Shown here one piece after another: positions 1 through 64,000 of a stretch of DNA of 64,000 nucleotides. The stretch comes from Candidatus Binataceae bacterium (GTDB lineage Bacteria; Desulfobacterota; Binatia; Binatales; Binataceae): the NCBI GenBank assembly GCA_963752805.1, contig CAVWAA010000033.1, forward strand, positions 10,505 through 74,504. Reading direction: 5' to 3'. A program made the position numbers and the translations under genes. How positions within the stretch are numbered: position 1 is the first letter of the stretch; every line of letters starts with the position of its first letter. Under the pieces are notes generated by a model. It did not search any database. It saw nothing but the letters and a program-made list of their open reading frames with translations, and was not told where the DNA came from.

Positions 1-683
1 GTAAGGCGGTCGAGCAGTGCCGTGGTGAGCTTCTCGTCGCCGAAAACCTTGACCCATTCGCCGAAGGCCAGGTTGGTCGTAATGATGGTGGCCCGCCGTT
101 CGTAGCGCTGGGCTAAGAGGTTGAACAGCAACTCGCCGCCCTGTGCGCTCAAACGGCAAAAGCCCAATTCGTCCACGATTAACAGCCCGACCTTCTCGTA
201 ACGCTGTTGCAGTCGGGTGAGGTCGCGCGCGTCACGCGCCTCAACCAGGCTCTGCACCAGGTCGGCGGCGCGAGTGAAGAGTGCGCGGGAGCGCCGGCGA
301 GTAGCTTCCACGCCGAGCGCAATCGCCAGCATTGTTTTCCCCGTCCCGATCGGACCCGCCACGATGACTGTCTCAGCGCGAGTAATGAATTGACAGCTCG
401 CCAGCTCGAGGATCTTCGGTTTCGACACGCCCTTAAGAGCCTGCCAGTCAACCTGGTCAAGGGTCTTTACGTCGGGAAAGTGCGCCTCGCGCAACAGCCG
501 GCGTGCGGTGCTCCGACGGCGGCTGATCACCTCGGCCTCCAGGAGCTCGTGCAAAAACTCTTCGTAGGGCCGGCCTCCATCTTGGGCCCGCCGGCAGAGC
601 ACTGGATACTCGCGCACGAAGGCCGCCAGCTTGAGTTCCCGGCAGTGCTCACGGATAACTGCTTCCAACGCGGTGTTACTCAT
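1..683 (-). CDS. istB: IS21-family helper ATPase IstB (C-terminal end runs off the window start)
   Basis: Not in the ORF track (no stop inside window). ATG at 683-681 overlaps the istA stop (ATGAGTAA). Hand translation [22 protein letters not shown]...; Walker A GPIGTGKT, Walker B LLIVDELG, then [44 protein letters not shown], the classic IstB C-terminal block. Confidence 0.9.
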
Positions 684-2160
684 GGGCGCCTCCGTCAGTG
701 AGCAACAGATGATCGTAGTCGGCAGCCTTGCCCGCCTCGATGACGAATCCGGCGAGCGCACTCGGTACTGTGATCACGGGCGCTGCCGTTGAGGCCGGCG
801 TGATCACATCGAGCAGGCCAATGCGCTGCTCGTTGAGCGCGTCTTCAAGTGCACGGGCGACTTTGTCCTCGCCGTGTTCGCCGATCGCGCCCACCAGGCA
901 CGCTAGCACCCGCGCCGCCTCGCGTTCACCGTGAGTCGCGCTGAGGAGCCGCCAGACTTCGCCCCACGGCTCACCCAGTTCAGCCACCAACTCCGGCGCC
1001 ACCTGGCGCACCGCTTTGGGTTTGCGTGCCAGTTCCGGCAGGTAGTGCCGGTACAGAACCCTGCGCCCGCCGAAGCGCACGCGCGGATGGGTCACGCTCT
1101 CATTCATGCAGACGATGCGAACCTGATCGACGCCGATGTGAGCAGTCGCCTGGAGCCTCGCCCAGCGCGCTGGCACCGAGTACCACGCGCCCTCTACTCT
1201 CACCAACGATTGCGAGCTGACTTCCACCGGTGCCATGCGGCTGACCTCAAACGGCGCGGCCGGCAGCGGCAAAAGCTGTGGACGTTCCGCGGCCCAAAGC
1301 TCACTGGCGCTGCTACCGCCGGCGCTGCGCCTGGCAGTGAAGGCCTGCTCTAACTGAAGCAGTAGTGCTTGTGAGATTTCGGCGAGAGTTTCGCCGCGAG
1401 GGATCGGCGTCAGATGCTGCAGTCGAATCGCCTTGCCCCGGCTCTCAACCCCACCTTTGTCGTGCCCTTCGCCGATCCGCGTGAAGTCGGGTTCGAACAG
1501 ATAATGGCTGACCAGCGACAGAAACCGCTCTGATAACACCCGCTGCACGCCGACTATCCGGCGCACGGCCGGCTTGAGATTATCGTAGACGCAACGCCGA
1601 ACCACTCCATCCAGGTAGGCAAAGGCGCGCACGTGGCCGTCAAAAAATGCGAGCTGGTCGCAGCGTTCATAGAGCCAGGCGAACTCCCGCCCGGAGTACA
1701 TAAGCCGCAGCAGAAACTCCCAGGCCTTGAGCCACTGCCCGCCTACTTCGACCACTACTTCAAAGAAATCGACCTGCGCTTCTTCGCCCGGCCGGTGAAT
1801 CAGCGGTATGTACACTTCCTGGCGCTGGCGGCGGCGTTCGCGCAGATAGCTACGAAGCAAACTCGCGCTAACCTGGTGTCCTTCACTGATTAACTGTTGA
1901 TGCAGCCGCGCCGCGGTCAGCCGTTGTTTAAGCGCCGTGCGCGGTTCCCACTCCGCCAACAGCTCCTCCAGCCGCGGCTTGACGCGCTCCCATACCGGCC
2001 GCGGCCGCCGCCGGAGTTGCTGTCGGTGCGGCATCGACTCGCGCAGATACTTGCGAACCGTGTTACGGCAGACTCTCAACTCCTCAGCTGCTTGCCTGAT
2101 CCCGTGTCCCTCAACCAGCACCTTGTGCCGGATTACATGCACCTGATCCATCCTCAGCAT
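676..2160 (-). CDS. istA: IS21-family transposase IstA
   Basis: 494-aa ORF with N-terminal HTH ([19 protein letters not shown]), central integrase/DDE-type core, and istA-istB order with overlapping stop/start, as in IS21-family elements. Confidence 0.9.
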
Positions 2161-2376
2161 CCTTTCCCCCTCCGGCTCGTCGCTTCTCGCGACTCATCCG
2201 GAGTCTAGGGCCGGGGGTGGGTCATTTTTAGGGTGTCAAATGGGTCAAAATTTTAGTGCTGTATGCACACGAGTTGGCGCCTGCGGCCGTTGAATTGCGG
2301 CGGTCGCTTGGCGAGAGGTCGGTATGCCTCGGCATATCGAGATGACGCGGGCGCTCCTCGGCCGAGCTGCCAATCA

Positions 2377-2940
2377 TTAAGGTAAATCATGAGGCTCGCG
2401 GGCTGGGTTAGGGTTGCTACGAGGCCTCTCGAACCCTATGCGATGGATGGCTAACCCGCTGGTTTCACGGTTATCGTCGCGTAAACGGTTGTGGTAACCC
2501 CGCGCAAGTTGATCAATTCCGAGCGAGCACAAGTAGGTCCCGGGATGCTGGTAAACGTGCAGCATGTAGGCATTGGCCGGCATCACAGAAACCGCTCCAT
2601 CGCCGAAATTCCATTGATAGATTAGCGCCCCGGGCGTATTTGCTAATCCGACGTAGAAGCCGACCGTGAGCGGGGCCGCTCCGTATGCAGGCACCTCCAG
2701 CAAGCTCGCGTTAGGTGGCACCTGACTCGGTTTGACGGGTCCAATCGGCGGAATCGACGTTCCGGAGTCGGCAGAATTAATCGCACTTCCGGCCGAGATG
2801 GGAGAGGGAGCTGACGCGGGACCGGTCGCGTAAACCTGTGCAAATGCGGCCGTCGCGAGAATAGTCAATGCGGGCGTCAGCGCGATCAAAAGGAATACGC
2901 CGATCACAGTCTTTCGGATGATGTGAAAGTCCATCGTCAT
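2377..2940 (-). CDS. secreted PKD-domain protein (C-terminal end probably frameshifted)
   Basis: N-terminal signal/TM segment (VIGVFLLIALTPALTILATAAFA); PKD signature PLTVGF...YQWNFGDGAVS...HVYQHPGTY. After ...GTYLCS the annotated frame stops looking like PKD, while another frame reads ELINLRGVTTTVYATITVKPAG*, which does; suggests a frameshift near 2520. Confidence 0.6.
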   Translation of the reverse strand: MTMDFHIIRKTVIGVFLLIALTPALTILATAAFAQVYATGPASAPSPISAGSAINSADSGTSIPPIGPVKPSQVPPNASLLEVPAYGAAPLTVGFYVGLANTPGALIYQWNFGDGAVSVMPANAYMLHVYQHPGTYLCSLGIDQLARGYHNRLRDDNRETSGLAIHRIGFERPRSNPNPAREPHDLP

Positions 2941-3480
2941 TCCGCGCTCACAACTGCCGCTTTGGGCTTGTTCCGTTTAAGCACCAGGACAAGCGGAATC
3001 ATGGCGAGGCACAGGATACCGATGAGCCACGCCACGTCGATGTACGACAGCACATCGGCCTGGGTGATTACCGAGTTGTAGATGCGCAAGGTAGTTTGAG
3101 CCGCTGCTTGAGGCTGGGTGAGGCCGCGATGAAAAAGATCACCGCTCAAGCCGCTCGTCACGTTGCGATAAGCCTGTCGCGCGCGTATCACATGCGCGCT
3201 GAGTACGTCCTGATGAAACTGCTCGCGCGCGCTATCATGGTCTCGACCATCGAGATGCCAACGCTCCCGCCGATGTTGCGCAGCAGATTTATCGTGCCAG
3301 AAACCTGGCCGCCCTTTTCCTCCGGGACGCCCACATAGGAGGCGGTGTTGATCGGGACGAACAGCAACGACAAGCCGACCGATAGCCAGACGCGATACAT
3401 GGCGAGCGAAAATGCGTCGGGGAATCGCGCAAAGAAATCGGTTGAACGAAGCCGCTCTGCGGGGGTGGGGCCGCCGAGCT
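2937..3480 (-). pseudogene. MFS (DHA2/EmrB-type) efflux transporter, C-terminal remnant with frameshift
   Basis: Two frames carry consecutive EmrB-like segments: LLFVPINTASYVGVPEEKGGQVSGTINLLRNIGGSVGISMVETMIAR (ORF 3188-3400) then EQFHQ...QADVLSYIDVAWLIGILCLAMIPLVLVLKR (ORF 2937-3488). Only about the last third of a 14-TM pump is present; upstream sequence is replaced by the IS91-like element. Confidence 0.7.
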
Positions 3481-3735
3481 ATGGGCACTGATTAGGCGGG
3501 TAGATTGAGGGGCCTTGGCGTAGGAAGTATTTGCGGTTTGGTGGCGGGGCGCAGCGAGGAATGAGTTGGAACTCGGCCGGGCCAATAGAGGACCGGTGTG
3601 ACATTCCTGGTTGATAGAAGAACCCCACATTGATCCGGTGCACTCGTAGCCGGCCACTGGCAGACGCAGACCCGCCCATCACTGCCAAGCGTGCGAAGGT
3701 CGAAAGCCGGGATAGACGATAAAGAATAATGGTTG

Positions 3736-4934
3736 TCATGAACCGTCGATACGCAATGGAAATGGGCCGGTGATGGGTGCCAGGATCTGAACCCGTACCA
3801 TGTGTCCACAGCCGCAAGCGGGACAATCGGACAGAGACTTTCCAGTTAATTCCTGGTACCGGTCGCGATAATCCGAGACGACCGAGGTGAGGGAGATGAC
3901 AGCCGCGACGGCCAGCAGTTCGCGGCATCGCGCGATTTTGACCCGGCGGTGACGGTTGCCGAGAAAACCGTAGTGACGGATGCGCATGAAGCCGTCAGGC
4001 AGCACGTGGAGCAAAAAGCGGCGGATAAACTCCTCTGCGTCCAGTGTCATTTTTTTCGGCTGATCGTGGTGACGGTAATCTTTCCAGCGGAAGGTGACCC
4101 TGCCGTCCTTAATGTTAAGCAGGCGATTATTCGAAATGGCCACGCGATGGGTGTAGCGAGCCAGATAGTCAAGCACTTGCTCAGCCCCGGCGAACGGGCG
4201 TTTGGCGTAAACGACCCATTCGGTCCGACAAAGCGGCCTCAGGTACTGGGCAAAAATATTACGGCTGCCAAGCGACTCCAAAGCAGAAAAAGAATTGCAG
4301 TTGGCCGGCATCGAAGGCCACTCGAAGATATTGCAGGAATAAGCGGCGAAATAGGCGGGAGAGCACGCGAACAGGGAGAAAGAAGCCGGAACGGCATGCG
4401 ATCCACCGGTTAGCGCCTGGGGCGATACCGCCGCCGGACACGAGACAATGCAGGTGGGGATGATGGAGCAGGGTTGTCCCCAGGTATGCAGGACGGCAAT
4501 GAAACCAATCTCTGCCCCCAGGTGTCTCGATCGGCAGCGACGGTGCGCAAGGTTTCGCCGGCGGCGCGGAACAGAATGGCATACACCACCTTCTTGTTCT
4601 GATAGGCCACGTCCGCTATCGGCTGAGGCACGGTAAAAACCACGTGGAAATACTCCACCGGGAGTAGCTCCGCTTGACGGTGTTTGAGCCACTGCGCGCG
4701 CGCTAGCGACTGGCACTTGGGACAATGGCGGTTGCGGCACGAATTATAAGCAATGCGCTCGTGGCCGCAGGAGTCACACCGTTCCAGGTGGCCGCCCAGA
4801 GCCGCGCTGCGGCAGCGTTCGATAGCGCTCATCGCGCGGCGTTGGCCAACGGATAACGAGTCGGCGTGCCTACGCCGGTAATCGGGGCCGTAGCGGCGGA
4901 AGACATCCGCCACTTCCCACTGGGGCCGGAGCAT
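3736..4934 (-). pseudogene. IS91-family (HUH/Y2) transposase, at least three frameshifts
   Basis: Pieces in three frames: zinc-binding N-terminus CDSCGHERIAYNSCRNRHCPKCQ (ORF 4410-5015), HUH region AVLHTWGQ / HHPHLHCLVSGGG (ORFs 3736-4740 and 4259-4582), Tyr motif YLARYTHRVAISNNRL and C-terminal CPACGCG (ORF 3736-4740). Start MLRPQWEVADVFRRYG at 4934. Confidence 0.8.
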
Positions 4935-4944
4935 AAGAGGCGGA

Positions 4945-5793
4945 TCAGTCTTTAGAGCCGGCTTCGGCGAGCAAATCCAAAGGACTGGAGGTAGAACAGA
5001 TGGAGCTCGTGGCAACGCTGAGATAACGGCCGGTGGTGGAAAGGCTGCGGTGGCCCATCAGGAGCTGGATGGTCCGCAAGTCGGTGCCGTTTTCAGCAGA
5101 TGGGTCGCAAAGCAGTGGCGCAGCGAATGCATCGTCACCGGCTTCGTCAGGCCGGAATTCTGCCAGGCGGTATGGCAGACCGCCTGTAGCGTTCGCACGC
5201 TGAGGTGCTGGTCGGGCTTGGAGCTAGGAAATAACCACTCCTTTGGCCGAACTGTTGTCCAGTAGGTCCGCAGGAGGATCAGCAGGCGCGGCGAAAGCAT
5301 GACATAGCGGTCTTTGCAGCCTTTGCCCTGCTCGACGCGGATGACCATGCGCTGGCTGTCGATATCGGTGACCTTAAGCGCAACGACTTCGGAAACGCGC
5401 AGGCCCGCCGCGTAGGCGGTCATCAGCGCCGCACGGTGTTGAGATTGGGAATGACGTCGAAGAATTGCTGGAGCTCGGCGAGGCCCAGAATGACGGGGAG
5501 TTTCCGCGCGGGAGGCGCGGATACGCGATGTGCTGGACCACCCAATCTTTGCCCAAAGTCACGCGATAGAGAAATCGCAAGGCACAGACCCTGACGTTGA
5601 ACGTGGTCCAGGCAAGCTGCTTGGAGAGTAGGTGCTGCTGATAGGCACGGATGTCTTCCGGCCCGAGTAGCTCGGGCGACTTGCCGAAATGCTGGGCAAA
5701 CTTTGCAACCGCGTAAATGTAGGCACGCTGAGTCGTGGGTGAGAAATTGCGCACCCGAAGGTCTTCGATCATGCGCTGACGTAGCGGGGTCAT
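4945..5793 (-). pseudogene. tyrosine recombinase (IS91-associated), frameshifted
   Basis: N-terminal SAM-like domain MTPLRQRMIEDLRVRNFSPTTQRAYIYAV... (ORF 5374-5793), catalytic part AAGLRVSEVVALKVTDID...HSLRHCFATHLL (ORF 5058-5423), and [27 protein letters not shown] in a third frame ending at TGA 4945-4947, 8 nt before the transposase ATG. Confidence 0.75.
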
Positions 5794-6212
5794 ACGGAAC
5801 CTCCTCGGAATGGAAATGTGCGGAAAACCGCGTCATCACGATTCCAAAAAGCAGGTTCCGATAGCGAGTTCGGAAAAACTCGATGGTACTAGTGCAACAC
5901 GCCTGGGCAGAATACCGCAGAGCGGTTTAGTTCAATCCTAAGAACCTGCCGGGAGAACATTGCGTACAACACGCTACCGTACAATTTCCCACGGCTGCTG
6001 CCGCTACCCCAAGTAGAACGTACTGCAGCAGTGGCTGCTTCGGCGTGGCCGACGATGAGCGGGGTTGCCCAGTCATCTGCTCAGCTCTTTTGGCGATGGC
6101 TAAAATCGGAAAGAGTTCATCGCGGTCCGCCGGCTCGGAGTGTCGGACACAAGGAGTCAAACAGATTAACGCCCGTACAACCCCACCCGAGCTCAAGCCT
6201 TATGGCTTTACG

Positions 6213-6890
6213 CTAGGGCGCGACGCTATTGAGCACGCTGTGGCCTCGGATATCTATCGCCGGGGTGAACTGCTCCACCCTGCTTGCTGTCGGACAAGGA
6301 AATGTAGCGGTAGTGCAGCCAGCACTGTGCGTAGCAACCGCATCAAACGCTTTCTCATCTGCAGAGATATACCCCACGGTGTCAAGCGTGCCGCCGACAA
6401 ATGAGGCGCAGACTGCTGACGGGGTGCCGCGGAATGGATCGCTTAAGACCGGAGTCGGGACTGACGATCTAATGGTGTTGTTGTTCAAGGTTCTCGTCGG
6501 TGTTCCGGACGGCGAAAGGGGTGGTTCGAATCGGCAGTCTGCCTTGATCGTGACGCTAGCGATCTGGTCGCAGGAGATTCCATCATAGCCACCGTGCGTC
6601 GAGTTCGGAATACCGCAAGCTCCTGTTTTGATAACTTCGGTTATGGAAGCAGTAGCGGTTGCCGTGGTAGCACAACGGGGAAGGCAGCTTACGCCATTAC
6701 TGGTCGTCAGATCACCGTTTAAAACGACGTCAGCGTCGCAGGACGAGGTGGGGGTCTTTTGTAGAATGGTGTCTCCATGGCCGGAAAAGAAATAAGTCTG
6801 GGCGCCTGGGCAAGCCGCGCCTACCCATGAGGGCAAGGCAACACAAGCAGCCAGCGCCAACTCCGCGATTATTGAGCTGTTCCACTTCAT
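6213..6890 (-). CDS. secreted Cys-rich hypothetical protein
   Basis: 225-aa ORF with signal peptide (MKWNSSIIAELALAACVALPSWVGAAC), many Cys and Thr/Ser; no recognisable domain. Confidence 0.5.
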   Translation of the reverse strand: MKWNSSIIAELALAACVALPSWVGAACPGAQTYFFSGHGDTILQKTPTSSCDADVVLNGDLTTSNGVSCLPRCATTATATASITEVIKTGACGIPNSTHGGYDGISCDQIASVTIKADCRFEPPLSPSGTPTRTLNNNTIRSSVPTPVLSDPFRGTPSAVCASFVGGTLDTVGYISADEKAFDAVATHSAGCTTATFPCPTASRVEQFTPAIDIRGHSVLNSVAP

Positions 6891-7254
6891 GGTCCCTCCT
6901 CATGTGCGCGCCGACTATCCTCCATCGCATGCGCTGAAACTATTTGTCAAGCCACGTAAGCTCTTAGCCAGATGTAACCGGTAGACCTTGCTCTGACAGT
7001 GAGTGGTGCGCCATGTTTTCAGCGCAATGGACCCTCAGGGCAACGTCGGTCTTTAGTTTCAAGGAGCCCAGTAAGACAATCCTGTTCGTTATATGCTATA
7101 AACGCGGAGAGGGGGAAGAAGAAGACCGGCAAAACTCAACCGCCAGCGCCGGCCTCAGATCACGCACGTAAATTGGCTGGAGGACGCTACAACTGTCGCC
7201 GTGACCAGAAGGCTTTGCCGAGCCATGGGACTTTCGACGCCGCTAGCCAACCTG

Positions 7255-7914
7255 CTACTTCAGGCCCAGCATCGCCTTGGCTTTGCCAACCGCATCTGCG
7301 AAGGACGGGCGCGCAAGCGCGCGTTCGACATATGCCGCAAGCTTGGGCCAGCGCTTGGCATCTGGAGACACGCCGGCCAACCTTGCCTGGGCGAACTGGG
7401 TCGCGACGCCGATATCGGCGACCGAGAAACTACGGCCCACCAGCCAATCGCCAGTTCCGAGCTGACCTTCGAGATAATCGAACAATGGGGGCAGTTCTTC
7501 GTTGATAGCCTTGTTGACCACAGTCTCATCGGTCGGCGTCTTGAAGAACGCGGGCCCGGCTATTTTCTGGAAAAAGATTTTCGGCCCTACAATCGGGGAG
7601 AGTCCGCCGTCGCCATACTCCTCGAACCAGAGAGCGCGCGCATAATCGCGCGTGTCTGAGGGATACAGCGCCGGTGACGGCTGGACCCGTTCCAGATAGG
7701 CAATGATTACCGATGAATCTGGAAGCGTCAGATCGCCATCGCGATACGCGGGAATCTTGCCGAGTGGGCTAATCTCCTTACTAATCCGCTTGAACTCGGC
7801 CGGTGCAATCGCAGGAACAACGGGATCATGCTCGTAGGTAACGCCCTTCTCGGCAAGCGCGACCATCGTTTTGCGCACGAACGGCGATATGGGAGCTCCA
7901 TAAAGCGTGGGCAT
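7255..7914 (-). CDS. glutathione S-transferase family protein
   Basis: 219 aa; thioredoxin-like N-terminus MPTLYGAPISPFVRKTMVALAEKGVTYE, helical C-terminal domain with SVADIGVATQF; typical GST length. Confidence 0.85.
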   Translation of the reverse strand: MPTLYGAPISPFVRKTMVALAEKGVTYEHDPVVPAIAPAEFKRISKEISPLGKIPAYRDGDLTLPDSSVIIAYLERVQPSPALYPSDTRDYARALWFEEYGDGGLSPIVGPKIFFQKIAGPAFFKTPTDETVVNKAINEELPPLFDYLEGQLGTGDWLVGRSFSVADIGVATQFAQARLAGVSPDAKRWPKLAAYVERALARPSFADAVGKAKAMLGLK

Positions 7915-8148
7915 AGGCTGACTCCTTCAACCGCAATTTTCTATTTTCTCACTCAATGAGCCTCGATTATACCCGCACTGGCTTTATGAGAGGCAACATA
8001 TTCCCGCGCAATAATGATCACCCTTTTCGAGTCGTGAGGTGCCCTCCAGCTCTGCCGAGACCTGAACTCGCGGGACTCAATTCAAAGTTGAGCCGTTCGT
8101 GACCAAGGGGAGCGAGGCGGAAGGCAGGGTGGACGCCTGTCACACAAT

Positions 8149-9306
8149 TCAGATCGACAGTTTGTACAGCCGCGCGGCGTTGCGCCACAGGATTAGTTCG
8201 CGCTCCTGTACAGGAACTTCGGCAAAGTTGTTCTCGATCATGCGCGCGGATTCGGGATAGGTCAACGTCGATCGCGGAAACTCCGATTCCCACAGGATGC
8301 GGTCCGGCCCGACGTAGTTGCGGTTGCGCAAGCCCACCTTTTCCCTCCACGTAGTCACGTAGCATTGCCGATGGAAAATCTCCGACGGCCGTTGCGCGAA
8401 TCCTTCGTTTTCGGCCAAACGCTGGCGTTCCCATTGATGGTCCAGCGCTTCGAGCGCGAACGGCACGTAATCGATCGCGCTGCCGGGGAACACCGGCCAT
8501 AATTTCGGGAACCGGTACAGAATCCCCGAGAGCACCATCCCATTGATTAAGGCCGCGCTACCGGCCGACTGGCGGACGTTGTCGAATGCCCGGGCGCCGG
8601 CCGCGTCGTAGGCCGGACTGATTTCGAACATGACGCTGGGAGCGCTTCCCGCGTGGAAGCATACGGGGACGTCCAGTTCCTCGATTGTGGTCCACAGCGG
8701 GTCCCAGTCCGGCTTATACAGATGGGGCGCGGCAGGGTTTATTTGCGAAGGCTGCGCCGGCATGATTACGCCCTTATGGCCGCGGCCTACCGCGCGCCTC
8801 GCTTCCGCGACCGCCGCTTCTATCGATCCCGCCGGTAGGATGGCCTGGGGTACGAACCGGGTGCTGGACGCGGCCCACACGTCGATAATCCAGTCATTAT
8901 AGGTACGCGCGCATTCGATCTGAAGTTCGAGATCCTTGATTGCGCCGATCACCTCGCCACTGACGCCCGCCGCTGATGGGTACAGGACCGAGCAATCAAT
9001 GCCGTCCAAATCCATCGCGGCCAGCCGCGCCTGCGGATCGTACGCGCTCTTTGGCACTTCACTCCAGGTCTGAGGTTCCGAGCCGCGGTCCTTTGACAAA
9101 GCGCCGGTAGCGGCGAGCGCACTGCCGGTCCTCACTTGTCCTTCAATCACCCAGCGTTCGGCCCCGTCAGCCTGAGCGGCCACGTGTGGAATGCGGTCGC
9201 CCCATTTCGCCCGCGACATGCATCGCGTCCACAGGTCGGGCGGTTCCACCACGTGGTCGTCAACAGATATCACACCAAATCGCAATCCCACAGCATTACC
9301 TTCCAA
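8149..9306 (-). CDS. amidohydrolase-2 family protein (ACMSD-like metal-dependent hydrolase/decarboxylase)
   Basis: 385 aa; VISVDDHVVEPPDLW N-terminal motif, ...ILWESEFPRST near C-terminus; paralog of next gene. Ends with TGA at expected C-terminus. Confidence 0.85.
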   Translation of the reverse strand: MEGNAVGLRFGVISVDDHVVEPPDLWTRCMSRAKWGDRIPHVAAQADGAERWVIEGQVRTGSALAATGALSKDRGSEPQTWSEVPKSAYDPQARLAAMDLDGIDCSVLYPSAAGVSGEVIGAIKDLELQIECARTYNDWIIDVWAASSTRFVPQAILPAGSIEAAVAEARRAVGRGHKGVIMPAQPSQINPAAPHLYKPDWDPLWTTIEELDVPVCFHAGSAPSVMFEISPAYDAAGARAFDNVRQSAGSAALINGMVLSGILYRFPKLWPVFPGSAIDYVPFALEALDHQWERQRLAENEGFAQRPSEIFHRQCYVTTWREKVGLRNRNYVGPDRILWESEFPRSTLTYPESARMIENNFAEVPVQERELILWRNAARLYKLSI

Positions 9307-9365
9307 TCCAGCAACAGTAAGAAAAACGGCCGCGGCTTGAAACCGCCACCGTCGCGTTCATTCGG

Positions 9366-10496
9366 CTACAGCTTGTAGACGCGTTTGGGATTTTCGACCA
9401 GGATCTTGTGCTGATCCTCTTCGGGAACTCCCTCGAAGCTCCATTTCAGCCACTTGTCAGCCGCGGGCCAGATTGAAGTCGGATGCGGGAAGTCCGTCTC
9501 CCACAGGATGCGGTCAACGCCGATGAAATCGCGGAGCTTGACGCCTGCCTGCTCGTACCAGAAGTCAACGTAGCATTGCTGACGGAACACGTCGCTGGGC
9601 TTGCGCTTGAGCCCGTTTTTGTAAAGCTGGTTGCGCTCCCATTCGTAGTCGCAGGCTTCAAGCACGAACGGAACCCATCCGATACCGCTCTCCGCACCGA
9701 CGAAGGTCAGCTTCGGGAAACGCTCGAGCACGCCGCACAGCAGGAGATTGGCAAAGATTTGTGAGGAGAGGGCGAATGAGTTGGCGCTCCCGATCGCGAG
9801 CATCTTCATGTCGCTGGCGCCCGGCTCTGAGCCGAGCGTGAGCCGTTTGGCGCCAGCCACATTATGGAAATGTGCCGGTATGTCGAGGTCCTGGGCGGTT
9901 CCCCACAGTGGATCCCAATAGCGGTCGGCAAACGCCGGCAGACGATACTGCTCGGTGGCGCCGATCATGAGAAATCCGCGATGGCCGCGATTGGCCGCAT
10001 GCTTCAACTCGGCGACCGCGGCCTCCACGCTGGAGAGCGGCAGTTCGGCCAGCGTGATGAAGCGATTGGGAGCGACGTCGTAAAATTCCTCGGCCAGATA
10101 ATCGTTGTATGCCCGCACGCAGTCTTTCTGCAACTCGGGGTCCATTTTCATCATGAAACCCTCGCCACCGACCCCGGCCGTGTTGGGGAACAGCACCTGC
10201 GCGGAGACACCGTCGCGGTCCATCGCGCGCATCCGCCCGTCCGCCGTGTAGATCATCGATGGCACGTCGCGCCAATGGGTCGGTAGGCTCTTCCGATCCG
10301 GGATGACGCCGTGGCACAGGGCGAGCCATCCGTTCATCATCACCTTCCCGTCGCACATCCAGGTCTCCCGGCCTTCCTTCTCGACGATCTGCGGTATACG
10401 GTCGCCCCACTTGGCCATGGACATTCGGCTGGTCCAGGCGTCGGGTTTCTCCTGACAATGACTGTCAACATCGATGCGCTTGTATTCGAAAGCCAT
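9366..10496 (-). CDS. amidohydrolase-2 family protein (paralog)
   Basis: 376 aa; IDVDSHCQEKPDAW, FHNVAG, ILWETDFPHPTS motifs; collinear similarity to 8149-9306. Confidence 0.85.
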   Translation of the reverse strand: MAFEYKRIDVDSHCQEKPDAWTSRMSMAKWGDRIPQIVEKEGRETWMCDGKVMMNGWLALCHGVIPDRKSLPTHWRDVPSMIYTADGRMRAMDRDGVSAQVLFPNTAGVGGEGFMMKMDPELQKDCVRAYNDYLAEEFYDVAPNRFITLAELPLSSVEAAVAELKHAANRGHRGFLMIGATEQYRLPAFADRYWDPLWGTAQDLDIPAHFHNVAGAKRLTLGSEPGASDMKMLAIGSANSFALSSQIFANLLLCGVLERFPKLTFVGAESGIGWVPFVLEACDYEWERNQLYKNGLKRKPSDVFRQQCYVDFWYEQAGVKLRDFIGVDRILWETDFPHPTSIWPAADKWLKWSFEGVPEEDQHKILVENPKRVYKL

Positions 10497-10644
10497 GACC
10501 TAGTCTCCTTATGAATACTTTAATTCATCCGCAACGCGGCGGTCTCCTGCGCGAGTGATTTAACGCTGCGGACGCCAAGCGCAGCTACTTGCTGCTGGAA
10601 GTTTCGTCCTCCGGCAAAACCGGATCCATTCGCTCTCGAGACCA

Positions 10645-11007
10645 TTACTCCTGTGAGCGCACGTACTTTCGTGCTCTTGGCTTGCCTGACGCATGGTCTT
10701 CAGTGACGCCGGACAGCAGGACCGGCGGGCGGTTGGGGAATTCCGCGACCAGAGACAGACTGCCTCCCATTGCCTCGACCGTCTTTCGGAGTGTAGACAG
10801 CAGGAGATCGCTGCGCTTTTCAAGGCGCGAAACGCTGTCCTGGGTTACCCCGAGGGTCTTGGCCATACGGACCTGCGTGAGTTTGCGAGCCTTTCGGAGC
10901 TCCCGCAAAGTCATTTCTTTGGCGATCAACTCGGCTGCGCGGGCCTCCGCTTTTTTACGTAGAGCCGGACTCAGCTTGCTGATTTTATCATCCACATCCA
11001 CAGGCAT
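10645..11007 (-). CDS. XRE-family HTH antitoxin (HigA-like)
   Basis: 120 aa; HTH LRELRKARKLTQVRMAKTLGVTQDSVSRLEKR; ATG 11007 lies 2 nt after the stop of the upstream toxin remnant. Confidence 0.75.
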   Translation of the reverse strand: MPVDVDDKISKLSPALRKKAEARAAELIAKEMTLRELRKARKLTQVRMAKTLGVTQDSVSRLEKRSDLLLSTLRKTVEAMGGSLSLVAEFPNRPPVLLSGVTEDHASGKPRARKYVRSQE

Positions 11008-11009
11008 GC

Positions 11010-11341
11010 TTACTTCCTTGCCCCTTTCTGCCTGGCAAGATGGGCGTCGAAACGCTCATCGGCCTTCCGGATCAGCTCCCGGTAGAAACGTCTTTCGTTA
11101 ATCCCAACTTATCTCCAGCCACAAGCAGGATCGCCACTCGCCATTCGCCCTCGCCGCGCCAAAACGTAGCTCCTTCATATTGGTATAGCCTGACTCTTGA
11201 GGGTATCGGCGCGCGGTCGCCCCAGCTGCGGACCGAATTGCTGGAGTAGACGCGACAGCGCCAGGATTTCCGCCTTACGTCCTCGTGCAGCGCGTCGAAC
11301 TCGAGCTCAAACTCATCACCGATTTCAACAACCCAGCTCAC
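11010..11341 (-). pseudogene. RelE/HigB-type toxin (phage Gp49-like family), multiple frameshifts
   Basis: Hand translation: frame 1 (M)SWVVEIGDEFELEFDALHEDVRRK; frame 2 ILALSRLLQQFGPQLGRPRADTLK; another NMKELRF; then EWRVAILLVAGDK; final INERRFYRELIRKADERFDAHLARQKGARK* ending at TAA 11010-11012. Together these give a full Gp49-like toxin only if about 3-4 frame changes are allowed. Confidence 0.65.
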
Positions 11342-11349
11342 CCATCAGG

Positions 11350-11369
11350 ATATGTTCTATAATACATAT
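11350..11369. promoter_or_regulatory. AT-rich inverted repeat upstream of the decayed toxin-antitoxin operon (possible operator/-10 region)
   Basis: atatgt-tctataat-acatat: 6-bp perfect arms, 8-nt spacer containing tataat, 9-28 nt upstream of the toxin start codon. Confidence 0.3.
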
Positions 11370-11434
11370 ATGATGTCCGATCCATACAGGAAGCAGCTAG
11401 GATCCTCAAGCTCCGATCCCCGCTACGATGCCGC

Positions 11435-12756
11435 TCAGATTGGAACGTCATGCGAGGCGCTTCCCCAATTGGTGCGCCTCCTTTTATCGTAAATCTGGGT
11501 GGTCGTTACATGTCGGTGGCCGAGCAGCCCCTGAACTTTCCGGATATCGACGCCGGCATCCAGAAGCAGGGTAGCGGTGGTCGCCCGCAGGGAATGGGTG
11601 CTGTAGAGCCGCGTACCTTCCTTAACCTCCCCAGGCAGCTTTGCGACGTAGCCGACAATGACTCGGTACATGCTGGCCCTCGCTCATGGGCTTGTCACCA
11701 AGCTCATCGCTGTTGGGCGCGCGGCGAGCCCGGAAAAATTGGCCCGCTCTCAAGTCGAGCTTTCCCAAGGTATTCGGCAAGCGCCTCGGCGGCGGCGAAA
11801 CGGATGCCGATGGTGCGGTGGCGGTTGCCTTTCTCGTTGATGGTGAGGGTGGTCTCCTCGCCATCCTGATGAAAGTCCCGCACGCGCAGCCGGCAGGCGG
11901 TGGCAAGCCGTACGCCGGTGTAGAGGTAGGTTTTGAGGATGGCGCGGTCGTGGAAATCGAGCACGTCGTCGCCGGCGGGAAGCCCCATCAGCTGACGGGC
12001 GCGGGTGGCGGTCAACGCCCGCGTGCCCTCCAGCGGATCGGACGACTCGCGGGCGATGAACTGGGCGTGGACGGGATTAGGGACGTTGACGGGGGGCCGC
12101 CGGAGTTAGGCAGCAGCGCCGGCCAGGTACTTGTAGAAACTGGAGAGCGAGGAGATGCGGTGGTTGAGGGTCTTGGGGGCCTTGGTTGCGGCCATCATGG
12201 CGTCGCGCCAGCGCTGCACGTCGGCGACCGAAGCCAGCAGCAGCCTGAAGGCCTCCTGCGGCCAGATGAGGCCGAGGAAGTCGACGAAACTCAGGACGTC
12301 GCGGCGGTAAGCGCGCTGAGTATGGTGGCTGGGGCGGCGGGTGGCCCAGCGCTCGAACATTTCGGCGACGCCGGCATAGAAGCTTGAGGCCCGGGCGCGA
12401 AGCTGAGGGGTCAGGTGGCCGGCGAGGATGGGCGGCAGCTCGTCGGGATCCCTCAGGACGACCAGGTTGAGATCGTCGGCCGCGGTCTCGGCAGTGTCGC
12501 TCACGAATACCGCGTCCCCAAGGGGGGATAAATTGTCCGCGGGTGATGCAGAGGTCCTCTTCGTATTTATCCGCCTGGGCGGCGGTAACTGCCTGAATGC
12601 CCTCCCCGCCCCGGCAGTCTCATGACTGATAACAGAATTTATGAGGGCCAAAGTGTTGACTATCGTGTTAACCGGAATGTTAATCGGGAGAGCACTCTGC
12701 AAAAGGGGAGGAGCATCAATGAAACGAAGCTCTCTGCGACTTCGAGTATGGAGCAA
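11435..12756 (-). pseudogene. tyrosine recombinase/integrase with in-frame TAA and a frameshift (true start uncertain)
   Basis: N-terminal SAM-like domain ...HHTQRAYRRDVLSFVDFL...TLNHRISSLSSFYKYL (ORF 12106-12756) ends at TAA 12106-12108. The same frame continues into ...DRAILKTYLYTGVRLATACRLRVRDF... (ORF 11704-12015). The C-terminal [37 protein letters not shown] is in another frame (ORF 11435-11671). Confidence 0.75.
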
Positions 12757-12795
12757 TTAGGCCGGAGCCTACAGACGGCAACCCGCGTCGATGAG

Positions 12796-13356
12796 ATGCG
12801 AAGGCACTTTGTGGTCGTCTCTGGCCTGCCGGGCAGTGGAAAATCCACGTTGGCACGTCGATTGGCTTCAGCTCTAAACCTGCCCCTGATCGACAAGGAT
12901 GAAATCCTCGATCGTTTGTTTGACTCGAAGGGTGTCGGCGATGCGACGTGGCGCCGGGCGCTAAGTCGGGAAAGCGACGTGATTCTTCAGCGGGAAGCAG
13001 TGTCCTTGGATGGTGCCGTTCTGGTGTCGTTCTGGCGGCTGGCTGGAATGGCTGCCGATTCGGGAACTCCAACAGAATGGCTTGGGCGGATCTCCAACAC
13101 GGTTGTCGTTAATGTCCAGTGCAACTGCGAGCCTGCGACTGCGGCAGAGCGATTCTTTCACAGAAAGCGTCACCCGGGACATCTTGATTCCGGCGCATCA
13201 TATGGAGAGGTTTTGGCCAGTCTTCGAAAGCTCTCACGTCTTGATCCCCTCGGCATCGAACCGCGAATCGATGTAGACACGTCGCAGGACCCTAACTTGG
13301 ACGAACTGGTCCGCGACATTCGCGGCGCGTTCGCACGCTGCCTAACATGTGATTGA
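12796..13356 (+). CDS. P-loop kinase/ATPase (AAA_33-like)
   Basis: Walker A VVVSGLPGSGKSTLARRLA right after Met at 12796 (in frame with track ORF 12622-13356; upstream part overlaps the integrase ORF and is probably not translated). Confidence 0.7.
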   Translation: MRRHFVVVSGLPGSGKSTLARRLASALNLPLIDKDEILDRLFDSKGVGDATWRRALSRESDVILQREAVSLDGAVLVSFWRLAGMAADSGTPTEWLGRISNTVVVNVQCNCEPATAAERFFHRKRHPGHLDSGASYGEVLASLRKLSRLDPLGIEPRIDVDTSQDPNLDELVRDIRGAFARCLTCD

Positions 13357-13662
13357 CGGCACGTCGGAAGAAATCCCGACGGACCGTGAGGCCGCTCGGC
13401 GAGTTGCGCAAACATTAGAGCCGTAGTGATGAGCGTCTCGCCAGCTTGACTTCGATGAACCAGCTATGGCGTTTCGTGTGAGCGTCCGCCGTAAATCTCA
13501 GCAGAATTTTTCGGCTGGGTCGTTGGTAGCGCAATAATATGAACGCTTTGCGGCAACGGGTGCACCGCAATTCCCGCAGAATTTGTAGTTGCATCGAGCC
13601 TTCGATGAATAGGCCCCGTTGCTCCCGCACTTTTGGACAGCACATCTTTCCCCTCCCGGGAG

Positions 13663-13990
13663 CTATCCTGTCAACTGATCGAGGTGCCCCTTCGCGTCTT
13701 TCAGATCGGCGGTGTCTAAACCTTCGTTGAACCAGTTGTAGATTTCGGCAAGTATGGTGCGCGCTGCGTCGTGACGGCCGGTATTCCTAAGCAACCGCGC
13801 GAGGCTCATCGCCGACGGCAGTTCCCACGCCTTCGCGCTCATTTTTTGTGCTAGATCGAGCGCTTCGCGAAAAGCCTCCTCGGCCAGCGCTGTTCGCCTT
13901 TCTTGAAGGTGTAGTTCGCCGCGCACGCGGAGCGCCTCGGGGCGATAGGCGGGTTCTTCAGGTTTAACTGGAATTTGCGCTGGACTCGGC
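13663..13990 (-). pseudogene. C-terminal fragment of a large TPR-containing ATPase/cyclase-type regulator
   Basis: ...PEALRVRGELHLQERRTALAEEAFREALDLAQKMSAKAWELPSAMSLARLLRNTGRHDAARTILAEIYNWFNEGLDTADLKDAKGHLDQL: the conserved extreme C-terminus of that protein class, with no N-terminal body upstream. Confidence 0.55.
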
Positions 13991-14220
13991 GGGCAATGCC
14001 TACGTCACCGCTACACGGCTTCCACTGACTTTCCGACTACCGCCGGGGCGTTTCAGACCACTTGCGGCGGCATCTGTGAACATCCGTTCGTCAGCAAACT
14101 AAACCCACATTGCTACATTTACAAACGGGGGTGCTTTCTCTGCCACGATCCGCACCTCCTTTCCTTCGGCTATGTCGCTTGAGATGGCTTTCTTTCGTTA
14201 ACGGTCCGAGGGTGCAAGCG

Positions 14221-14670
14221 TTAACGGGGCTTCCGTTCCCAACGGTCGGCTATGTATCTCGCGAACCGCAAATCGTGCTCGTAGCCAAAGTCCAGCAAGG
14301 ACCGCCAAAAATCGATCGCCCAAGGATACTCGTGCTCCACTAGAGCAGAGAGTCTTTCGGCACCCTTCGCGAAAAGCGCGTTGCTTATCTCCTCCACCAA
14401 CCGGCGAGCAATTCCCCTTCGTCGGTATTCGGGCGTCACGGCGAGACGGTAGATGTTACCCCGCCATCCGTCCCATCCACCGATCACGGAACCGATAATC
14501 CGATCATCGATTGTTGCAACGAGAAGGATGGCACCCGGCGCTTTGATCAAGCCGGTCAATCCATCGATCGAATCAGTGACGCTGGGAGGGGTAACCCCAG
14601 CCTCATCCCACAGCCGCAGCACAGCCGAGAGCTCGTCGCGAACTCGTCGAATTACTAGTTCACTGGGCAT
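14221..14670 (-). CDS. GNAT-family N-acetyltransferase
   Basis: Start MPSELVIRRV (Met at 14670 within track ORF 14221-14802); acetyl-CoA motif YRRRGIARRLVEEI. Confidence 0.75.
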   Translation of the reverse strand: MPSELVIRRVRDELSAVLRLWDEAGVTPPSVTDSIDGLTGLIKAPGAILLVATIDDRIIGSVIGGWDGWRGNIYRLAVTPEYRRRGIARRLVEEISNALFAKGAERLSALVEHEYPWAIDFWRSLLDFGYEHDLRFARYIADRWERKPR

Positions 14671-14728
14671 TTGAGTTTCGGTGGACGACAGACTGAGCAG
14701 TTGGTATCGAACAAACGCGCGCTCACGC

Positions 14729-15692
14729 TTACTTGATTCCGACCACCATCGACTCCACGCCGGTAAGCTGTTCGACACGCGTCTCGCTGAAACCCGCTTC
14801 ACGCATCCATTTGCAACAGTCCGCGCCGGTGTAGTCGAAGCCCCCTTGCGTTTCTAACAGCATGATCAGACTCATCACTAGGCCGTTAGCGTTTTTTCGC
14901 CGCTCGTCATCGATAAGGTGTTCATAGACGATGAGCGCTCCGCCCCGAGGCAGGACATCGTGCGCTTTCTTTAGCAAGGTAATTTTCACGTCGAGGTTCC
15001 AGTCATGCAGGATCATACCCATCACGAGGACGTCCGCGGCTGGCAGGGAGTCCTTGAAAAAATCGCCGAGACGAAACTTGATACGATCCTGAAGGCGGAA
15101 AGACGCGATGTATTCTTCAAAGAAGGGACGCACCGTCGGCAGGTCGAAACCCTCCCCCAACCAGGTACGGATGCGCCATCGCAACCTGCACGGGAAGGCA
15201 TCCTTCAGCGGTCCCAATGTCGGCGAAGGTCCGGTATTTCTCCCATGGAAACTTCTGCGCGATAGCCATCGCCGACGGCAGGCTGTGCCCGGTCATCCCC
15301 CTTAGAAAAAAGCGTAGTCGCTCGGGGGTCCTATACATAGCATCAACCCAGTCCTCATCCCCACTCTTGATTTCGTTCTGTGGGTCGCCGGTCTTCAACG
15401 CCTCTGAGAGCTTTCCGAAGAGCTGATATTCCCGCAGACTCGAGATCTCGACACAGTTCCCAAGATAGGTGGCCTTGGCCCGATCGAGATAGAAGTCCGT
15501 TTCGGAGGTATTGGAGTAAACATGACCACGACGCTCCAGCACCCCGAGCGTTACCAGCGTGTCCAGGAAATCGCGAACGCCGCGGGGATGAAGCCCGCAG
15601 CGTTTCTGAATCTCCCCGGCCTCCAGCCGCCCTTTGGCCAGTTCGGTAAAGAGTCCGAATTCGATGGCGCTGAAGAGGACCTTTGACGCCAT
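14729..15692 (-). pseudogene. class-I SAM-dependent O-methyltransferase (dimerisation + Methyltransf_2 type), one frameshift in a G5/C5 run
   Basis: ORF 15117-15692 gives ...KVLFSAIEFGLFTELAKG...[24 protein letters not shown]; ORF 14729-15217 continues [17 protein letters not shown]...LHDWNLD...[11 protein letters not shown]. Removing one G from gttgggggaggg (C-run at 15154-15158 on + strand) restores ...HPYLVGEGFDLP. In-frame upstream sequence (DRIEYLSFGF) lacks a start, so the N-terminus may also be clipped. Confidence 0.8.
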
Positions 15693-15740
15693 GAACCCGA
15701 ACGAGAGATACTCAATGCGATCGGTTGTGCTCCAAAAGGA

Positions 15741-16286
15741 ATTTCACTTCTGTGGTTTGACTCCAGTGACGTGCATCGAACCCTGTGCGCTGCTGCTACG
15801 CCCGACGGTGCGCATCGGAAAAGGAGGCCGTGTTGTGCTCCAGCCCAAGCAGCACCGTCGCGCTCGACCAAAACTGCGGGAGGCTCGCCGGCTCGAACTT
15901 CCCGTACGGCCACGCCGCGCCAGCCTTCTGCGCCCGCAGTTCGCGCGGCTTCAATCAACGCCTCCTGCATAGCCGGATGATCGAACCCCAAGGCCGGCAG
16001 GTGTTGAAGAGTGGTGGCCCTGAGATCGCGAGGCGGCTCCATACCCATAGTGTCGAAATTCGGCAATTCAGGAGCGCAGCGCTCGAGCAATGTGTCGAAA
16101 ATCCCGATTCGTTGTGCCTCCGCGACACCCTATGGCGCGACCCACTCGCCGCGAATGCGATCCGAGAATTGACGCTCGCGCTCGACCACCTGCACGCGCG
16201 CGCCGCTCTTCGCCATGTTTTTTCGCCCGCGCTGACCCGCCCAAGCCTCCACCGACCGTGATCAGGTCGAAGTCGTAGCTTTTCAT
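15741..16286 (-). pseudogene. FAD-dependent monooxygenase, N-terminal fragment with frameshift and TAG nonsense codon
   Basis: MKSYDFDLITVGGGLGGS (GxGxxG) then frame change in an A-run to ...LAKNMAKSGARVQVVERERQFSDRIRGEWVAP*GVAEAQRIG with TAG at 16130-16132 where Trp is expected; sequence degenerates and runs into the O-methyltransferase gene. Confidence 0.7.
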
Positions 16287-16429
16287 TCCGCACGCTCATA
16301 TTGGCCGCGTATATTGGTTCAGTTCGGAGAGCTTCTCGAGCGTGGCTCCGGCACCGAACTCGTTCACGGCCTGAACCGAGTCTGCCCGACCCAGTCGGCG
16401 AACCACCGTCGAACTACATCGGGGCATCA

Positions 16430-17560
16430 TCACGCTGTCGCCTGTGCCGACTCCTTTCGGACCTTCAGCAGACCTTCAAGCTCGTCGGCGGCCGCGATTG
16501 CCCCACTGCGCGAACGCAGGCGGGCGCAGACGACTCCCGCAGCGTGTTGGTACGATGGGTCCCGGAGAAGCGACCGCACCTCGGTCCGGATCTCCTCGGC
16601 GGAAGCAGTCTTCGGCAAGACCCGCCCGGCACCCGCCGCGGCGACGGCCTTCCCAATCATTGGCTGATCGAGGATGCGGTGCATTGGCATGATGAGCAGC
16701 GGTATCCCGTGAGCGAGGGCGCGCATCGTGGTCGAATGCCCGCCGTGGCCGACGACCAGCGACGCCGAGGGCATGATGTCGTCGTGCGGTAGGTATTGGT
16801 GCGCCTCGACGTTGGCGGGTACCCTGAGGGCGCCGGGGGCGACGGCGCCGGTGGTAACGACTCCTCGGATCGGCAGCGTCTCCAACGCGTCGAGGATTGC
16901 TTGGAGGGTCTCCACCTGACCCTCGAAAAAGAGCGTGCTAAGGCTCACCAGGACGAGTGGCTTGTTCTCCGGGACACCGGGCTGGACGGGAGCCTGGACT
17001 ACGCCCGTGTAGCGGACGTTCGCCGGCAGCCGCCGTTCTGCCGAAGGGTCGAGAGCGGAGTCGGTCGCCACCAGAACTCAATCGGCCGCATTCCAGAGCC
17101 TGCCGGGGCGCATACCGCGCACAGCCGCAACGACGCCAATCGGGCCACGGCTCCACTCGTGGGTGTGGTACCGGTGCAGCGTGTGCATGAGGATGGCGGT
17201 GGGCACCCCGGCCCGCTCGGCGGCGCGCACCCCGGCCAGGATCATCGAGTCCACCAGCGCCAAGTCAACCGGCTCGCGAGCGAGTTCGTTACGCACGTCC
17301 TTGCCCGGACCAGGATCGGTGAAGACCCCGAAAAGGAACCGCAACAGGAACCGTGTTCCCGTGGCAGCGACCTTCGGCGACCAGGGGCGCGCGTGGTGGT
17401 AGTCAACGAACTCCAGACCGGCCGAAACCACTACTGCGCGTTGCTGGGGATGGCCGAGCACACGGACCTGATGACCGCGGCGCTGCAGTTCGCGCGCGAC
17501 GCCGAGCATCGGCGGGACGTTGCCACCGCCATCCCATGTCACAACCAGAATCCGTGCCAT
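16430..17560 (-). pseudogene. GT1/MGT-type (macrolide-glycosyltransferase-like) UDP-glycosyltransferase interrupted by in-frame TGA
   Basis: N-half MARILVVTWDGGGNVPPMLGVARELQRRGHQVRVLG (ORF 17078-17560) and C-half ...HGGHSTTMRALAHGIPLLIMPMHRILDQPMIG (ORF 16430-17071) are in the same frame, separated only by TGA 17078-17080 (..WNAAD*VLVATDSALD..). Confidence 0.75.
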
Positions 17561-17561
17561 A

Positions 17562-18131
17562 TCAGCTCCTTTCGGAGGGTGCAGGCAGGACAGCCCGCAC
17601 TAGGCGCAGCATGCGTTTGCAGGTGGTTGAGCGGTCCATGCCGCCATCTCGGCGCAGGATTTTCCAAGTGAGCACGTCGGTGGCGACCACGAGCAAGTCC
17701 ACGAGTTCTTCGCGGTCGCGCCGGCCGGCGAGCTGAGGAGCGAAGACCTCCTCCACCCATTCGCGATGCACCCGACGGCCGAGCTCCACGGTCTGCCGGC
17801 TCAGCTTGTCGCTGTGCTCCTGCGCCTGTAGCCGCAGCGACCATTCGCCCAGTCGGTCGTAGAACGCGACGATGGTGCGTACCGCCGACGCGGCGTCACC
17901 GATCGGTGTAGCCCGTTCGGAGCGAACCTGCGCCAGCTGGCGTGCCTGCGCCTGTTCGAAGAGACACTGTCTGCTACCGAAGTGCCGTAAAACGGTCTGG
18001 ACACTCACACCTGCCCGGTCGGCGACGTCGGCAAGGACGATCTCTACCGACAACCGCTCCTCGGAGAGAGCAATGACCGCATCCAGGATTCGCTCCCGCG
18101 TCTTGGTGGCCGACTCGGCGCGCTCGCGCAT
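17562..18131 (-). CDS. TetR-family transcriptional regulator
   Basis: TRERILDAVIALSEERLSVEIVLADVADRAGVSVQTVLRHFGSR HTH; probable start MRERAES at 18131 within track ORF 17562-18191; stop is 2 nt upstream of the glycosyltransferase start. Confidence 0.85.
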   Translation of the reverse strand: MRERAESATKTRERILDAVIALSEERLSVEIVLADVADRAGVSVQTVLRHFGSRQCLFEQAQARQLAQVRSERATPIGDAASAVRTIVAFYDRLGEWSLRLQAQEHSDKLSRQTVELGRRVHREWVEEVFAPQLAGRRDREELVDLLVVATDVLTWKILRRDGGMDRSTTCKRMLRLVRAVLPAPSERS

Positions 18132-18185
18132 CGTGTAGCTGCGCGTCAGCTTCACCCCAGCCATTTTCATGTTGACGTAAGTTAG

Positions 18186-18210
18186 CACCAAATTCTACAT
18201 TGGTGTCAAT
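18186..18210. promoter_or_regulatory. possible TetR operator/promoter (CACCAA-N8-TTGGTG adjacent to TTGACA on the minus strand)
   Basis: Inverted repeat caccaa(18186-18191)/ttggtg(18200-18205); reverse complement of 18205-18210 is TTGACA; about 55-80 nt upstream of the likely TetR start. Confidence 0.3.
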
Positions 18211-18369
18211 GACCATGAACACGAATTCTGCGGCCAGGAGCGCTCGCATCGCGACCCAAGGCGAAGGGCGTGGGAACAGATCGCGAGGCACGCCGGCACG
18301 GCTTCCCCCAAACTCTCGACGGGGATCACGACTGCCCGCGGGTATTACGAGTGGAAAATCCCGCCGGCG

Positions 18370-19106
18370 ATGCCTTCTATGCGCTATCGACGGATCGCGT
18401 CACGTTGGGATATCGGCATAGTTCGGCTGTGCATTACTTCGCGTTTCAACGTCAACGCCGGTGAGATTCGTCCTATAGCGTTGGGCCGGTGCGCCGGGGC
18501 GGGGAGTTGCCGATGGTTGGCGACTCCGGTTGACGGATCTCCATTTCCCCACGCGAAGGGGTTACGCCGCCGATCGAGCCGTGAACTCGGACGGGGCTGT
18601 GAGGGAATTGCGCTTATTCGTCGGGGCATAGCTGAGTTGCTTCAAATCGGGAATCGCGCCGGCGTAACTGGTAATCTTGCGACGCTGGCAGTTGCGCAGC
18701 TTCGCGAAGGCGCTATCGCGGATGCACTCGCAACAGTTGAAGGGGCATCAACTTTAATCCCCAAGAGGGCAAAGGCCTTTCCGACACGCTCCGGGTTCGC
18801 GGCGAAGTACACCTTAAGCAGGGAGATCTGCAATTGGCTGAAACCGACTTCCGGGAGTCGATTGCAATGGCGCACCGCATGGGCGCAAAGGCATGGGAGG
18901 CGCGCACGGCACTGAGCCTCGCGCGGTTACTCGTGCGTCAGGAGCGTCGGCATGAAGCGCGTTCGATATTGGCGAAGATTTACGGCATGTTTACCGAAGG
19001 ATTCGATACAAGCGATCTAAAAGAAGCTGAAGAGTTGCTCGACGAACTCAGTGACGACCCGCAGGTTCGTGCTCACCGACTGCGAACACGGCTGGTCGCG
19101 CGTTAA
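18370..19106 (+). pseudogene. C-terminal fragment of a TPR-containing ATPase/cyclase-type regulator (paralog of 13663-13990), frameshifted
   Basis: ...EGIALIRRGIAELLQIGNRAGVTGNLATLAVAQLREGAIADALATVEGA (ORF 18370-18915); then in another frame GINFNPQEGKGLSDTLRVRGEVHLKQGDLQLAETDFRESIAMAHRMGAKAWEARTALSLARLLVRQERRHEARSILAKIYGMFTEGFDTSDLKEAEELLDEL (ORF 18834-19106). Confidence 0.55.
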
Positions 19107-19439
19107 TCGCGCGGCTATCCTAAGGGTACACGCTCTACTACCGTACAATCGCGCCGGGAATGATCGAAATCGTCCGGATCCTCCACGAGCACATGGACCG
19201 CAGCCGTCACTCCACGAGAGTTCCGAAGACAAGCAGCGAATTCAGCATACCAAGTACGTCAAGTAGCGGAGAAAGATGGCATTCCGTCGCTCTTTATACT
19301 GCATAACGAACAGGATTGTATCCGAAGTGCTCAGTCGGTCGCTGGTGTGTAGTGTTGGCCTACCTATACTCAGCTTGCTATGAGATTGAGCATTTCGGAC
19401 ACAATTTGTTGAGCTAAGCCGCGTCGTCTATGGGGATTC

Positions 19440-19680
19440 AATTGGGCTGGTTTTGATCACTGCAGTCTGAGACGAGGCCCCTTCAGACGACCGCGTGAGA
19501 GCGTTGCGAGAGTTTGGAGCGAAGAGAGTCTGCGCATTGGATTCAATGGTCTTGAGGTTGCGGTGACCGAGCAGAACTGGATGCGGCGGAGGTCAATCGC
19601 GTCTTCCAGCAGATGGGTCGCGAAACAATGGCGCAAAGTCTGCGGTGATATGGGCTTCGAGAGATGAGCCGCTTCTCCGT
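19440..19680 (-). pseudogene. tyrosine recombinase C-terminal remnant
   Basis: Hand translation SKPISPQTLRHCFATHLLEDAIDLRRIQ then (frame change) VLLGHRNLKTIESNAQ...; nucleotide resemblance to the recombinase at 5040-5170. Confidence 0.5.
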
Positions 19681-19734
19681 GGCCGCGCTAGAATCGGAAT
19701 GATTTACTGCGAACCGAACCGGCTCTTCGCAGAT

Positions 19735-20121
19735 TCAGCTGCGTCCCGCAAATCTATCGACTATAGACTTGAGTGAATCGACTTCTTCAGAAGTGATCGT
19801 GTGTATTTCGACTAGTTCACCGAAATGTTTATTCAAGAAGGGCTTAACTTTAAACGCATAGGTTCCGAGCTTGTTTACGATAAACGATAAAGACGCGACG
19901 CTCTCCTTGCTCCGCATTGATCCTAGGCGACGAGGTGTCTCTGGGTGCATCTCGGGATCGCGCAGCAATTCTAGCGACGGTTGATGATCCTGAGCCTTGC
20001 TCGACTGATAGGTCAGCTCAAAATTAATTTCAGTACCGACCCTCACGGTGGTGTTAGGGTGCACCGTCAGGAAATATCGATCGGGAAGCCGAATTGATGC
20101 TGGCTTTGAGATCTTCGGCAT
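19735..20121 (-). CDS. hypothetical protein (128 aa), last gene of the lipase cassette
   Basis: ATG 20121 preceded by GGAGG about 7 nt upstream; 29 nt after the lipase stop; no recognisable motif; AT-richer than surroundings. Confidence 0.5.
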   Translation of the reverse strand: MPKISKPASIRLPDRYFLTVHPNTTVRVGTEINFELTYQSSKAQDHQPSLELLRDPEMHPETPRRLGSMRSKESVASLSFIVNKLGTYAFKVKPFLNKHFGELVEIHTITSEEVDSLKSIVDRFAGRS

Positions 20122-20150
20122 AGCAGCCTCCAGTTAGAGATTGCGAGCTG

Positions 20151-21221
20151 TCACGGTATCTGACCTATCAGCCATTGCTGCACTCCCGGGTCACTGATTA
20201 TGCCAAAATGATCCACGTAGGTCGCGTAAAAATGTGCCGGATTCGGGCTACCCGGATTATTTGGGTCAGGGTCGAGGCCGGCCAACCAAGTCGAACTGTC
20301 GGCAATGACCGTGCCATCACCGAGGTAAACGCTCTCTGCACCCGCGTCAGCAGCAAAATCGATACTGAAAGGGGGCGTATTCGAGAATGAGAACTCGTAC
20401 TCCGTACGGATCTTATCGCCAATTGCCAAGGCGACGGATAACCCTCCGAGCCCATTAGCAAAGATTTCTGCGTAACGCTCGTATCTCCTTGTAGGGACCT
20501 CGCCTGATACTTCAACACTGTTGCTCCAACCTGGCCAGTGTAAAGCGGCATAAGATTGCGGGCTTCCGGCAGGTTGAGAAACGAGAATGCCTTCATCCTC
20601 GGGTGGCAAAAGATCTCAAAGCCCGGAAAGTGATCGAGTGAGCAATGTATATGCGTCATCAATCCCGGCGAAAGTATTGAGCCACCACGCACGTAGTGCA
20701 TCGACCAATGGGTGTACATCTGGGAATTGGTGCAGTTGCCTGAAGGCTTTCGAAGATCCTCGATGCGGCGGCGCTAGCTCAATTACCTTAGCGACACTGA
20801 TCCCTGCTTTTGTTAGCTCCGACAGTGCAGCTCTGATTACGAGACAGCCCATACTGTGCCCTATGAGGACCAGTTGCGAACCATTCAGGACTCCTTGATC
20901 CTTGAGTACGCGGCACAAATGCATACCCGAAGCGCTCGTAGGTTGTCTCCAATCGTAGCCAAAGGGCAGAAAGCTGCTGCCTTCCTTATATCCTTGGCTC
21001 TTGAGAAATTGGAAAAGGGGTTCGTATCCGAACCGGCGACCGGAAAAAACCTTGCCGGGCAATAAAATGCGATGTCCCTCTAACATCCAAGGTTCAAGCA
21101 ACAAGGTCTGAGCGACGGTTCGGATGCTCTCTTCCCACACGCATCTGCCGGTAGGTGCAGGCGCAGTCCATAGTTCAGTTCCCATGATGCCGGGAACAAA
21201 CACCAAGAACACACTAAGCAT
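20151..21221 (-). pseudogene. LCAT/PGAP1-like alpha/beta-hydrolase (lipase) split by one in-frame TGA (pseudogene or read-through)
   Basis: ORF 20616-21221: VFVPGIMGTELW N-terminus and nucleophile elbow LIGHSMG. ORF 20151-20609: GDGTVIADSS (Asp motif) and YVDHFGIISDPGVQQWL (His motif). Both are in one frame, separated by TGA 20616-20618 (..SLSGL*DLLPPEDEG..). Confidence 0.65.
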
Positions 21222-21317
21222 TTAGACCTGTCTCCGAAGAGCCGAGTCTAACCATGCTGACCTTTGGCCGTCAAAATGCGCAAGAAACCGTCTGCCCAGA
21301 TACTGTGCCGATCAGAT

Positions 21318-22178
21318 TCAGGCGTTTAGGCCTGGCTCATAAAAGACCAGCACGCGAGCTTCGATGCTCTCTCTCGCCGGGGCAGAGGCCGGGGCCGTCG
21401 CATCCTCAAATGCAGCATGGGCAGTGAACCGCGCCCGCCCGTCCTCCATCGAATCGAAACCCTTGATGAGCAGCACCTCGTTCATTTGCATCTCCGGAAA
21501 GTAGAACCAGCGATGCCTGGGGCTGAACCTGACCATGTAAACCTCGTGCTTCAAATCGGTCGGGACCAGATCATTTTGGGCAATGCTTCGTGAGTCGCAC
21601 ACCGCGAGCGGCGTGCTCTGCACGGGACCTCTGATCGGCCGCCAGACATTGATCTCCACGAAGCGATGCTTAAGTCGCTGCTCGGCCTCGTCCGCATCCA
21701 GGAGCTCGCGCACGTGCTCCGGACCGGACTTGATCGTGTAGTCGTTGTGCACCGGCGCGACCGGCTCACGCACGCCCTTCTCGCCCGCTCTCGCCTTCAG
21801 GATCGAGCGCACGTCATGGGCGAACACCACGACCTTGACTGCGCCCATGGCGTGCTTGATCAGCCGCTCGACCTCCGGGTAGTAAACCGTGCGGACCTCA
21901 TGCTCGTCGTAGAAATTCGCTACCGCGGTCTGATCGCCAACCAGGACGAATCCCTGTCTGTCCAAAGAGAGCTCTCTGATTATCGGTCGCGCATCGTGAA
22001 TTTGGACCGTATATCGACCGGATCGTCCCGGCCATCCTGCCGCATCAGGTGGTGGCTCGGGCAAACCGGCTGTTCCCGGCTCCTCTACGGGATCGGCTAA
22101 GTAGAGCAGGGAACCTTCAATGTGAGAAACCGCCCCATCCACCGGTTGGTTATCCATGCTGCTGGAGAAGCCTTTCAT
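21318..22178 (-). CDS. CmcJ/NvfI-like oxygenase family protein
   Basis: VHNDYTIKSGPEHVRELL, RFVEINVWRPIRGPVQSTPLAVCDSRSI, HRWFYFPEMQMNEVLLIKGFDS, RESIEARVLVFY: blocks I recognise from the CmcJ-like family (from memory). Confidence 0.7.
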   Translation of the reverse strand: MKGFSSSMDNQPVDGAVSHIEGSLLYLADPVEEPGTAGLPEPPPDAAGWPGRSGRYTVQIHDARPIIRELSLDRQGFVLVGDQTAVANFYDEHEVRTVYYPEVERLIKHAMGAVKVVVFAHDVRSILKARAGEKGVREPVAPVHNDYTIKSGPEHVRELLDADEAEQRLKHRFVEINVWRPIRGPVQSTPLAVCDSRSIAQNDLVPTDLKHEVYMVRFSPRHRWFYFPEMQMNEVLLIKGFDSMEDGRARFTAHAAFEDATAPASAPARESIEARVLVFYEPGLNA

Positions 22179-22179
22179 G

Positions 22180-22983
22180 TCAACTAGATCGTCTGCCGAT
22201 CATAATCATCACGGGAGAATTCGCCATAAGTGCTCTTCCTCGGTAGTCGCCGAGCGTTTCCTCGACTTCGTACCCGGTGTGACTAAAGAGCAGGCGCAGT
22301 TCGCGGGGAAAGAAAACGTGGCATGCAAAGTCGTCGATATAACTTTCGACCGCGCGTCCGTGTTGATACTTCTCGTACATAAACCGGATCTGAGCGCGTT
22401 GCTCGTGGCTGAGATAGCGCGTGGTCTTCCGCCGAATCAGTCGGGTACCATCGCGTTCATCGATGTTGTCGATGTCAATCTCTACTGGCATACGCGGCGG
22501 GACATTGAAGGAATCCACGAACGAGGCCATATTGGGCATCGTGGCTTCGACCAGCAGCCGTCCTCCCAGTCGAAGATTATCGTGACAAGTTTTCCATACC
22601 GCGAGCTGGTCTTCCAGGCTGAGCACATGCGTTATCGACGAAGCTGGAATCAGAATCAGATCGAAGTCAGAGCCGGCGGACCAAGTTCGCATGTCGCCAG
22701 CAATAAATTGAAGTCGCTGACGGATTTCAGAAGGGGCTTGCCTCCGGCGCTCTTCGGCCTTTTGTAGCATCTCGGGTTGATTGTCGAGACCGACCATGTC
22801 AAAGCCGAGTTGCGCCAACGGCAGCGTGATTCTTCCCGTTCCACAACCAAGTTCCAGAACCTTGCGTGGCGCAAGCCTCCGGCTCAACGACAGGTAAAAC
22901 CCGATGTCCTCGTCGTCACCCAGATGCTCGCGGTCGTATTCCTCGGGATGTTTGTAGAGATCGCTCATCGTTGTTACCTGCAC
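22180..22983 (-). CDS. class-I SAM-dependent methyltransferase
   Basis: Motif I VLELGCGTGRITLPLAQLG, post-I GLDNQPEML; stop abuts the CmcJ-like ORF. Confidence 0.85.
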   Translation of the reverse strand: MQVTTMSDLYKHPEEYDREHLGDDEDIGFYLSLSRRLAPRKVLELGCGTGRITLPLAQLGFDMVGLDNQPEMLQKAEERRRQAPSEIRQRLQFIAGDMRTWSAGSDFDLILIPASSITHVLSLEDQLAVWKTCHDNLRLGGRLLVEATMPNMASFVDSFNVPPRMPVEIDIDNIDERDGTRLIRRKTTRYLSHEQRAQIRFMYEKYQHGRAVESYIDDFACHVFFPRELRLLFSHTGYEVEETLGDYRGRALMANSPVMIMIGRRSS

Positions 22984-23398
22984 CCTGTTCTTCGTCTATT
23001 GATCCAATATTCAAGGTCAAACCACCCTGCGTGTGAGTCTAACCTGAAACCTTTCGTTGGAACCCAGCGGGTAGCCACTCCCGACCGGAAAGGCTGGCCA
23101 GCCATCCGGAAGCGAGTCTTGCGTGGCGGTGAGGCGACCCACCCTGCGAAGCGTAGACAGCGAATGGGCGGGCCGTGTGATTGAGCCCCGAAATGTCTGG
23201 CAGTCGTGGGAGTCAACACTGTCCAAATGGCGGAAGACAACACCGGAGCGCGGCAGTGGCCGAGTGCAAAAGGTCCCGCCGGGGGCTCTTTCGCCACACG
23301 TATCGCCGGCCGGGCTTTACCGTGTCGTGGCCCGCACCGCCAATCGTTAACCTTAGCGTAGTGTTTCATACTCTAATGCAAACTACTCCTTTGACGGT

Positions 23399-23416
23399 GT
23401 TGTCAAATATGACAAC
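23399..23416. promoter_or_regulatory. perfect palindrome upstream of toxin-antitoxin pair (candidate operator)
   Basis: gttgtca-aata-tgacaac, 7-bp perfect arms, 36 nt upstream of ATG 23452; ttgacg immediately 5' of it. Confidence 0.35.
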
Positions 23417-23451
23417 ATAGCGATATGAGGTGGTAGCGACAGCGACAAGCG

Positions 23452-23799
23452 ATGACCCCAAGAACACGGCCCGTTTCATGGATCAGGGCGGCGCTGAAGG
23501 AATTCGAGACGTTCCCCGAAGGGGCTCGGTCGATCTGCCTGGCCGCCTTGACGATTGCCGCCGAGGGCGGCAAGGCCGATATCGCGAAGCCTATGCACGG
23601 CATGGGGTCGAGCGTGTTCGAGATCGCTCTGGCGTTCCGGGGCGATGCGTTCCGTGTGGTCTAAGCGGCGCAGCTCGCCGAGGAAATCTGGGTCGTCCAC
23701 GCGTTTCAGAAGAAATCGACTCAGGGCATCAAGACGCCCAAGCGCGAGGGCGATCTGATAAAGGACCGTTTGAAGAGGCTGAAGGAGATGTTGCGATGA
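23452..23799 (+). pseudogene. RelE/HigB-type toxin (Gp49-like/DUF891-type) with in-frame TAA
   Basis: ..WIRAALKEFETFPEGAR...GMGSSVFEIALAFRGDAFRVV*AAQLAEEIWVVHAFQKKSTQGIKTPKREGDLIKDRLKRLKEMLR*: TAA at 23662-23664 sits where family members have Tyr (RVVY); same frame continues to TGA 23797-23799, overlapping the antitoxin ATG (ATGA). Confidence 0.7.
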
Positions 23800-24119
23800 A
23801 AAGCGAAAAGCTGGAGGTGGTGCGCGGAAGCGGAAATGTGTTCCGCGATCTGGGGCACAAGAACGCGGATGCCGAGCAGTTCAAGGCGATCCTCGCGGCC
23901 GAAATCATCAAGGCGCTCGACCGGGACGTCCTAAGCGTGCGCGCCGCGCATGGCCGCACGGGGATTGCGGCGGCTGACTTCTCGCGCATCCGCAATGCGG
24001 ACCTGGGGCGCTTCACCGTGGATCGCCTTATGTCAATCATCAACCGGCTCGGGTCGCGCGTGGAGGTAAAAGTCCGGGTGCGGCGCGTAGAAACAGCCGC
24101 GCACGATGTCACGGCGTAA
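23796..24119 (+). CDS. XRE-type HTH antitoxin (HigA-like)
   Basis: MKSEKLEVVRGSGNVFRDLGHKNADAEQFKAILAAEIIKAL...ADFSRIRNADLGRFTVDRLMSIINRLG: recognisable antitoxin family partnering Gp49-like toxins; ATGA overlap with toxin stop. Confidence 0.75.
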   Translation: MKSEKLEVVRGSGNVFRDLGHKNADAEQFKAILAAEIIKALDRDVLSVRAAHGRTGIAAADFSRIRNADLGRFTVDRLMSIINRLGSRVEVKVRVRRVETAAHDVTA

Positions 24120-24272
24120 AGGGAAGGGAAGCATTTGGCGGAGCTGTAGGGGGCAGCATGGTTGACCAGTGAAAGAGCAGGATACCATCACCAATTTATC
24201 AGTCATAAGAATAGGCGGAAAAAACGGGGGTAGGGCCTTAACCCGCGATTCGGCGCGAACGCGTCGCTTCCA

Positions 24273-24534
24273 CTAACCTGGCCGGCGTCGCAAATGCATG
24301 ATGGCGATTACCGAAATATTCTCGGACTCGATCTCGTATAGGAAACCTGTGCATGAGGCGCCGCCTAATCGTGCTACCCGCGAACAGAACACCAGCGTTC
24401 GTATGGGCAACGACGTCGGCCAGCGTGCGTTCGACCTGCCGGATGAAGTCTGCACCCAGGCCGGATGCGTGGGTTTCGTAGAACCTGGCCGCGGCTAGTT
24501 CGCGTTCGGCCCAAGCATGGAAGACAAGGGTCAC
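24273..24534 (-). pseudogene. ParE/RelE-family toxin with one frameshift
   Basis: (GTG)TLVFHAWAERELAAARFYETHASGLGADFIRQVERTLADVVAHTNAGVLFAGSTIRRRLMHRFP then +1 shift to YEIESENISVIAIMHLRRRPG* (ORF 24273-24455). Confidence 0.65.
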
Positions 24535-24645
24535 CGAAGCGCTGCACGCGCTTTCTTGATCACCTTCCCAGCAGGAACTCCCCTAACTTTGCCGCTTTTC
24601 AGCTCGACCGAGCGGCGCTCTATCTCGACGAGCCATTCTCGTTCG
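24343..24645. repeat. direct repeat copy 1 (ParE 5' two-thirds + antitoxin 3' half)
   Basis: Near-identical to 35557-35862 by eye (a few substitutions plus a 3-nt indel at gcggctagttcgcg vs gcggcgattaattcgcg). Confidence 0.85.
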
Positions 24646-24650
24646 AAAAC
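24531..24650 (-). pseudogene. addiction-module antitoxin, C-terminal remnant only
   Basis: ...EREWLVEIERRSVELKSGKVRGVPAGKVIKKARAALR* matches the C-terminal half of the intact copy at 35748-35978; N-terminal half absent; GTGA overlap with toxin start. Confidence 0.5.
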
Positions 24651-25140
24651 AACGGGAAGCTCGGTAAGCCCAAGCGCGCTGGTGTGCGGGGATAGCTCGC
24701 CAATCGCTTTTTGTACATAACGACGCGTTATGGGTACGACCCCGCCCTGGCGCTGGTGTGGCTGCTCGGCGTAGTGATGCTGGGGTTTTGGGGTCCCATT
24801 TCGCCTACAGGTTCGGCATGATCGTGCCGTCTGGGCCGCCGGATTTCCCGCGGCAAAAAAGCGGCGTCATCCCGCCCCAAGATTCTGCGCAAGAGCCTTG
24901 AGACTACTGATCGAGTTGTCGTGTGAGGTCCTCGTGATTCCGCAGTACGACATGGCCCGCTAACTACTGCGAGTAGTTCTGCTTGGGTCGGTGCTCGTGA
25001 AAAGTTGGTTCATTCCCTTCATGATGTTGAGCAAGGGTTTCCCTCACGCCGTCCTTTTCCGAAGCAGTTCTTGACACTTCACAGTCTCGTCAGCTATCTG
25101 TTGCCGATTCGCGTCGAACGTTTCCGACAGGTTGTTTTTC

Positions 25141-25416
25141 ATGGCTAAGCGATTAACTGCAATCTTCACTGTGATTCTAGCCGGGGGTTTTGCCGCGAGT
25201 ACGCCGCCGCCGGTATACGCTCAGCAACACCGGCATCATGCAACTCATAAAGGCTGGAGCGGCGACTATGACGAACATCACCAGTGGCACGACAAATACT
25301 GGTACATCGACAACCGCCCATCTTACGCAAAGCAGCAGCATCATGAGTGGAGCGATGACCGCGATGCGAAGCATCGTGGTAACGAGCGCGAGCCGGGGAA
25401 TGTGCACCCTGAATAA
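25141..25416 (+). CDS. small secreted His-rich protein
   Basis: MAKRLTAIFTVILAGGFAASTPPPVYA signal peptide then HRHHATHKGWSGDYDEHHQWHDKYW...QQHHEW; ATG at 25141. Confidence 0.5.
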   Translation: MAKRLTAIFTVILAGGFAASTPPPVYAQQHRHHATHKGWSGDYDEHHQWHDKYWYIDNRPSYAKQQHHEWSDDRDAKHRGNEREPGNVHPE

Positions 25417-26390
25417 ACATGGGCATTAGCAAAAACGGACAAGGTTCATGCGCCCTGGGCGGCAACCGGCGGGGGGTCAATCGCCAGCTCGTGAACCTTG
25501 GAACCATGGTTTGACGTAGTACATCTGGCCGTTTGGTGGCGCCCGGAAGGTTTCGATAGCCGGCGCCCCCTGCTTCATTAAACCTCTCCCGAATTTGCAT
25601 CCGCTCCGGCGACCGCCGCAAGGGACAGACTAGAAGTGGAGTCCTGTTCTCACGAGCAAGTCTGAGCGACCCCTCTGGCAATTGCAATTTGCGACGCGTT
25701 TTTTGAGCGCAACGCCTTTGGCTGGCGTTCGCAGCCTGCGATTCAGAGGTTCGCGAACCGGTATTGGAAATCAAGAAAACGGTGCGGCGCGATCCGGTGC
25801 TGGCCGCCGACTGCTCGGTGCTATTCCTGGATAAGGTGTCACGGGGTCAGGTACCCGGGCGCCTCTGCCGGCAGGCGGCCACCGCCAGGTCAGGCCGGTT
25901 GCTGGCGCGGTGTTCGCGATTGAGGTGACGCCGCTGCTTGGCGGCCAATGAGAGAGAGCAGTCGGAACGCAGATGATTCTAGGCGAGCTTGATCAACGTC
26001 ATTCGGAAGCGCTTTCATGCAATTGCGCGATGCTAACATCGACTCCTGATGCCTTTCAGTAATGAATCAGGAGTCGCGCCCGAGCGGCCTAAATACTCCA
26101 CCGGAACCGTCCGCCAGTCCTCGGGGTTCGCATGCTGCGACAGCCATCGATGGGAGTGAGAGCGCACGTTCGATGAACGGTGCCCCTCTCTAAATCTCGA
26201 CTACCGTTATGCTGTTGACTGCCATTGCCTTTCCCTCTGTGTCCGCCCGCCTCCCGTCCTCGGGCGGAGCGTGGTGCCGTTTTCGTTTACGTCCCGTTGA
26301 AAAAGAGGGGACGTTTTCCCCAGCCTCTCGCACAAGATCGGAGGCCGGGGGCAAAATTGGATCGGGTGGAGGGGCGCTGAGCGGTTACGA

Positions 26391-27225
26391 TTGTGGATCG
26401 CGAAGACGCGGCGTTCTGCGGACACAGGCCAGGACTCCTTTTCCTGGCGAAGGACGCGCGATGCGGCGAGCTACAGTTCAGGGAATTTGGGGTTGAGAAA
26501 ATTTCGCAGAGTGTGGAATCAGATTGGCGCCGCTTCCAACTTCGGATTCGTCGTCTGGGTTGTGTACGGGATTTTATACGCGTTCGGTCATTGGACGGCC
26601 GCAGCACTGGCTGGGCTTGCGATCATGCTCGCGATAGTTGCAAGGGAGACCCGCACTGCCAATGTCAAGATAATCGACTTAACCTCGCTCGGTTTCTTTG
26701 TTCTTGCCCTGACCATGCTGTTAACGGTCGGCGGCCGAGTTTTCAACCAATTACCACATCATCTTGGTATGGGGCGTGTTTGCGGTGGTCACATGGGCAA
26801 CGATACTGATCGGCTTTCCGTTCACCCTCCAGTTGGCCCGTGAAAGCGCGCCGCGTGAGATCTGGACCGAGCCGCTATTTCATCGGATCCAATTCGCCTT
26901 ACCACAATCTGGGGGGGTAATCTTTACGCTAGACACGGCACTAGCGATCGTCGCGCTCGGCGGTAGCTACGTCAGAATGCTGTCTGTAATTGTCCCCGGC
27001 GCGAGCATGATTTTCGGGTTCCTATTCAGCCGGAATTATCTAGGGCGCTTACCGAAGTATGTTCGGTCCGTCAGCGGGGACGACGCCCCGCGACGACTTG
27101 AGAGAATATCAGCGAGGCATTTTGGCGGAAGCATCACCAGGCACCACAAACGGCAACCACGGAATCGGAAAGCAATAAACAAACGTTCCGCGTACCTCTT
27201 CATAGCAGTCCGTTTTAGTTGCTAG
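26391..27225 (+). pseudogene. integral membrane protein of unknown function, frameshifted near 26750
   Basis: ORF 26391-26843 (..FGFVVWVVYGILYAFGHWTAAALAGLAIMLAIV...GFFVLALTMLLTVGGRVFNQ) continues in ORF 26764-27225 frame as YHIILVWGVFAVVTWATILIGFPFTLQLARESAP...; start codon uncertain (possibly TTG near 26494). Confidence 0.5.
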
Positions 27226-27293
27226 GATGAGGACGCTGTGCGATAGTCTCGAGCTCGAAGGGCGTAGTCTTAATTTCCCTCTGGAGGTCCTTC

Positions 27294-27434
27294 ATGCTGG
27301 TTTTGATCCTCATTCTACTCTTGCTCTTCGGCGGAGGCGGCGGTTATTACGCCTTCGGCCCATACGGGGGTGTCGGCATCGGCGGCATTGTGCTGATTAT
27401 CTTGGTTGTACTTCTTCTCACTGGACGATTGTAA
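27294..27434 (+). CDS. small membrane protein, DUF3309-like (46 aa)
   Basis: Below track size cutoff. GGAGG at 27283-27287; MLVLILILLLLFGGGGGYYAFGPYGGVGIGGIVLIILVVLLLTGRL*, the pattern of DUF3309 proteins. Confidence 0.6.
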   Translation: MLVLILILLLLFGGGGGYYAFGPYGGVGIGGIVLIILVVLLLTGRL

Positions 27435-29632
27435 GCGATCCTATGCGCGGGCTATCTCGAAATCGAAGCAGTGAGTCTTGCAGATTCATTCAGAACTAGG
27501 TTGTCGTGGCCCCACGCAGCGCCGCTCAGCGTCGACGGAGCGGCCCCCGCCGCACGTGTGAATAGCGGCTTGCGGGTTCGCCGAGCTGCTGCCGCAAGCC
27601 CGCTCATACTGATACCGGTCAACTTGCTGAGGTCCTCGAGCAGAATTTCGCACGCGTGAATTGCCCGATCTGCTCGTAGGTAACCGCTTTTCTAACCAAT
27701 CAGATTGCATGAGTCGGTTGGCTGGATGTCCCTGCCTCGACCTCTCGTCGCGCGTCAGGAGTGGAGCCGAGTGACGGCACGTAACGAGCGGTGATTAAAA
27801 CCTTGCTCATGATGAGGAGATCGAATGAATCGGGTCATGGGTCTGAGGGCGCTTTTCCAACCACTGGTGCTGATCGATGCGACTGATATAGAGGTCGATT
27901 CGGCTTCATAGTCGAAGAAAATATCCTCAAGATGCCGCTGGCCCGATATGCTGATAGTCAATCGCCAAGCGGCCAGATTCAGCCATTTGCGCGTCGTATG
28001 AACGGTGTAGCCGCAATTGCCATCGCGCACCTGGATCCCGGCCGGAGTATGGCTTTTTGCGTCTGCTGGAGTGGCTGCTAGCTCCCACTCGATTCCTGAG
28101 AGGCTATTTCACGAAGCGCGGGATTCCGACGTGGAGGCAGTGAGTGACGAATTCTGACGGTCGTTCCACCGTAGTGTTGGCCTTGGGCCTGTTGCCCGCG
28201 GCCTTGTCGAGGCCAATCGCGCGCTGACGCAGCGGCGGCTTTGGTGCTGGCCTGAGGCACATTTCGATATCATCGACGGCACAACTAGGCACCTGAATTC
28301 CGGGTATGTATTGTGAACCGGAGCATCTCTGCTTCCCGGGGAGCGTGGTTCCTGATCGCCGCATCAAGTGCGAGAAGCGTAAGAGGTCCATGAAACTTTC
28401 TCAGACTGAGGTCGCGTCGCTGGTGAGTCGGCGACGAATACATCGCTCTCCTACTGGTTCCCTGTGGCGGCTCCAACCGAATCGTGATAGGTCGCGGTGT
28501 CAGTGAGATCGAAGCTCACGAACAGCTCGTTAGCGAACTCGCCAAGCTGATTGCAAATCCTACCTCTGCGCCGATTCCATAGAGGCCAGAGCCCAGGCAG
28601 CCGGCGTCGTCAATACAACCAGGCGGATAATCCCATCGCCCTTGTCATTAGGTCGTATACGAGAAACTCATGCGCCCAATATATTGTATATGCAGCACTA
28701 CATCTTTTGTAGCGATTTTCTGTTTTGCTTGCAGCTGTGCCTCCGATGGCCGTACGGTGCAGCATCGGTCGCGTCGAGGACCAGCACGATTTCCTCGGGC
28801 ATCCTCATGATGAAGGCGTCAACGGTGTCCAGTCTCGACGGGGACAGGCATAGCGTCACGCGATCCGGTGAGCCTGATACTTCTGGGCGTGGTTGTGTTG
28901 CTCTTAAGGAATTACGGCCTTGGTGAAAACCAGAGCATGGCTCGGGTCGCCGACAACAGCGCGGCGAACGTGAGTGAGATGTACGAAACAATTTCCGAGG
29001 GTAAATGCATTCGCCGCCAGAACACCCGACGCTGACCGTTTTATATTGGGTAATTCTTGAGACTTCGCGTCCCTCGACAAAATAATTTCTTTTGTCGAGA
29101 GATTTGTGCCCGGCCGTTCCGGCAGTAACTACTAACGGACGCCGCCTCTCGCGGACAAGGACGCGCCCTCCAAAGTTTTGCTCCTCGCTGTGCTGTGCTT
29201 GCGGTGCTTCAAAAGAGTTGCTGCGCAACTTCGCTAACCTGCTTTACTTATTCGAAGAGCGTTTCGAAATACGTGGAGTATCACCAGTCAATGCTTCGAT
29301 TGAATCCGTAACACTATAATAGGAGGTGTCACATCAGCTTCCCGCCAGAGCCGTAGCACGGCCGAAAGCTCGTGGTCGCGAATCGGTCGAATGGCGGCTT
29401 CGGACACCATTTAAGCCTCCATTGAGAGGGAGGAGCCCCATGCCCGAATTGGGCCCGTACGGATCTGTGCGGCATGCAGGTTCCAGAGAACCTTCCCTAC
29501 CGCGATTTTAAAACATGGAGGGAACATCAGAGATTGCTCTCCGTTTTACACAAAGATTGTGTAACGCTGCGGGAAGGCTCATATCATTGACGAGCACTGT
29601 TGGAAGAACATTACGGACGGAGTGGGACCATC

Positions 29633-29791
29633 ATGAGTAAAAAACTTAGGCTGTTGCTGTTGGTTCTGGAGGCCATGTCGCTGGCGAGTTGCTGGCCCTT
29701 CGAATCTTACCCACGGCAGCAGACCACGACGACGACCACCACAACATGTCCGGCCGGCACGCAGCTTCAGAGCGATGGGATGTGTCGGTGA
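29633..29791 (+). CDS. small putative lipoprotein with poly-Thr tract
   Basis: MSKKLRLLLLVLEAMSLASC lipobox-like (LASC), then ...QQTTTTTTTTCPAGTQLQSDGMCR. Confidence 0.4.
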   Translation: MSKKLRLLLLVLEAMSLASCWPFESYPRQQTTTTTTTTCPAGTQLQSDGMCR

Positions 29792-30584
29792 GTAGCGGGT
29801 CGAAGCTGCTTAGCGCCGTTGCGCCTCGTGGCTGAAGTCTCGTCGAAGCGCGCGCTACAGCTTGCATTGGTTGGTTGCCGCTGGTCGATCTCGGCTCTCA
29901 CACCTGCTCAAACCTCGCTTCAAATGGAATCCAGCAGGGACAGCCCTGTCACTCCTGTTCGGCGCATTCTCAGTCCGGGCTCACAATGAGTGGGGAGGAC
30001 ACCGAACACATCGCAGTTCTCGCGGCTCGAAATGGATGGTCTTTCACAACGCGTAATGTTCCGTCAGCGCAACGAGATTCTGATGCGCAGTCTGGTTTCC
30101 AGTTATATAATCTCCAATCGACGGTTCTGGTACTCCATGTAACCAAATCGGCACATGTCCCGGTGGCTTATGCGGGTCACGCTTGATACCGTTGGAACGT
30201 CGGGATCGACATATGAATCGAGTCCGCAGTTGATCCAGCCCTAACGGTGGTCCTGTCGTACGCCTTCGACCACGTCCCGCTAGACCAACCCAAAGTGTGT
30301 GGAACCAAGGCTTAAGAGGCTTGTACCCATACCTCTAGGAACAGTTATTTGATCGTGCTCGTACTCTGGCTGCTCGGCGTGATTTGAGCATCAGCGGCGC
30401 CACGGCCGCAGTCCGATTGTTTGACATGTATGTTCGGTGAACCTTTCCGCACCGGACCTCGACATCACGCATGGATCGCGACAGCGAAGCGCTCAACCCG
30501 TGAGCAACGCGCTTTCAGAATAGGCCGGCAGGACGGATCGCAACTGAAACAGAGGCCGATCCGGAGTTGGTCAAGAGGCTCCAG

Positions 30585-31073
30585 ATGGAAATCAGATTTC
30601 AAAGAATTACGCGAAGGGCCGTAGCCCTGGCCTTAGCGCTCACTGCGATGTTCGTGACAGGCTGCGGTATTGGGAGCGTTCAATCACATCACGCAAGTCG
30701 CGCGACTGGCTATCACTCGCGATTGGCAGAGGGGTCGCGAGGGCAAAGCGAAGGGACGCGAGGGACACCGTTGGGACCGACGCACATAGTGACCTCGTCA
30801 TGGTACGGGCCGGGCTATGATGGGCATCGAACTGCCAGCGGTGAACGGTTCGATCCCAATGGCCTTACCGCCGCTTCGAAAACCCTACCGCTCGGATCAA
30901 GCGTGCGAGTGACCAACCTGAAGGACGGCCATTCGGCTCAAGTTAAAATCAACGACCGCGGTCCGGCGGTACGCGGCCGGAGTCTCGATCTGTCGCCCGC
31001 GGCGGCGCAGAAGATTGGCCTGACGAAAGGCGGGGTGGCTCGTGTATCGATCACTCCCGTGAGTGATCGATAG
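30585..31073 (+). CDS. rlpA: RlpA-family lipoprotein (DPBB domain, septal-ring lytic transglycosylase-like)
   Basis: Lipobox FVTGC; SWYGPGYDGHRTASGERFDPNGLTAASKTLPLGSSVRVTNLKDGHSAQVKINDRGP...LDLSPAAAQKIG. Confidence 0.85.
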   Translation: MEIRFQRITRRAVALALALTAMFVTGCGIGSVQSHHASRATGYHSRLAEGSRGQSEGTRGTPLGPTHIVTSSWYGPGYDGHRTASGERFDPNGLTAASKTLPLGSSVRVTNLKDGHSAQVKINDRGPAVRGRSLDLSPAAAQKIGLTKGGVARVSITPVSDR

Positions 31074-31549
31074 GGATCCTCCTCTTCCGCGAGTTCATCG
31101 GGCGATGCAGATGCAGCTGAGACTCTTACCGATTGAAGTTATATGGACCCGGCCCGTGCGCAATCATTGTAAATCGGCGGATGAGAGAATCCGGGCTGCA
31201 GTGATATATCCGGCTTTGAATCGGAGCATCGTTGCGCGCTCCGAGGCTCTGATGGAAATCCGCGCGCTTTCGCCTCATCACTTGGGTGTCCTCAAGCGGG
31301 CTGGAGCTTCAACACAGGTTTGAAAAGCGCCGGTCTGACCGGTTCGTCATCAGCGTGAAGAGTCATCGATATCGCGGCCTTGGCAGTGACCTCGGACTTG
31401 CTCAAAGCCGCTGGCGGCCCCGGAGCCGTGGTCCTCACACGTGTCCGGCCTGATGTTTGTTTCGCAAAGGGTAAGATTTGCAACATTGCGGAAATCCCCG
31501 TACATAAAGGGCTTGGCGTGTTGCAAATATCTAATGCAAAATAGAGGGC

Positions 31550-31998
31550 ATGAAATACGGCTATGCCCGCGTCTCGACCGACGACCAGACCCCTGCCGTG
31601 CAATTCGCGGCCTTGAAGAAGGCCAGATGCAAAACGGTATTCATGGACGACGGCCTGTCGGGAGCAACGACCAAGCGTCCTGCCCTGCCCTGCTCCGCTG
31701 CTTGAAGAAACTCCAATCCGGCGACACGCTCATCGTGTGGAAGCTGGACCGCCTGGGCCGCAGCTTGCGCGACCTGATAACCATGCTAGACGACCTGAAA
31801 CGCCAGGGTGTTAAATTCCGCTCGCTTACAGAGCACATCGACACCGACACGCCGACAGGTCGCGCCATGTGGCAAATGATCGGCCTACTGGCCGAACTTA
31901 GCGCAGCCTGATCAGCCGAACGCACCCGAGCGGGAGTGAAGTCCACGAAGCGGCGGGGCGTGAAATTTGGGTGCAAGCCGAGACTCACGCCGCCGTAG
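31550..31998 (+). pseudogene. serine recombinase (resolvase/invertase), frameshifted and lacking the C-terminal HTH
   Basis: MKYGYARVSTDDQTPAVQFAALKKA (catalytic Ser motif), then frame change to CLKKLQSGDTLIVWKLDRLGRSLRDLITMLDDLKRQGVKFRSLTEHIDTDTPTGRAMWQMIGLLAEL, another shift to ..ERTRAGVKSTKRRGVKFGCKPRLTPP*. Confidence 0.75.
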
Positions 31999-32157
31999 GA
32001 CGCGGTTCCCCCTGGGAACGCGCCCTGTTAAACGACGCCGGGAGAGATGATAATACTTAGAGTGACAATCGTATGACAGTCGCTATAACTAGAGGTATTA
32101 GGCCCTGCCGCGCATAGTGGGAGAGTTACCTAGACCAGCAATGGTGGACACACTGAA

Positions 32158-33560
32158 ATGTTCATAGAAGGATCAGTCTGGCGTCGCTGGGATCTCCATG
32201 TTCACACCCCGGAAACTATTCTCAACAATCAGTTTGGAGATTGGGACGAGTATATCGAGGCGATAGAAGCTCACCCGGACGTGAAGGTAATTGGTGTCAC
32301 CGATTACATGTCCATCGCGAATTACTCAAAGTTGAGAGTCTACAAAGCTCGCGGACGGATAGCCAACATTGACCTGTTAATTCCGAATATCGAATTTCGT
32401 ATCGCGTCACCGACGGATAAGGCAACTGCCGTCAACATTCATTTGCTCATCTCGCCAGACGATTCACAGCACGAGGAGGAGATAACGAACGCGCTAGCTC
32501 GGTTGGATTGGGAATATGATCGAAGGAAGTATTCTTGTCTGCCAGAACAGTTGAAGACGTTGGGGCACGCTTTTGATCGCAACATTAAGGACGACCGCGC
32601 AGCCCTTGCCGCTGGCGTTTCACAATTCAAAGTCGATTTCACGCGGTTTCGCGAGTGGTATAACGACGAACACTGGCTTCGGCGCAATTCTCTTGCGCTG
32701 TATCGGCGGGCGCGGACGGTCTTTCAAGCTTTCGCCGACGGAGCCTGGGCCCATCGTGATGAGATAACGCGATTCAGTCATATTTTGTTCTCCGGCCGCC
32801 CAGGTGAGCGTGAATTTTGGCTCGGGAGGGGATCGCCAGAAGATCGCGAGACAGTGATGAGGCTCGGCGGCCCAAAGCCCTGCGTACACGGCTCGGACGC
32901 TCATGATCTCGCCAAACTATTTTTGCCCGACGATGATCGGTTCTGTTGGATAAAGGGCTGATCCCATTTTCGAGGGCTTGAAGCAGGTGCTCTACGAGCC
33001 CGCCGACCGGGTTCACATAGGGCCAAGCCCGCCTATTTATCACGATGAGGCTCGCGTAATTCGTTCAGTGAAGCTATCAACGGGGGCCGGTTGGTTTGAT
33101 GAGACCTCCATACCGCTAAACGCCGGGCTTGTTTCGATCATAGGCCAGAAAGGCTCTGGAAAGTCTGCGCTGGCGGAGCTAATCGCCTTTGCGGCAGAGA
33201 GCTGGCACGAGGACAGTTCTGGCAGTTTTCTAAGGCGGGCTGGCGATCATCTACAGAAGTTCTCAGTCGAACTTGAGTGGGCAGATGGCAGACCCTTTTC
33301 TGTGGATCTGAGCAACGGTCAACCGGATACTGATGATGTTCGTTATTTGTCTCAGAAGTTGGTGGAACCTCTTTGCGCCGAGGACGAAATCGGAGGCGAA
33401 CTGATTCGTGAGATTGAGTCTGTGGTGTTTTCGTTCATCGATCCCACGGACACTTTGAATGCGTCGAGTTTTGAAGAACTACGGCTATCCGAACGGAAGG
33501 CATACGAGGGGAAGGAGATCGTTTGCGTGAGTATATCCACCAGCTGATCCGAGAGCCGGG
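32158..33560 (+). pseudogene. PHP-domain + P-loop (SMC/ABC-like) ATPase, 'Ppl/TrlF-like' defence-type gene; 1-nt indel and 3' truncation
   Basis: WRRWDLHVHTPETILN...IGVTDYMS (PHP); ..CVHGSDAHD..; ORF stops at TGA 32959-32961 but deleting T32959 gives CWIKGDPIFEGLKQVLYEPADRVHIGP, continuing into ORF 32978-33547 with Walker A IIGQKGSGKSALAELIAF. No Walker B/signature region before the sequence ends at about 33560. Confidence 0.7.
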
Positions 33561-35490
33561 ATAGAATTTTCGATTGGCTAAGGGCAGCCAGAAGCCCCGG
33601 CGATTAAGGTTGCGTACCCAATGCTTTACGCTGCCGGTCGTATCAAGAGCCTTCGCGCATTCATATTTCTCGCCCTTGTTTTTCAATTCGCCGACTGTGC
33701 CGTAATAATGTTCTGAAACTGGTGTGGGTGTCCCGCATAACTCCAGTGCGGCGCATAGCCAGTCGGTGTAAAGTCGAACTCGAAAGTAAAGCTGGTTTCC
33801 AAGGCGGCCTGTGCGCCGAACAGCGTTTGCTGGTATCGGTCGCTGCTCGCCTGTTCGCGATGCTGGTTCATTTTCTGCGCGAGCACCTTGGCTAGGATGA
33901 ATCTCCAGCGCACCAGGGCGGTAAGAGGCAAGGTGCGTTTCTCCGTCAGGTAGGCGAGCGCCCGACGCATATATTCTAGCAAAACCGGCTGCGTGATGTC
34001 CTGCTGGCGCACCTTGCGCTCAAGCCAACTGCACAACTGATTGCCCGCCCAGCCGTATCGACAAGATCAAGGTCGTGCTGCTCGGCCTTGCCAATAGCCT
34101 TTTCCGTGATTTTCCCCGCCACGCTCAGGTCAATTTCCCACTGCACTCCCGTTTCGGTCAGGCGAAACTCCGCCTCGGTGAGCTCGGGGGAGTAGTCCAG
34201 CAAACTCCAGCCGCTAGCGTCGAGCAGGGTTTCTTTTTCCGCAGGCTCAAGGTCTCCGTCGAACGTGAAACATAGCTGCGGTACAAGGAACGGTACGCCT
34301 CGCTGCGCCGGTGATACGTGGTTTTGCCATATCGCCCTATGCCGCCTCGCCTCGGCTTCAACGTTCTCCCGCAGTTGGTCGGAATGAACCACGGCGGTCA
34401 GTCGGTTAATGGTTTCTTCGGAGACGTTGCCGGTCAGGTTGACGCGGCTTCCCTCTTCGGTTTTCTCAACCGCTATCGCGGCTTCTTCCTCCGGGAGCGG
34501 GATGAAATCGCTGGTGATGTCCTCACTCAGTTCAATGACAGTCGGCGGCGGCGACGCGCGGAATAGCGTGCCGTCTGCGCTTCCTGGGAATGCCAACTTC
34601 GGCACTTTCTCGATGAATTGATCGGCTTCGTTGTCTTCAAAACCCATGTCCACAAGCCGGTCATGCTTGACGGCGTTCGGCCAGGAGGTGCGGGACACGT
34701 GGGGCGTAGGCGCGGTTAAGGTCGGCTTCCCTGCGTCGCCTGGCATAGGGCATGCGCAACACGCGCCCTAATATCTGCTCCACGTCCTTGTTGGAATGGA
34801 CGCTTGCAACGGAGCAAAAACACACGGGCGAATGAACAATCCCAACCCTCCTTGAGGGCCTCCACGGTGATTACAAAATTGATCTTGCAGTCGGGCGCAA
34901 AGAGGTTGATGCCGTCGAGTTCCTTCTGGTCGCCGGTCACGACGGCGATTTTCTCGCGGGGTATTTTCTCCTGATCCAGAAGGTAGGCCAGCAAAATCTC
35001 CTTGGTGGCTTCCTTCCCCTTTTCCCTCGGCCTGAAACAGGATAATCGGGCGGATATACTCGCTATCCCTGGCGGCAACGTCCTCTAGCCGCTGCCGGGT
35101 CAGAATACTGTCGCGCACGGCTTCTTCCCAACTTTTGTGTTCGATCAGGCGTATGGGAAGTTTGATCATCTCCTCCGCTTTCAGTTCCGTCGCCGATACG
35201 TTGTGCAGGACGTTACTGTCACCGGCAGGCGTCGCGGTGAACTCCACGACGCACGCGGCGTTCACGCGCTGCAATACTTCAAAACTCAAAGCCGACGTGT
35301 TGTTGTGCGCCTCATCGACGATCACCAGCGGAGGTGCAGCGCGAGCAAATTGCGGGAGGAAAACTTTATCTGGCCTTTGTCGTCGCCGTGCTCGATGCGC
35401 TCCATAGCGGGCGCATTGGCGGGCAGAGCGGTAAAATGCGGCTCGAGATTTTCATTGTGCGCGTAGACCTTGCGCCCGTCCGTATTAGTA
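33550..35490 (-). pseudogene. type-III-restriction Res-like DEAD/DEAH helicase with C-terminal nuclease-like region; N- and C-terminally truncated, several frameshifts
   Basis: LVIVDEAHNN (motif II), VVEFTATPAG (III), VITVEALKEGWDCSFA, VEQILGRVLRMPYA (VI) spread over ORFs 34768-35325, 34716-35078, 33976-34746, 33683-34036, 33435-33686; tail ELKNKGEKYECAKALDTTGSVKHWVRNLNRRGFWLPLANRKFYP then breaks. Walker A region is missing (replaced by ParE remnant at about 35490). Confidence 0.7.
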
Positions 35491-35751
35491 ACGCGCAGAG
35501 TCTGCATCGTTCCGACGATGACGCAAGCGCCCGATCTCGTATACAACGCCGAATAAAAACCTGTGCATGAGGCGCCGCCTAATCGTGCTACCCGCGAACA
35601 GAACACCAGCGTTCGTATGGGCAACGACGTCGGCCAGCGTGCGTTCGACCTGCCGGATGAAGTCTGCACCCAGGCCGGATGCGTGGGTTTCGTAGAACCT
35701 GGCCGCGGCGATTAATTCGCGTTCGGCCAAAGGATGGAAGACAAGGGTCAC
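35485..35751 (-). pseudogene. ParE/RelE-family toxin, copy 2, 3'-truncated and fused to helicase fragment
   Basis: MTLVFHPLAERELIAAARFYETHASGLGADFIRQVERTLADVVAHTNAGVLFAGSTIRRRLMHRFLFGVVYEI...; expected ..VIVGTMH.. continues in another frame and runs directly into helicase-derived sequence. Confidence 0.6.
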
Positions 35752-35862
35752 CGAAGCGCTGCACGCGCTTTCTTGATCACCTTCCCAGCAGGAACTCCCC
35801 TAACTTTGCCGCTTTTCAGCTTGACCGAGCAGCGCTCTATCTCGACGAGCCATTCTCGTTCG
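35557..35862. repeat. direct repeat copy 2 (ParE 5' part + antitoxin 3' half)
   Basis: See 24343-24645; same orientation, about 11.2 kb apart. Confidence 0.85.
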
Positions 35863-35978
35863 GCTTGCGGCTCTGCCGTCTCTTCGAGGCTCATTATTAG
35901 CCGCTCAGCCAGCCGCGCCCGTGAACGCGCCGGAAGCTTTAACGCGTCGTCCTCGATATTTTTGAGAGCGATGCGCAT
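35748..35978 (-). CDS. addiction-module antitoxin (TIGR02574-like), apparently intact
   Basis: MRIALKNIEDDALKLPARSRARLAERLIMSLEETAEPQAEREWLVEIERCSVKLKSGKVRGVPAGKVIKKARAALR; Met at 35978 in track ORF 35748-35996; stop overlaps toxin start. Confidence 0.65.
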   Translation of the reverse strand: MRIALKNIEDDALKLPARSRARLAERLIMSLEETAEPQAEREWLVEIERCSVKLKSGKVRGVPAGKVIKKARAALR

Positions 35979-36190
35979 CCCTCTACCCTGCATCAAATAT
36001 TCGACCTTTGAAATGATTGCTTCATTCGGCCCGGGGACGGCTGATTACTCACACTTCATTGTCTTATTGTCGGCGCTCGATCAGCACGTCGGCTATCCCA
36101 TCTGGAAGCTGCATCTAGAGGCAGGAAAGCAGTCTGAATCTAAAGCACAACTTGCAATAAGCGCCATCGACGCTTTGCGTCATAAATGCA

Positions 36191-36457
36191 TCAAGGATGC
36201 GGCTTTTTGTCCTTGAGCTTGAGGTGCGCTCGGTTGGATTTGATGAACTGGCGCAGTTCGTCGGTATGCGATAGGAGGTTCTCCCATTGCTCCAAGTAGA
36301 GAGTAACCGGAAACCGACCCAGCCCGTAGACCGAAACGGCACCCTTTTCTGAAACCTTGAACCTTAGCGCACCACCTTTCGCAATGTGCGCCTCAAGTTC
36401 GGCGATTCGCGCTGCCATCTGCTCCGGCGTTAGTTCGTTGTTCACATCATCCGTCAT
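36191..36457 (-). CDS. hypothetical protein (88 aa)
   Basis: MTDDVNNELTPEQMAARIAELEAHIAKGGALRFKVSEKGAVSVYGLGRFPVTLYLEQWENLL...; Met at 36457 inside track ORF 36191-36505; no recognised family. Confidence 0.45.
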   Translation of the reverse strand: MTDDVNNELTPEQMAARIAELEAHIAKGGALRFKVSEKGAVSVYGLGRFPVTLYLEQWENLLSHTDELRQFIKSNRAHLKLKDKKPHP

Positions 36458-36889
36458 CTGTTGTTCCTTAAGTCGGGAGTGTTGGGTGCCGCGCGGCTGC
36501 CACACCGCGTCGGACCCGGATCCATCGCGAGAAACCCGAATTCAAGCGCAACGGTCGCGGCGGCGAGCGCTGAGTAACGTGATGCCGGCGAGCGGCTTCC
36601 ATGCGAGCGCTTTTCGCATGCGCTGCCCGTTTTCTATCTGCTTCCGATACACTCTGGAGCGCTGTGTCGGGCACCCTGCCGTTTGTTCATTTGAGCACAT
36701 CAGCTGTTTTATGATCCCTACCGTGTGAAAAGGGCAGAGCAGAGCGACTGCGCATCGATGAATCTCGAGCGTTACTTATGTTCTTCATCGTGCTTGAGTG
36801 CGTGTTCTCTTCCGTTACTCCCTCAACGGCCCGCGTCGCCTGGATCCCACTCGCAACCTGCCCGCGCGGCTCAATAATCGCGGCACGAG

Positions 36890-38164
36890 TTATATCGCGC
36901 CGCGGCCCGCGAGGAGCTTTAGCTCGGCTTCGGTGATTCCCATCTGGTCGAGGACTTCGCGCGTGTGCTCGCCCAAACGCGGAGCGCCTCGTTCGAACCC
37001 GGTTAACGGCATGCTGCCGCCTGTCGCGAGCGACACCGGGTAATAGAGTGGGCGGCCCGCCGCGAGATCTTCGATGAACTCGAAAGTGCCTCGCGCTTGA
37101 AAATGTGGATCGGCGATATTCTCCTCAGGGACCCTGACACTGGCCCATAATAAGCCTTTGGCTTGCGCCCGATGAAACAGCTCTTCGGCGGTCATCGACG
37201 CGGCCAGCTGGTCGACTAGGCCGTTGAGATGAGAGTGGCCGGCTGAGGGTGAACGCTCACACAACTCGCGGTAAGTGTTGGAGTCAAGATCGTGCTCAAT
37301 TCCAACCTCGCTGAGCATCTCGCCAATCACCCTCGCCTCGTGACGGCTCCAGAACATGAATGCTTTAACGTAGCGGCCGTCTTTGGTGCGGCGAAGCCAC
37401 GGGCGCGTAGGATGCTCGGCTGCGTGGCGTCCGGTCTGCCTTTGCACGATTGCCTGATTATAGATGTAGCTCGGTATCGCTACTTCCGTGCAGTTGCTCA
37501 CCGCTTCGTGAATCGACAGGTCAATCAAATCGCCATTGCCCGTAAGCTCGCGAAAAAACAGAGCAGCGAAAATTGCCAGCACGGCGTGCTCGCACGCGAT
37601 GTGATTTGCCTGCCACATCGCCGGCGCGATAGGCGGCGTATCGTAAGTGCCGTCGGGGCGCGGATCATAGCCACACGACGCCATCACGCCGCCCATCGCA
37701 AGCTGGGTCAAATCGGTCATTTTGAAGTCGCGATAGGGGCCGTCGAGTCCAAAAGGAGTGATCGCGCAAACGATCAGCCGCGGATTCGATTTCTGCATCT
37801 CGCGGTAGAATTTCAGCCGCCTATCGACGTCATCTGCCTCGCCGGAATCGACGATGATGTCAGCACGATTGCCGAGTCGATTGTGCACGAGGCCGGCGGC
37901 CGGATGCTCGAATTCGAGGCTCACGCTCTTTTTTCCTAAGTTGTACCTCGAGAAGCAGAGACTTTGCTCAGGACCGAGTCCGGATTTTGTGAACGGTCCC
38001 ATGAAGCGTGAGTTTGAGCCGTGCTGTCCCTCGAGCTTGATCACCTCGGCGCCCAACATCGCTAAGAGCATTCCCGCGAATTCGCCGCGTTCATCGCCAG
38101 CTTCTATTACGACAGCTCCCGCAAGTGCCGAACTCAAAGACGCTTCGCTAATCAAATTACCCAA
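36890..38164 (-). CDS. family III CoA-transferase (CaiB/BaiF type)
   Basis: 424 aa; ..GAVVIEAGDERGEFAGMLLAMLGAEVIKLE N-terminal Rossmann motif; collinear with upstream paralog. Confidence 0.85.
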   Translation of the reverse strand: MGNLISEASLSSALAGAVVIEAGDERGEFAGMLLAMLGAEVIKLEGQHGSNSRFMGPFTKSGLGPEQSLCFSRYNLGKKSVSLEFEHPAAGLVHNRLGNRADIIVDSGEADDVDRRLKFYREMQKSNPRLIVCAITPFGLDGPYRDFKMTDLTQLAMGGVMASCGYDPRPDGTYDTPPIAPAMWQANHIACEHAVLAIFAALFFRELTGNGDLIDLSIHEAVSNCTEVAIPSYIYNQAIVQRQTGRHAAEHPTRPWLRRTKDGRYVKAFMFWSRHEARVIGEMLSEVGIEHDLDSNTYRELCERSPSAGHSHLNGLVDQLAASMTAEELFHRAQAKGLLWASVRVPEENIADPHFQARGTFEFIEDLAAGRPLYYPVSLATGGSMPLTGFERGAPRLGEHTREVLDQMGITEAELKLLAGRGAI

Positions 38165-39414
38165 TCCTCCTTAAGAGCTGCGATCTCCTCGGGTCTGAGT
38201 CCCAGCACTTCGCGATAGACATAATTGTTGTCCTCGCCGATTAACGGAGCGGCGCGGCCCGGCGGCCCACCGATGTCGATCGGCGTATTTTGAAATCTCG
38301 CTGGAAAGTCCTCAATGGGCCACGTCCCGATTTCGCTCTGCGGCATTGGTACGAAATAGCGGCGATGTTTGAGTTGCGGGTCGCGCTCACATCGATCGGC
38401 AGCATTCTGCACGAGACCAGCCGGAATCTGGCGGCGCTGCAAGCGTTGCATCAACTCGTAGCGATCCTGGTCCTGGGTAAACTCAGCCACCAACCGTTCC
38501 AATTCGTCTTCATCGGCTTTGCGTCCGGACGCGTGAGCAAACCGTGATGCACGCGCCCATTCGGGTGAGCCCATCTCATCCACTAACTGCGCCCATTGCT
38601 CGTCATTCTGAATAGCGATTGCGATCCATTGGTCAGCGCCGTGGCATCGAAAAGCACCATGGGGAGCCCATTGTGCAAATGGCATCCGGTTACCGTAGCG
38701 TTCAGTCGGTCTGCCACTAACTTGCGCTTCGAGAATGGCGGTGCCGGAAACCATCAGACCGGTTTCAGTCTGCGACAAATCTATATAACAGCCCTGTCCC
38801 GTCCGCCGGCGTTTCATCAGAGCAGCGAGCACGAATATCGCACCATAATAGCCCGTCGAATGGTCGAGATATGAATAACCCCAGCCGGCGGGAGGCACAG
38901 GCTCGGGCAACCCTGACATGTGGGTCAGTCCGGATAGGGCCTGAGCAGTTGGTCCGACACTCCGATAGGCTTTGTAGGTACCCGACTTGCCCATCCCGGT
39001 AATCTGCAAATAAATCAGCTCAGGATTGATCTGGCTCAGCACCGGATACCCAAGTCCCCAGCTCTCCATCTGCTCGGGACTATAGTTTTCACATATTACC
39101 GACGCCTTGGCGATCAGACGTTTGAACAGGTCGCGGCCTTGAGGAAGGCTCATGTTGAGCGTGATGCCGTACTTGCCGGCATTAAGATTATTGAACAAGC
39201 CGCTGCGATTCAGACTGTCGGGATCGCCCCCAGGGACGCTGGGTCGAATCATTCGCAGCATGTCGAGCGCGCGCTGGTCGTGCCATTCGACCCGGATCAC
39301 CTCCGCGCCCATCGTTGCGAGCATTCGCGTCGCGTTGGGGCCCGCGACAATTTTGGTCAAGTCGATTACGCGAATTCCTTCGAGCGGCCGCCGTTTGCCT
39401 GATTCCATCTTCAA
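38152..39414 (-). CDS. family III CoA-transferase (CaiB/BaiF type)
   Basis: 420 aa; LEGIRVIDLTKIVAGPNATRMLATMGAEVIRVE; 13-nt overlap with downstream paralog. Confidence 0.85.
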   Translation of the reverse strand: MKMESGKRRPLEGIRVIDLTKIVAGPNATRMLATMGAEVIRVEWHDQRALDMLRMIRPSVPGGDPDSLNRSGLFNNLNAGKYGITLNMSLPQGRDLFKRLIAKASVICENYSPEQMESWGLGYPVLSQINPELIYLQITGMGKSGTYKAYRSVGPTAQALSGLTHMSGLPEPVPPAGWGYSYLDHSTGYYGAIFVLAALMKRRRTGQGCYIDLSQTETGLMVSGTAILEAQVSGRPTERYGNRMPFAQWAPHGAFRCHGADQWIAIAIQNDEQWAQLVDEMGSPEWARASRFAHASGRKADEDELERLVAEFTQDQDRYELMQRLQRRQIPAGLVQNAADRCERDPQLKHRRYFVPMPQSEIGTWPIEDFPARFQNTPIDIGGPPGRAAPLIGEDNNYVYREVLGLRPEEIAALKEDWVI

Positions 39415-39490
39415 TTGCGCCTGCTTTTGAGCGTACTGCGAGCATTCATACCTGACAGCGTGCTGGTTTGAGCCGTGCGTTGATTGCTGA

Positions 39491-40180
39491 CTATTCGCTC
39501 AACTCAAACGGCCATGGGTTGCCATACCGGTCGAGACAGGCGATTTCGCGCACCGCTTTCCGCTTGACTGGGTAATGACGGCCCTGCGGATAGCCGATCG
39601 GCATCAGCGCGTAGGTTTGCACATCCGCAGGCAGCTTGAGGATCTCACGCACTTCCTCCTCAAAGAAAGCATGGATCGTGGTGAGGACGGTGCCGAGCCC
39701 GAACGCGCGGCAGGCGAGGATCACGTTCTGCACGGCCGGGTAGATACTCGAACCCCCAATCCGTGCGGCACTGGCCATCCGTGCCTTGAGGTCGGCGGGA
39801 AGACTGGATGCTCCCGTCCACATTGATGCTTTCAGGCACGGCACCAACAACACCGGCGCCTCACCCATATGCTCGAACAGGTGAGTAACCGCCCGCATAA
39901 ACCGCTGGTACCTGTTCTCGTCCATATGGGGCGGACGAGGAGCGCCGGCGTATAACTTCATCAGGATGTCAGACGCTTTCTTATAAACTGTTCCCAACTG
40001 CCTACGTGTTTCGGCGTCCTTGATGACGATGAAGACCCAGGACTGGGCATTACTACCGGACGGAGCACGGATAGCCGCGTCCAGGATTTTTGTGATGATC
40101 TCATCCGGGACCGGATCAGAGCGCAATCGCCGGATTGACCCGGCACTGTACATAATCTCAAAGAGATCCATTTCGGGCAT
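39491..40180 (-). CDS. nitroreductase-family protein
   Basis: 229 aa; ILDAAIRAPSGSNAQSWVFIVIKD, ..GSSIYPAVQNVILACRAFGLG. Confidence 0.8.
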   Translation of the reverse strand: MPEMDLFEIMYSAGSIRRLRSDPVPDEIITKILDAAIRAPSGSNAQSWVFIVIKDAETRRQLGTVYKKASDILMKLYAGAPRPPHMDENRYQRFMRAVTHLFEHMGEAPVLLVPCLKASMWTGASSLPADLKARMASAARIGGSSIYPAVQNVILACRAFGLGTVLTTIHAFFEEEVREILKLPADVQTYALMPIGYPQGRHYPVKRKAVREIACLDRYGNPWPFELSE

Positions 40181-40210
40181 AACTTGTTCCCTACGTTAGC
40201 CGCTTATATC

Positions 40211-40810
40211 TCAAGCGGGATGTGCTTGCGGCCGTCCCATCAACTTATCCCGCACCTTGCGGGCATCTTCCGGATTGCTGACCATGGGTCCCGGCTGCGC
40301 GCGGTGTTTCATAATCTTGTCGTCTTCGTTGAACGCGCGGACGGTCGTGCAGAATTCGAGCAGCAGGCCGTTGGGATCGTTGAAATAGATCGAACGGCAC
40401 CATTCGTGATCAACCACCGGAGTGACGTTAACGCCCTGCTTGAGCAGCTCTTCGCGTTTTTCTTCGAGCTCTTTGACCGAATTGCAATTGAACGCGAAGT
40501 GATAAAAGGCGGGGGGCAGATTCTGTGCGCTGTTAATATCAGTCTTGAATTCCTGCGGAATTCCCTGGACCTTCTCAGGACACATAAATGCCACCAAGGT
40601 TCCGTCCCCAGTATCCATAAACGCATGCCTGATGCGGCCACCGCCGGGCGGTTCCAGGATATCGCACCACGCGACCTTCCAGCCGAGAATGCTGGTGTAG
40701 AAATCCATCGTCCGATCGATATCCAACGTTGCCAGACCGAGATGATGCACTCCCTTGCGTTCCATCCGCGTTTTTTCCTCCGACGAAGTTTCTTCCACGT
40801 TCACTATCAC
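40211..40810 (-). CDS. VOC (glyoxalase/bleomycin-resistance/dioxygenase) family protein
   Basis: GVHHLGLATLDIDRTMDFYTSILGW and second half FYHFAFNCNSVKELEEKREELLKQGV; likely real start MERKGVHH at 40765. Confidence 0.8.
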   Translation of the reverse strand: MIVNVEETSSEEKTRMERKGVHHLGLATLDIDRTMDFYTSILGWKVAWCDILEPPGGGRIRHAFMDTGDGTLVAFMCPEKVQGIPQEFKTDINSAQNLPPAFYHFAFNCNSVKELEEKREELLKQGVNVTPVVDHEWCRSIYFNDPNGLLLEFCTTVRAFNEDDKIMKHRAQPGPMVSNPEDARKVRDKLMGRPQAHPA

Positions 40811-41037
40811 TTAATTGCACCAGCGGGAAAGGCATGAGTCGCGACACAGCCGAGCGCAAACTTCCAGGGCAAGCGCCGGAAAAGTCGGGCGGGCTTTCGC
40901 CTTTGGCGTCGCGGCGCGTCAAGCGCAATCGCAGATTAAAGCCTCTGGCACTTGAGCGGCCCGGGAAAAATATCGCTATCATCGCGTACTGCGCCTTTCG
41001 ACTGCGGCAGTATAGCTGGTAAAGCAAGAAAGCGGCG

Positions 41038-41131
41038 CAAACAATCGGTTCGACTTATTGAAGTTCATACCGCCTTCGTTAAAGCAAGGGAACATTTGTC
41101 CCAAACTAGCCGACGACGAGGCGGAAAAGTT
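41038..41131. repeat. 94-nt dispersed repeat, copy 1
   Basis: caaacaatcggttcgacttattgaagttcataccgccttcgttaaagcaagggaacatttgtcccaaactagccgacgacgaggcggaaaagtt vs 55455-55548: 6 mismatches by my count, same orientation. Confidence 0.85.
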
Positions 41132-41852
41132 CGCGCGTCAGCACGGGCCGCGCGTAACGCGCCGGCAGTTGCGCGCACGAGCGAGTAGAAAATACCGGCC
41201 GCGATTAAGCCCAACAACAGTGGGAAAACCACTTCGACCCTATCACCCACAACCGGACCCGCTGGTGAAATCCGAGAGGTCCTGGACCTCGGCGGTGTCG
41301 GCGGCCAACACCACATCGCACAGCAGCAGCTAACTCTGCATGAATCAAATTGGCGGAAGGTGCGCCCAGAAAGAGGCGATTCTCTGGTTATATTACCACG
41401 CAGCTGAAGGACGGCGGGACCCTCGAGAGGAACACTGCCCAGGCTTCAAGAGGTCACGCATTTGCCGAAAACGCCATACCCCGCCGGTGCAAGGACAACG
41501 GTGACAGCGTTTCCGGGGCAAGCCGAAACATTGCGCGCTTCAACTGACTAGCACTCTGCCGGGTCGTCTGTGGAGCCGATCAATGTAGGAGCTTCGCAGA
41601 TGATCCGTTCGCGCGTTAGAGATCTTTCCGCCGCGTCTCACTGGCGGTTTCGCGCGATCTTGCGCGCATTCTTCGGAACACCCAGCTATTCGCCCGTTGG
41701 CAGTCCGACAGTGACAATTGCTCATCAGTACCCGCTCGCCAGAATATTAGCGGACCACTCTAAATATGCAGCCGCCCGTAACGCGTGTCGCTATAAGATT
41801 CCTCCTGAATCTGTTGTCATGCCGTGGAAAGTATCGCTCTCTTCACTCTCAG

Positions 41853-42161
41853 CTAAGCCTTGCCCATCTGCTTCGGTCCTTTCAGCTTGGCACGCAGAGC
41901 GGCAACAGGAATCGCTGGCAGAGTGACAATGTTCACGGTTCCCCGCGATCCGAGATCGACCGACAAATGAGCGACGGTCTCATTGTCGGGAGCCTCGACA
42001 ATGGTGATGAAGTCGCACTGCCCGAGGACCGCATACTGCGCGACAACGGTGCAACCGAAGTTGGCAATCTCCTGATTCACCGCCTCCAGACGGTCGGGGT
42101 CCTTGTGCAAAGTCTGGCGCCCCTCCGGCGTCAGGGTGCTCAACAAAACGTATGTTGGCAT
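41853..42161 (-). CDS. GYD-domain protein
   Basis: MPTYVLLSTLTPEGRQTLHKDPDRLEAVNQEIANFGCTVVAQYAVLGQCDFITIVEAPDNETV..: canonical GYD-family layout (G-x-x-DF core). Confidence 0.8.
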   Translation of the reverse strand: MPTYVLLSTLTPEGRQTLHKDPDRLEAVNQEIANFGCTVVAQYAVLGQCDFITIVEAPDNETVAHLSVDLGSRGTVNIVTLPAIPVAALRAKLKGPKQMGKA

Positions 42162-42590
42162 GGGATGCCCTCCTCACTCAGCCCGAGTGGTCAACGAACT
42201 ACTCTCACGAGTGTTCCGCTGCCCGTTAGACCACGGAGTCAGACTATCAAACGTCAGGTCGCTCCATCGTTTTTGCGACCACGGCAACAAGGCTGCGCCT
42301 CAGTGGCCAAAAGATCAAGTGGGAATCGATCGCAAGAGGTTCTCCGAGTTCACGCCGAACCATACTATGGTTAGTGCACCTTGCACTGTTCCGAGCAAGG
42401 AGATCGCGACATAAAGCCATTGGGCTCCTTTTGGTCGCCTTGACACGATGACACATCGAAGGCTCTTCAATTCGGGCGGTTGGACAGAGGTGGCGTTTTG
42501 CACGGTCGGCGAGCAGTGCTATATGCGAAATTACAAGATACCAAAGCCAGGATGTAGTTACCGCAAACCTCTCTCATCAAGGAGCCAGCC

Positions 42591-42902
42591 ATGTACACCC
42601 GTCTATTTTTTGGCGAGATTCAGCAGGGCAAGGCTGAAGAAGCGTGGCAAATCCTCAGCGAATTCGCACAACGCGTCAAGCAGCAAAAGGGCTGCGTCCT
42701 CAATCAAGTGCTGCAAAGCGGCAACGAAATCGTCGGCATTACCAGCTGGCAGACTCAGCAAGACTTGGCCAGTTATGCTGAGGGTGAGTTGGCGCGTGAA
42801 CTCTTCAGGCGAATAACGCCGCTTTTTATGGGAATGCCAACCGTGCGCACCTTTGAGGTCAGGCTGAATCTTGCCGACCCGGCCGCCCTCAACCCAGCCT
42901 GA
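42591..42902 (+). CDS. small ABM/Dabb-like (antibiotic-biosynthesis-monooxygenase fold) protein
   Basis: 103 aa, MYTRLFFGEIQQGKAEEAWQILSEFAQRVKQQKGCVLNQVLQSGNEIVGITSWQTQQDLASY; assignment tentative, by pattern only. Confidence 0.55.
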   Translation: MYTRLFFGEIQQGKAEEAWQILSEFAQRVKQQKGCVLNQVLQSGNEIVGITSWQTQQDLASYAEGELARELFRRITPLFMGMPTVRTFEVRLNLADPAALNPA

Positions 42903-42913
42903 GGAGGCAGTCT

Positions 42914-43561
42914 ATGTTCCAGCTAACTAAGATTTGGGTGGACCCCAATCCAAACGTCGATTCGGTCGAGATTCGATACACGTGGTCAGCCTTGGGGTCG
43001 CCGCCAAAATGGGGCGGCAACGAAGAATCCGAGGTGATGATGGTAGTGCCGAATACCAACCCGCGGATTCGCCAGGCAACTTTGGAAATCCCGCGCTATC
43101 TCGATGGCAAGGACAAGTACTCGTTGCACTACCAGTTTGGCGGCGGCGGTGAACATCACGAGGGATTTTCCCGCATCTTCACCGAAGAGATCGTGGCCCG
43201 GGAGGTCCCCTATGTTGACAAGGAGGGTCGGGTCACCGAGGTGCGGTTGCTTTGGAGCGTTGGCGGGGGGTGGACGGCTCCCAACTGGACCCAATCGAGG
43301 CTCGAAGGTCTCCCGCTTAACATTGGAAAGGATACGCCGGGGCATGACGCTGAGGGAGAAGGAATCGCGGATGAGGCGATTTACGAACTGGTCCAGACTG
43401 TGCCGCTACCGCGCCGATTCATCGCTAAAGTTTGGGGACCCCGCGGAGAGACGGTCCAGTATTCATTCCAACTCATACGCAGCAATACGCCGATCCCTGA
43501 AGATGAGTTCGAGCGCTGGGACGACAATCAGAGCCGTAACTACACTCTATCGCTGGCGTGA
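42914..43561 (+). CDS. uncharacterised protein, divergent member (A) of a three-member paralog family
   Basis: 215 aa; 11 nt after ABM-like stop; shares VEIRYTW, FTEEIVAREVPYVD, VPLPRRFIAKVWGPRG, ERWDDN blocks with 43973-44719 and 51776-52519. Confidence 0.65.
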   Translation: MFQLTKIWVDPNPNVDSVEIRYTWSALGSPPKWGGNEESEVMMVVPNTNPRIRQATLEIPRYLDGKDKYSLHYQFGGGGEHHEGFSRIFTEEIVAREVPYVDKEGRVTEVRLLWSVGGGWTAPNWTQSRLEGLPLNIGKDTPGHDAEGEGIADEAIYELVQTVPLPRRFIAKVWGPRGETVQYSFQLIRSNTPIPEDEFERWDDNQSRNYTLSLA

Positions 43562-43573
43562 CCGCAGTCTAAA

Positions 43574-43900
43574 ATGACTAGGATGAGCTTGGAGCTATCT
43601 GACATGCCGGACACGGGAACGCAGCAATTCGAAGGGATAATACTGCGCGGCAGGAAGCTTCTGGCCTGCGGGGCGTGTGGATGGATCCATTACGTGATGA
43701 GCGCCGAGGAAAAGGTAGCTCAGGACCGGACGATGGAACGCTACCATCTAGACGCGGCGGAACGACTGACCTATGAAGCAGCGTTTCGGCAATGCTTGCG
43801 CTGCGAATCGCCACTGAGCGGATTCCGCGATGCGATCGACAGCGACCTCGATCGCGCTGTCGGCCACATCGTGACTCCGGTTCTGCTCGACTCAACTTAG
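43574..43900 (+). CDS. small zinc-ribbon-like protein (two CxxC pairs)
   Basis: 108 aa; CGACGW ... CLRCES; starts 12 nt after paralog A stop. Confidence 0.5.
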   Translation: MTRMSLELSDMPDTGTQQFEGIILRGRKLLACGACGWIHYVMSAEEKVAQDRTMERYHLDAAERLTYEAAFRQCLRCESPLSGFRDAIDSDLDRAVGHIVTPVLLDST

Positions 43901-43972
43901 TCGGCGGCGACCGGCTGTTGCTCGGTTAGGTTTGTAGGACAACTTTACCTGCTTCCCGGCGCTCGCTGGTGC

Positions 43973-44719
43973 TCAGAGAACGTGCACGACATTACCCCAA
44001 TAATCTTCCCACCGATCTGCCGGATTCTCCTGCCAGAGATTGCCAACGTGCCATCGTTGATGTATCTGAGCGCCTTTGGGACCGCGAATCCGGCCGAGGA
44101 AGCGGCGGGGTAGAGGTAGCGCCGCTAACATCTGCGAACGAGTACGTGAGAAATTCTCCTTCTCCTCGGTACCGTAGAACTTGAACGATCGGTAGGGACT
44201 GTCTTCGCCGTAGCGCGCAATGAAGTTCGGCTCCTCGGTCGGCTGGTATTGCGGCGAGTCCCAGTCGTAGATGCTCCAGTAGATACACATTCCACCGAGA
44301 TTGCCCTGGTAGTCGACATACTCGACTTCCTTGCTGACGATTTCCTCGGTATACAGCTGAGTCAGTTCGCGCTTGCCATCGCGAAAAATTTCGAAATAAT
44401 GATGGAAGAGATAATTGTCGGCGTATTTGCCTGTCCCCGGGTCTTCGATCTCGTTTGGTAACTTGATGATTTTTCGACGCACGCCGTCATCTGGCAGCTG
44501 GATGGTCTCGCTTTGGGTCTGCACCGGCTGACCTGAATCATCGAGTGTGGTTCCGCCCATACCTCTCACCAGCACGCCCCCGCGCGGCATCGCCCGCGTC
44601 TCGCGTAGCGACTGCCAGTTCGGCATTTCACCAAGCGGTGTCCAGGTATAATGAATGTTGACCAGCTCGATGCCGGGTACCATATCGACAAAGGTTTTTT
44701 TCATGTAGAAGGAAAACAT
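43973..44719 (-). CDS. uncharacterised protein, paralog B of the three-member family
   Basis: 248 aa; VNIHYTWTPLG, RGMGGTTLDD, YLFHHYFEIF, YTEEIVSKEVEYVD, LPLPRRFLGRIRGPKG, ADRWEDYW. Confidence 0.7.
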   Translation of the reverse strand: MFSFYMKKTFVDMVPGIELVNIHYTWTPLGEMPNWQSLRETRAMPRGGVLVRGMGGTTLDDSGQPVQTQSETIQLPDDGVRRKIIKLPNEIEDPGTGKYADNYLFHHYFEIFRDGKRELTQLYTEEIVSKEVEYVDYQGNLGGMCIYWSIYDWDSPQYQPTEEPNFIARYGEDSPYRSFKFYGTEEKENFSRTRSQMLAALPLPRRFLGRIRGPKGAQIHQRWHVGNLWQENPADRWEDYWGNVVHVL

Positions 44720-45434
44720 CTTACGTCTCCCTCCGGGCTATATTTGGCGCGTGGCTTCCGGATTCTTTCCACCTAAGCGAGGTCTAGCAGAATCTGCGTC
44801 CGAGGGCGAATGGCAGAAGGAGGTGTATTTGCGCGAAGAAGAACGAATCGATAGAGGCGAATTGACCACTTCTTTGTTCCACTGGTCTCATGTCTGCGTG
44901 CTCATCGCAGCGCCACGGGGTGGTGTCCATTTGCCACACCGACCCGATGCAGGCCAAAAGCTTGCCGATGCGTTTACGATTCGATAGGTCCGCTTGCCCC
45001 TTGTACCCGTTGAGCTCACGATCCAGCCAGCGTTTGAAGGGGTCATTGTTTAGCTGTAAAGCAATTATTTTCGATTTGCGCAGTGCGACGGGGTCTCACT
45101 TAACGCCTGCTTCTCGAATCTCGTGAGCAGGCTCATGACCCACGCCTTTTCCTTAAAAGCGGACGTTTGTTCACCAGGGATTCATTTGAACACTCTCTAA
45201 TCCCCATCAAGTCAGTTCGCCGGCACTGCCGCTTTCGCTGAGCTGCAGCTATCCTCTCAGGACAGACGTTCATCCCTACTGATACCGTCTACGGTGGCCT
45301 TGAAAACAGTTCCACCGGCCCCATGTCTATCAGCAGAAATTGGCACCTTTCGCTTCGGCCGGACGCACCTTATTATGCGCGCGCCTCCTGCAACCTCAGG
45401 TGTGCAGCCCTAGCTTGCGCTGCCGGCGTGAGTG

Positions 45435-45854
45435 TCAACACCGGACACGGCGCCGCAGCACCTCTTCGGCCACGCTGCCCAAAATCAGATGCGAGAGACC
45501 TTTACGCCCGTGCGTCTTGAGAACGATTAGGTCCGCGTCAACTTCGGTTGCAACCCGGACCACCGCCTTGGCGAGTGCGCGCTCGGACGCAGACGCAGTG
45601 TGAATCGTGTGCTGCACTCCGGCCAGGTGCCGCTCGGCGATCTCCTGCAGCTTCGCTCGCGCCTGCTCCTCTGCGGGCGAATGCTCGTCCTCGCTAACCT
45701 CGGGCTCGCCAATCGCGCGAAGCTTTGCCACCACGTGCAGCAAATGCAGGGTTGCGCCATGGTCGGCCGCGACCAGCTTGGCAAGGCCGAGTGCTAATAG
45801 CGAGGGATCGTCGAACTGAATCGGGTTCAGGATTGAGCGATACGGGTAAGCCAT
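45435..45854 (-). CDS. universal stress protein (UspA family), C-terminal tail altered by a 1-nt frameshift
   Basis: MAYPYRSILNPIQFDD...LHLLHVV...DADLIVLKTHGRKGLSHLILGSVAEEVLRR then RVRC*; shifting one nt gives the expected APCPVLTLTPAA... tail. GGGAGGAG upstream of ATG 45854. Confidence 0.75.
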   Translation of the reverse strand: MAYPYRSILNPIQFDDPSLLALGLAKLVAADHGATLHLLHVVAKLRAIGEPEVSEDEHSPAEEQARAKLQEIAERHLAGVQHTIHTASASERALAKAVVRVATEVDADLIVLKTHGRKGLSHLILGSVAEEVLRRRVRC

Positions 45855-46407
45855 CGTCGCTCCTCCCAGTCTGATTGACTGATTGTGGCCGACTACCACT
45901 AATACTGATTCTTCCCGGCTGCTTCGCGGATCGCAAGGGTACGTTCTCGGCGCGATTAGAATGTCCGCGCCGAGAGCGCAACTTGGCTATGGGGAACCAC
46001 CCGTTTCCATAGCCGGTATATGGCTTGCGGTGAAAGTCCCGTGTCCTCTGACGCGTTCCCGTAATCGGCTCTTGAGGCTCATTTCGGCTGGCGGCGCGAA
46101 GAGTGTTCGTTTCACGCTCGCCTCCAAGCGACAAGTGATCATCATGCGTGGACTGGCGATTGTCAAAAGGTCGCGCGCCGCTGCGTGAACTCCCAGCACT
46201 CTCTGATGGAAGTTAAAGCGCTACCCGCCGAGCGGGAATGTGTATCGGGACACGCACACAATGCCCGGCATAAGGGCAGGAGGCTCGGGCGATCGTTAAC
46301 CAGCCTCAAGGTGTGCCTCCCAGGCCTGAGTGTCAGGAGAGGTTCAATTGAAGAATGTGAGGCGCTTGTAATGGTTAGCGACTCAGCATGGAAACCGACA
46401 AGAAGAA

Positions 46408-46845
46408 CTAGGCGTCACCACGCCGGCGGAGCATTTTATCAATCTCTGCCAAGTGCATTTCCTCGCCACGAATTTTCATTCGAGCAAACTCTTCCAGTGA
46501 TATGCTCCATCCGTCGCTGAGCTTGAGCAGCTTTCGATAAAGTTCGATACCCCTGCGCTCGTGAACCACTAGCTCCTGTAAAATATCGTCCACCGATGCG
46601 TGATGAGTTCCCGCCAGCTCTCCGATATCCAGCGAGACTCGTCCGCCCATTGCCGTTACTTCTTCGCCGGCTTCGGTCGCATGGAGCAGCGCCTCGGAGG
46701 CCTGCTGCCGCATCCAATGCATGATCGGAATACGAGCATGTCCGAAGATCATTAAAGAGTACTGCGTATAACGGACCGCACCTGCGAGCTCCAGTTCGAC
46801 CAGTCGGTTCAGAACCGCGATGGCCTCTGCTCTATTGTCTTCCAT
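46408..46845 (-). CDS. ferritin-like superfamily protein (bacterioferritin/Dps-like)
   Basis: MEDNRAEAIAVLNRLVELELAGAVRYTQY...SEALLHATEAGEEVTAMGG...ILQELVVHERRGIELYRKLL...IRGEEMHLAEIDKML: four-helix-bundle pattern with E/H metal ligands; Met at 46845. Confidence 0.65.
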   Translation of the reverse strand: MEDNRAEAIAVLNRLVELELAGAVRYTQYSLMIFGHARIPIMHWMRQQASEALLHATEAGEEVTAMGGRVSLDIGELAGTHHASVDDILQELVVHERRGIELYRKLLKLSDGWSISLEEFARMKIRGEEMHLAEIDKMLRRRGDA

Positions 46846-46936
46846 AGCATCACCCTTACTCAGGCTGCCCAAATCAGTTGGCTTTCGGGTCGGAAGGCTG
46901 GTGGCCCATCTGCAGCACATTGGCCTTTCGACTTAT

Positions 46937-47476
46937 TCAGGCCCCGTCTCGGCTTCGAAAGCCGACGCGTGGGTCCGGCGGAAGATTGAGGATCTCGGGC
47001 TTGAAGAAATCGCTCAAATAGTCGATCAAGTCGCGCATCGAAACTACAGCTACCGGTCGGTTCTGGTCGTCAACCAGCGGAATGTGTCGAAAACCCTCGA
47101 TCAGCATTTTATTCAGGGCGAAGGCGACGCTGGCTTCGACCGGCAATGTCACTGGGTCGACGGTCATGACCTGACTGACCGCGGTATGCCCGAGATCAGT
47201 CGGCTGACCGGCGACTTTCATCAGCACATCGCGCTCCGTGAAGATGCCGACCAGCGTTCCGCTGCTGACGACCAGGACGGCGCCACGGTTACCCTCGCGC
47301 ATCAGCTGAAGTACTTGGACCAGAGGGGTCGTTGCGTCAACCGAAAGCGCCGGATGGCTGGCGGTGTTTCCTACGCTCTCGTTCGCCAGAACCGACTCGA
47401 GATCTGGGGAACCGGGACACTCCTCCTCCGACACTCGTGAGGTCTCATCGTCAGGAATTTTCATCGCATTTCCCAA
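46937..47476 (-). CDS. CBS-domain pair protein
   Basis: Two CBS repeats (..LMREGNRGAVLVVSSGTLVGIFTERDVL.. and ..VMTVDPVTLPVEASVAFALNKMLIEGFRHIPLVDDQNRPVAVVSMRDLIDYL). Confidence 0.8.
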   Translation of the reverse strand: MGNAMKIPDDETSRVSEEECPGSPDLESVLANESVGNTASHPALSVDATTPLVQVLQLMREGNRGAVLVVSSGTLVGIFTERDVLMKVAGQPTDLGHTAVSQVMTVDPVTLPVEASVAFALNKMLIEGFRHIPLVDDQNRPVAVVSMRDLIDYLSDFFKPEILNLPPDPRVGFRSRDGA

Positions 47477-47585
47477 TTGTGTGAATCCAAAACGCTTTTC
47501 GCCACGGCTAAGGACGTGGCTCGTGATTGATACCAGCCTTGCGTCCCTCGTTTAGGACGTGGAACCTTATAAGGTCTCAATCTCC

Positions 47586-47924
47586 TTAAGCAGTGTTTTC
47601 TTCTCGACTAGACCCGTCCGCAGGACGCATTTCATCTACTACTTTCACGAATTGTTCGAACGGCAGTGCGGGCATGGTGGTAACCTGAAAGGTGCCATGG
47701 GCGGCAGCCAGAATGCCTCGTCGGAAAAGGTGCTCGACCACGTTCTGATCGGGCACCTCGATAATCGAAACGAAATCATACTCTCCTAGCGTTGCGTACA
47801 AATCGATGATGCGATACCCGGTTTGGGCGAAAAAGATCTTCGTGTCCTCATAAACTGCCCGTGCCTGCTCGATGCTCATCGCTCCTTCCCGCGTAAGCTT
47901 TAACAGAATCACTGCGCGTGCCAT
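47586..47924 (-). CDS. GYD-domain protein (second copy)
   Basis: MARAVILLKLTREGAMSIEQARAVYEDTKIFFAQTGYRIIDLYATLGEYDFVSIIEVPDQNVV; Met at 47924. Confidence 0.75.
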   Translation of the reverse strand: MARAVILLKLTREGAMSIEQARAVYEDTKIFFAQTGYRIIDLYATLGEYDFVSIIEVPDQNVVEHLFRRGILAAAHGTFQVTTMPALPFEQFVKVVDEMRPADGSSREENTA

Positions 47925-48322
47925 GGCGGCCTCCATACACTCTCTGCGTCCTCGCGGATCCACGAATCGCAATCACCCAATTGTCGCGACTTGTCAACTA
48001 TGCAGCTGAACGTGTGGAACGTTCAGGACTTCTCTAATTTCAGTTGATTCAAAACTTTCTCAACGAACTCTTTCTCAACGTAATCCGAAGGTCGTGGGCT
48101 TCTGTCTCGACGATTTCCATTCTTAGATCGAAAGGTAATTGTCCGAAAATCGATTGTAGCTCTTCGGCCTCGTCAGAAGTAAGTTCAATCATTACAATCG
48201 TGCCTCCAGGGTGAGACCCGCCGCCTGGGGCTGCCGTGCTCTAGCCGGGATTCCGAAGCATCCTTAAATATCGACATGCGCGCAGAACGCACGGCTATGC
48301 GGCAGAACGCATAGCTAAAAAC

Positions 48323-48964
48323 CTATGTTGGCGCATGCTCTCGCGGGCGATGAACGTCGTAAGCCATTAATAGGAGGTCCCGGCAATGACGGTCACGATC
48401 TTCGACCCAGTCCGGCAGTAGCGCCTCCACATGAAAGCCGAGCCTTTCGAACAGAGCCCGCGCGCTCTTATGGTCCGCCACCATCTGCGCAGTGATTTTT
48501 CTAAGCTCTAGAATCCCCGCCAGCGCCACTATCTCCGTGCAGAGTCCCTCGCCCAGCCCTCTGGACCGCCATTCGGGCGTGATGTTAATCGCAATCTCAC
48601 CGACCCTCCGTGTCCATCGAAGCGGGTTCACATGAAGGCTGGCGTAGCCAGCCAACAACCCGTCAGGCTCGGCTAAGAGAGTAGCCATATTGCCCTTCTC
48701 GATATTCGTGATCCACTCGTCCACGCTCGCCGGGTCGGTGATATCGCTGTGCAGAAACAGGAGGTCTTCTTGAGGAAGACTGCGCGCAAACTGGAGGATT
48801 GCGGCCTTGTCGGCCGCTCCCATCAGGCGCAGCGAAACCGGTTGGACCTGATGAGGCTGACCAGCGGGCCGAATGCGCAAGAACTGCGGACCGGGAGGTA
48901 CTAGACTCGCATCCAACTCGATTTTTTTAGGATAGCGCCGGATGATTTCTTCACTCGTACCCAT
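48323..48964 (-). CDS. GNAT-family acetyltransferase
   Basis: Start MGTSEEIIRRYP at 48964; motif A PEWRSRGLGEGLCTEI; ..ARALFERLGFHVEA. Confidence 0.75.
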   Translation of the reverse strand: MGTSEEIIRRYPKKIELDASLVPPGPQFLRIRPAGQPHQVQPVSLRLMGAADKAAILQFARSLPQEDLLFLHSDITDPASVDEWITNIEKGNMATLLAEPDGLLAGYASLHVNPLRWTRRVGEIAINITPEWRSRGLGEGLCTEIVALAGILELRKITAQMVADHKSARALFERLGFHVEALLPDWVEDRDRHCRDLLLMAYDVHRPREHAPT

Positions 48965-49358
48965 GGCATCGATACCTCCTTGGTTGCGATACGCTCTCGC
49001 CGAGGCTGTGAGGTACGAGAAGTCAGGTAGCTTTAAGTTTCGAGGGGCGAGACTTAATACAGCCGCCGCATGACGAGAGGATAGCATGATCGCCTTGCCC
49101 AGGGCCACGAGACGGGAGAAGCTGTGTAATAATATGGAGATGTGACCGGTGGGGTAACGCCGCGCGATAGAGAAGATCTGGCGGCAATGTGCGGTTCGGC
49201 GGTGACCAGCAGCATATGGCAACCGGCGAATAGTGGCGCGTTCGCTAAAACGGCTACGGCATGCCTTTCTTCACACGCCCTGGGCTGTCTGAGAAAATCT
49301 GATGAAGTGTGTGTCGGTCTGAAGAAGAAATTAAACGGCGTCCGCTTCCTGTCGAGTT

Positions 49359-49785
49359 TCATGAGTGCTTCCGCTCCTGTGTCGCTGGAGAGAGCGTCAG
49401 TACAAGGCGCCCGCACCATCTTTCGCCACGCTGCCCACAATGAGATGCGAAAGCCCCGCGCGACCGTGCTTTTTGGTCCACGTCGACCTCTGTTCCAGCC
49501 GCACCACCGCCTTGGCAAGGCTGCGAGGCGCCGCACGGCCCTGTCGATTTCATGCAAACCGCCGACGCGATTTCCTGCAGGATCGCAAGAGCCTTCTCGT
49601 CCTTTGGCGTAGAGTCGAATCGGACTAACATCAGACTCGCACAACCGCCGGAAGGTTAGGCACCACGTTCAACAACTGCAGTGTCGCGCGCTTTATCAGC
49701 CACGATTCCGGGCCATTGCCAAGACAACCAAAGGGGGATCGTTGAATCGGATCAGGACCGGGATCGAGCGATGCGGATAAACCAT
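49359..49785 (-). pseudogene. universal stress protein paralog, heavily frameshifted
   Basis: GGAGGAGG + ATG 49785: MVYPHRSIPVLIRFNDPPLVVLAMARN.. parallels MAYPYRSILNPIQFDDPSLLALGLAK of 45435-45854. Later pieces SLAKAVVRLEQ.., ..HGRAGLSHLIVGSVAK.. and ..VRAPCTD.. are spread over three frames with stops. Confidence 0.6.
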
Positions 49786-50067
49786 CGTTCCTCCTCCAAA
49801 AACCTCAATAGCAATAATCTTCTCAATGCCGAGGGCGTATTACTCTGCTGAGTACTACCTTGCGACCATTAGTTTGAGGACGGGTATTGTCTCGAAGTTG
49901 GCGCGCTGTCGAAGGACCCTGTCCCGCGCCTGGAGTGGAGCGATTAAATTATGAGTAACCGCGCGCCGTTGTTCTGATAACCACAGCGCGGTATGTTCGC
50001 AACTAGCAATGGTGATCGACGCGGCATGAGATGAAGAGCGAGCTTTGACCAACAGGAGATCGAAATA

Positions 50068-50361
50068 ATGCTATATGTCGCTTTTTTCAAAATCAGGCCG
50101 GGCTTTTCAGTAGACAGCGCCGAGATAATCGAAAAATCTCATAAGTGGTGGGATGGAGGAGCCAAGCCGGCAGGACTCAAGACCGTCGGTGTCTTTGGAT
50201 GCTTGGGTACGGAGGCTCGCGACGTCTTGGTCTTTGAAGCGCAAAGCCACGACGACATCCGTGAGATGGTGAATTTCTGGCGCGATACGACCGATTTCGA
50301 AGTCCATCCGGCGGTCGATCTTGCTGCCAACTTCAGGCAGCAGGGAATGAAAGTCGCCTAG
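50068..50361 (+). CDS. small DUF3303-like protein
   Basis: 97 aa, MLYVAFFKIRPGFS...GLKTVGVFGCLGTEARDVLVFEAQSHDDIREMVNFWRDTTDFEVHPAVD; family call from memory, tentative. Confidence 0.55.
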   Translation: MLYVAFFKIRPGFSVDSAEIIEKSHKWWDGGAKPAGLKTVGVFGCLGTEARDVLVFEAQSHDDIREMVNFWRDTTDFEVHPAVDLAANFRQQGMKVA

Positions 50362-50512
50362 TCGTCCCGCCGCAGCGTGGCGGAATCCCAGACCCGAGAT
50401 CCTGCGACCGCCAGGTTCAAATGTATTGGGGCGCAAGATTCACCAGCCGGCGCTGTGAGCTGAGACTTGGCCGGCTCCGAGGTCCGCTAAACTCAGTCGC
50501 CAGCTTGGGCGC

Positions 50513-51622
50513 TTACTGACTCCACAAAGTGGTGAGCAGATCCTTGAGATGGGCGCGCCAGCTCGTCCAGTTGTGTCCGCCGGCACGTTGATGGAAAAAA
50601 CACGGGCAGCCCAAAGCATTGAGCATCCCTACGATACGTTGGTGCGCTGGAAGATAACGCGGCTCGTACGTTCCCACGTCCAGGTAAAAGGCGGTCCTCG
50701 CTCCAAAGGTGGTCAAAAGTGCGGTCATCCTCACCTCTTCGATATGAAAGGCGCTGGACTGGCCACCGACCCGGGAGAACAGATGGGGACGCGAAAGGGC
50801 TACATAGGTAGAAATTAGTCCGCCCAGCGAGGCCCCCATCACGCCGCGGGCCTCGCGCTGCGAAAGCGTGCGGTAGCTACGCTCCACGTGGGGAATAAGC
50901 TCCGATTCCAGAAAGACCGCATAGTCCTCACTGGCTCGGTATTCTCGTCCACGCTCGACCGGATCAACCATAATCGTGATCAGCGGGGGAATCTTTTTGC
51001 CGAAAATCAAGTTGTCCAGCAACATCGGTAAGCGCCCACGGTTGAGGTACTCGCCCCCGTCGTGCACATAAAGGCTGGGAAAGCGCCTCGCGAGATCAGA
51101 GTCATAGCTTACGGGAAGGTAGGTGTGGATTCGGCGCCGATTCCGAAGAATCCTGCTCTCGAAGTCGAATTCCTCCACCCGGCCGTGGGGGTTCGTTGGC
51201 ATCCACTTCAGCTCAGGCGGCTCACGGAAGTCCCCTATCACGAAGTAGGAGTTGCGACCCCCTATTCCACTGTCGCAGGTATTGGAACAGAGCGGATCGT
51301 CGATGACTTGTCCGTCGACAACCAGCTTGTACTCAAGCCGCACTGGCCCATCCAGTTCGATTGTGCGATAAAAAATTCCGGTGTGCCGTAGCGGAGTCAG
51401 AGGCATCATTACGCCGGTCCTGCCCCAGTCGTTGTAGTCGCCGGTAACGGCGACTTGATGTGCCTGCGGATCGTAGTAGATGAAGTGAGCAGCGTGCCCA
51501 TCGATCATCGGCGTGCCTACCGTCCTGAGCATCCGCAAGAAATTCTGCACTTCATCATTCAGCTGATGTTCCGGGGCCTGATCGAGGCGTTGCTTCCAAG
51601 CCGGAAAGTTAGTAACGGACAT
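50513..51622 (-). CDS. esterase (esterase D/enterochelin-esterase-like) with N-terminal E-set/CBM48-like module
   Basis: HFIYYDPQAHQVAVTGDYNDWGRTG...LEYKLVVDGQVIDDP (CBM48/AMPK-beta-like), YLPVSYD..FPSLYVHDGGEY, nucleophile elbow VMGASLGGLIS, ..GGHNWTSW. Probable start MSVTNFPAW at 51622. Confidence 0.8.
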   Translation of the reverse strand: MSVTNFPAWKQRLDQAPEHQLNDEVQNFLRMLRTVGTPMIDGHAAHFIYYDPQAHQVAVTGDYNDWGRTGVMMPLTPLRHTGIFYRTIELDGPVRLEYKLVVDGQVIDDPLCSNTCDSGIGGRNSYFVIGDFREPPELKWMPTNPHGRVEEFDFESRILRNRRRIHTYLPVSYDSDLARRFPSLYVHDGGEYLNRGRLPMLLDNLIFGKKIPPLITIMVDPVERGREYRASEDYAVFLESELIPHVERSYRTLSQREARGVMGASLGGLISTYVALSRPHLFSRVGGQSSAFHIEEVRMTALLTTFGARTAFYLDVGTYEPRYLPAHQRIVGMLNALGCPCFFHQRAGGHNWTSWRAHLKDLLTTLWSQ

Positions 51623-51775
51623 CGCGTTGTCCCTCAATAATTTCTTTTGATCCTTCCCAATTGTCTTATGTGCCCGGTGCTCCCGCTTCCCTATAGGGTC
51701 GTTTGAAGACAAACCGCGAAGACCCTCGACCATAAGGGACTGTTTGAACTCCTGGATAACCGGACGGTTACCTGG

Positions 51776-52519
51776 TTAGAGCGTTGTGCTGTTCTGAAAC
51801 CGGTAGTCCTCCCACCGCTCGGCCAGGTTTGGCGTCCAGAACGGACCGGTATGCAGGCAGTAGTTGACCCTCGTACCCTTCGGCCCCTTTACCCTGCCTC
51901 TAAAGCGGCGCGGCACGGGAAGCGCCCGGACCATTTCCGAACGAATCCGGTTGAAGCTCTCCTTGTCCTCGAATCCGTAGAATTTGTGTGAGCGGAAGGG
52001 GTTGTCTTCGCCGTAATGCGCGACAAAGTTGTGTTCTTCGGTGGGCGTGTACTGGGGCGCGTCCCAGTCCTCGAGGCTCCAGTAGATGCATCCGCCGCTC
52101 AAGCTGTCGTCGTAAAAGGCGAACTCAACCTCCCTGGTGACAATCTCCTCGGTGAACAGCGGGCTGTAGTCGCACTGGCCGTTGCGGAAAACCTCAAAGA
52201 AGTGGTGGAACAGGTAATGCTCCTCGTAGCGGCCAGTTGACGGGTCGTGAACATCCTGGGGCAGGCTGAGAATCTTGCGCCGCACCCCGTCGTCAGGCAG
52301 CTCGATCCTGTCCGTGGTGGTCTGGACGCTCTGCCCGTGCTCGTCCAGAGTGGTCCCGCCCATGCCGCGGATAAGGGTTCCGCCCCGCGGCATCATCCGG
52401 GTTTCACGATGAGTTTCCCAATTGGGTGGCGTATTCATCGGCGTCCAGGTGTAGTGAATGTTCACCAACTCGATACCGGGTTCGTTGTCGACGTAGGTTT
52501 TTTTGAGATAGAACGACAT
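51776..52519 (-). CDS. uncharacterised protein, paralog C of the three-member family
   Basis: Start MSFYLKKTYVD at 52519 (aligns with MFSFYMKKTFVD of paralog B); VNIHYTWTPMN, RGMGGTTLDE, YLFHHFFEVF, FTEEIVTREVEF, LPVPRRFRGRVKGPKG, AERWEDYR. Confidence 0.7.
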   Translation of the reverse strand: MSFYLKKTYVDNEPGIELVNIHYTWTPMNTPPNWETHRETRMMPRGGTLIRGMGGTTLDEHGQSVQTTTDRIELPDDGVRRKILSLPQDVHDPSTGRYEEHYLFHHFFEVFRNGQCDYSPLFTEEIVTREVEFAFYDDSLSGGCIYWSLEDWDAPQYTPTEEHNFVAHYGEDNPFRSHKFYGFEDKESFNRIRSEMVRALPVPRRFRGRVKGPKGTRVNYCLHTGPFWTPNLAERWEDYRFQNSTTL

Positions 52520-52966
52520 CGCTAGATCTTCCTTTTTAACCTCTCTGAGCTCCAATTGCCGCCCGGCGCCAACGACAGCCGTGAGCGCGTGTCAATCGGC
52601 ACTTACATTTTCCTGTTGCGGAATTCACCGGAGTTCCCGTGTGCCGGGAGTAATGAAATGGGACGCCGGCGACAGGCTCTCATAAGGCCTTTGTTATTAC
52701 CCTTCGTTGGGCTTGAGTGTGGTGGGGTCTGGCGTCGCGTGGTCGCGCGAAGGCTGGCAGGGACTACGATGCCGGATCGATCAAGTCTAACACACTGTCA
52801 ACATGACTACCTTCTTTTATCCTCTCTCTGACTAGAGAAAGCAAGCGGCGGGCGATCCAGTGAGGTTCTCCAAGTAAGACTGCGCGACAACTAAATAGTA
52901 CTTCCCCAACGTCGACGCGAGTTTAGCAGCCCGTTAAGCCGGACTCGCAGCGCATGTTAAGAACAC

Positions 52967-53167
52967 TTAGTGGTTTGGTAAATCTTCACCAGCGCGAACG
53001 AGCGGACACCCACTATTGGCGTAAAATCGCATCGAAGTGGCTCCCAACGCCGTCGGCCCCATACCCGCTATTGCTCGGATCGCCCGTAGCGGGTCTTCCT
53101 TGGCGACCTGCCGCTCGGCCGAAATGTAACTGAACTTCAAAGACGGCTGCTGGTCCGTCCCCGGCAT
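52967..53167 (-). pseudogene. N-terminal fragment of an IS5/IS1182-type transposase
   Basis: ..VAKEDPLRAIRAIAGMGPTALGATSMRFYANSGCPLV resembles the DHPLRxIR...F...Y...GRP N-terminal block of that superfamily; nothing follows. Confidence 0.4.
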
Positions 53168-53492
53168 CCCCGCCCCATTCTCACATCTCGGATGACTACT
53201 ATCCTATTTCATAATCGACTGTCCGCATCCTGTTAGGGCTCCTATAGATATAAATGTGCCGGGTATTGGCATAGCCACTTTTGGCTGTACCAATGTGAAC
53301 ATGACCTTTTACTAGCCCGCCGTCAAAGTCACCCGATCGTACGAAGGGTCAACTAAACTGCGTCAGCGCCTGAGAAATTAGGCAGCCGGATTTGTGCACC
53401 GGAAGCTAGCTAATTTGCGGCGCAAAATCATTTTCGCCAATAGAATTGAGGGTCCCGGCGCGTCAATTTGGCAGTTCGTCACGTCGGCTCCA

Positions 53493-53529
53493 TTGACACC
53501 GTCTCTCTGTATAGAGTATATCTATACAG
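53493..53529 (+). promoter_or_regulatory. candidate IS promoter with palindrome (TTGACA-N17-GTATAT; ctgtatag-N7-ctatacag)
   Basis: TTGACA 53493-53498; GTATAT 53516-53521; perfect 8-bp arms 53507-53514/53522-53529 ending 1 nt before ATG 53531. Confidence 0.35.
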
Positions 53530-53530
53530 G

Positions 53531-53902
53531 ATGGCGGATCACAAGTTTATCGACGAGCTGGCGGCACTGAGCGAAAAGATGCTGTGGGGCAGCCTGGGCG
53601 CGGTCTATCGGCGCTGCGGGCGGGCAAACTGCCACTGCGTCACAGGCGAGAAGCATGGCCCGGTGTTCTACTTAACTCGCAACGAGGGCGGGCGCACCCG
53701 CAACATCTATGTGCCGCCCGAGTTGCACGATGAAGTTGCGGCGAGGGTCAGTGCATATCGTCGCTATCGGGAACTGGGCCAGCAAATCGCCGAGGCTAAT
53801 GCGCGCTATCTCGGGTTGGGTAAGAAGCGGCGGAGGCGGCAGGGTGATCGAACGGCGGCATCAGCAGCGCAATCTATTCGAAGCAGTCATCGGGTCAGTT
53901 GA
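53531..53902 (+). CDS. small IS-encoded protein (DUF6788-like, Cys/His cluster)
   Basis: MADHKFIDELAALSEKMLWGSLGAVYRRCGRANCHCVTGEKHGPVFYLTRNEGGRTRNIYVPPELHDEV..; Met at 53531 in track ORF 53468-53902; overlaps the transposase ORF. Confidence 0.6.
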   Translation: MADHKFIDELAALSEKMLWGSLGAVYRRCGRANCHCVTGEKHGPVFYLTRNEGGRTRNIYVPPELHDEVAARVSAYRRYRELGQQIAEANARYLGLGKKRRRRQGDRTAASAAQSIRSSHRVS

Positions 53903-55277
53903 ACAGTTAATTGAGCAGCTCATTGAGCCGCCGCTCAAGCGGTTGGACGAGGTGCTCGCGGATGAAGCCTTGCTGGAAACAGTAATGCAGGGGTTGGCGC
54001 AGCGCTGCCCGCAAAGCCGCAACCGCGGACGACCGGGCACACCTGCCGAGGTGGTACTGCGCATGCTGGTGCTGAAGCGGGTCAAGGGCTGGAGCTTCGA
54101 CGAGACCGAACGCGAGGTGCGCCAGAACCTGGTCTATCGTCATCTTACGCGGGTCTATTTCGAGCGCGTGCCCGATGCCAAGACGCTGATTAGGCTTTCG
54201 GCAGTGATTGGTGCCGATAGCATTGACGCAATCCACCGCCGTCTGGTGCAAGTGGCGCGGGAGGAAGGCGTGATCAAGGGCCGCCACGCACGAGTTGACA
54301 CAACCGTGGTCGAAACCAACATTCGCTATCCCACTGATTCTCGCCTGTTACAGGATGGAGTGCGGGTGCTGACACGAGCATTTAAGCGGATCGAAAAGGC
54401 CACCGGCGCGCTCGGCTGCAAGTTGCGTGATCGTACGCGCGCGACCACTCACCGGGTGCTGGAGATCGCGCGCGCGGCGCGCAGCCGGGCGGGCCATGGT
54501 CGCGAGCGACTTGAGCAGGGCTATCGCCGGCTGCTGTCAACCGTGCGGAGCACTATGCGCGATGCGGAACGGGTAGGCGCGGAGCTTTCTGCGGCAGCTC
54601 GCGCAGCGCTGAGCGAGCGGGCCTCGAAGGTTGTGGGGCGCAACCTAGCGCAGCTGACGCAGTTTGTTCCCTTGGTCCGCCGGGTAATCGCTCAGACCGG
54701 GGCGCGGATCTTCCACCATGATACCCATTATCCCGACAAAGTCTTCAGCCTGTCTGAGCCGCACACCGAAGCGATTCGCAAGGGCAAGGCGGCCAAGCCC
54801 ACCGAGTTCGGCAAGCTGGTCAAGATCCAGGAGGCGGAGAATCAAATCATTATCGATTATCAAGTATATGAGCGGCGGCCCGACGACCGCGCACTGCTAA
54901 TGGCGAGTATCGAAGCGCACTTGCACACCTTCGGCCGCGTCCCTCATCTGCTGGCGGCGGATCGCGGTTTTTGGTCGGCGGCGAATAAGCGTGCAGCCAG
55001 GCAGGCCGGGGTGGAAAAGGTGTGTATCCCTGCCCTGGGCCGCCTGCGGCCCGAACAAGCGGCCGAACAACGGCAGCGCTGGTTTCGCCGCGGCCAGCGT
55101 CTACGTGCCGGTTGTGAGGGGCGCATTAGTGTGCTCAAGCGGCGCGATGGTCTCGCGCGCTGCCGCTATCGCGGCACTCACGGTATGCGGCGCTGGGTCG
55201 GTTGGGGTGTGGTGAGTAATAACCTCTGGGTGCTGATGCGGACCACACGCCCGGCTCGTCGCCGTAACACTTCTTGA
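53709..55277 (+). CDS. IS5-superfamily DDE transposase (InsH-N/DUF772 + DDE_Tnp_1-like); true start probably near 53840
   Basis: LRMLVLKRVKGWSFDETEREVRQNLVYRHLTRVYFERVPDAKTLIRLS (DUF772-type), ..ARVDTTVVETNIRYPTDS.., ..LLAADRGFWS.., C-terminal RAGCEGRISVLKRRDGLARCRYRGTHGMRRWVGWGVVSNNL. Confidence 0.85.
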   Translation: MCRPSCTMKLRRGSVHIVAIGNWASKSPRLMRAISGWVRSGGGGRVIERRHQQRNLFEAVIGSVEQLIEQLIEPPLKRLDEVLADEALLETVMQGLAQRCPQSRNRGRPGTPAEVVLRMLVLKRVKGWSFDETEREVRQNLVYRHLTRVYFERVPDAKTLIRLSAVIGADSIDAIHRRLVQVAREEGVIKGRHARVDTTVVETNIRYPTDSRLLQDGVRVLTRAFKRIEKATGALGCKLRDRTRATTHRVLEIARAARSRAGHGRERLEQGYRRLLSTVRSTMRDAERVGAELSAAARAALSERASKVVGRNLAQLTQFVPLVRRVIAQTGARIFHHDTHYPDKVFSLSEPHTEAIRKGKAAKPTEFGKLVKIQEAENQIIIDYQVYERRPDDRALLMASIEAHLHTFGRVPHLLAADRGFWSAANKRAARQAGVEKVCIPALGRLRPEQAAEQRQRWFRRGQRLRAGCEGRISVLKRRDGLARCRYRGTHGMRRWVGWGVVSNNLWVLMRTTRPARRRNTS

Positions 55278-55454
55278 TCGCGGGGCAGCCGTGGACCACC
55301 TTCGTCAGAGAATTAAAACACCCCACCTAGACTAGGCCGCCTATCGAAAATCACACCCACTAAAATTCTCAGTATTTGGCCCGGCAGACACCCTGCCCAT
55401 CAACCAAATGACTTTTGCACCGCGAATTAGCTAGCACACTGGGACCTACTGGCA

Positions 55455-55548
55455 CAAGCAATCGTTTCGCCTTATTGAAGCTCATACCTCCTTCGTTAAA
55501 GCAAGGGAACATTTGTCCCAAACTAGCCGACGACGAGGCGGAAAAATT
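55455..55548. repeat. 94-nt dispersed repeat, copy 2 (20 nt outside the IS5 right end)
   Basis: See 41038-41131. Confidence 0.85.
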
Positions 55549-55834
55549 TTCTTGAGTGGACGTGCGATTTGAATAAAACTGAATCCAAAGCCGTCGAAAC
55601 GATTGGTTTTGACCATAAGCGGTACTCTCGCACCGTGCGCTGAGCATGAGCGCTCAGACCGCCGGAATCGGTCAGCAGATGACGTGAGCGTGGCCTTTGA
55701 GAGCAGACAAACTGTCGCTATCCGCAACCGCTCCGATCCTGCAGACTAGCCGGGAGAGGACCCATGTTGCTTGCAGCCCATGAGTGTTTTATAGTCTTAA
55801 TAGCACGTGTTAGGAAATTTAGACAAGGACGATA

Positions 55835-56053
55835 ATGATGCTGTCTGATGCCAAAGTTCTCACGGTCAGTGAGCTCTCCGAGTACCTTCGGGTTCATCGC
55901 TCCACCATTTATCGCCTCCTGAAGAAGGGCCAATTGCCCGGCTTTAAGATCGGGAGTGATTGGCGTTTCAATGTCGAGGCGATCGATCAATGGCGGATGC
56001 AGCAAGGTGCAGCGCAATTGGAAGAACTACGTCACAGCGGGGCCGGTAATTGA
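55835..56053 (+). CDS. excisionase/MerR-type helix-turn-helix DNA-binding protein
   Basis: LTVSELSEYLRVHRSTIYRLLKKGQLPGFKIGSDWRFNVEAIDQW (HTH_17 pattern). Confidence 0.7.
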   Translation: MMLSDAKVLTVSELSEYLRVHRSTIYRLLKKGQLPGFKIGSDWRFNVEAIDQWRMQQGAAQLEELRHSGAGN

Positions 56054-56295
56054 CGGTTTGAAAGATTCAATGGGCCGTTGAGTCGGCGCCCGCGCACTTA
56101 TTCGCTTAGTGCCGCGGATACCTCAGAATTCAAATGAGGTGGAGGGAAACTGGGCAAACCGGTGCTGTCGAGCCGGTCACCCGGGGTGGCGGTGACTGAT
56201 TGGCGAATTGCAGTCGCGCAAAAACGTCTCTTCCTCGGACTGTGAGTCTTGGCCGGGTTGGCTTTCGCCCACTTTGATCCAGTAAACTGGGCTCG

Positions 56296-57480
56296 ATGCC
56301 GACCGACGTCTCATTGAAGACCAGGTTCTTTACCGAATCTGTGATTCGAGAGATGACGCGCCGTGCATTGAAGTGCGGCGCCGTCAATCTCGCGCAGGGG
56401 TTTCCGGACTTTCCCGCTCCCGAACGGTTGAAGGAAGCGGCTAAGCGCGCGATAGACGAGGACTACAATCAATATGCCCTCACCCATGGCTCGCCTAATT
56501 TACGAGCCGCCATAGCCGAAAAAGCGCGTGGCTACAATAGGGTCGCATGCGATCCCGACCTGAACATCACCGTGACCTGCGGCGCGACCGAAGCGATGGT
56601 CGCTTCATTACTGGGCATAATCAATCCCGGCGACGAGGTGATTATCTTCGAGCCGTTTTATGAAAACTATGGTCCTGACACGATTCTCGCAGGCGCCACG
56701 CCGAAATACGTTGCGCTGCGCGACCCGGATTATTCAATCGATTCGGCCGAACTCGCAGCCGCCTTCAGTTGCCGTACCAAGGCGATTATAGTCAACACCC
56801 CGCATAACCCCACCGGCAAAATCTTTAGCCGGGCGGAACTCGAAATGATCGCGGCTCTATGCTGCCGCTACGATACGCTGGCGATCACTGATGAAATTTA
56901 TGAGCACATAATTTTTGGCGAGAGCCGCCATTTATCGCTGGCGACTATGCCCGGGATGGCCGAGCGGACGATTACTATCAGCGGACTCTCCAAAACCTAC
57001 TCGGTCACCGGTTGGCGGCTTGCATATGCAATCGCATGCGAGCGGCTAACTTCCGCGGTTCGCAAGGTGCACGATTTCCTTACCGTGGGCGCGCCGCATC
57101 CGTTGCAGGAGGCCGGAGCGATCGCGCTTCGCCTGCCCCCATCTTACTATACCGACCTCGCCACCACGTATCAGCGTAAGGGTGCGATGTTGTTCGAGGC
57201 TCTAAGCGCGGCGGGACTTAAGTGTCGTGCTCCACAGGGCGCCTACTACATCATGGCAGACATTGGTCACCTGGGATTGCGCGATGATTTCGAGACGGCG
57301 GATTTCATGCTCGACGAGGTCGGCATTGCTGCGGTGCCGGGCTCCAGCTTCTACCATCATCGATCACTCGGCCGTCACATACTGCGTTTCACATTCTCCA
57401 AAAGCGAAACCACTCTGGCTGCCGCAGCCGAACGATTGAAATTGGTCGATAGCAAGTTGACGCTCCATCGAGGGCGGTGA
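56296..57480 (+). CDS. class I/II PLP-dependent aminotransferase
   Basis: 394 aa; NLAQGFPDF, NTPHNPTGKIF, PLP-lysine motif SGLSKTYSVTGWRLAY, GSSFY. Confidence 0.9.
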   Translation: MPTDVSLKTRFFTESVIREMTRRALKCGAVNLAQGFPDFPAPERLKEAAKRAIDEDYNQYALTHGSPNLRAAIAEKARGYNRVACDPDLNITVTCGATEAMVASLLGIINPGDEVIIFEPFYENYGPDTILAGATPKYVALRDPDYSIDSAELAAAFSCRTKAIIVNTPHNPTGKIFSRAELEMIAALCCRYDTLAITDEIYEHIIFGESRHLSLATMPGMAERTITISGLSKTYSVTGWRLAYAIACERLTSAVRKVHDFLTVGAPHPLQEAGAIALRLPPSYYTDLATTYQRKGAMLFEALSAAGLKCRAPQGAYYIMADIGHLGLRDDFETADFMLDEVGIAAVPGSSFYHHRSLGRHILRFTFSKSETTLAAAAERLKLVDSKLTLHRGR

Positions 57481-57545
57481 CCATTGGAGGTCGTGCGCAT
57501 CTCGTTGACTGAAGCTATGCGAGATCGCGCTAATCCGATACGGAA

Positions 57546-59372
57546 CTAGTCCGCCAGAAAGCGGCGGTGAACGAGAACTGCGATCAAAAGAGTCAGCATG
57601 GCCAGGGGCAGCAGTAGCCGATCGACTGATTCGTAGGTGGTAATCATTGCGCCGGAGCGCTGGACTATTTTTGAAACCGGCGCGTCGAACTCCCCGCCGG
57701 TATCGGCCGCGATAGTGCGCAGCAAGGGCTCATTGGCCGCCCTTAGCCTCAGTTCGGCCGCGTCGAGCGCTTGGGCCCCGTTGGAGGCCACCTCGCGCCG
57801 CAACAGCACGCGTTCCGTGTCGCCGGCTTTAATCATCAGGGCAAGCGCGTACTTCCCTCGCCTGAGCGGTGCCGACTCAGCCCGATAGGTCGAAGTACCA
57901 ACCTGACTCATCGCCGCATCGTTATCGAGACCAGGTCCGGTGATCCGGCAAAACAGATTGCTCACTGGCAGCGGATCAGCCTTCTGTGCTTCGAATTCCA
58001 ACGAACCGTCATCAGAATCCCTCACTCGCAGCGAGAACGGTCCTGAATCACCCTCGCGCGCAACCCAGCTTACAAGCTGTGACCAAAATTGCGAATAGCG
58101 GTCCCATCGGATCCATGCGAGCGAACCCAACGAATCCGGGTCGGCCGAAAAGATGGCGCTGCGTCCGAGTTCGTACTGCCAGGTAGCCAACAGCGGAGCA
58201 CTACGCGCTCCCTTGCGGACAAGTAATGGTACCTCGGCTCCATCTTTGGCTTGGGTCATGGCAAAAAAATCGAGCGGTGGCAAATCATGCTGCGCAATAC
58301 CGCTGAGGATCGCACTGTGGTTGCCGAAATCGATATGCGAACGCTCGTGCCACTTGAAATTTTCGGCCTCGTGAGTCAGATGAACAAGTAATTGCGGTAA
58401 TTTGGTGATGTCCTCGACCCGGTAAAAAACCCCACCGGTGGCATGGGCGAAATCCTGCAACAGCCGCAAGTTCTCCAGGTCGGGACCGATCCGGATGGTT
58501 GAGACCGGAATCGCGTCCTTGGCATAGTCCGCCATCTCCTGATCATGATCGTGATACTGACGGTTAGTATCTCCATCGGTCAGCAAGATCACCTCGCGCA
58601 CGGCAATCCCGCTCTGATCGATTTCGTGTTCTGCGATTTCGAGCGCTTCTTTGAAATCCGTCCCCCCACCCGGTTCGAGCCGCTGGACGCGCGTGATGAG
58701 TTCATCACGTTGCTCGCCCAGTGGACGCAAATGACCGAGGATATAAGGTTCGGAATCAAACGCGATCACTCCGGCATAGTCAGTGTCGTCGAGTTGGTTG
58801 AGCAGGGCGACGGCGGCCTGCTTGGCATAATGGATACGCTCACCATCTCTGACTGCGGGATAGCGCGAGTTGTAGCTCATCGAGTTCGAGCGGTCGATGA
58901 GAAGATACACCGCGATCGGCTCGCGCGACGGGGGTGGCGGCTGTGGTTGGAAAGTGACTGGCAAAGTCTTTTCGAGGGTAGTACCGCGGAAATGCGAATC
59001 GCGTAACGTATCGCCGGTTACGACCAAACCACCGCCGAAATCGGCAACGTAGCGGTTCAAGGCAGCTTGCGTTCCCTCGTCGAGGGCCTCAGAAGGCACG
59101 TTGGCAATTATCACAGCCTGGTAGGCCAGATAAGCCTCCGCCTGAGCCGGCAGACCGTGCGGTGGCGCGGTTCGCACCTGGTAATTACGCTTATGCAAGG
59201 CCTTGACGAGACTGTCAGGCGGATTGGGCGAAACCAGCAGCACCCGCGGCGGCTCGATTACCGAAAGCGCCGTCTGCGCGGTCGGATTTGCGGCAACCAA
59301 TGGCGCCGGCACCTTGATTTGCGCCTGCATCAAATATGCGCCGACTCCGGCCGACTCGATAAGGCAGCACAA
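57546..59372 (-). CDS. vWA-domain protein (C-terminal portion of a probable single large Bat-type protein; C-terminal TM anchor)
   Basis: MIDAS IAVYLLIDRSNSMS, VILLTDGDTN; ends with TM LLLPLAMLTLLIAVLV. N-terminal 50 aa overlap the upstream ORF in another frame. Confidence 0.8.
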   Translation of the reverse strand: MCCLIESAGVGAYLMQAQIKVPAPLVAANPTAQTALSVIEPPRVLLVSPNPPDSLVKALHKRNYQVRTAPPHGLPAQAEAYLAYQAVIIANVPSEALDEGTQAALNRYVADFGGGLVVTGDTLRDSHFRGTTLEKTLPVTFQPQPPPPSREPIAVYLLIDRSNSMSYNSRYPAVRDGERIHYAKQAAVALLNQLDDTDYAGVIAFDSEPYILGHLRPLGEQRDELITRVQRLEPGGGTDFKEALEIAEHEIDQSGIAVREVILLTDGDTNRQYHDHDQEMADYAKDAIPVSTIRIGPDLENLRLLQDFAHATGGVFYRVEDITKLPQLLVHLTHEAENFKWHERSHIDFGNHSAILSGIAQHDLPPLDFFAMTQAKDGAEVPLLVRKGARSAPLLATWQYELGRSAIFSADPDSLGSLAWIRWDRYSQFWSQLVSWVAREGDSGPFSLRVRDSDDGSLEFEAQKADPLPVSNLFCRITGPGLDNDAAMSQVGTSTYRAESAPLRRGKYALALMIKAGDTERVLLRREVASNGAQALDAAELRLRAANEPLLRTIAADTGGEFDAPVSKIVQRSGAMITTYESVDRLLLPLAMLTLLIAVLVHRRFLAD

Positions 59373-60135
59373 ATCGGTTTAATCCCGGTCTCAGCGATAC
59401 CTGCTGAACGCCAAGCGCATTGTCGTCGCTCGACAAACTAATCTGCGCCGCCACCGGCACTCGCGCTTCACTCTGAATGTCCATGTGTAGCGCAAAGCTG
59501 GTCTCCGCCCGAACCACCTCAGGCGCCTCGAACGAAGTGATTGCAACGCGTGCAATTGCCGAGGGCGGCGGCGCGGCGGTGAAGATGCGTACGTCCGCCT
59601 GGGTCATGGCCGGCACTTCGTCGAGTACCTGTCCCTCGGTTTCATTGCCATCAGTCAGCAGCACCAGCCGCTTTTCCTCGTTGTCAGGAAAAATCCCCAG
59701 GGCCGTAGTAAGCGCGCCCGCTAGATCGGTTGCGTCGCGATCGACTCCGGCAACATTCAGCACCGGCATTCGGGGATCTTGGAGCGGCGCCAGCAGACTC
59801 GCATCCCGTCCGAATCCGATTACGGCTACACGGTCCAACGTGCTGACGCGATGCCGGATTTCGGCAATCCGATCCTGCATCCAGACCGCCTGATCCGGCG
59901 CAATCGAGCGGGACTGGTCCACCGCTATCACCATCGCCATGCGTCGAGCGGCGGATCTCACCGGAATGCGCAATCCAGCCAGCATCAATATCAGGGCGGC
60001 AAAAGTCGACAGCCGCGCCGCGGTTGAAATCGCGGCAGCCGACACCCTGCTGCCACGCACTACTGCCAACACACCGGGAGCTGCGACCAGCGGTGATGCC
60101 AGCAGCAGCCATAATAGTATCGGCCGTTCAAACAT
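59215..60135 (-). CDS. vWA-domain protein (N-terminal portion; possibly split from 57546-59372 by a frameshift near 59350)
   Basis: MFERPILLWLLLASPLV.. (start 60135, ATGTTTGA overlap with upstream stop), MIDAS MVIAVDQSRSIAPD, LVLLTDGNETEG; last about 45 aa (..VGRSRRIFDAGANQGAG..) look non-native. Confidence 0.75.
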   Translation of the reverse strand: MFERPILLWLLLASPLVAAPGVLAVVRGSRVSAAAISTAARLSTFAALILMLAGLRIPVRSAARRMAMVIAVDQSRSIAPDQAVWMQDRIAEIRHRVSTLDRVAVIGFGRDASLLAPLQDPRMPVLNVAGVDRDATDLAGALTTALGIFPDNEEKRLVLLTDGNETEGQVLDEVPAMTQADVRIFTAAPPPSAIARVAITSFEAPEVVRAETSFALHMDIQSEARVPVAAQISLSSDDNALGVQQVSLRPGLNRFVLPYRVGRSRRIFDAGANQGAGAIGCRKSDRADGAFGNRAAAGAAGFAQSA

Positions 60136-62008
60136 GACGCACACCCCGACGGATAGCGCGTTGCGCGAGCAAAGCTGATTCGGCCAGAACTAAGAAGGTT
60201 GCCACCACGATCAACACTAAGGCCGCCGGCTCTGGATAACTCTCGCTACGAGCTGGGGCTGCAAACTGAACCGGCCGCTCGAACTCTGAAGCTGTCAGCG
60301 ATGAGGCGAGGTCTGATTCGGCGGCATCATAATAATTAGCATAGACTGCGACTTCGCGGTGGCCGCCTCGCACCACGTAGCGGCCCGCTTCCAGCGGACG
60401 AAAACGCACCCGTCCCCATTGATCGGGCTGCAAGCCGGTGTTTGAGCCGGCCGGCGCAGTTAAGGTCGCTGCGCCAAAGGTCGAAATGGCGACGAACGTG
60501 CCGGTTGCCACCACTTTGATGTTCTGCGGCGCCACCACTCGTTTGAGCGTATCAACCGTCAGCACCAAGGCGTCCATGCGATCAGGATCAAGCAGCAGAT
60601 GGTTCCTGATGTCGAAGGTGAGGACACCAACCTCACCCTCACTGTTGCGCCCGACGGCTGCTATTGGCAACGAATCATGGCCGCCGACGGGTGCGCCCCG
60701 GGCCAGAGTATCCATCCATCCCGGTAGTGATACGACTCGTGTAGGGCCGAGCAGTGCGGGTGTCGCAAGCGGGCCGGTATCCTGCCGCGACTCTAATTCG
60801 GCTACGGCCACGCTGCCAACCACCGATAGCACCGGCGAACGCTTTGAGCTCCGCAGCCAGGGCTCAGGAAAAACAAACATGCGCGCCGTGGCGTTAACCC
60901 CGGCGTCGCTGCAGTCATGTAACACCGCCAGGGCGAATTGTTGCGCAGCAGCATCGCTCGACCGATAGAGGGCCGGATCCAGCGCCGTAACGACGAAGTT
61001 GGGATTGATAGCGAGCACAATGCGGGCAAGGTCGTCGCGCGTATCAGCGTCAGGCGATAAGACCAATACCTTGGCCTGCTCGATGGAGGGTGCGATCGCG
61101 TAGCGCTCGTTGTCCGCCGCAAGGGCGTCGGGGGTGATGATTCGAGCGCGGAGCAGGCCACCTTCGGCGAGCGGCCGAAACGTGACAATAGCTTGTGCGC
61201 GCGGTTCGATTATCAATGGAGAACGCACGACCTGGCGGCCATTGTTGTCGATCTCCAGTTCGCATTCGGCCGGGTGATTGGAGAAATTGCGCAACACACA
61301 ATGACCCGCGCTGCTCCTTGGCACCCCCGCATCCAGCGAGGCAATCGCCACATTATCTGCGGCTTCACCAACTTGATGTATTGCGACCCGCCCGTCGGGA
61401 CGCGCCTCCCGAACGATCTCTTTCGCTGGTTTACGGTCAGCAAAAAGATCAATCGTAGACGCCCCTCGCGCATCGAGCAGCGCCGCCCGCAGAGCTGCTG
61501 GCCGCACTCCGACCGCCATCGGCTGTAGCTTGTCGAGCGCGGCGAACAATTCTTCGCGCGACGTTGACGGCGCAAACAAAGTCCTTGCTTCGAGTGCATA
61601 GCCGATAATGCTGAACCCATCGCCGGCCGGCGCGGCCGAGATTAGCCTGCGCGCGCGGCGGCGAGCCTCGTCCAATCGCGAGACCCCACCGTCGCTCGCC
61701 TCCATTGCGGCGCCGAGATCAAACACCAGCGCATGAAGTTGATGGCGGCCGACCGGTCGCGGGCCAAGCAGATAAAAGCCAGCAGCTGCGAGCGTCATCG
61801 CAGCCAAAGCCAAAGCCTCCAACCAAAACGGTAGGTCAACGCGCAATATCCGGCTCTTGGCTATCGGTGCCGGGATCTCTTCCAACAACATCAGGCTCGA
61901 AACGCTGATGGTCGGACGCGCACGCGAACGCAGGTAAATCGCTACGAGAACAACCAGGCTCAAACCGCAGAGCAAACTTCCCGGACTGAAAAAACCCACG
62001 TCAGGCAA
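60128..62008 (-). CDS. BatA-N (aerotolerance-regulator N-terminal double-TM) domain protein
   Basis: 626 aa; N-terminus FFSPGSLLCGLSLVVLVAIYLRSR...LPFWLEALALAAMTLAAAGFYL; C-terminal TM; position after DUF58 as in MoxR operons. Confidence 0.75.
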   Translation of the reverse strand: MPDVGFFSPGSLLCGLSLVVLVAIYLRSRARPTISVSSLMLLEEIPAPIAKSRILRVDLPFWLEALALAAMTLAAAGFYLLGPRPVGRHQLHALVFDLGAAMEASDGGVSRLDEARRRARRLISAAPAGDGFSIIGYALEARTLFAPSTSREELFAALDKLQPMAVGVRPAALRAALLDARGASTIDLFADRKPAKEIVREARPDGRVAIHQVGEAADNVAIASLDAGVPRSSAGHCVLRNFSNHPAECELEIDNNGRQVVRSPLIIEPRAQAIVTFRPLAEGGLLRARIITPDALAADNERYAIAPSIEQAKVLVLSPDADTRDDLARIVLAINPNFVVTALDPALYRSSDAAAQQFALAVLHDCSDAGVNATARMFVFPEPWLRSSKRSPVLSVVGSVAVAELESRQDTGPLATPALLGPTRVVSLPGWMDTLARGAPVGGHDSLPIAAVGRNSEGEVGVLTFDIRNHLLLDPDRMDALVLTVDTLKRVVAPQNIKVVATGTFVAISTFGAATLTAPAGSNTGLQPDQWGRVRFRPLEAGRYVVRGGHREVAVYANYYDAAESDLASSLTASEFERPVQFAAPARSESYPEPAALVLIVVATFLVLAESALLAQRAIRRGVRHV

Positions 62009-62906
62009 TCACCCCCAAGCGCGGGAATTCACGGCTCATGGTCGCGTCGAGATTCGAGACGCCGAAAGCGCGAGAATAAACGATCCCGTGGCGAGCGCAA
62101 AAATTGCTGAGCCTTTCGGCATGCTGTTCGACGCGTCGGCGGCACATTTCGGATTCCTGCGCGCCGAAGGTGACTTCGCGCAGTTCGCCCGACTCGCAGT
62201 CACGCACTCGATACGCTCCCGGTGGGTAGGCACCAACGGATTCGCGATCGCCCATTACATGAATGGCCTTGACCTCGTGCCGGGCGGCGACGAGCTGACT
62301 CAATGCATTTTCATAATCCACCGGATTTACCAGGAAATCCGAAACCAGGACCACGATGCCGGCGTGATGAGGCGCCAGCAGAAACTCTTCGGCGGCCGCC
62401 GACAGCCGCGTATCGCCCTCGCATTTGAGACCGGTTACGAAGGGGCGAAACGCGTGAAACGACTCCCGGCGTTGATGAAAGCGCGTAATCTGCAACCGCC
62501 GGGTCCCGCGGCTGCCGCCGAAAGCGGCCAGCCGCACCGAGTCGTTCTCACCCATTCCGATGTACGCCAGGGCAGCGCCGAGTACCAGCGCAAGGCCTAG
62601 TTTGTCGTCGGATTCCGGCACTCCCATCGAAGCACTCGCATCAATGATGATGCTGAGTTCAATCTGACGCTCCGCGCGAAAGGTGCGGATGGTCAGATCG
62701 TCAAGACGGGCAAAGGCATTCCAGTCGAGGAACCGGAGGTCATCGCCGGCCGAGTACTCGCGAAAATTCTCCGGCTCGATGCCGGAACCCAAGACACGGC
62801 CGACGCTGCGGCGGCCCGCACGGACGGTACGCGCCCGCTTGGTGCCCAGTACCAGCGCGTCGAGGCGTTGGAGAAACTCGGGATCAAAGGCACGGGTTGC
62901 AAGCAT
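62001..62906 (-). CDS. DUF58-domain protein
   Basis: FREYSAGDDLRFLDWNAFARLDDLTIRTFRAERQIELSIIIDASASM: signature DUF58 block; follows MoxR. Confidence 0.85.
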   Translation of the reverse strand: MLATRAFDPEFLQRLDALVLGTKRARTVRAGRRSVGRVLGSGIEPENFREYSAGDDLRFLDWNAFARLDDLTIRTFRAERQIELSIIIDASASMGVPESDDKLGLALVLGAALAYIGMGENDSVRLAAFGGSRGTRRLQITRFHQRRESFHAFRPFVTGLKCEGDTRLSAAAEEFLLAPHHAGIVVLVSDFLVNPVDYENALSQLVAARHEVKAIHVMGDRESVGAYPPGAYRVRDCESGELREVTFGAQESEMCRRRVEQHAERLSNFCARHGIVYSRAFGVSNLDATMSREFPRLGVIA

Positions 62907-62918
62907 TGAACTATAGAT

Positions 62919-63977
62919 TCATACACGCGTCGGACGCACTGCTTTGACCACCTGTTCCACAATCCGTGCCGCGTCAATGTTGTCGGAATGGGCTGCGTAG
63001 TTGAGCATGATGCGGTGTTCGAGTGCGGCCGGCGCAAGTTGATCGATGTCGTCGTAAGCAATGTTGGCGCGGCCGTCCAGCAGGGCGCGCACCTTGGCGC
63101 CCAGAATCAGCGCGAGCGCGCCACGCGGACTCGAACCAAAACTGACGTAGCGATTGACCAGGTCGACCCGCACTGATGGACGATGCTCGCCGAGAATACG
63201 AGGATTTTCCGGTTGCGTGGCCCGCACCATGCGCGCCGCATACTGCTCAATCGTAGGCGCCACTAGAACTTCGCGCACCAGCCGCTTGAGCGCTTCGAGC
63301 CGTTGCGCAGCTTCTTCAAGCCCAAACACCGGACCGACGCCAGCCTCTTCAGGGCCGGTAGTGGCCGTGATTATCCTGACAAGTTCGTCCTCCCCAGGGT
63401 ATCCCAAGCGCACTTTGAACAGAAAGCGGTCGAGCTGGGCTTCGGGGAGCGGATAGGTGCCCTCCATTTCGATTGGATTCAGTGTCGCCATCACGAAGTA
63501 AGGTGGCGGCAGTGGATAGGTCGTACCGCCAGCCGTGACCTGCAACTCAGCCATCGCTTCCAGCAGGGCCGACTGGGTCTTGGGCGTCGCCCGATTGATC
63601 TCATCGCCGAGCAGGATATGGCAGAAAATCGGACCCGGCTGGAAGCTAAATTCGCGTCGTCCATCGGCGCCAGAGAGGATCACGCGGGTGCCGGTGATAT
63701 CGGCCGGCATCAGGTCCACGGTGAATTGAATTCGATTGAAGCTCAGATTAAGTACCAGACCCAGCGTCTTGACCAGGGTGGTTTTGCCGGTGCCTGGCAC
63801 CCCTTCAATCAACACATGGCCGCCGACGAACAGAGCGCTCAGCAACTCCTCGACGGCGCGCTCGTGGCCAACAATGACCTTATGAATCTCGGCCTGGATC
63901 CGGCGGAAGATTCGTGCGAAATCGCCGATGCTCGGTTGCTCCGCAGTCGTCGGTTGGGGTTCGTTCTGATTGCGCAC
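62919..63977 (-). CDS. MoxR-family AAA+ ATPase
   Basis: Walker A LIEGVPGTGKTTLVK, Walker B/sensor ILLGDEINRATPKTQSALLEAMAE, ..ATLNPIEMEGTYPLPEAQLDRF.. Confidence 0.9.
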   Translation of the reverse strand: MRNQNEPQPTTAEQPSIGDFARIFRRIQAEIHKVIVGHERAVEELLSALFVGGHVLIEGVPGTGKTTLVKTLGLVLNLSFNRIQFTVDLMPADITGTRVILSGADGRREFSFQPGPIFCHILLGDEINRATPKTQSALLEAMAELQVTAGGTTYPLPPPYFVMATLNPIEMEGTYPLPEAQLDRFLFKVRLGYPGEDELVRIITATTGPEEAGVGPVFGLEEAAQRLEALKRLVREVLVAPTIEQYAARMVRATQPENPRILGEHRPSVRVDLVNRYVSFGSSPRGALALILGAKVRALLDGRANIAYDDIDQLAPAALEHRIMLNYAAHSDNIDAARIVEQVVKAVRPTRV

Positions 63978-64000
63978 CGAGTCGGCTCCTTTTATCGGCG

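What the first reader, a model, noticed from the sequence alone, without database searches (positions are those of the whole stretch)
42914..52519. Three paralogs of a protein family I cannot place, embedded in a stress-gene neighbourhood
ORFs 42914-43561 (+, A), 43973-44719 (-, B) and 51776-52519 (-, C) share ordered blocks. These are V[EN]I[RH]YTW near the N-terminus, TEEIVx[RK]EV in the middle, LP[LV]PRRFxxxxxGP[RK]G, and [DE]RW[DE]D at the C-terminus.

B and C are close to each other (roughly two-thirds identical by eye). A is shorter and much more divergent, so this is an old family rather than a fresh duplication. None has a signal peptide or TM segment, and I recognise no named domain.

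Context:
- A sits in a tight operon: ABM-like protein, then A, then a CxxC...CxxC zinc-ribbon protein, with 11- and 12-nt gaps.
- C sits about 150 nt upstream of, and co-directional with, an esterase carrying an E-set/CBM48-like module.
- B is convergent on the A operon.

The C-terminal W-[ED]-D...N and the beta-rich composition loosely recall carbohydrate/glycogen-binding beta-sandwich modules. That is speculation only.
Basis: partly seen in the sequence, partly recalled or inferred. Interest (0 to 1): 0.7.

Follow-up and report, generated by a model that had tools for sequence, protein, structure and literature searches.

The report
Orphan starch-binding-like proteins near glycogen genes
The three look-alike genes are real members of an unannotated protein family, found mostly in uncultured Binatia bacteria, whose rear half is a diverged starch/glycogen-binding module and which in other genomes sits with glycogen-metabolism genes, so they most likely bind glycogen rather than act in stress responses.

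Summary
ORFs A (42914-43561 +), B (43973-44719 -) and C (51776-52519 -) are paralogs: B and C are 63% identical (E=1e-121), and A against B gives E=2e-22. The listed motifs are present. No Pfam, NCBIfam or PDB sequence match exists, and every database copy is named 'hypothetical protein'.

What they are: cytoplasmic proteins predicted to fold as two beta-sandwich domains (AlphaFold pLDDT 88.9).
- Domain 2 is a remote homolog of CBM53-type starch-binding repeats (hhalign 97.3%, E=5.6e-11). It carries a ~45-residue helical insertion and keeps both binding-site tryptophans.
- Domain 1 is an orphan beta-sandwich with no significant structural relative.

Across 45 species-representative loci the family co-occurs with a CE1-type esterase, an amidohydrolase carrying its own starch-binding module, an ABM protein and a zinc-ribbon protein. 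In 28 of the 36 loci of at least 8 kb there is an alpha-glucan gene within 10 kb (GH13, GH57, GlgA, GlgB, GlgC or GlgX). Natural fusions to the esterase and the amidohydrolase exist.

The window's 'stress genes' are not conserved neighbours. The window has no glycogen genes and is rich in mobile elements.

Best reading (about 0.55): non-catalytic glycogen-binding adaptor proteins. This is a new variant of a known kind. Glucan binding is not tested.

The parts
42914..43561 (+). Paralog A (215 aa), 'A-type' subfamily. Domain 1 is about residues 1-88 and domain 2 about residues 89-215. It ends with ERWDDNQSRNYTL, the version closest to the canonical WDNNxGxNY motif of starch-binding domains.
   Evidence: ORF. 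E=2e-22 to B. 258 homologs, 62-96% identical, all named hypothetical. A-type forms its own subfamily of 30 members in the sampled loci. A GGAGG Shine-Dalgarno lies 6 nt before the ATG.
43973..44719 (-). Paralog B (248 aa), 'B/C-type' subfamily. Domain 1 is an orphan beta-sandwich, residues 1-122, nt 44354-44719. Domain 2 is a CBM53-like starch-binding-type module with a helical insertion at about residues 160-200; it spans residues 123-248, nt 43976-44353.
   Evidence: ORF. 226 homologs, 66-84% identical. AlphaFold2 model pLDDT 88.9, pTM 0.80, 14 strands plus 3 helices. Domain 2 against CBM53-type repeats: hhalign 97.3%, E=5.6e-11. W148, W153 and W237 are invariant in 36 sequences.
51776..52519 (-). 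Paralog C (247 aa), a rarer and more divergent lineage within the B/C-type subfamily. It lies directly upstream of the esterase and runs in the same direction.
   Evidence: 63% identical to B. Its own 90%-identity cluster has 102 members. Only L046 among the species representatives is closer to C than to B.
42591..42902 (+). ABM-domain protein (103 aa), first gene of the ABM-A-zinc-ribbon operon and a conserved partner of A-type genes.
   Evidence: Pfam PF03992, E=9.7e-6, 26.1 bits against a cut-off of 23.1. Homolog present in 25 of the 36 loci of at least 8 kb, and directly upstream of A-type genes in L001, L004, L009, L011 and L059.
43574..43900 (+). CxxC...CxxC zinc-ribbon-like protein (108 aa), third gene of the operon and a conserved partner with no known family.
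   Evidence: Four cysteines. No significant Pfam or NCBIfam hit. Homolog in 22 of the 36 loci of at least 8 kb, following A-type or B-type genes.
50513..51733 (-). CE1-type esterase with an N-terminal CBM48-like module, downstream of C. It is a conserved partner of B/C-type genes. The true start may be Met38 at 51622.
   Evidence: Pfam Esterase PF00756 E=3.4e-21, AMPK1_CBM 2.9e-4, CBM_48 3.5e-3. Closest solved relatives are the CBM48-CE1 esterases 7B5V, 6RZN and 6NE9 at about 3e-21, with Fes 2B20 at 5e-14. Homolog in 25 of the 36 loci. Natural fusions of the family domain to this esterase type: P0266 and P0313.

Best explanation
A, B and C are cytoplasmic, non-catalytic proteins built from two beta-sandwich domains.

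The C-terminal domain is a strongly diverged starch-binding domain of the CBM53/CBM25 type. It retains the two aromatic residues that form binding site 1 in such modules (W153 and W237 in B). It is interrupted by a helical insertion of about 45 residues. The N-terminal domain is an orphan beta-sandwich. In other genomes that domain also exists as a separate small gene.

The family belongs to a conserved gene cluster, best developed in Candidatus Binatia. The cluster is built around glycogen-metabolism genes (a GH13 amylase-type enzyme, a GH57 branching enzyme, GlgA, GlgB/X, GlgC). It also contains three recurrent partners: a CE1-type esterase, an Amidohydro_2 enzyme with its own starch-binding module, and an ABM protein with a zinc-ribbon protein.

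The most likely mode of action is as follows. Domain 2 binds alpha-1,4-glucan chains of intracellular glycogen. Domain 1, and possibly the helical insertion, contacts a paralog-specific partner: B/C-type with the esterase, domain-1-only type with the amidohydrolase, A-type with ABM and zinc-ribbon. Each paralog would then tether or position one enzyme on the polymer.

Shown here: paralogy, the predicted fold, remote homology of domain 2 to starch-binding repeats, conserved synteny, and the natural fusions. Inferred: glucan binding, partner contacts, and the adaptor role. In this particular window the cluster is fragmented; only ABM, zinc-ribbon and esterase remain next to the three paralogs.
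For: Homology of domain 2 to starch-binding modules:
- An exhaustive profile search of 1.84 billion representatives gave only 160 hits. The non-family hits (E from 3e-7 to 2e-4) are proteins with several CBM53 / Ig_N_CWD1 repeats that pass Pfam's own thresholds.
- Profile positions 123-154 and 205-245 match the two halves of every such repeat.
- hhalign of domain 2 against 10 such repeats: 97.3% probability, E=5.6e-11, 96 aligned columns.
- W153 aligns with the Trp of 'NGW' and W237 with the Trp of 'WDNN'. These are the site-1 aromatics W34 and W74-D75 of CBM25 structure 2C3V (PMC4625611). Both are invariant in the family.
- The esterase fusions and protein A keep WDNNxGxN / WDDNxxxNY.

Fold: the AlphaFold2 model is confident and nearly all beta.

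Context:
- 28 of the 36 loci of at least 8 kb have an alpha-glucan gene within 10 kb.
- Counts among those 36 loci: esterase 25, SBD-Amidohydro_2 23, ABM 25, zinc-ribbon 22.
- GlgA, GlgB and GlgC score above NCBIfam cut-offs.

The same associations recur in distant genomes:
- Geodermatophilaceae: ABM, B-like, A-like, SBD-Amidohydro_2.
- A Syntrophobacter MAG: GlgB, family gene, esterase.
- A 36%-GC contig: family-esterase fusion next to a GH13 gene.

Rosetta-stone fusions: family plus esterase (P0266, P0313), and domain 1 plus SBD plus Amidohydro_2 (P0301, in an otherwise identical cluster, L059).

Localisation: no signal peptide or TM segment, consistent with cytoplasmic glycogen.
Against: - No curated starch-binding model reaches significance on any of 109 members. 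The best are CBM53 at 0.076, CBM_21 at 0.17 and CBM_25 at 0.33.
- Foldseek finds no significant solved relative for the whole protein (best E=0.013) or for domain 1 (best E=0.06, TM 0.41 or less).
- In B and C the Asn pair of WDNN is replaced (WEDY). The module is also split by a long insertion, so sugar binding could have been lost.
- The mapping of family tryptophans onto 2C3V residues goes through motif correspondence in bridging sequences. It was not made by a direct structural alignment.
- CBM48 modules of characterised CE1 esterases do not bind glycans. Beta-sandwich modules in this enzyme context can therefore be purely structural.
- The window itself and 8 of the 36 loci lack glycogen genes.
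- Most loci are Binatia with shared synteny, so the counts are not independent events.
- No direct evidence for protein-protein contacts was obtained.
Confidence: 0.55

Rival explanations
1. The starch-binding-derived fold has been exapted as a purely structural or regulatory subunit. The paralogs would pack against the catalytic domains of the esterase or amidohydrolase to shape the active-site cleft or drive oligomerisation, as CBM48 does in CE1 esterases. They would not bind any glucan themselves.
For: - In characterised CBM48-CE1 enzymes the CBM48 binds no glycan. It packs beside the active site and mediates dimer contacts (PMC8040265).
- In fusions P0266 and P0313 the family domains occupy exactly the N-terminal position that CBM48 has in the neighbouring esterase.
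- The domain-1-only genes overlap or abut Amidohydro_2 genes and are fused to them in P0301.
- The WDNN Asn pair is lost in B and C, and a long helical insertion is present.
Against: - Both site-1 tryptophans are invariant across all subfamilies.
- The Binatia esterase and amidohydrolase already carry their own beta-sandwich modules.
- The strong link to alpha-glucan genes needs no explanation under this model unless the enzymes themselves act on glycogen.
Confidence: 0.2
2. The cluster acts on an aromatic, siderophore-like or other non-glucan ester substrate, for example feruloyl or catecholate esters. The family proteins would bind that ligand or chaperone it between the esterase, the ABM monooxygenase and the Amidohydro_2 decarboxylase/lactonase. 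The glycogen genes would merely be neighbours.
For: - The esterase is closest to feruloyl/acetyl-xylan CE1 esterases and next to enterochelin esterase.
- Amidohydro_2 includes aromatic-acid decarboxylases and lactonases (established knowledge of PF04909).
- ABM is a monooxygenase family.
- One relative is fused to an isochorismatase domain (P0324).
- L004 has an aromatic-ring hydroxylase and MarR nearby.
- Eight of the 36 loci lack glycogen genes.
Against: - Domain 2 and the N-terminus of the amidohydrolase are starch-binding-type modules (LHYGFDGW...ERWDNNGGVNYRL).
- A GH13 enzyme directly follows the esterase in about 20 loci, and GH57/GlgA/GlgC/GlgB/GlgX recur.
- The same linkage is seen in distant lineages.
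Confidence: 0.12
3. The family proteins are themselves enzymes of a new type. They would use the conserved polar residues of domain 1 and the domain linker (D12, E40, R81, Y103, H106, E125, E126) to act on glycogen or on a glycogen modification.
For: - Several charged or polar positions are invariant or nearly so across subfamilies that are only 25-30% identical.
- Conservation within subfamilies is unusually high (66-84%) for a mere binding module.
- Domain 1 has no recognisable relative.
Against: - There is no similarity to any catalytic family.
- The fold is a pair of beta-sandwiches typical of binding modules.
- The domains are fused to bona fide enzymes in the way accessory modules are.
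Confidence: 0.08
4. One reading: the paralogs are part of a stress-response neighbourhood (Usp, ferritin-like, CBS, GYD, GNAT).
For: In this window these genes lie between B and C. Usp and GYD homologs recur in a minority of loci, 5 and 6 of 36.
Against: - Ferritin-like and GNAT neighbours occur in 0 of 36 loci and CBS in 2 of 36.
- The window segment is rearranged and rich in mobile elements. It holds a DDE transposase at 53709-55277, a flanking 98-nt direct repeat and a Usp pseudogene.
Confidence: 0.05

Closest known systems
CBM53 starch-binding domains (Pfam PF16760; the tandem D1-D3 modules of plant and algal starch synthase III) and the related CBM25 modules of bacterial amylases
   Same: - Domain 2 aligns with CBM53-type repeats over its whole beta core (hhalign 97.3%).
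- It shares the 'xEIxY ... (V/I)W(G/S)xxxW' start and the 'F(V)AKVxVPxGAxIxYxF ... W(D/E)' end.
- It keeps the two site-1 aromatic residues.
- It occurs with alpha-glucan enzymes.
   Different: - It falls below every curated model's threshold.
- A helical segment of about 45 residues is inserted in the middle.
- The Asn pair of WDNN is replaced in B and C.
- It is not appended to a glycoside hydrolase or synthase. It stands alone behind an orphan N-terminal beta-sandwich.
- No binding data exist.
Non-catalytic glucan-targeting proteins: AMPK beta subunit (CBM48), plant PTST/FLO6 (CBM48), mammalian Stbd1 (CBM20)
   Same: The architecture and proposed logic match: a starch/glycogen-binding module joined to a protein-interaction part, with no catalytic domain, bringing partner enzymes to the polymer.
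   Different: - No sequence homology to these proteins was detected. Domain 2 against a CBM48 alignment gives hhalign 6%.
- The family is bacterial and cytoplasmic, with several paralogs per genome that pair with different partners.
- The adaptor role here is inferred only from synteny and fusions.
N-terminal CBM48 module of CE1 carbohydrate esterases (7B5V, 6RZN, 6NE9) and the N-domain of enterochelin esterase Fes
   Same: In P0266 and P0313 the family domains sit directly N-terminal to a PF00756 esterase domain, the place CBM48 occupies in the window's esterase and in the solved CE1 enzymes.
   Different: - There is no detectable homology to that CBM48 subgroup.
- In most genomes the family is a separate polypeptide.
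- The CE1-attached CBM48s were shown not to bind glycans, whereas the family keeps starch-binding site residues.
Glucan-targeted modifying enzymes such as laforin, SEX4 and LSF2 (a starch-binding module plus a phosphatase) and glucan-water dikinase (CBM45 / Ig_N_CWD1 plus a dikinase)
   Same: The cluster partners follow the same design principle, a starch-binding module fused to a non-glycosidase enzyme (Amidohydro_2, esterase). The bridging repeats also match Pfam's Ig_N_CWD1 model.
   Different: The catalytic domains are different (amidohydrolase, alpha/beta-hydrolase esterase, ABM). No substrate is known. The family proteins themselves have no catalytic domain.

Membership tests
CBM53 / CBM25-type starch-binding domain (domain 2 only) | Match to the curated family model above its gathering threshold | tested here: not met
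   No Pfam hit for A, B or C at E up to 1. Among 109 members scanned at E up to 10, the best were CBM53 0.076 (1 member), CBM_21 0.17 (6 members) and CBM_25 0.33 (1 member).
CBM53 / CBM25-type starch-binding domain (domain 2 only) | Demonstrable homology to bona fide family members | tested here: met
   The family profile hits multi-repeat proteins that pass Pfam thresholds for CBM53 (up to 46.6 bits against 27.6) and Ig_N_CWD1, with E from 3e-7 to 2e-4 in a library of 1.84 billion proteins. hhalign gives 97.3%, E=5.6e-11 over 96 columns. P0301's domain-2 region gives a weak direct CBM53 hit (0.0017).
CBM53 / CBM25-type starch-binding domain (domain 2 only) | Beta-sandwich fold superposable on solved starch-binding modules | tested here: inconclusive
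   The AlphaFold2 model is confident and beta-rich. Foldseek against the PDB gives no significant match: best E=0.013, and the CGTase D/E (CBM20) domains appear only at probability 0.1-0.25. According to PMC4625611, which dates from 2015, no CBM53 structure had been solved.
CBM53 / CBM25-type starch-binding domain (domain 2 only) | Conserved aromatic pair of binding site 1 (W34 and W74-D75 in 2C3V numbering) | tested here: met
   W153 and W237-E/D are invariant in 36 family sequences. They align with the 'NGW' and 'WDNN' tryptophans of the bridging repeats. The correspondence to 2C3V residues is taken from PMC4625611 and is an inference through motifs.
CBM53 / CBM25-type starch-binding domain (domain 2 only) | Binding to starch, glycogen or maltooligosaccharides | not testable with these tools
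   This needs pull-down, ITC or affinity-gel experiments.
CBM48 (glycogen-binding module of GlgB, GlgX and AMPK beta) | Sequence or profile similarity to CBM48 | tested here: not met
   No Pfam CBM_48 or AMPK1_CBM hit. hhalign of domain 1 and domain 2 against the CBM48 region of 25 cluster esterases gives 0.3% and 6.1%.
Internal tandem duplication (two copies of one module) | Detectable similarity between domain 1 and domain 2 | tested here: not met
   hhalign of domain 1 against domain 2 gives probability 0.9%. Domain 1 against the CBM53-type repeats gives 0.04%. Domain 1 alone has no significant Foldseek hit, best E=0.06.
Non-catalytic glucan-targeting adaptor (functional class, e.g. PTST, AMPK beta, Stbd1) | A glucan-binding module plus a partner-binding part, no catalytic domain, and genetic or physical linkage to partner enzymes | tested here: inconclusive
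   Architecture and linkage are met: no catalytic family, conserved synteny and fusions. Glucan binding and physical interaction are untested.

The most novel reading that the evidence does not exclude
The conserved cluster may encode a previously unrecognised system that edits or repairs covalently modified intracellular glycogen, for example acylated or oxidised chain ends.

Its parts are a CE1-type esterase, an Amidohydro_2 enzyme tagged with a starch-binding module, an ABM protein, a zinc-ribbon protein and three to five paralogs of this family, all sitting beside GH13/GH57/GlgA/GlgC.

Under this reading the family paralogs would be dedicated glycogen-granule adaptors, each delivering one enzyme to the polymer. 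That would be a bacterial counterpart of the laforin/SEX4-type glucan-targeted modifying enzymes. Domain 2 would found a new starch-binding CBM family, and domain 1 a new partner-docking fold.
Probability: 0.15. Interest if true: 0.8.

Novelty: new variant of a known kind. Interest (0 to 1): 0.58.

Why it matters
How bacteria organise and modify intracellular glycogen beyond the classical Glg enzymes is poorly understood, and non-catalytic glycogen-targeting proteins are known mainly from eukaryotes.

This family has no Pfam or NCBIfam model, no solved relative and no paper in the searched library. It is abundant in the soil and sediment lineage Binatia, with hundreds of clusters at 90% identity. 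It is tied by synteny and by gene fusion to enzymes that carry starch-binding modules but are not glycosidases.

If glucan binding is confirmed, three things follow:
- It would define a new starch-binding module family with an unusual helical insertion.
- It would flag an uncharacterised set of glycogen-directed enzymes.
- It would improve annotation of many 'hypothetical proteins'.

A cultured carrier, Blastococcus jejuensis JCM 15614, makes the question experimentally approachable.

Tried and rejected
- Pfam and NCBIfam scans of A, B and C found nothing. Pfam at E up to 10 on 109 members gave only noise-level hits.
- PDB sequence searches with the 3-sequence profile, the 109-sequence profile and one bridging CBM53-type repeat gave no meaningful hit.
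- Foldseek against the PDB found no significant match. For the full-length B model the best E was 0.013, with tandem beta-sandwich proteins only. For the domain-1 model the best E was 0.06, with TM 0.41 or less, and the hits were GH2 Ig-like domains, CBM34 N-domains of neopullulanase, and arrestin-like VDUP-1.
- The internal-duplication hypothesis (domain 1 related to domain 2) is rejected at the sequence level.
- Relatedness of either domain to the partner enzymes' own modules was tested. For the esterase CBM48 the result was rejected. For the amidohydrolase starch-binding module it was marginal, 46% and confined to the WDNN stretch.
- The stress-gene association is rejected by the census.
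- A search for further copies or a domain-1-only gene in the window found none.
- Promoter and terminator scans around the A operon and B gave nothing above the shuffled expectation.
- Literature searches on Binatia plus glycogen, on starch-binding domain plus amidohydrolase plus esterase, and on non-catalytic glycogen-granule CBM proteins found no description of this family or cluster.
- The 'viral' fold library and the third homolog search were not used, as they were not relevant.

Full report
**1. Observation**

The three ORFs are present as described: A 42914-43561 (+, 215 aa), B 43973-44719 (-, 248 aa) and C 51776-52519 (-, 247 aa). C has a longer TTG alternative reaching 52555, but it is not supported by homolog alignments. 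B and C are 63% identical (E=1e-121). A against B is 24% identical with E=2e-22. The only correction is that A reads VPLPRRF rather than LPLPRRF.

The operon geometry is as stated. The gaps are 11 and 12 nt, and a GGAGG precedes the A start. B is convergent on the operon, and C is co-directional with the esterase. None of the three has a hydrophobic segment compatible with a signal peptide or membrane helix. A profile scan of the six-frame translation finds exactly these three members in the 64 kb.

**2. No curated family, but a real and conserved family**

Pfam, NCBIfam and a PDB sequence-profile search return nothing for A, B or C. Word-indexed searches find 226 relatives of B (66-84% identical) and 258 of A (62-96%). 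All are unnamed or 'hypothetical protein'. Where a source names the organism, it is Candidatus Binatia or 'Deltaproteobacteria' MAGs. The exact window proteins are on record from a 140,099-bp contig.

An exhaustive HMMER profile search of 1.84 billion cluster representatives finds only 160 hits at E of 0.001 or better. The family is therefore narrow but strongly constrained.

**3. Fold and domain structure**

AlphaFold2 on B with a 36-sequence alignment gives pLDDT 88.9 and pTM 0.80. Eight strands make up residues 3-119. Six strands plus three helices (164-199) make up residues 123-247. Domain 1 folded alone is also confident (pLDDT 83.4).

Foldseek against the PDB gives no significant match. 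For the whole protein the best E is 0.013, and the hits are tandem beta-sandwiches such as CGTase D/E domains, cytokine-receptor FN3 pairs and pilins. For domain 1 the best E is 0.06 with TM 0.41 or less, and the hits are GH2 Ig-like domains, CBM34 N-domains of neopullulanase and an arrestin-like domain. Structure alone therefore says 'two beta-sandwiches' and nothing more.

**4. Domain 2 is a diverged starch-binding module**

The weakest significant hits of the exhaustive search (P0359, P0369, P0382, P0385, P0389) carry two to four repeats. Four of them (P0359, P0382, P0385, P0389) were scanned against Pfam and pass its thresholds for CBM53 and/or Ig_N_CWD1, the glucan-water-dikinase N-terminal module. 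P0369 was not scanned but shows the same repeat pattern in the alignments. The family profile matches each repeat in two pieces:
- Positions 123-154 (TEEIVSKEVEYVD..G....I.WSv.DW) align with 'LVTQEIRY..PEAGEVFLVWGINGW'.
- Positions 205-245 (RRFvGKV.GPKGA.V.Y.F.......RWED) align with 'FVAKVRVPAGATIDYGF.......IWDNN'.

Profile-profile comparison of domain 2 with ten such repeats gives 97.3% probability, E=5.6e-11, over 96 columns. A family-specific insertion of about 45 residues coincides with the predicted helices.

The family's invariant W153 and W237 fall on the Trp of 'NGW' and the Trp of 'WD(NN)'. According to PMC4625611 these are the site-1 aromatic residues W34 and W74(-D75) of CBM25 structure 2C3V, which are conserved across CBM25, CBM48 and CBM53. 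I derive this residue correspondence from motifs, not from a structural superposition.

Protein A (ERWDDNQSRNYTL) and the esterase fusions (FWDNNNGWN, AWDNNKGLNFS) keep a near-canonical ending. B and C have WEDY.

Curated Pfam starch-binding models do not reach significance on any of 109 members, although CBM_21, CBM53 and CBM_25 are three of the twelve noise-level families seen. Domain 1 shows no similarity to domain 2, to the CBM53-type repeats, or to the partner enzymes' modules.

**5. Genomic context outside the window**

Context look-ups for individual homologs first showed the pattern. In L009, L011 and L012 one co-directional cluster reads: CBM48-esterase, GH13/hDGE-type amylase, GlgX-like isoamylase, ABM, A-type, zinc-ribbon, B-type, a ~140-aa gene, Amidohydro_2. 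In L007 and L008 a B-type gene lies next to GlgA, with GlgC nearby. In L004 the esterase precedes a B-type gene, and the ABM, A-type and zinc-ribbon triad is adjacent.

tblastn showed that the ~113-156-aa genes upstream of Amidohydro_2 are a fourth paralog type consisting of domain 1 only.

A scan of one genome per GTDB species gave 45 loci. Clustering their ORFs, followed by a tblastn census, gave these counts for the 36 loci of at least 8 kb:

| Neighbour | Loci (of 36) |
|---|---|
| Esterase | 25 |
| ABM | 25 |
| SBD-Amidohydro_2 | 23 |
| Zinc-ribbon | 22 |
| GH13/hDGE-type enzyme | 19 |
| GH57 branching enzyme | 9 |
| GlgA | 8 |
| GlgC | 6 |
| GlgX | 5 |
| GlgB | 3 |
| At least one alpha-glucan gene | 28 |

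GlgA, GlgB and GlgC representatives score above NCBIfam's curated cut-offs. The Amidohydro_2 partner begins with a canonical-looking starch-binding module (LHYGFDGW...ERWDNNGGVNYRL), which gives a weak Pfam CBM53 hit.

By contrast, the window's ferritin-like, GNAT, CBS, Usp and GYD genes occur in 0, 0, 2, 5 and 6 of the 36 loci.

Subfamily analysis gives B/C-type (41 members), A-type (30), domain-1-only (15), a ~226-aa type next to GH57 (5), and separate actinobacterial types. C belongs to a rarer lineage of the B/C type.

**6. Independent lineages and fusions**

The same associations appear outside Binatia:
- In Geodermatophilaceae (Blastococcus jejuensis JCM 15614, Modestobacter, one MAG) the operon is ABM, B-like, A-like, SBD-Amidohydro_2. 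In Modestobacter GlgC and GlgA lie 8 kb away.
- In a Syntrophobacter MAG, GlgB is divergent from a family gene that is followed by the esterase.

Natural fusions exist:
- P0266 and P0313 join the family domains to a PF00756 esterase. P0266 sits on a 36%-GC contig next to a GH13 gene.
- P0301 joins domain 1, a starch-binding module and Amidohydro_2. Its 73%-GC contig reads B-type, then the fusion, with A-type and ABM on the opposite strand.
- P0324 carries an isochorismatase domain.

These are Rosetta-stone-type indications of functional, and probably physical, coupling.

**7. Interpretation**

The best-supported reading is that A, B and C are non-catalytic, cytoplasmic glycogen-associated proteins. 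Their domain 2 binds alpha-glucan, and their domain 1 (and/or the insertion) couples them to paralog-specific partners. I give this about 0.55.

The main caveat comes from the literature. In CE1 esterases closest to the window's esterase (7B5V, 6RZN, 6NE9), the attached CBM48 does not bind glycans and serves a structural role (PMC8040265). A starch-binding-derived module in this context could therefore be purely structural (rival, about 0.2).

Other readings are less likely but not excluded. One is a non-glucan (aromatic or siderophore-ester) pathway, at about 0.12. Another is an unrecognised catalytic activity of the family itself, at about 0.08. The stress-gene framing is essentially refuted.

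What the esterase, amidohydrolase and ABM enzymes do chemically is unknown. The most novel reading still allowed is a glycogen-editing system with dedicated adaptors (probability about 0.15).

**8. State of the window**

Here the cluster is fragmentary. There is no GH13, SBD-Amidohydro_2, domain-1-only gene or Glg gene in the 64 kb. The 14.4-kb segment carrying A, B and C is bracketed by a 98-nt direct repeat and contains a DDE transposase and a Usp pseudogene. Other transposases and a group II intron lie elsewhere in the window. Rearrangement by mobile elements is a plausible reason for the atypical neighbours.

**9. Novelty and verdict**

No paper in the searched library describes the family or the cluster, and no curated model covers it. 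It is not categorically new, because half of the protein is a recognisable, if remote, member of the starch-binding module superfamily. I rate it as a new variant of a known kind: a stand-alone, insertion-bearing starch-binding-like module joined to an orphan domain, multiplied into partner-specific paralogs. Interest is 0.58.

Noticed in passing
window 41034-41131 and 55451-55548: A 98-nt direct repeat, 93% identical, with its 54-nt core identical. There are only two copies in the window, and the one copy scanned (41034-41131, within 40900-41500) gave no Rfam match. It brackets the 14.4-kb segment that holds A, B, C and a DDE transposase. It may mark a rearrangement or a mobile segment.
   Followed up: partly
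window 23075-23294 (+): Group II intron D1-D4 RNA (RF02005, 115.5 bits, E=5e-32).
   Followed up: no
window 676-2160 (-), 3736-4740 (-), 53709-55277 (+): Three transposase genes: a Mu-type rve/Mu-transpos_C gene, a Y2_Tnp gene, and a DUF772/DDE IS gene. The window is rich in mobile elements, which may explain why the usual gene cluster is fragmented here.
   Followed up: partly
window 49418-49800 (-): A Usp-like remnant split over two frames: tblastn pieces at 49708-49800 and 49418-49687, 36-52% identical to the intact Usp at 45435-45899. It is probably a pseudogene.
   Followed up: no
window 41853-42161 (-), 42591-42902 (+), 47586-47972 (-), 50068-50361 (+): Four small proteins lie within 9 kb: GYD, ABM, GYD and DUF3303. 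From my own knowledge of Pfam's clan grouping (not checked here), all four families belong to the dimeric alpha/beta-barrel clan. GYD homologs recur near the family in 6 of 36 loci.
   Followed up: partly
window 8149-9306 (-) and 9366-10496 (-): Tandem Amidohydro_2 paralogs, 40% identical to each other. They are not orthologs of the starch-binding-module-tagged Amidohydro_2 partner: that protein finds no match in the window by tblastn.
   Followed up: partly
window 57546-63977 (-): A MoxR (AAA_3), DUF58, BatA and VWA operon of the aerotolerance type. Tandem family-III CoA-transferases lie at 36890-39414 (-).
   Followed up: no
L009 1402-3069, L011 1205-2896, L012 76-1767: In these genomes the cluster esterase is ~560 aa and carries an extra C-terminal HSP20 / alpha-crystallin-like domain, another beta-sandwich. 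A ~185-aa rubrerythrin/ferritin-like gene precedes it in six loci.
   Followed up: no
L027 2039-2767, L028 3523-4203, L032 2417-3097, L038 16010-16654, L044 3463-4263: A fifth family subtype of about 226 aa, with a truncated C-terminus ending near profile position 227. In these loci it sits directly next to the GH57 branching-enzyme gene.
   Followed up: partly
L051 9771-12392 (Blastococcus jejuensis JCM 15614, NZ_BAAAVV010000004.1): A cultured actinomycete carries a compact operon of ABM, B-like, A-like and SBD-Amidohydro_2. It offers a tractable organism for testing the family's function.
   Followed up: partly
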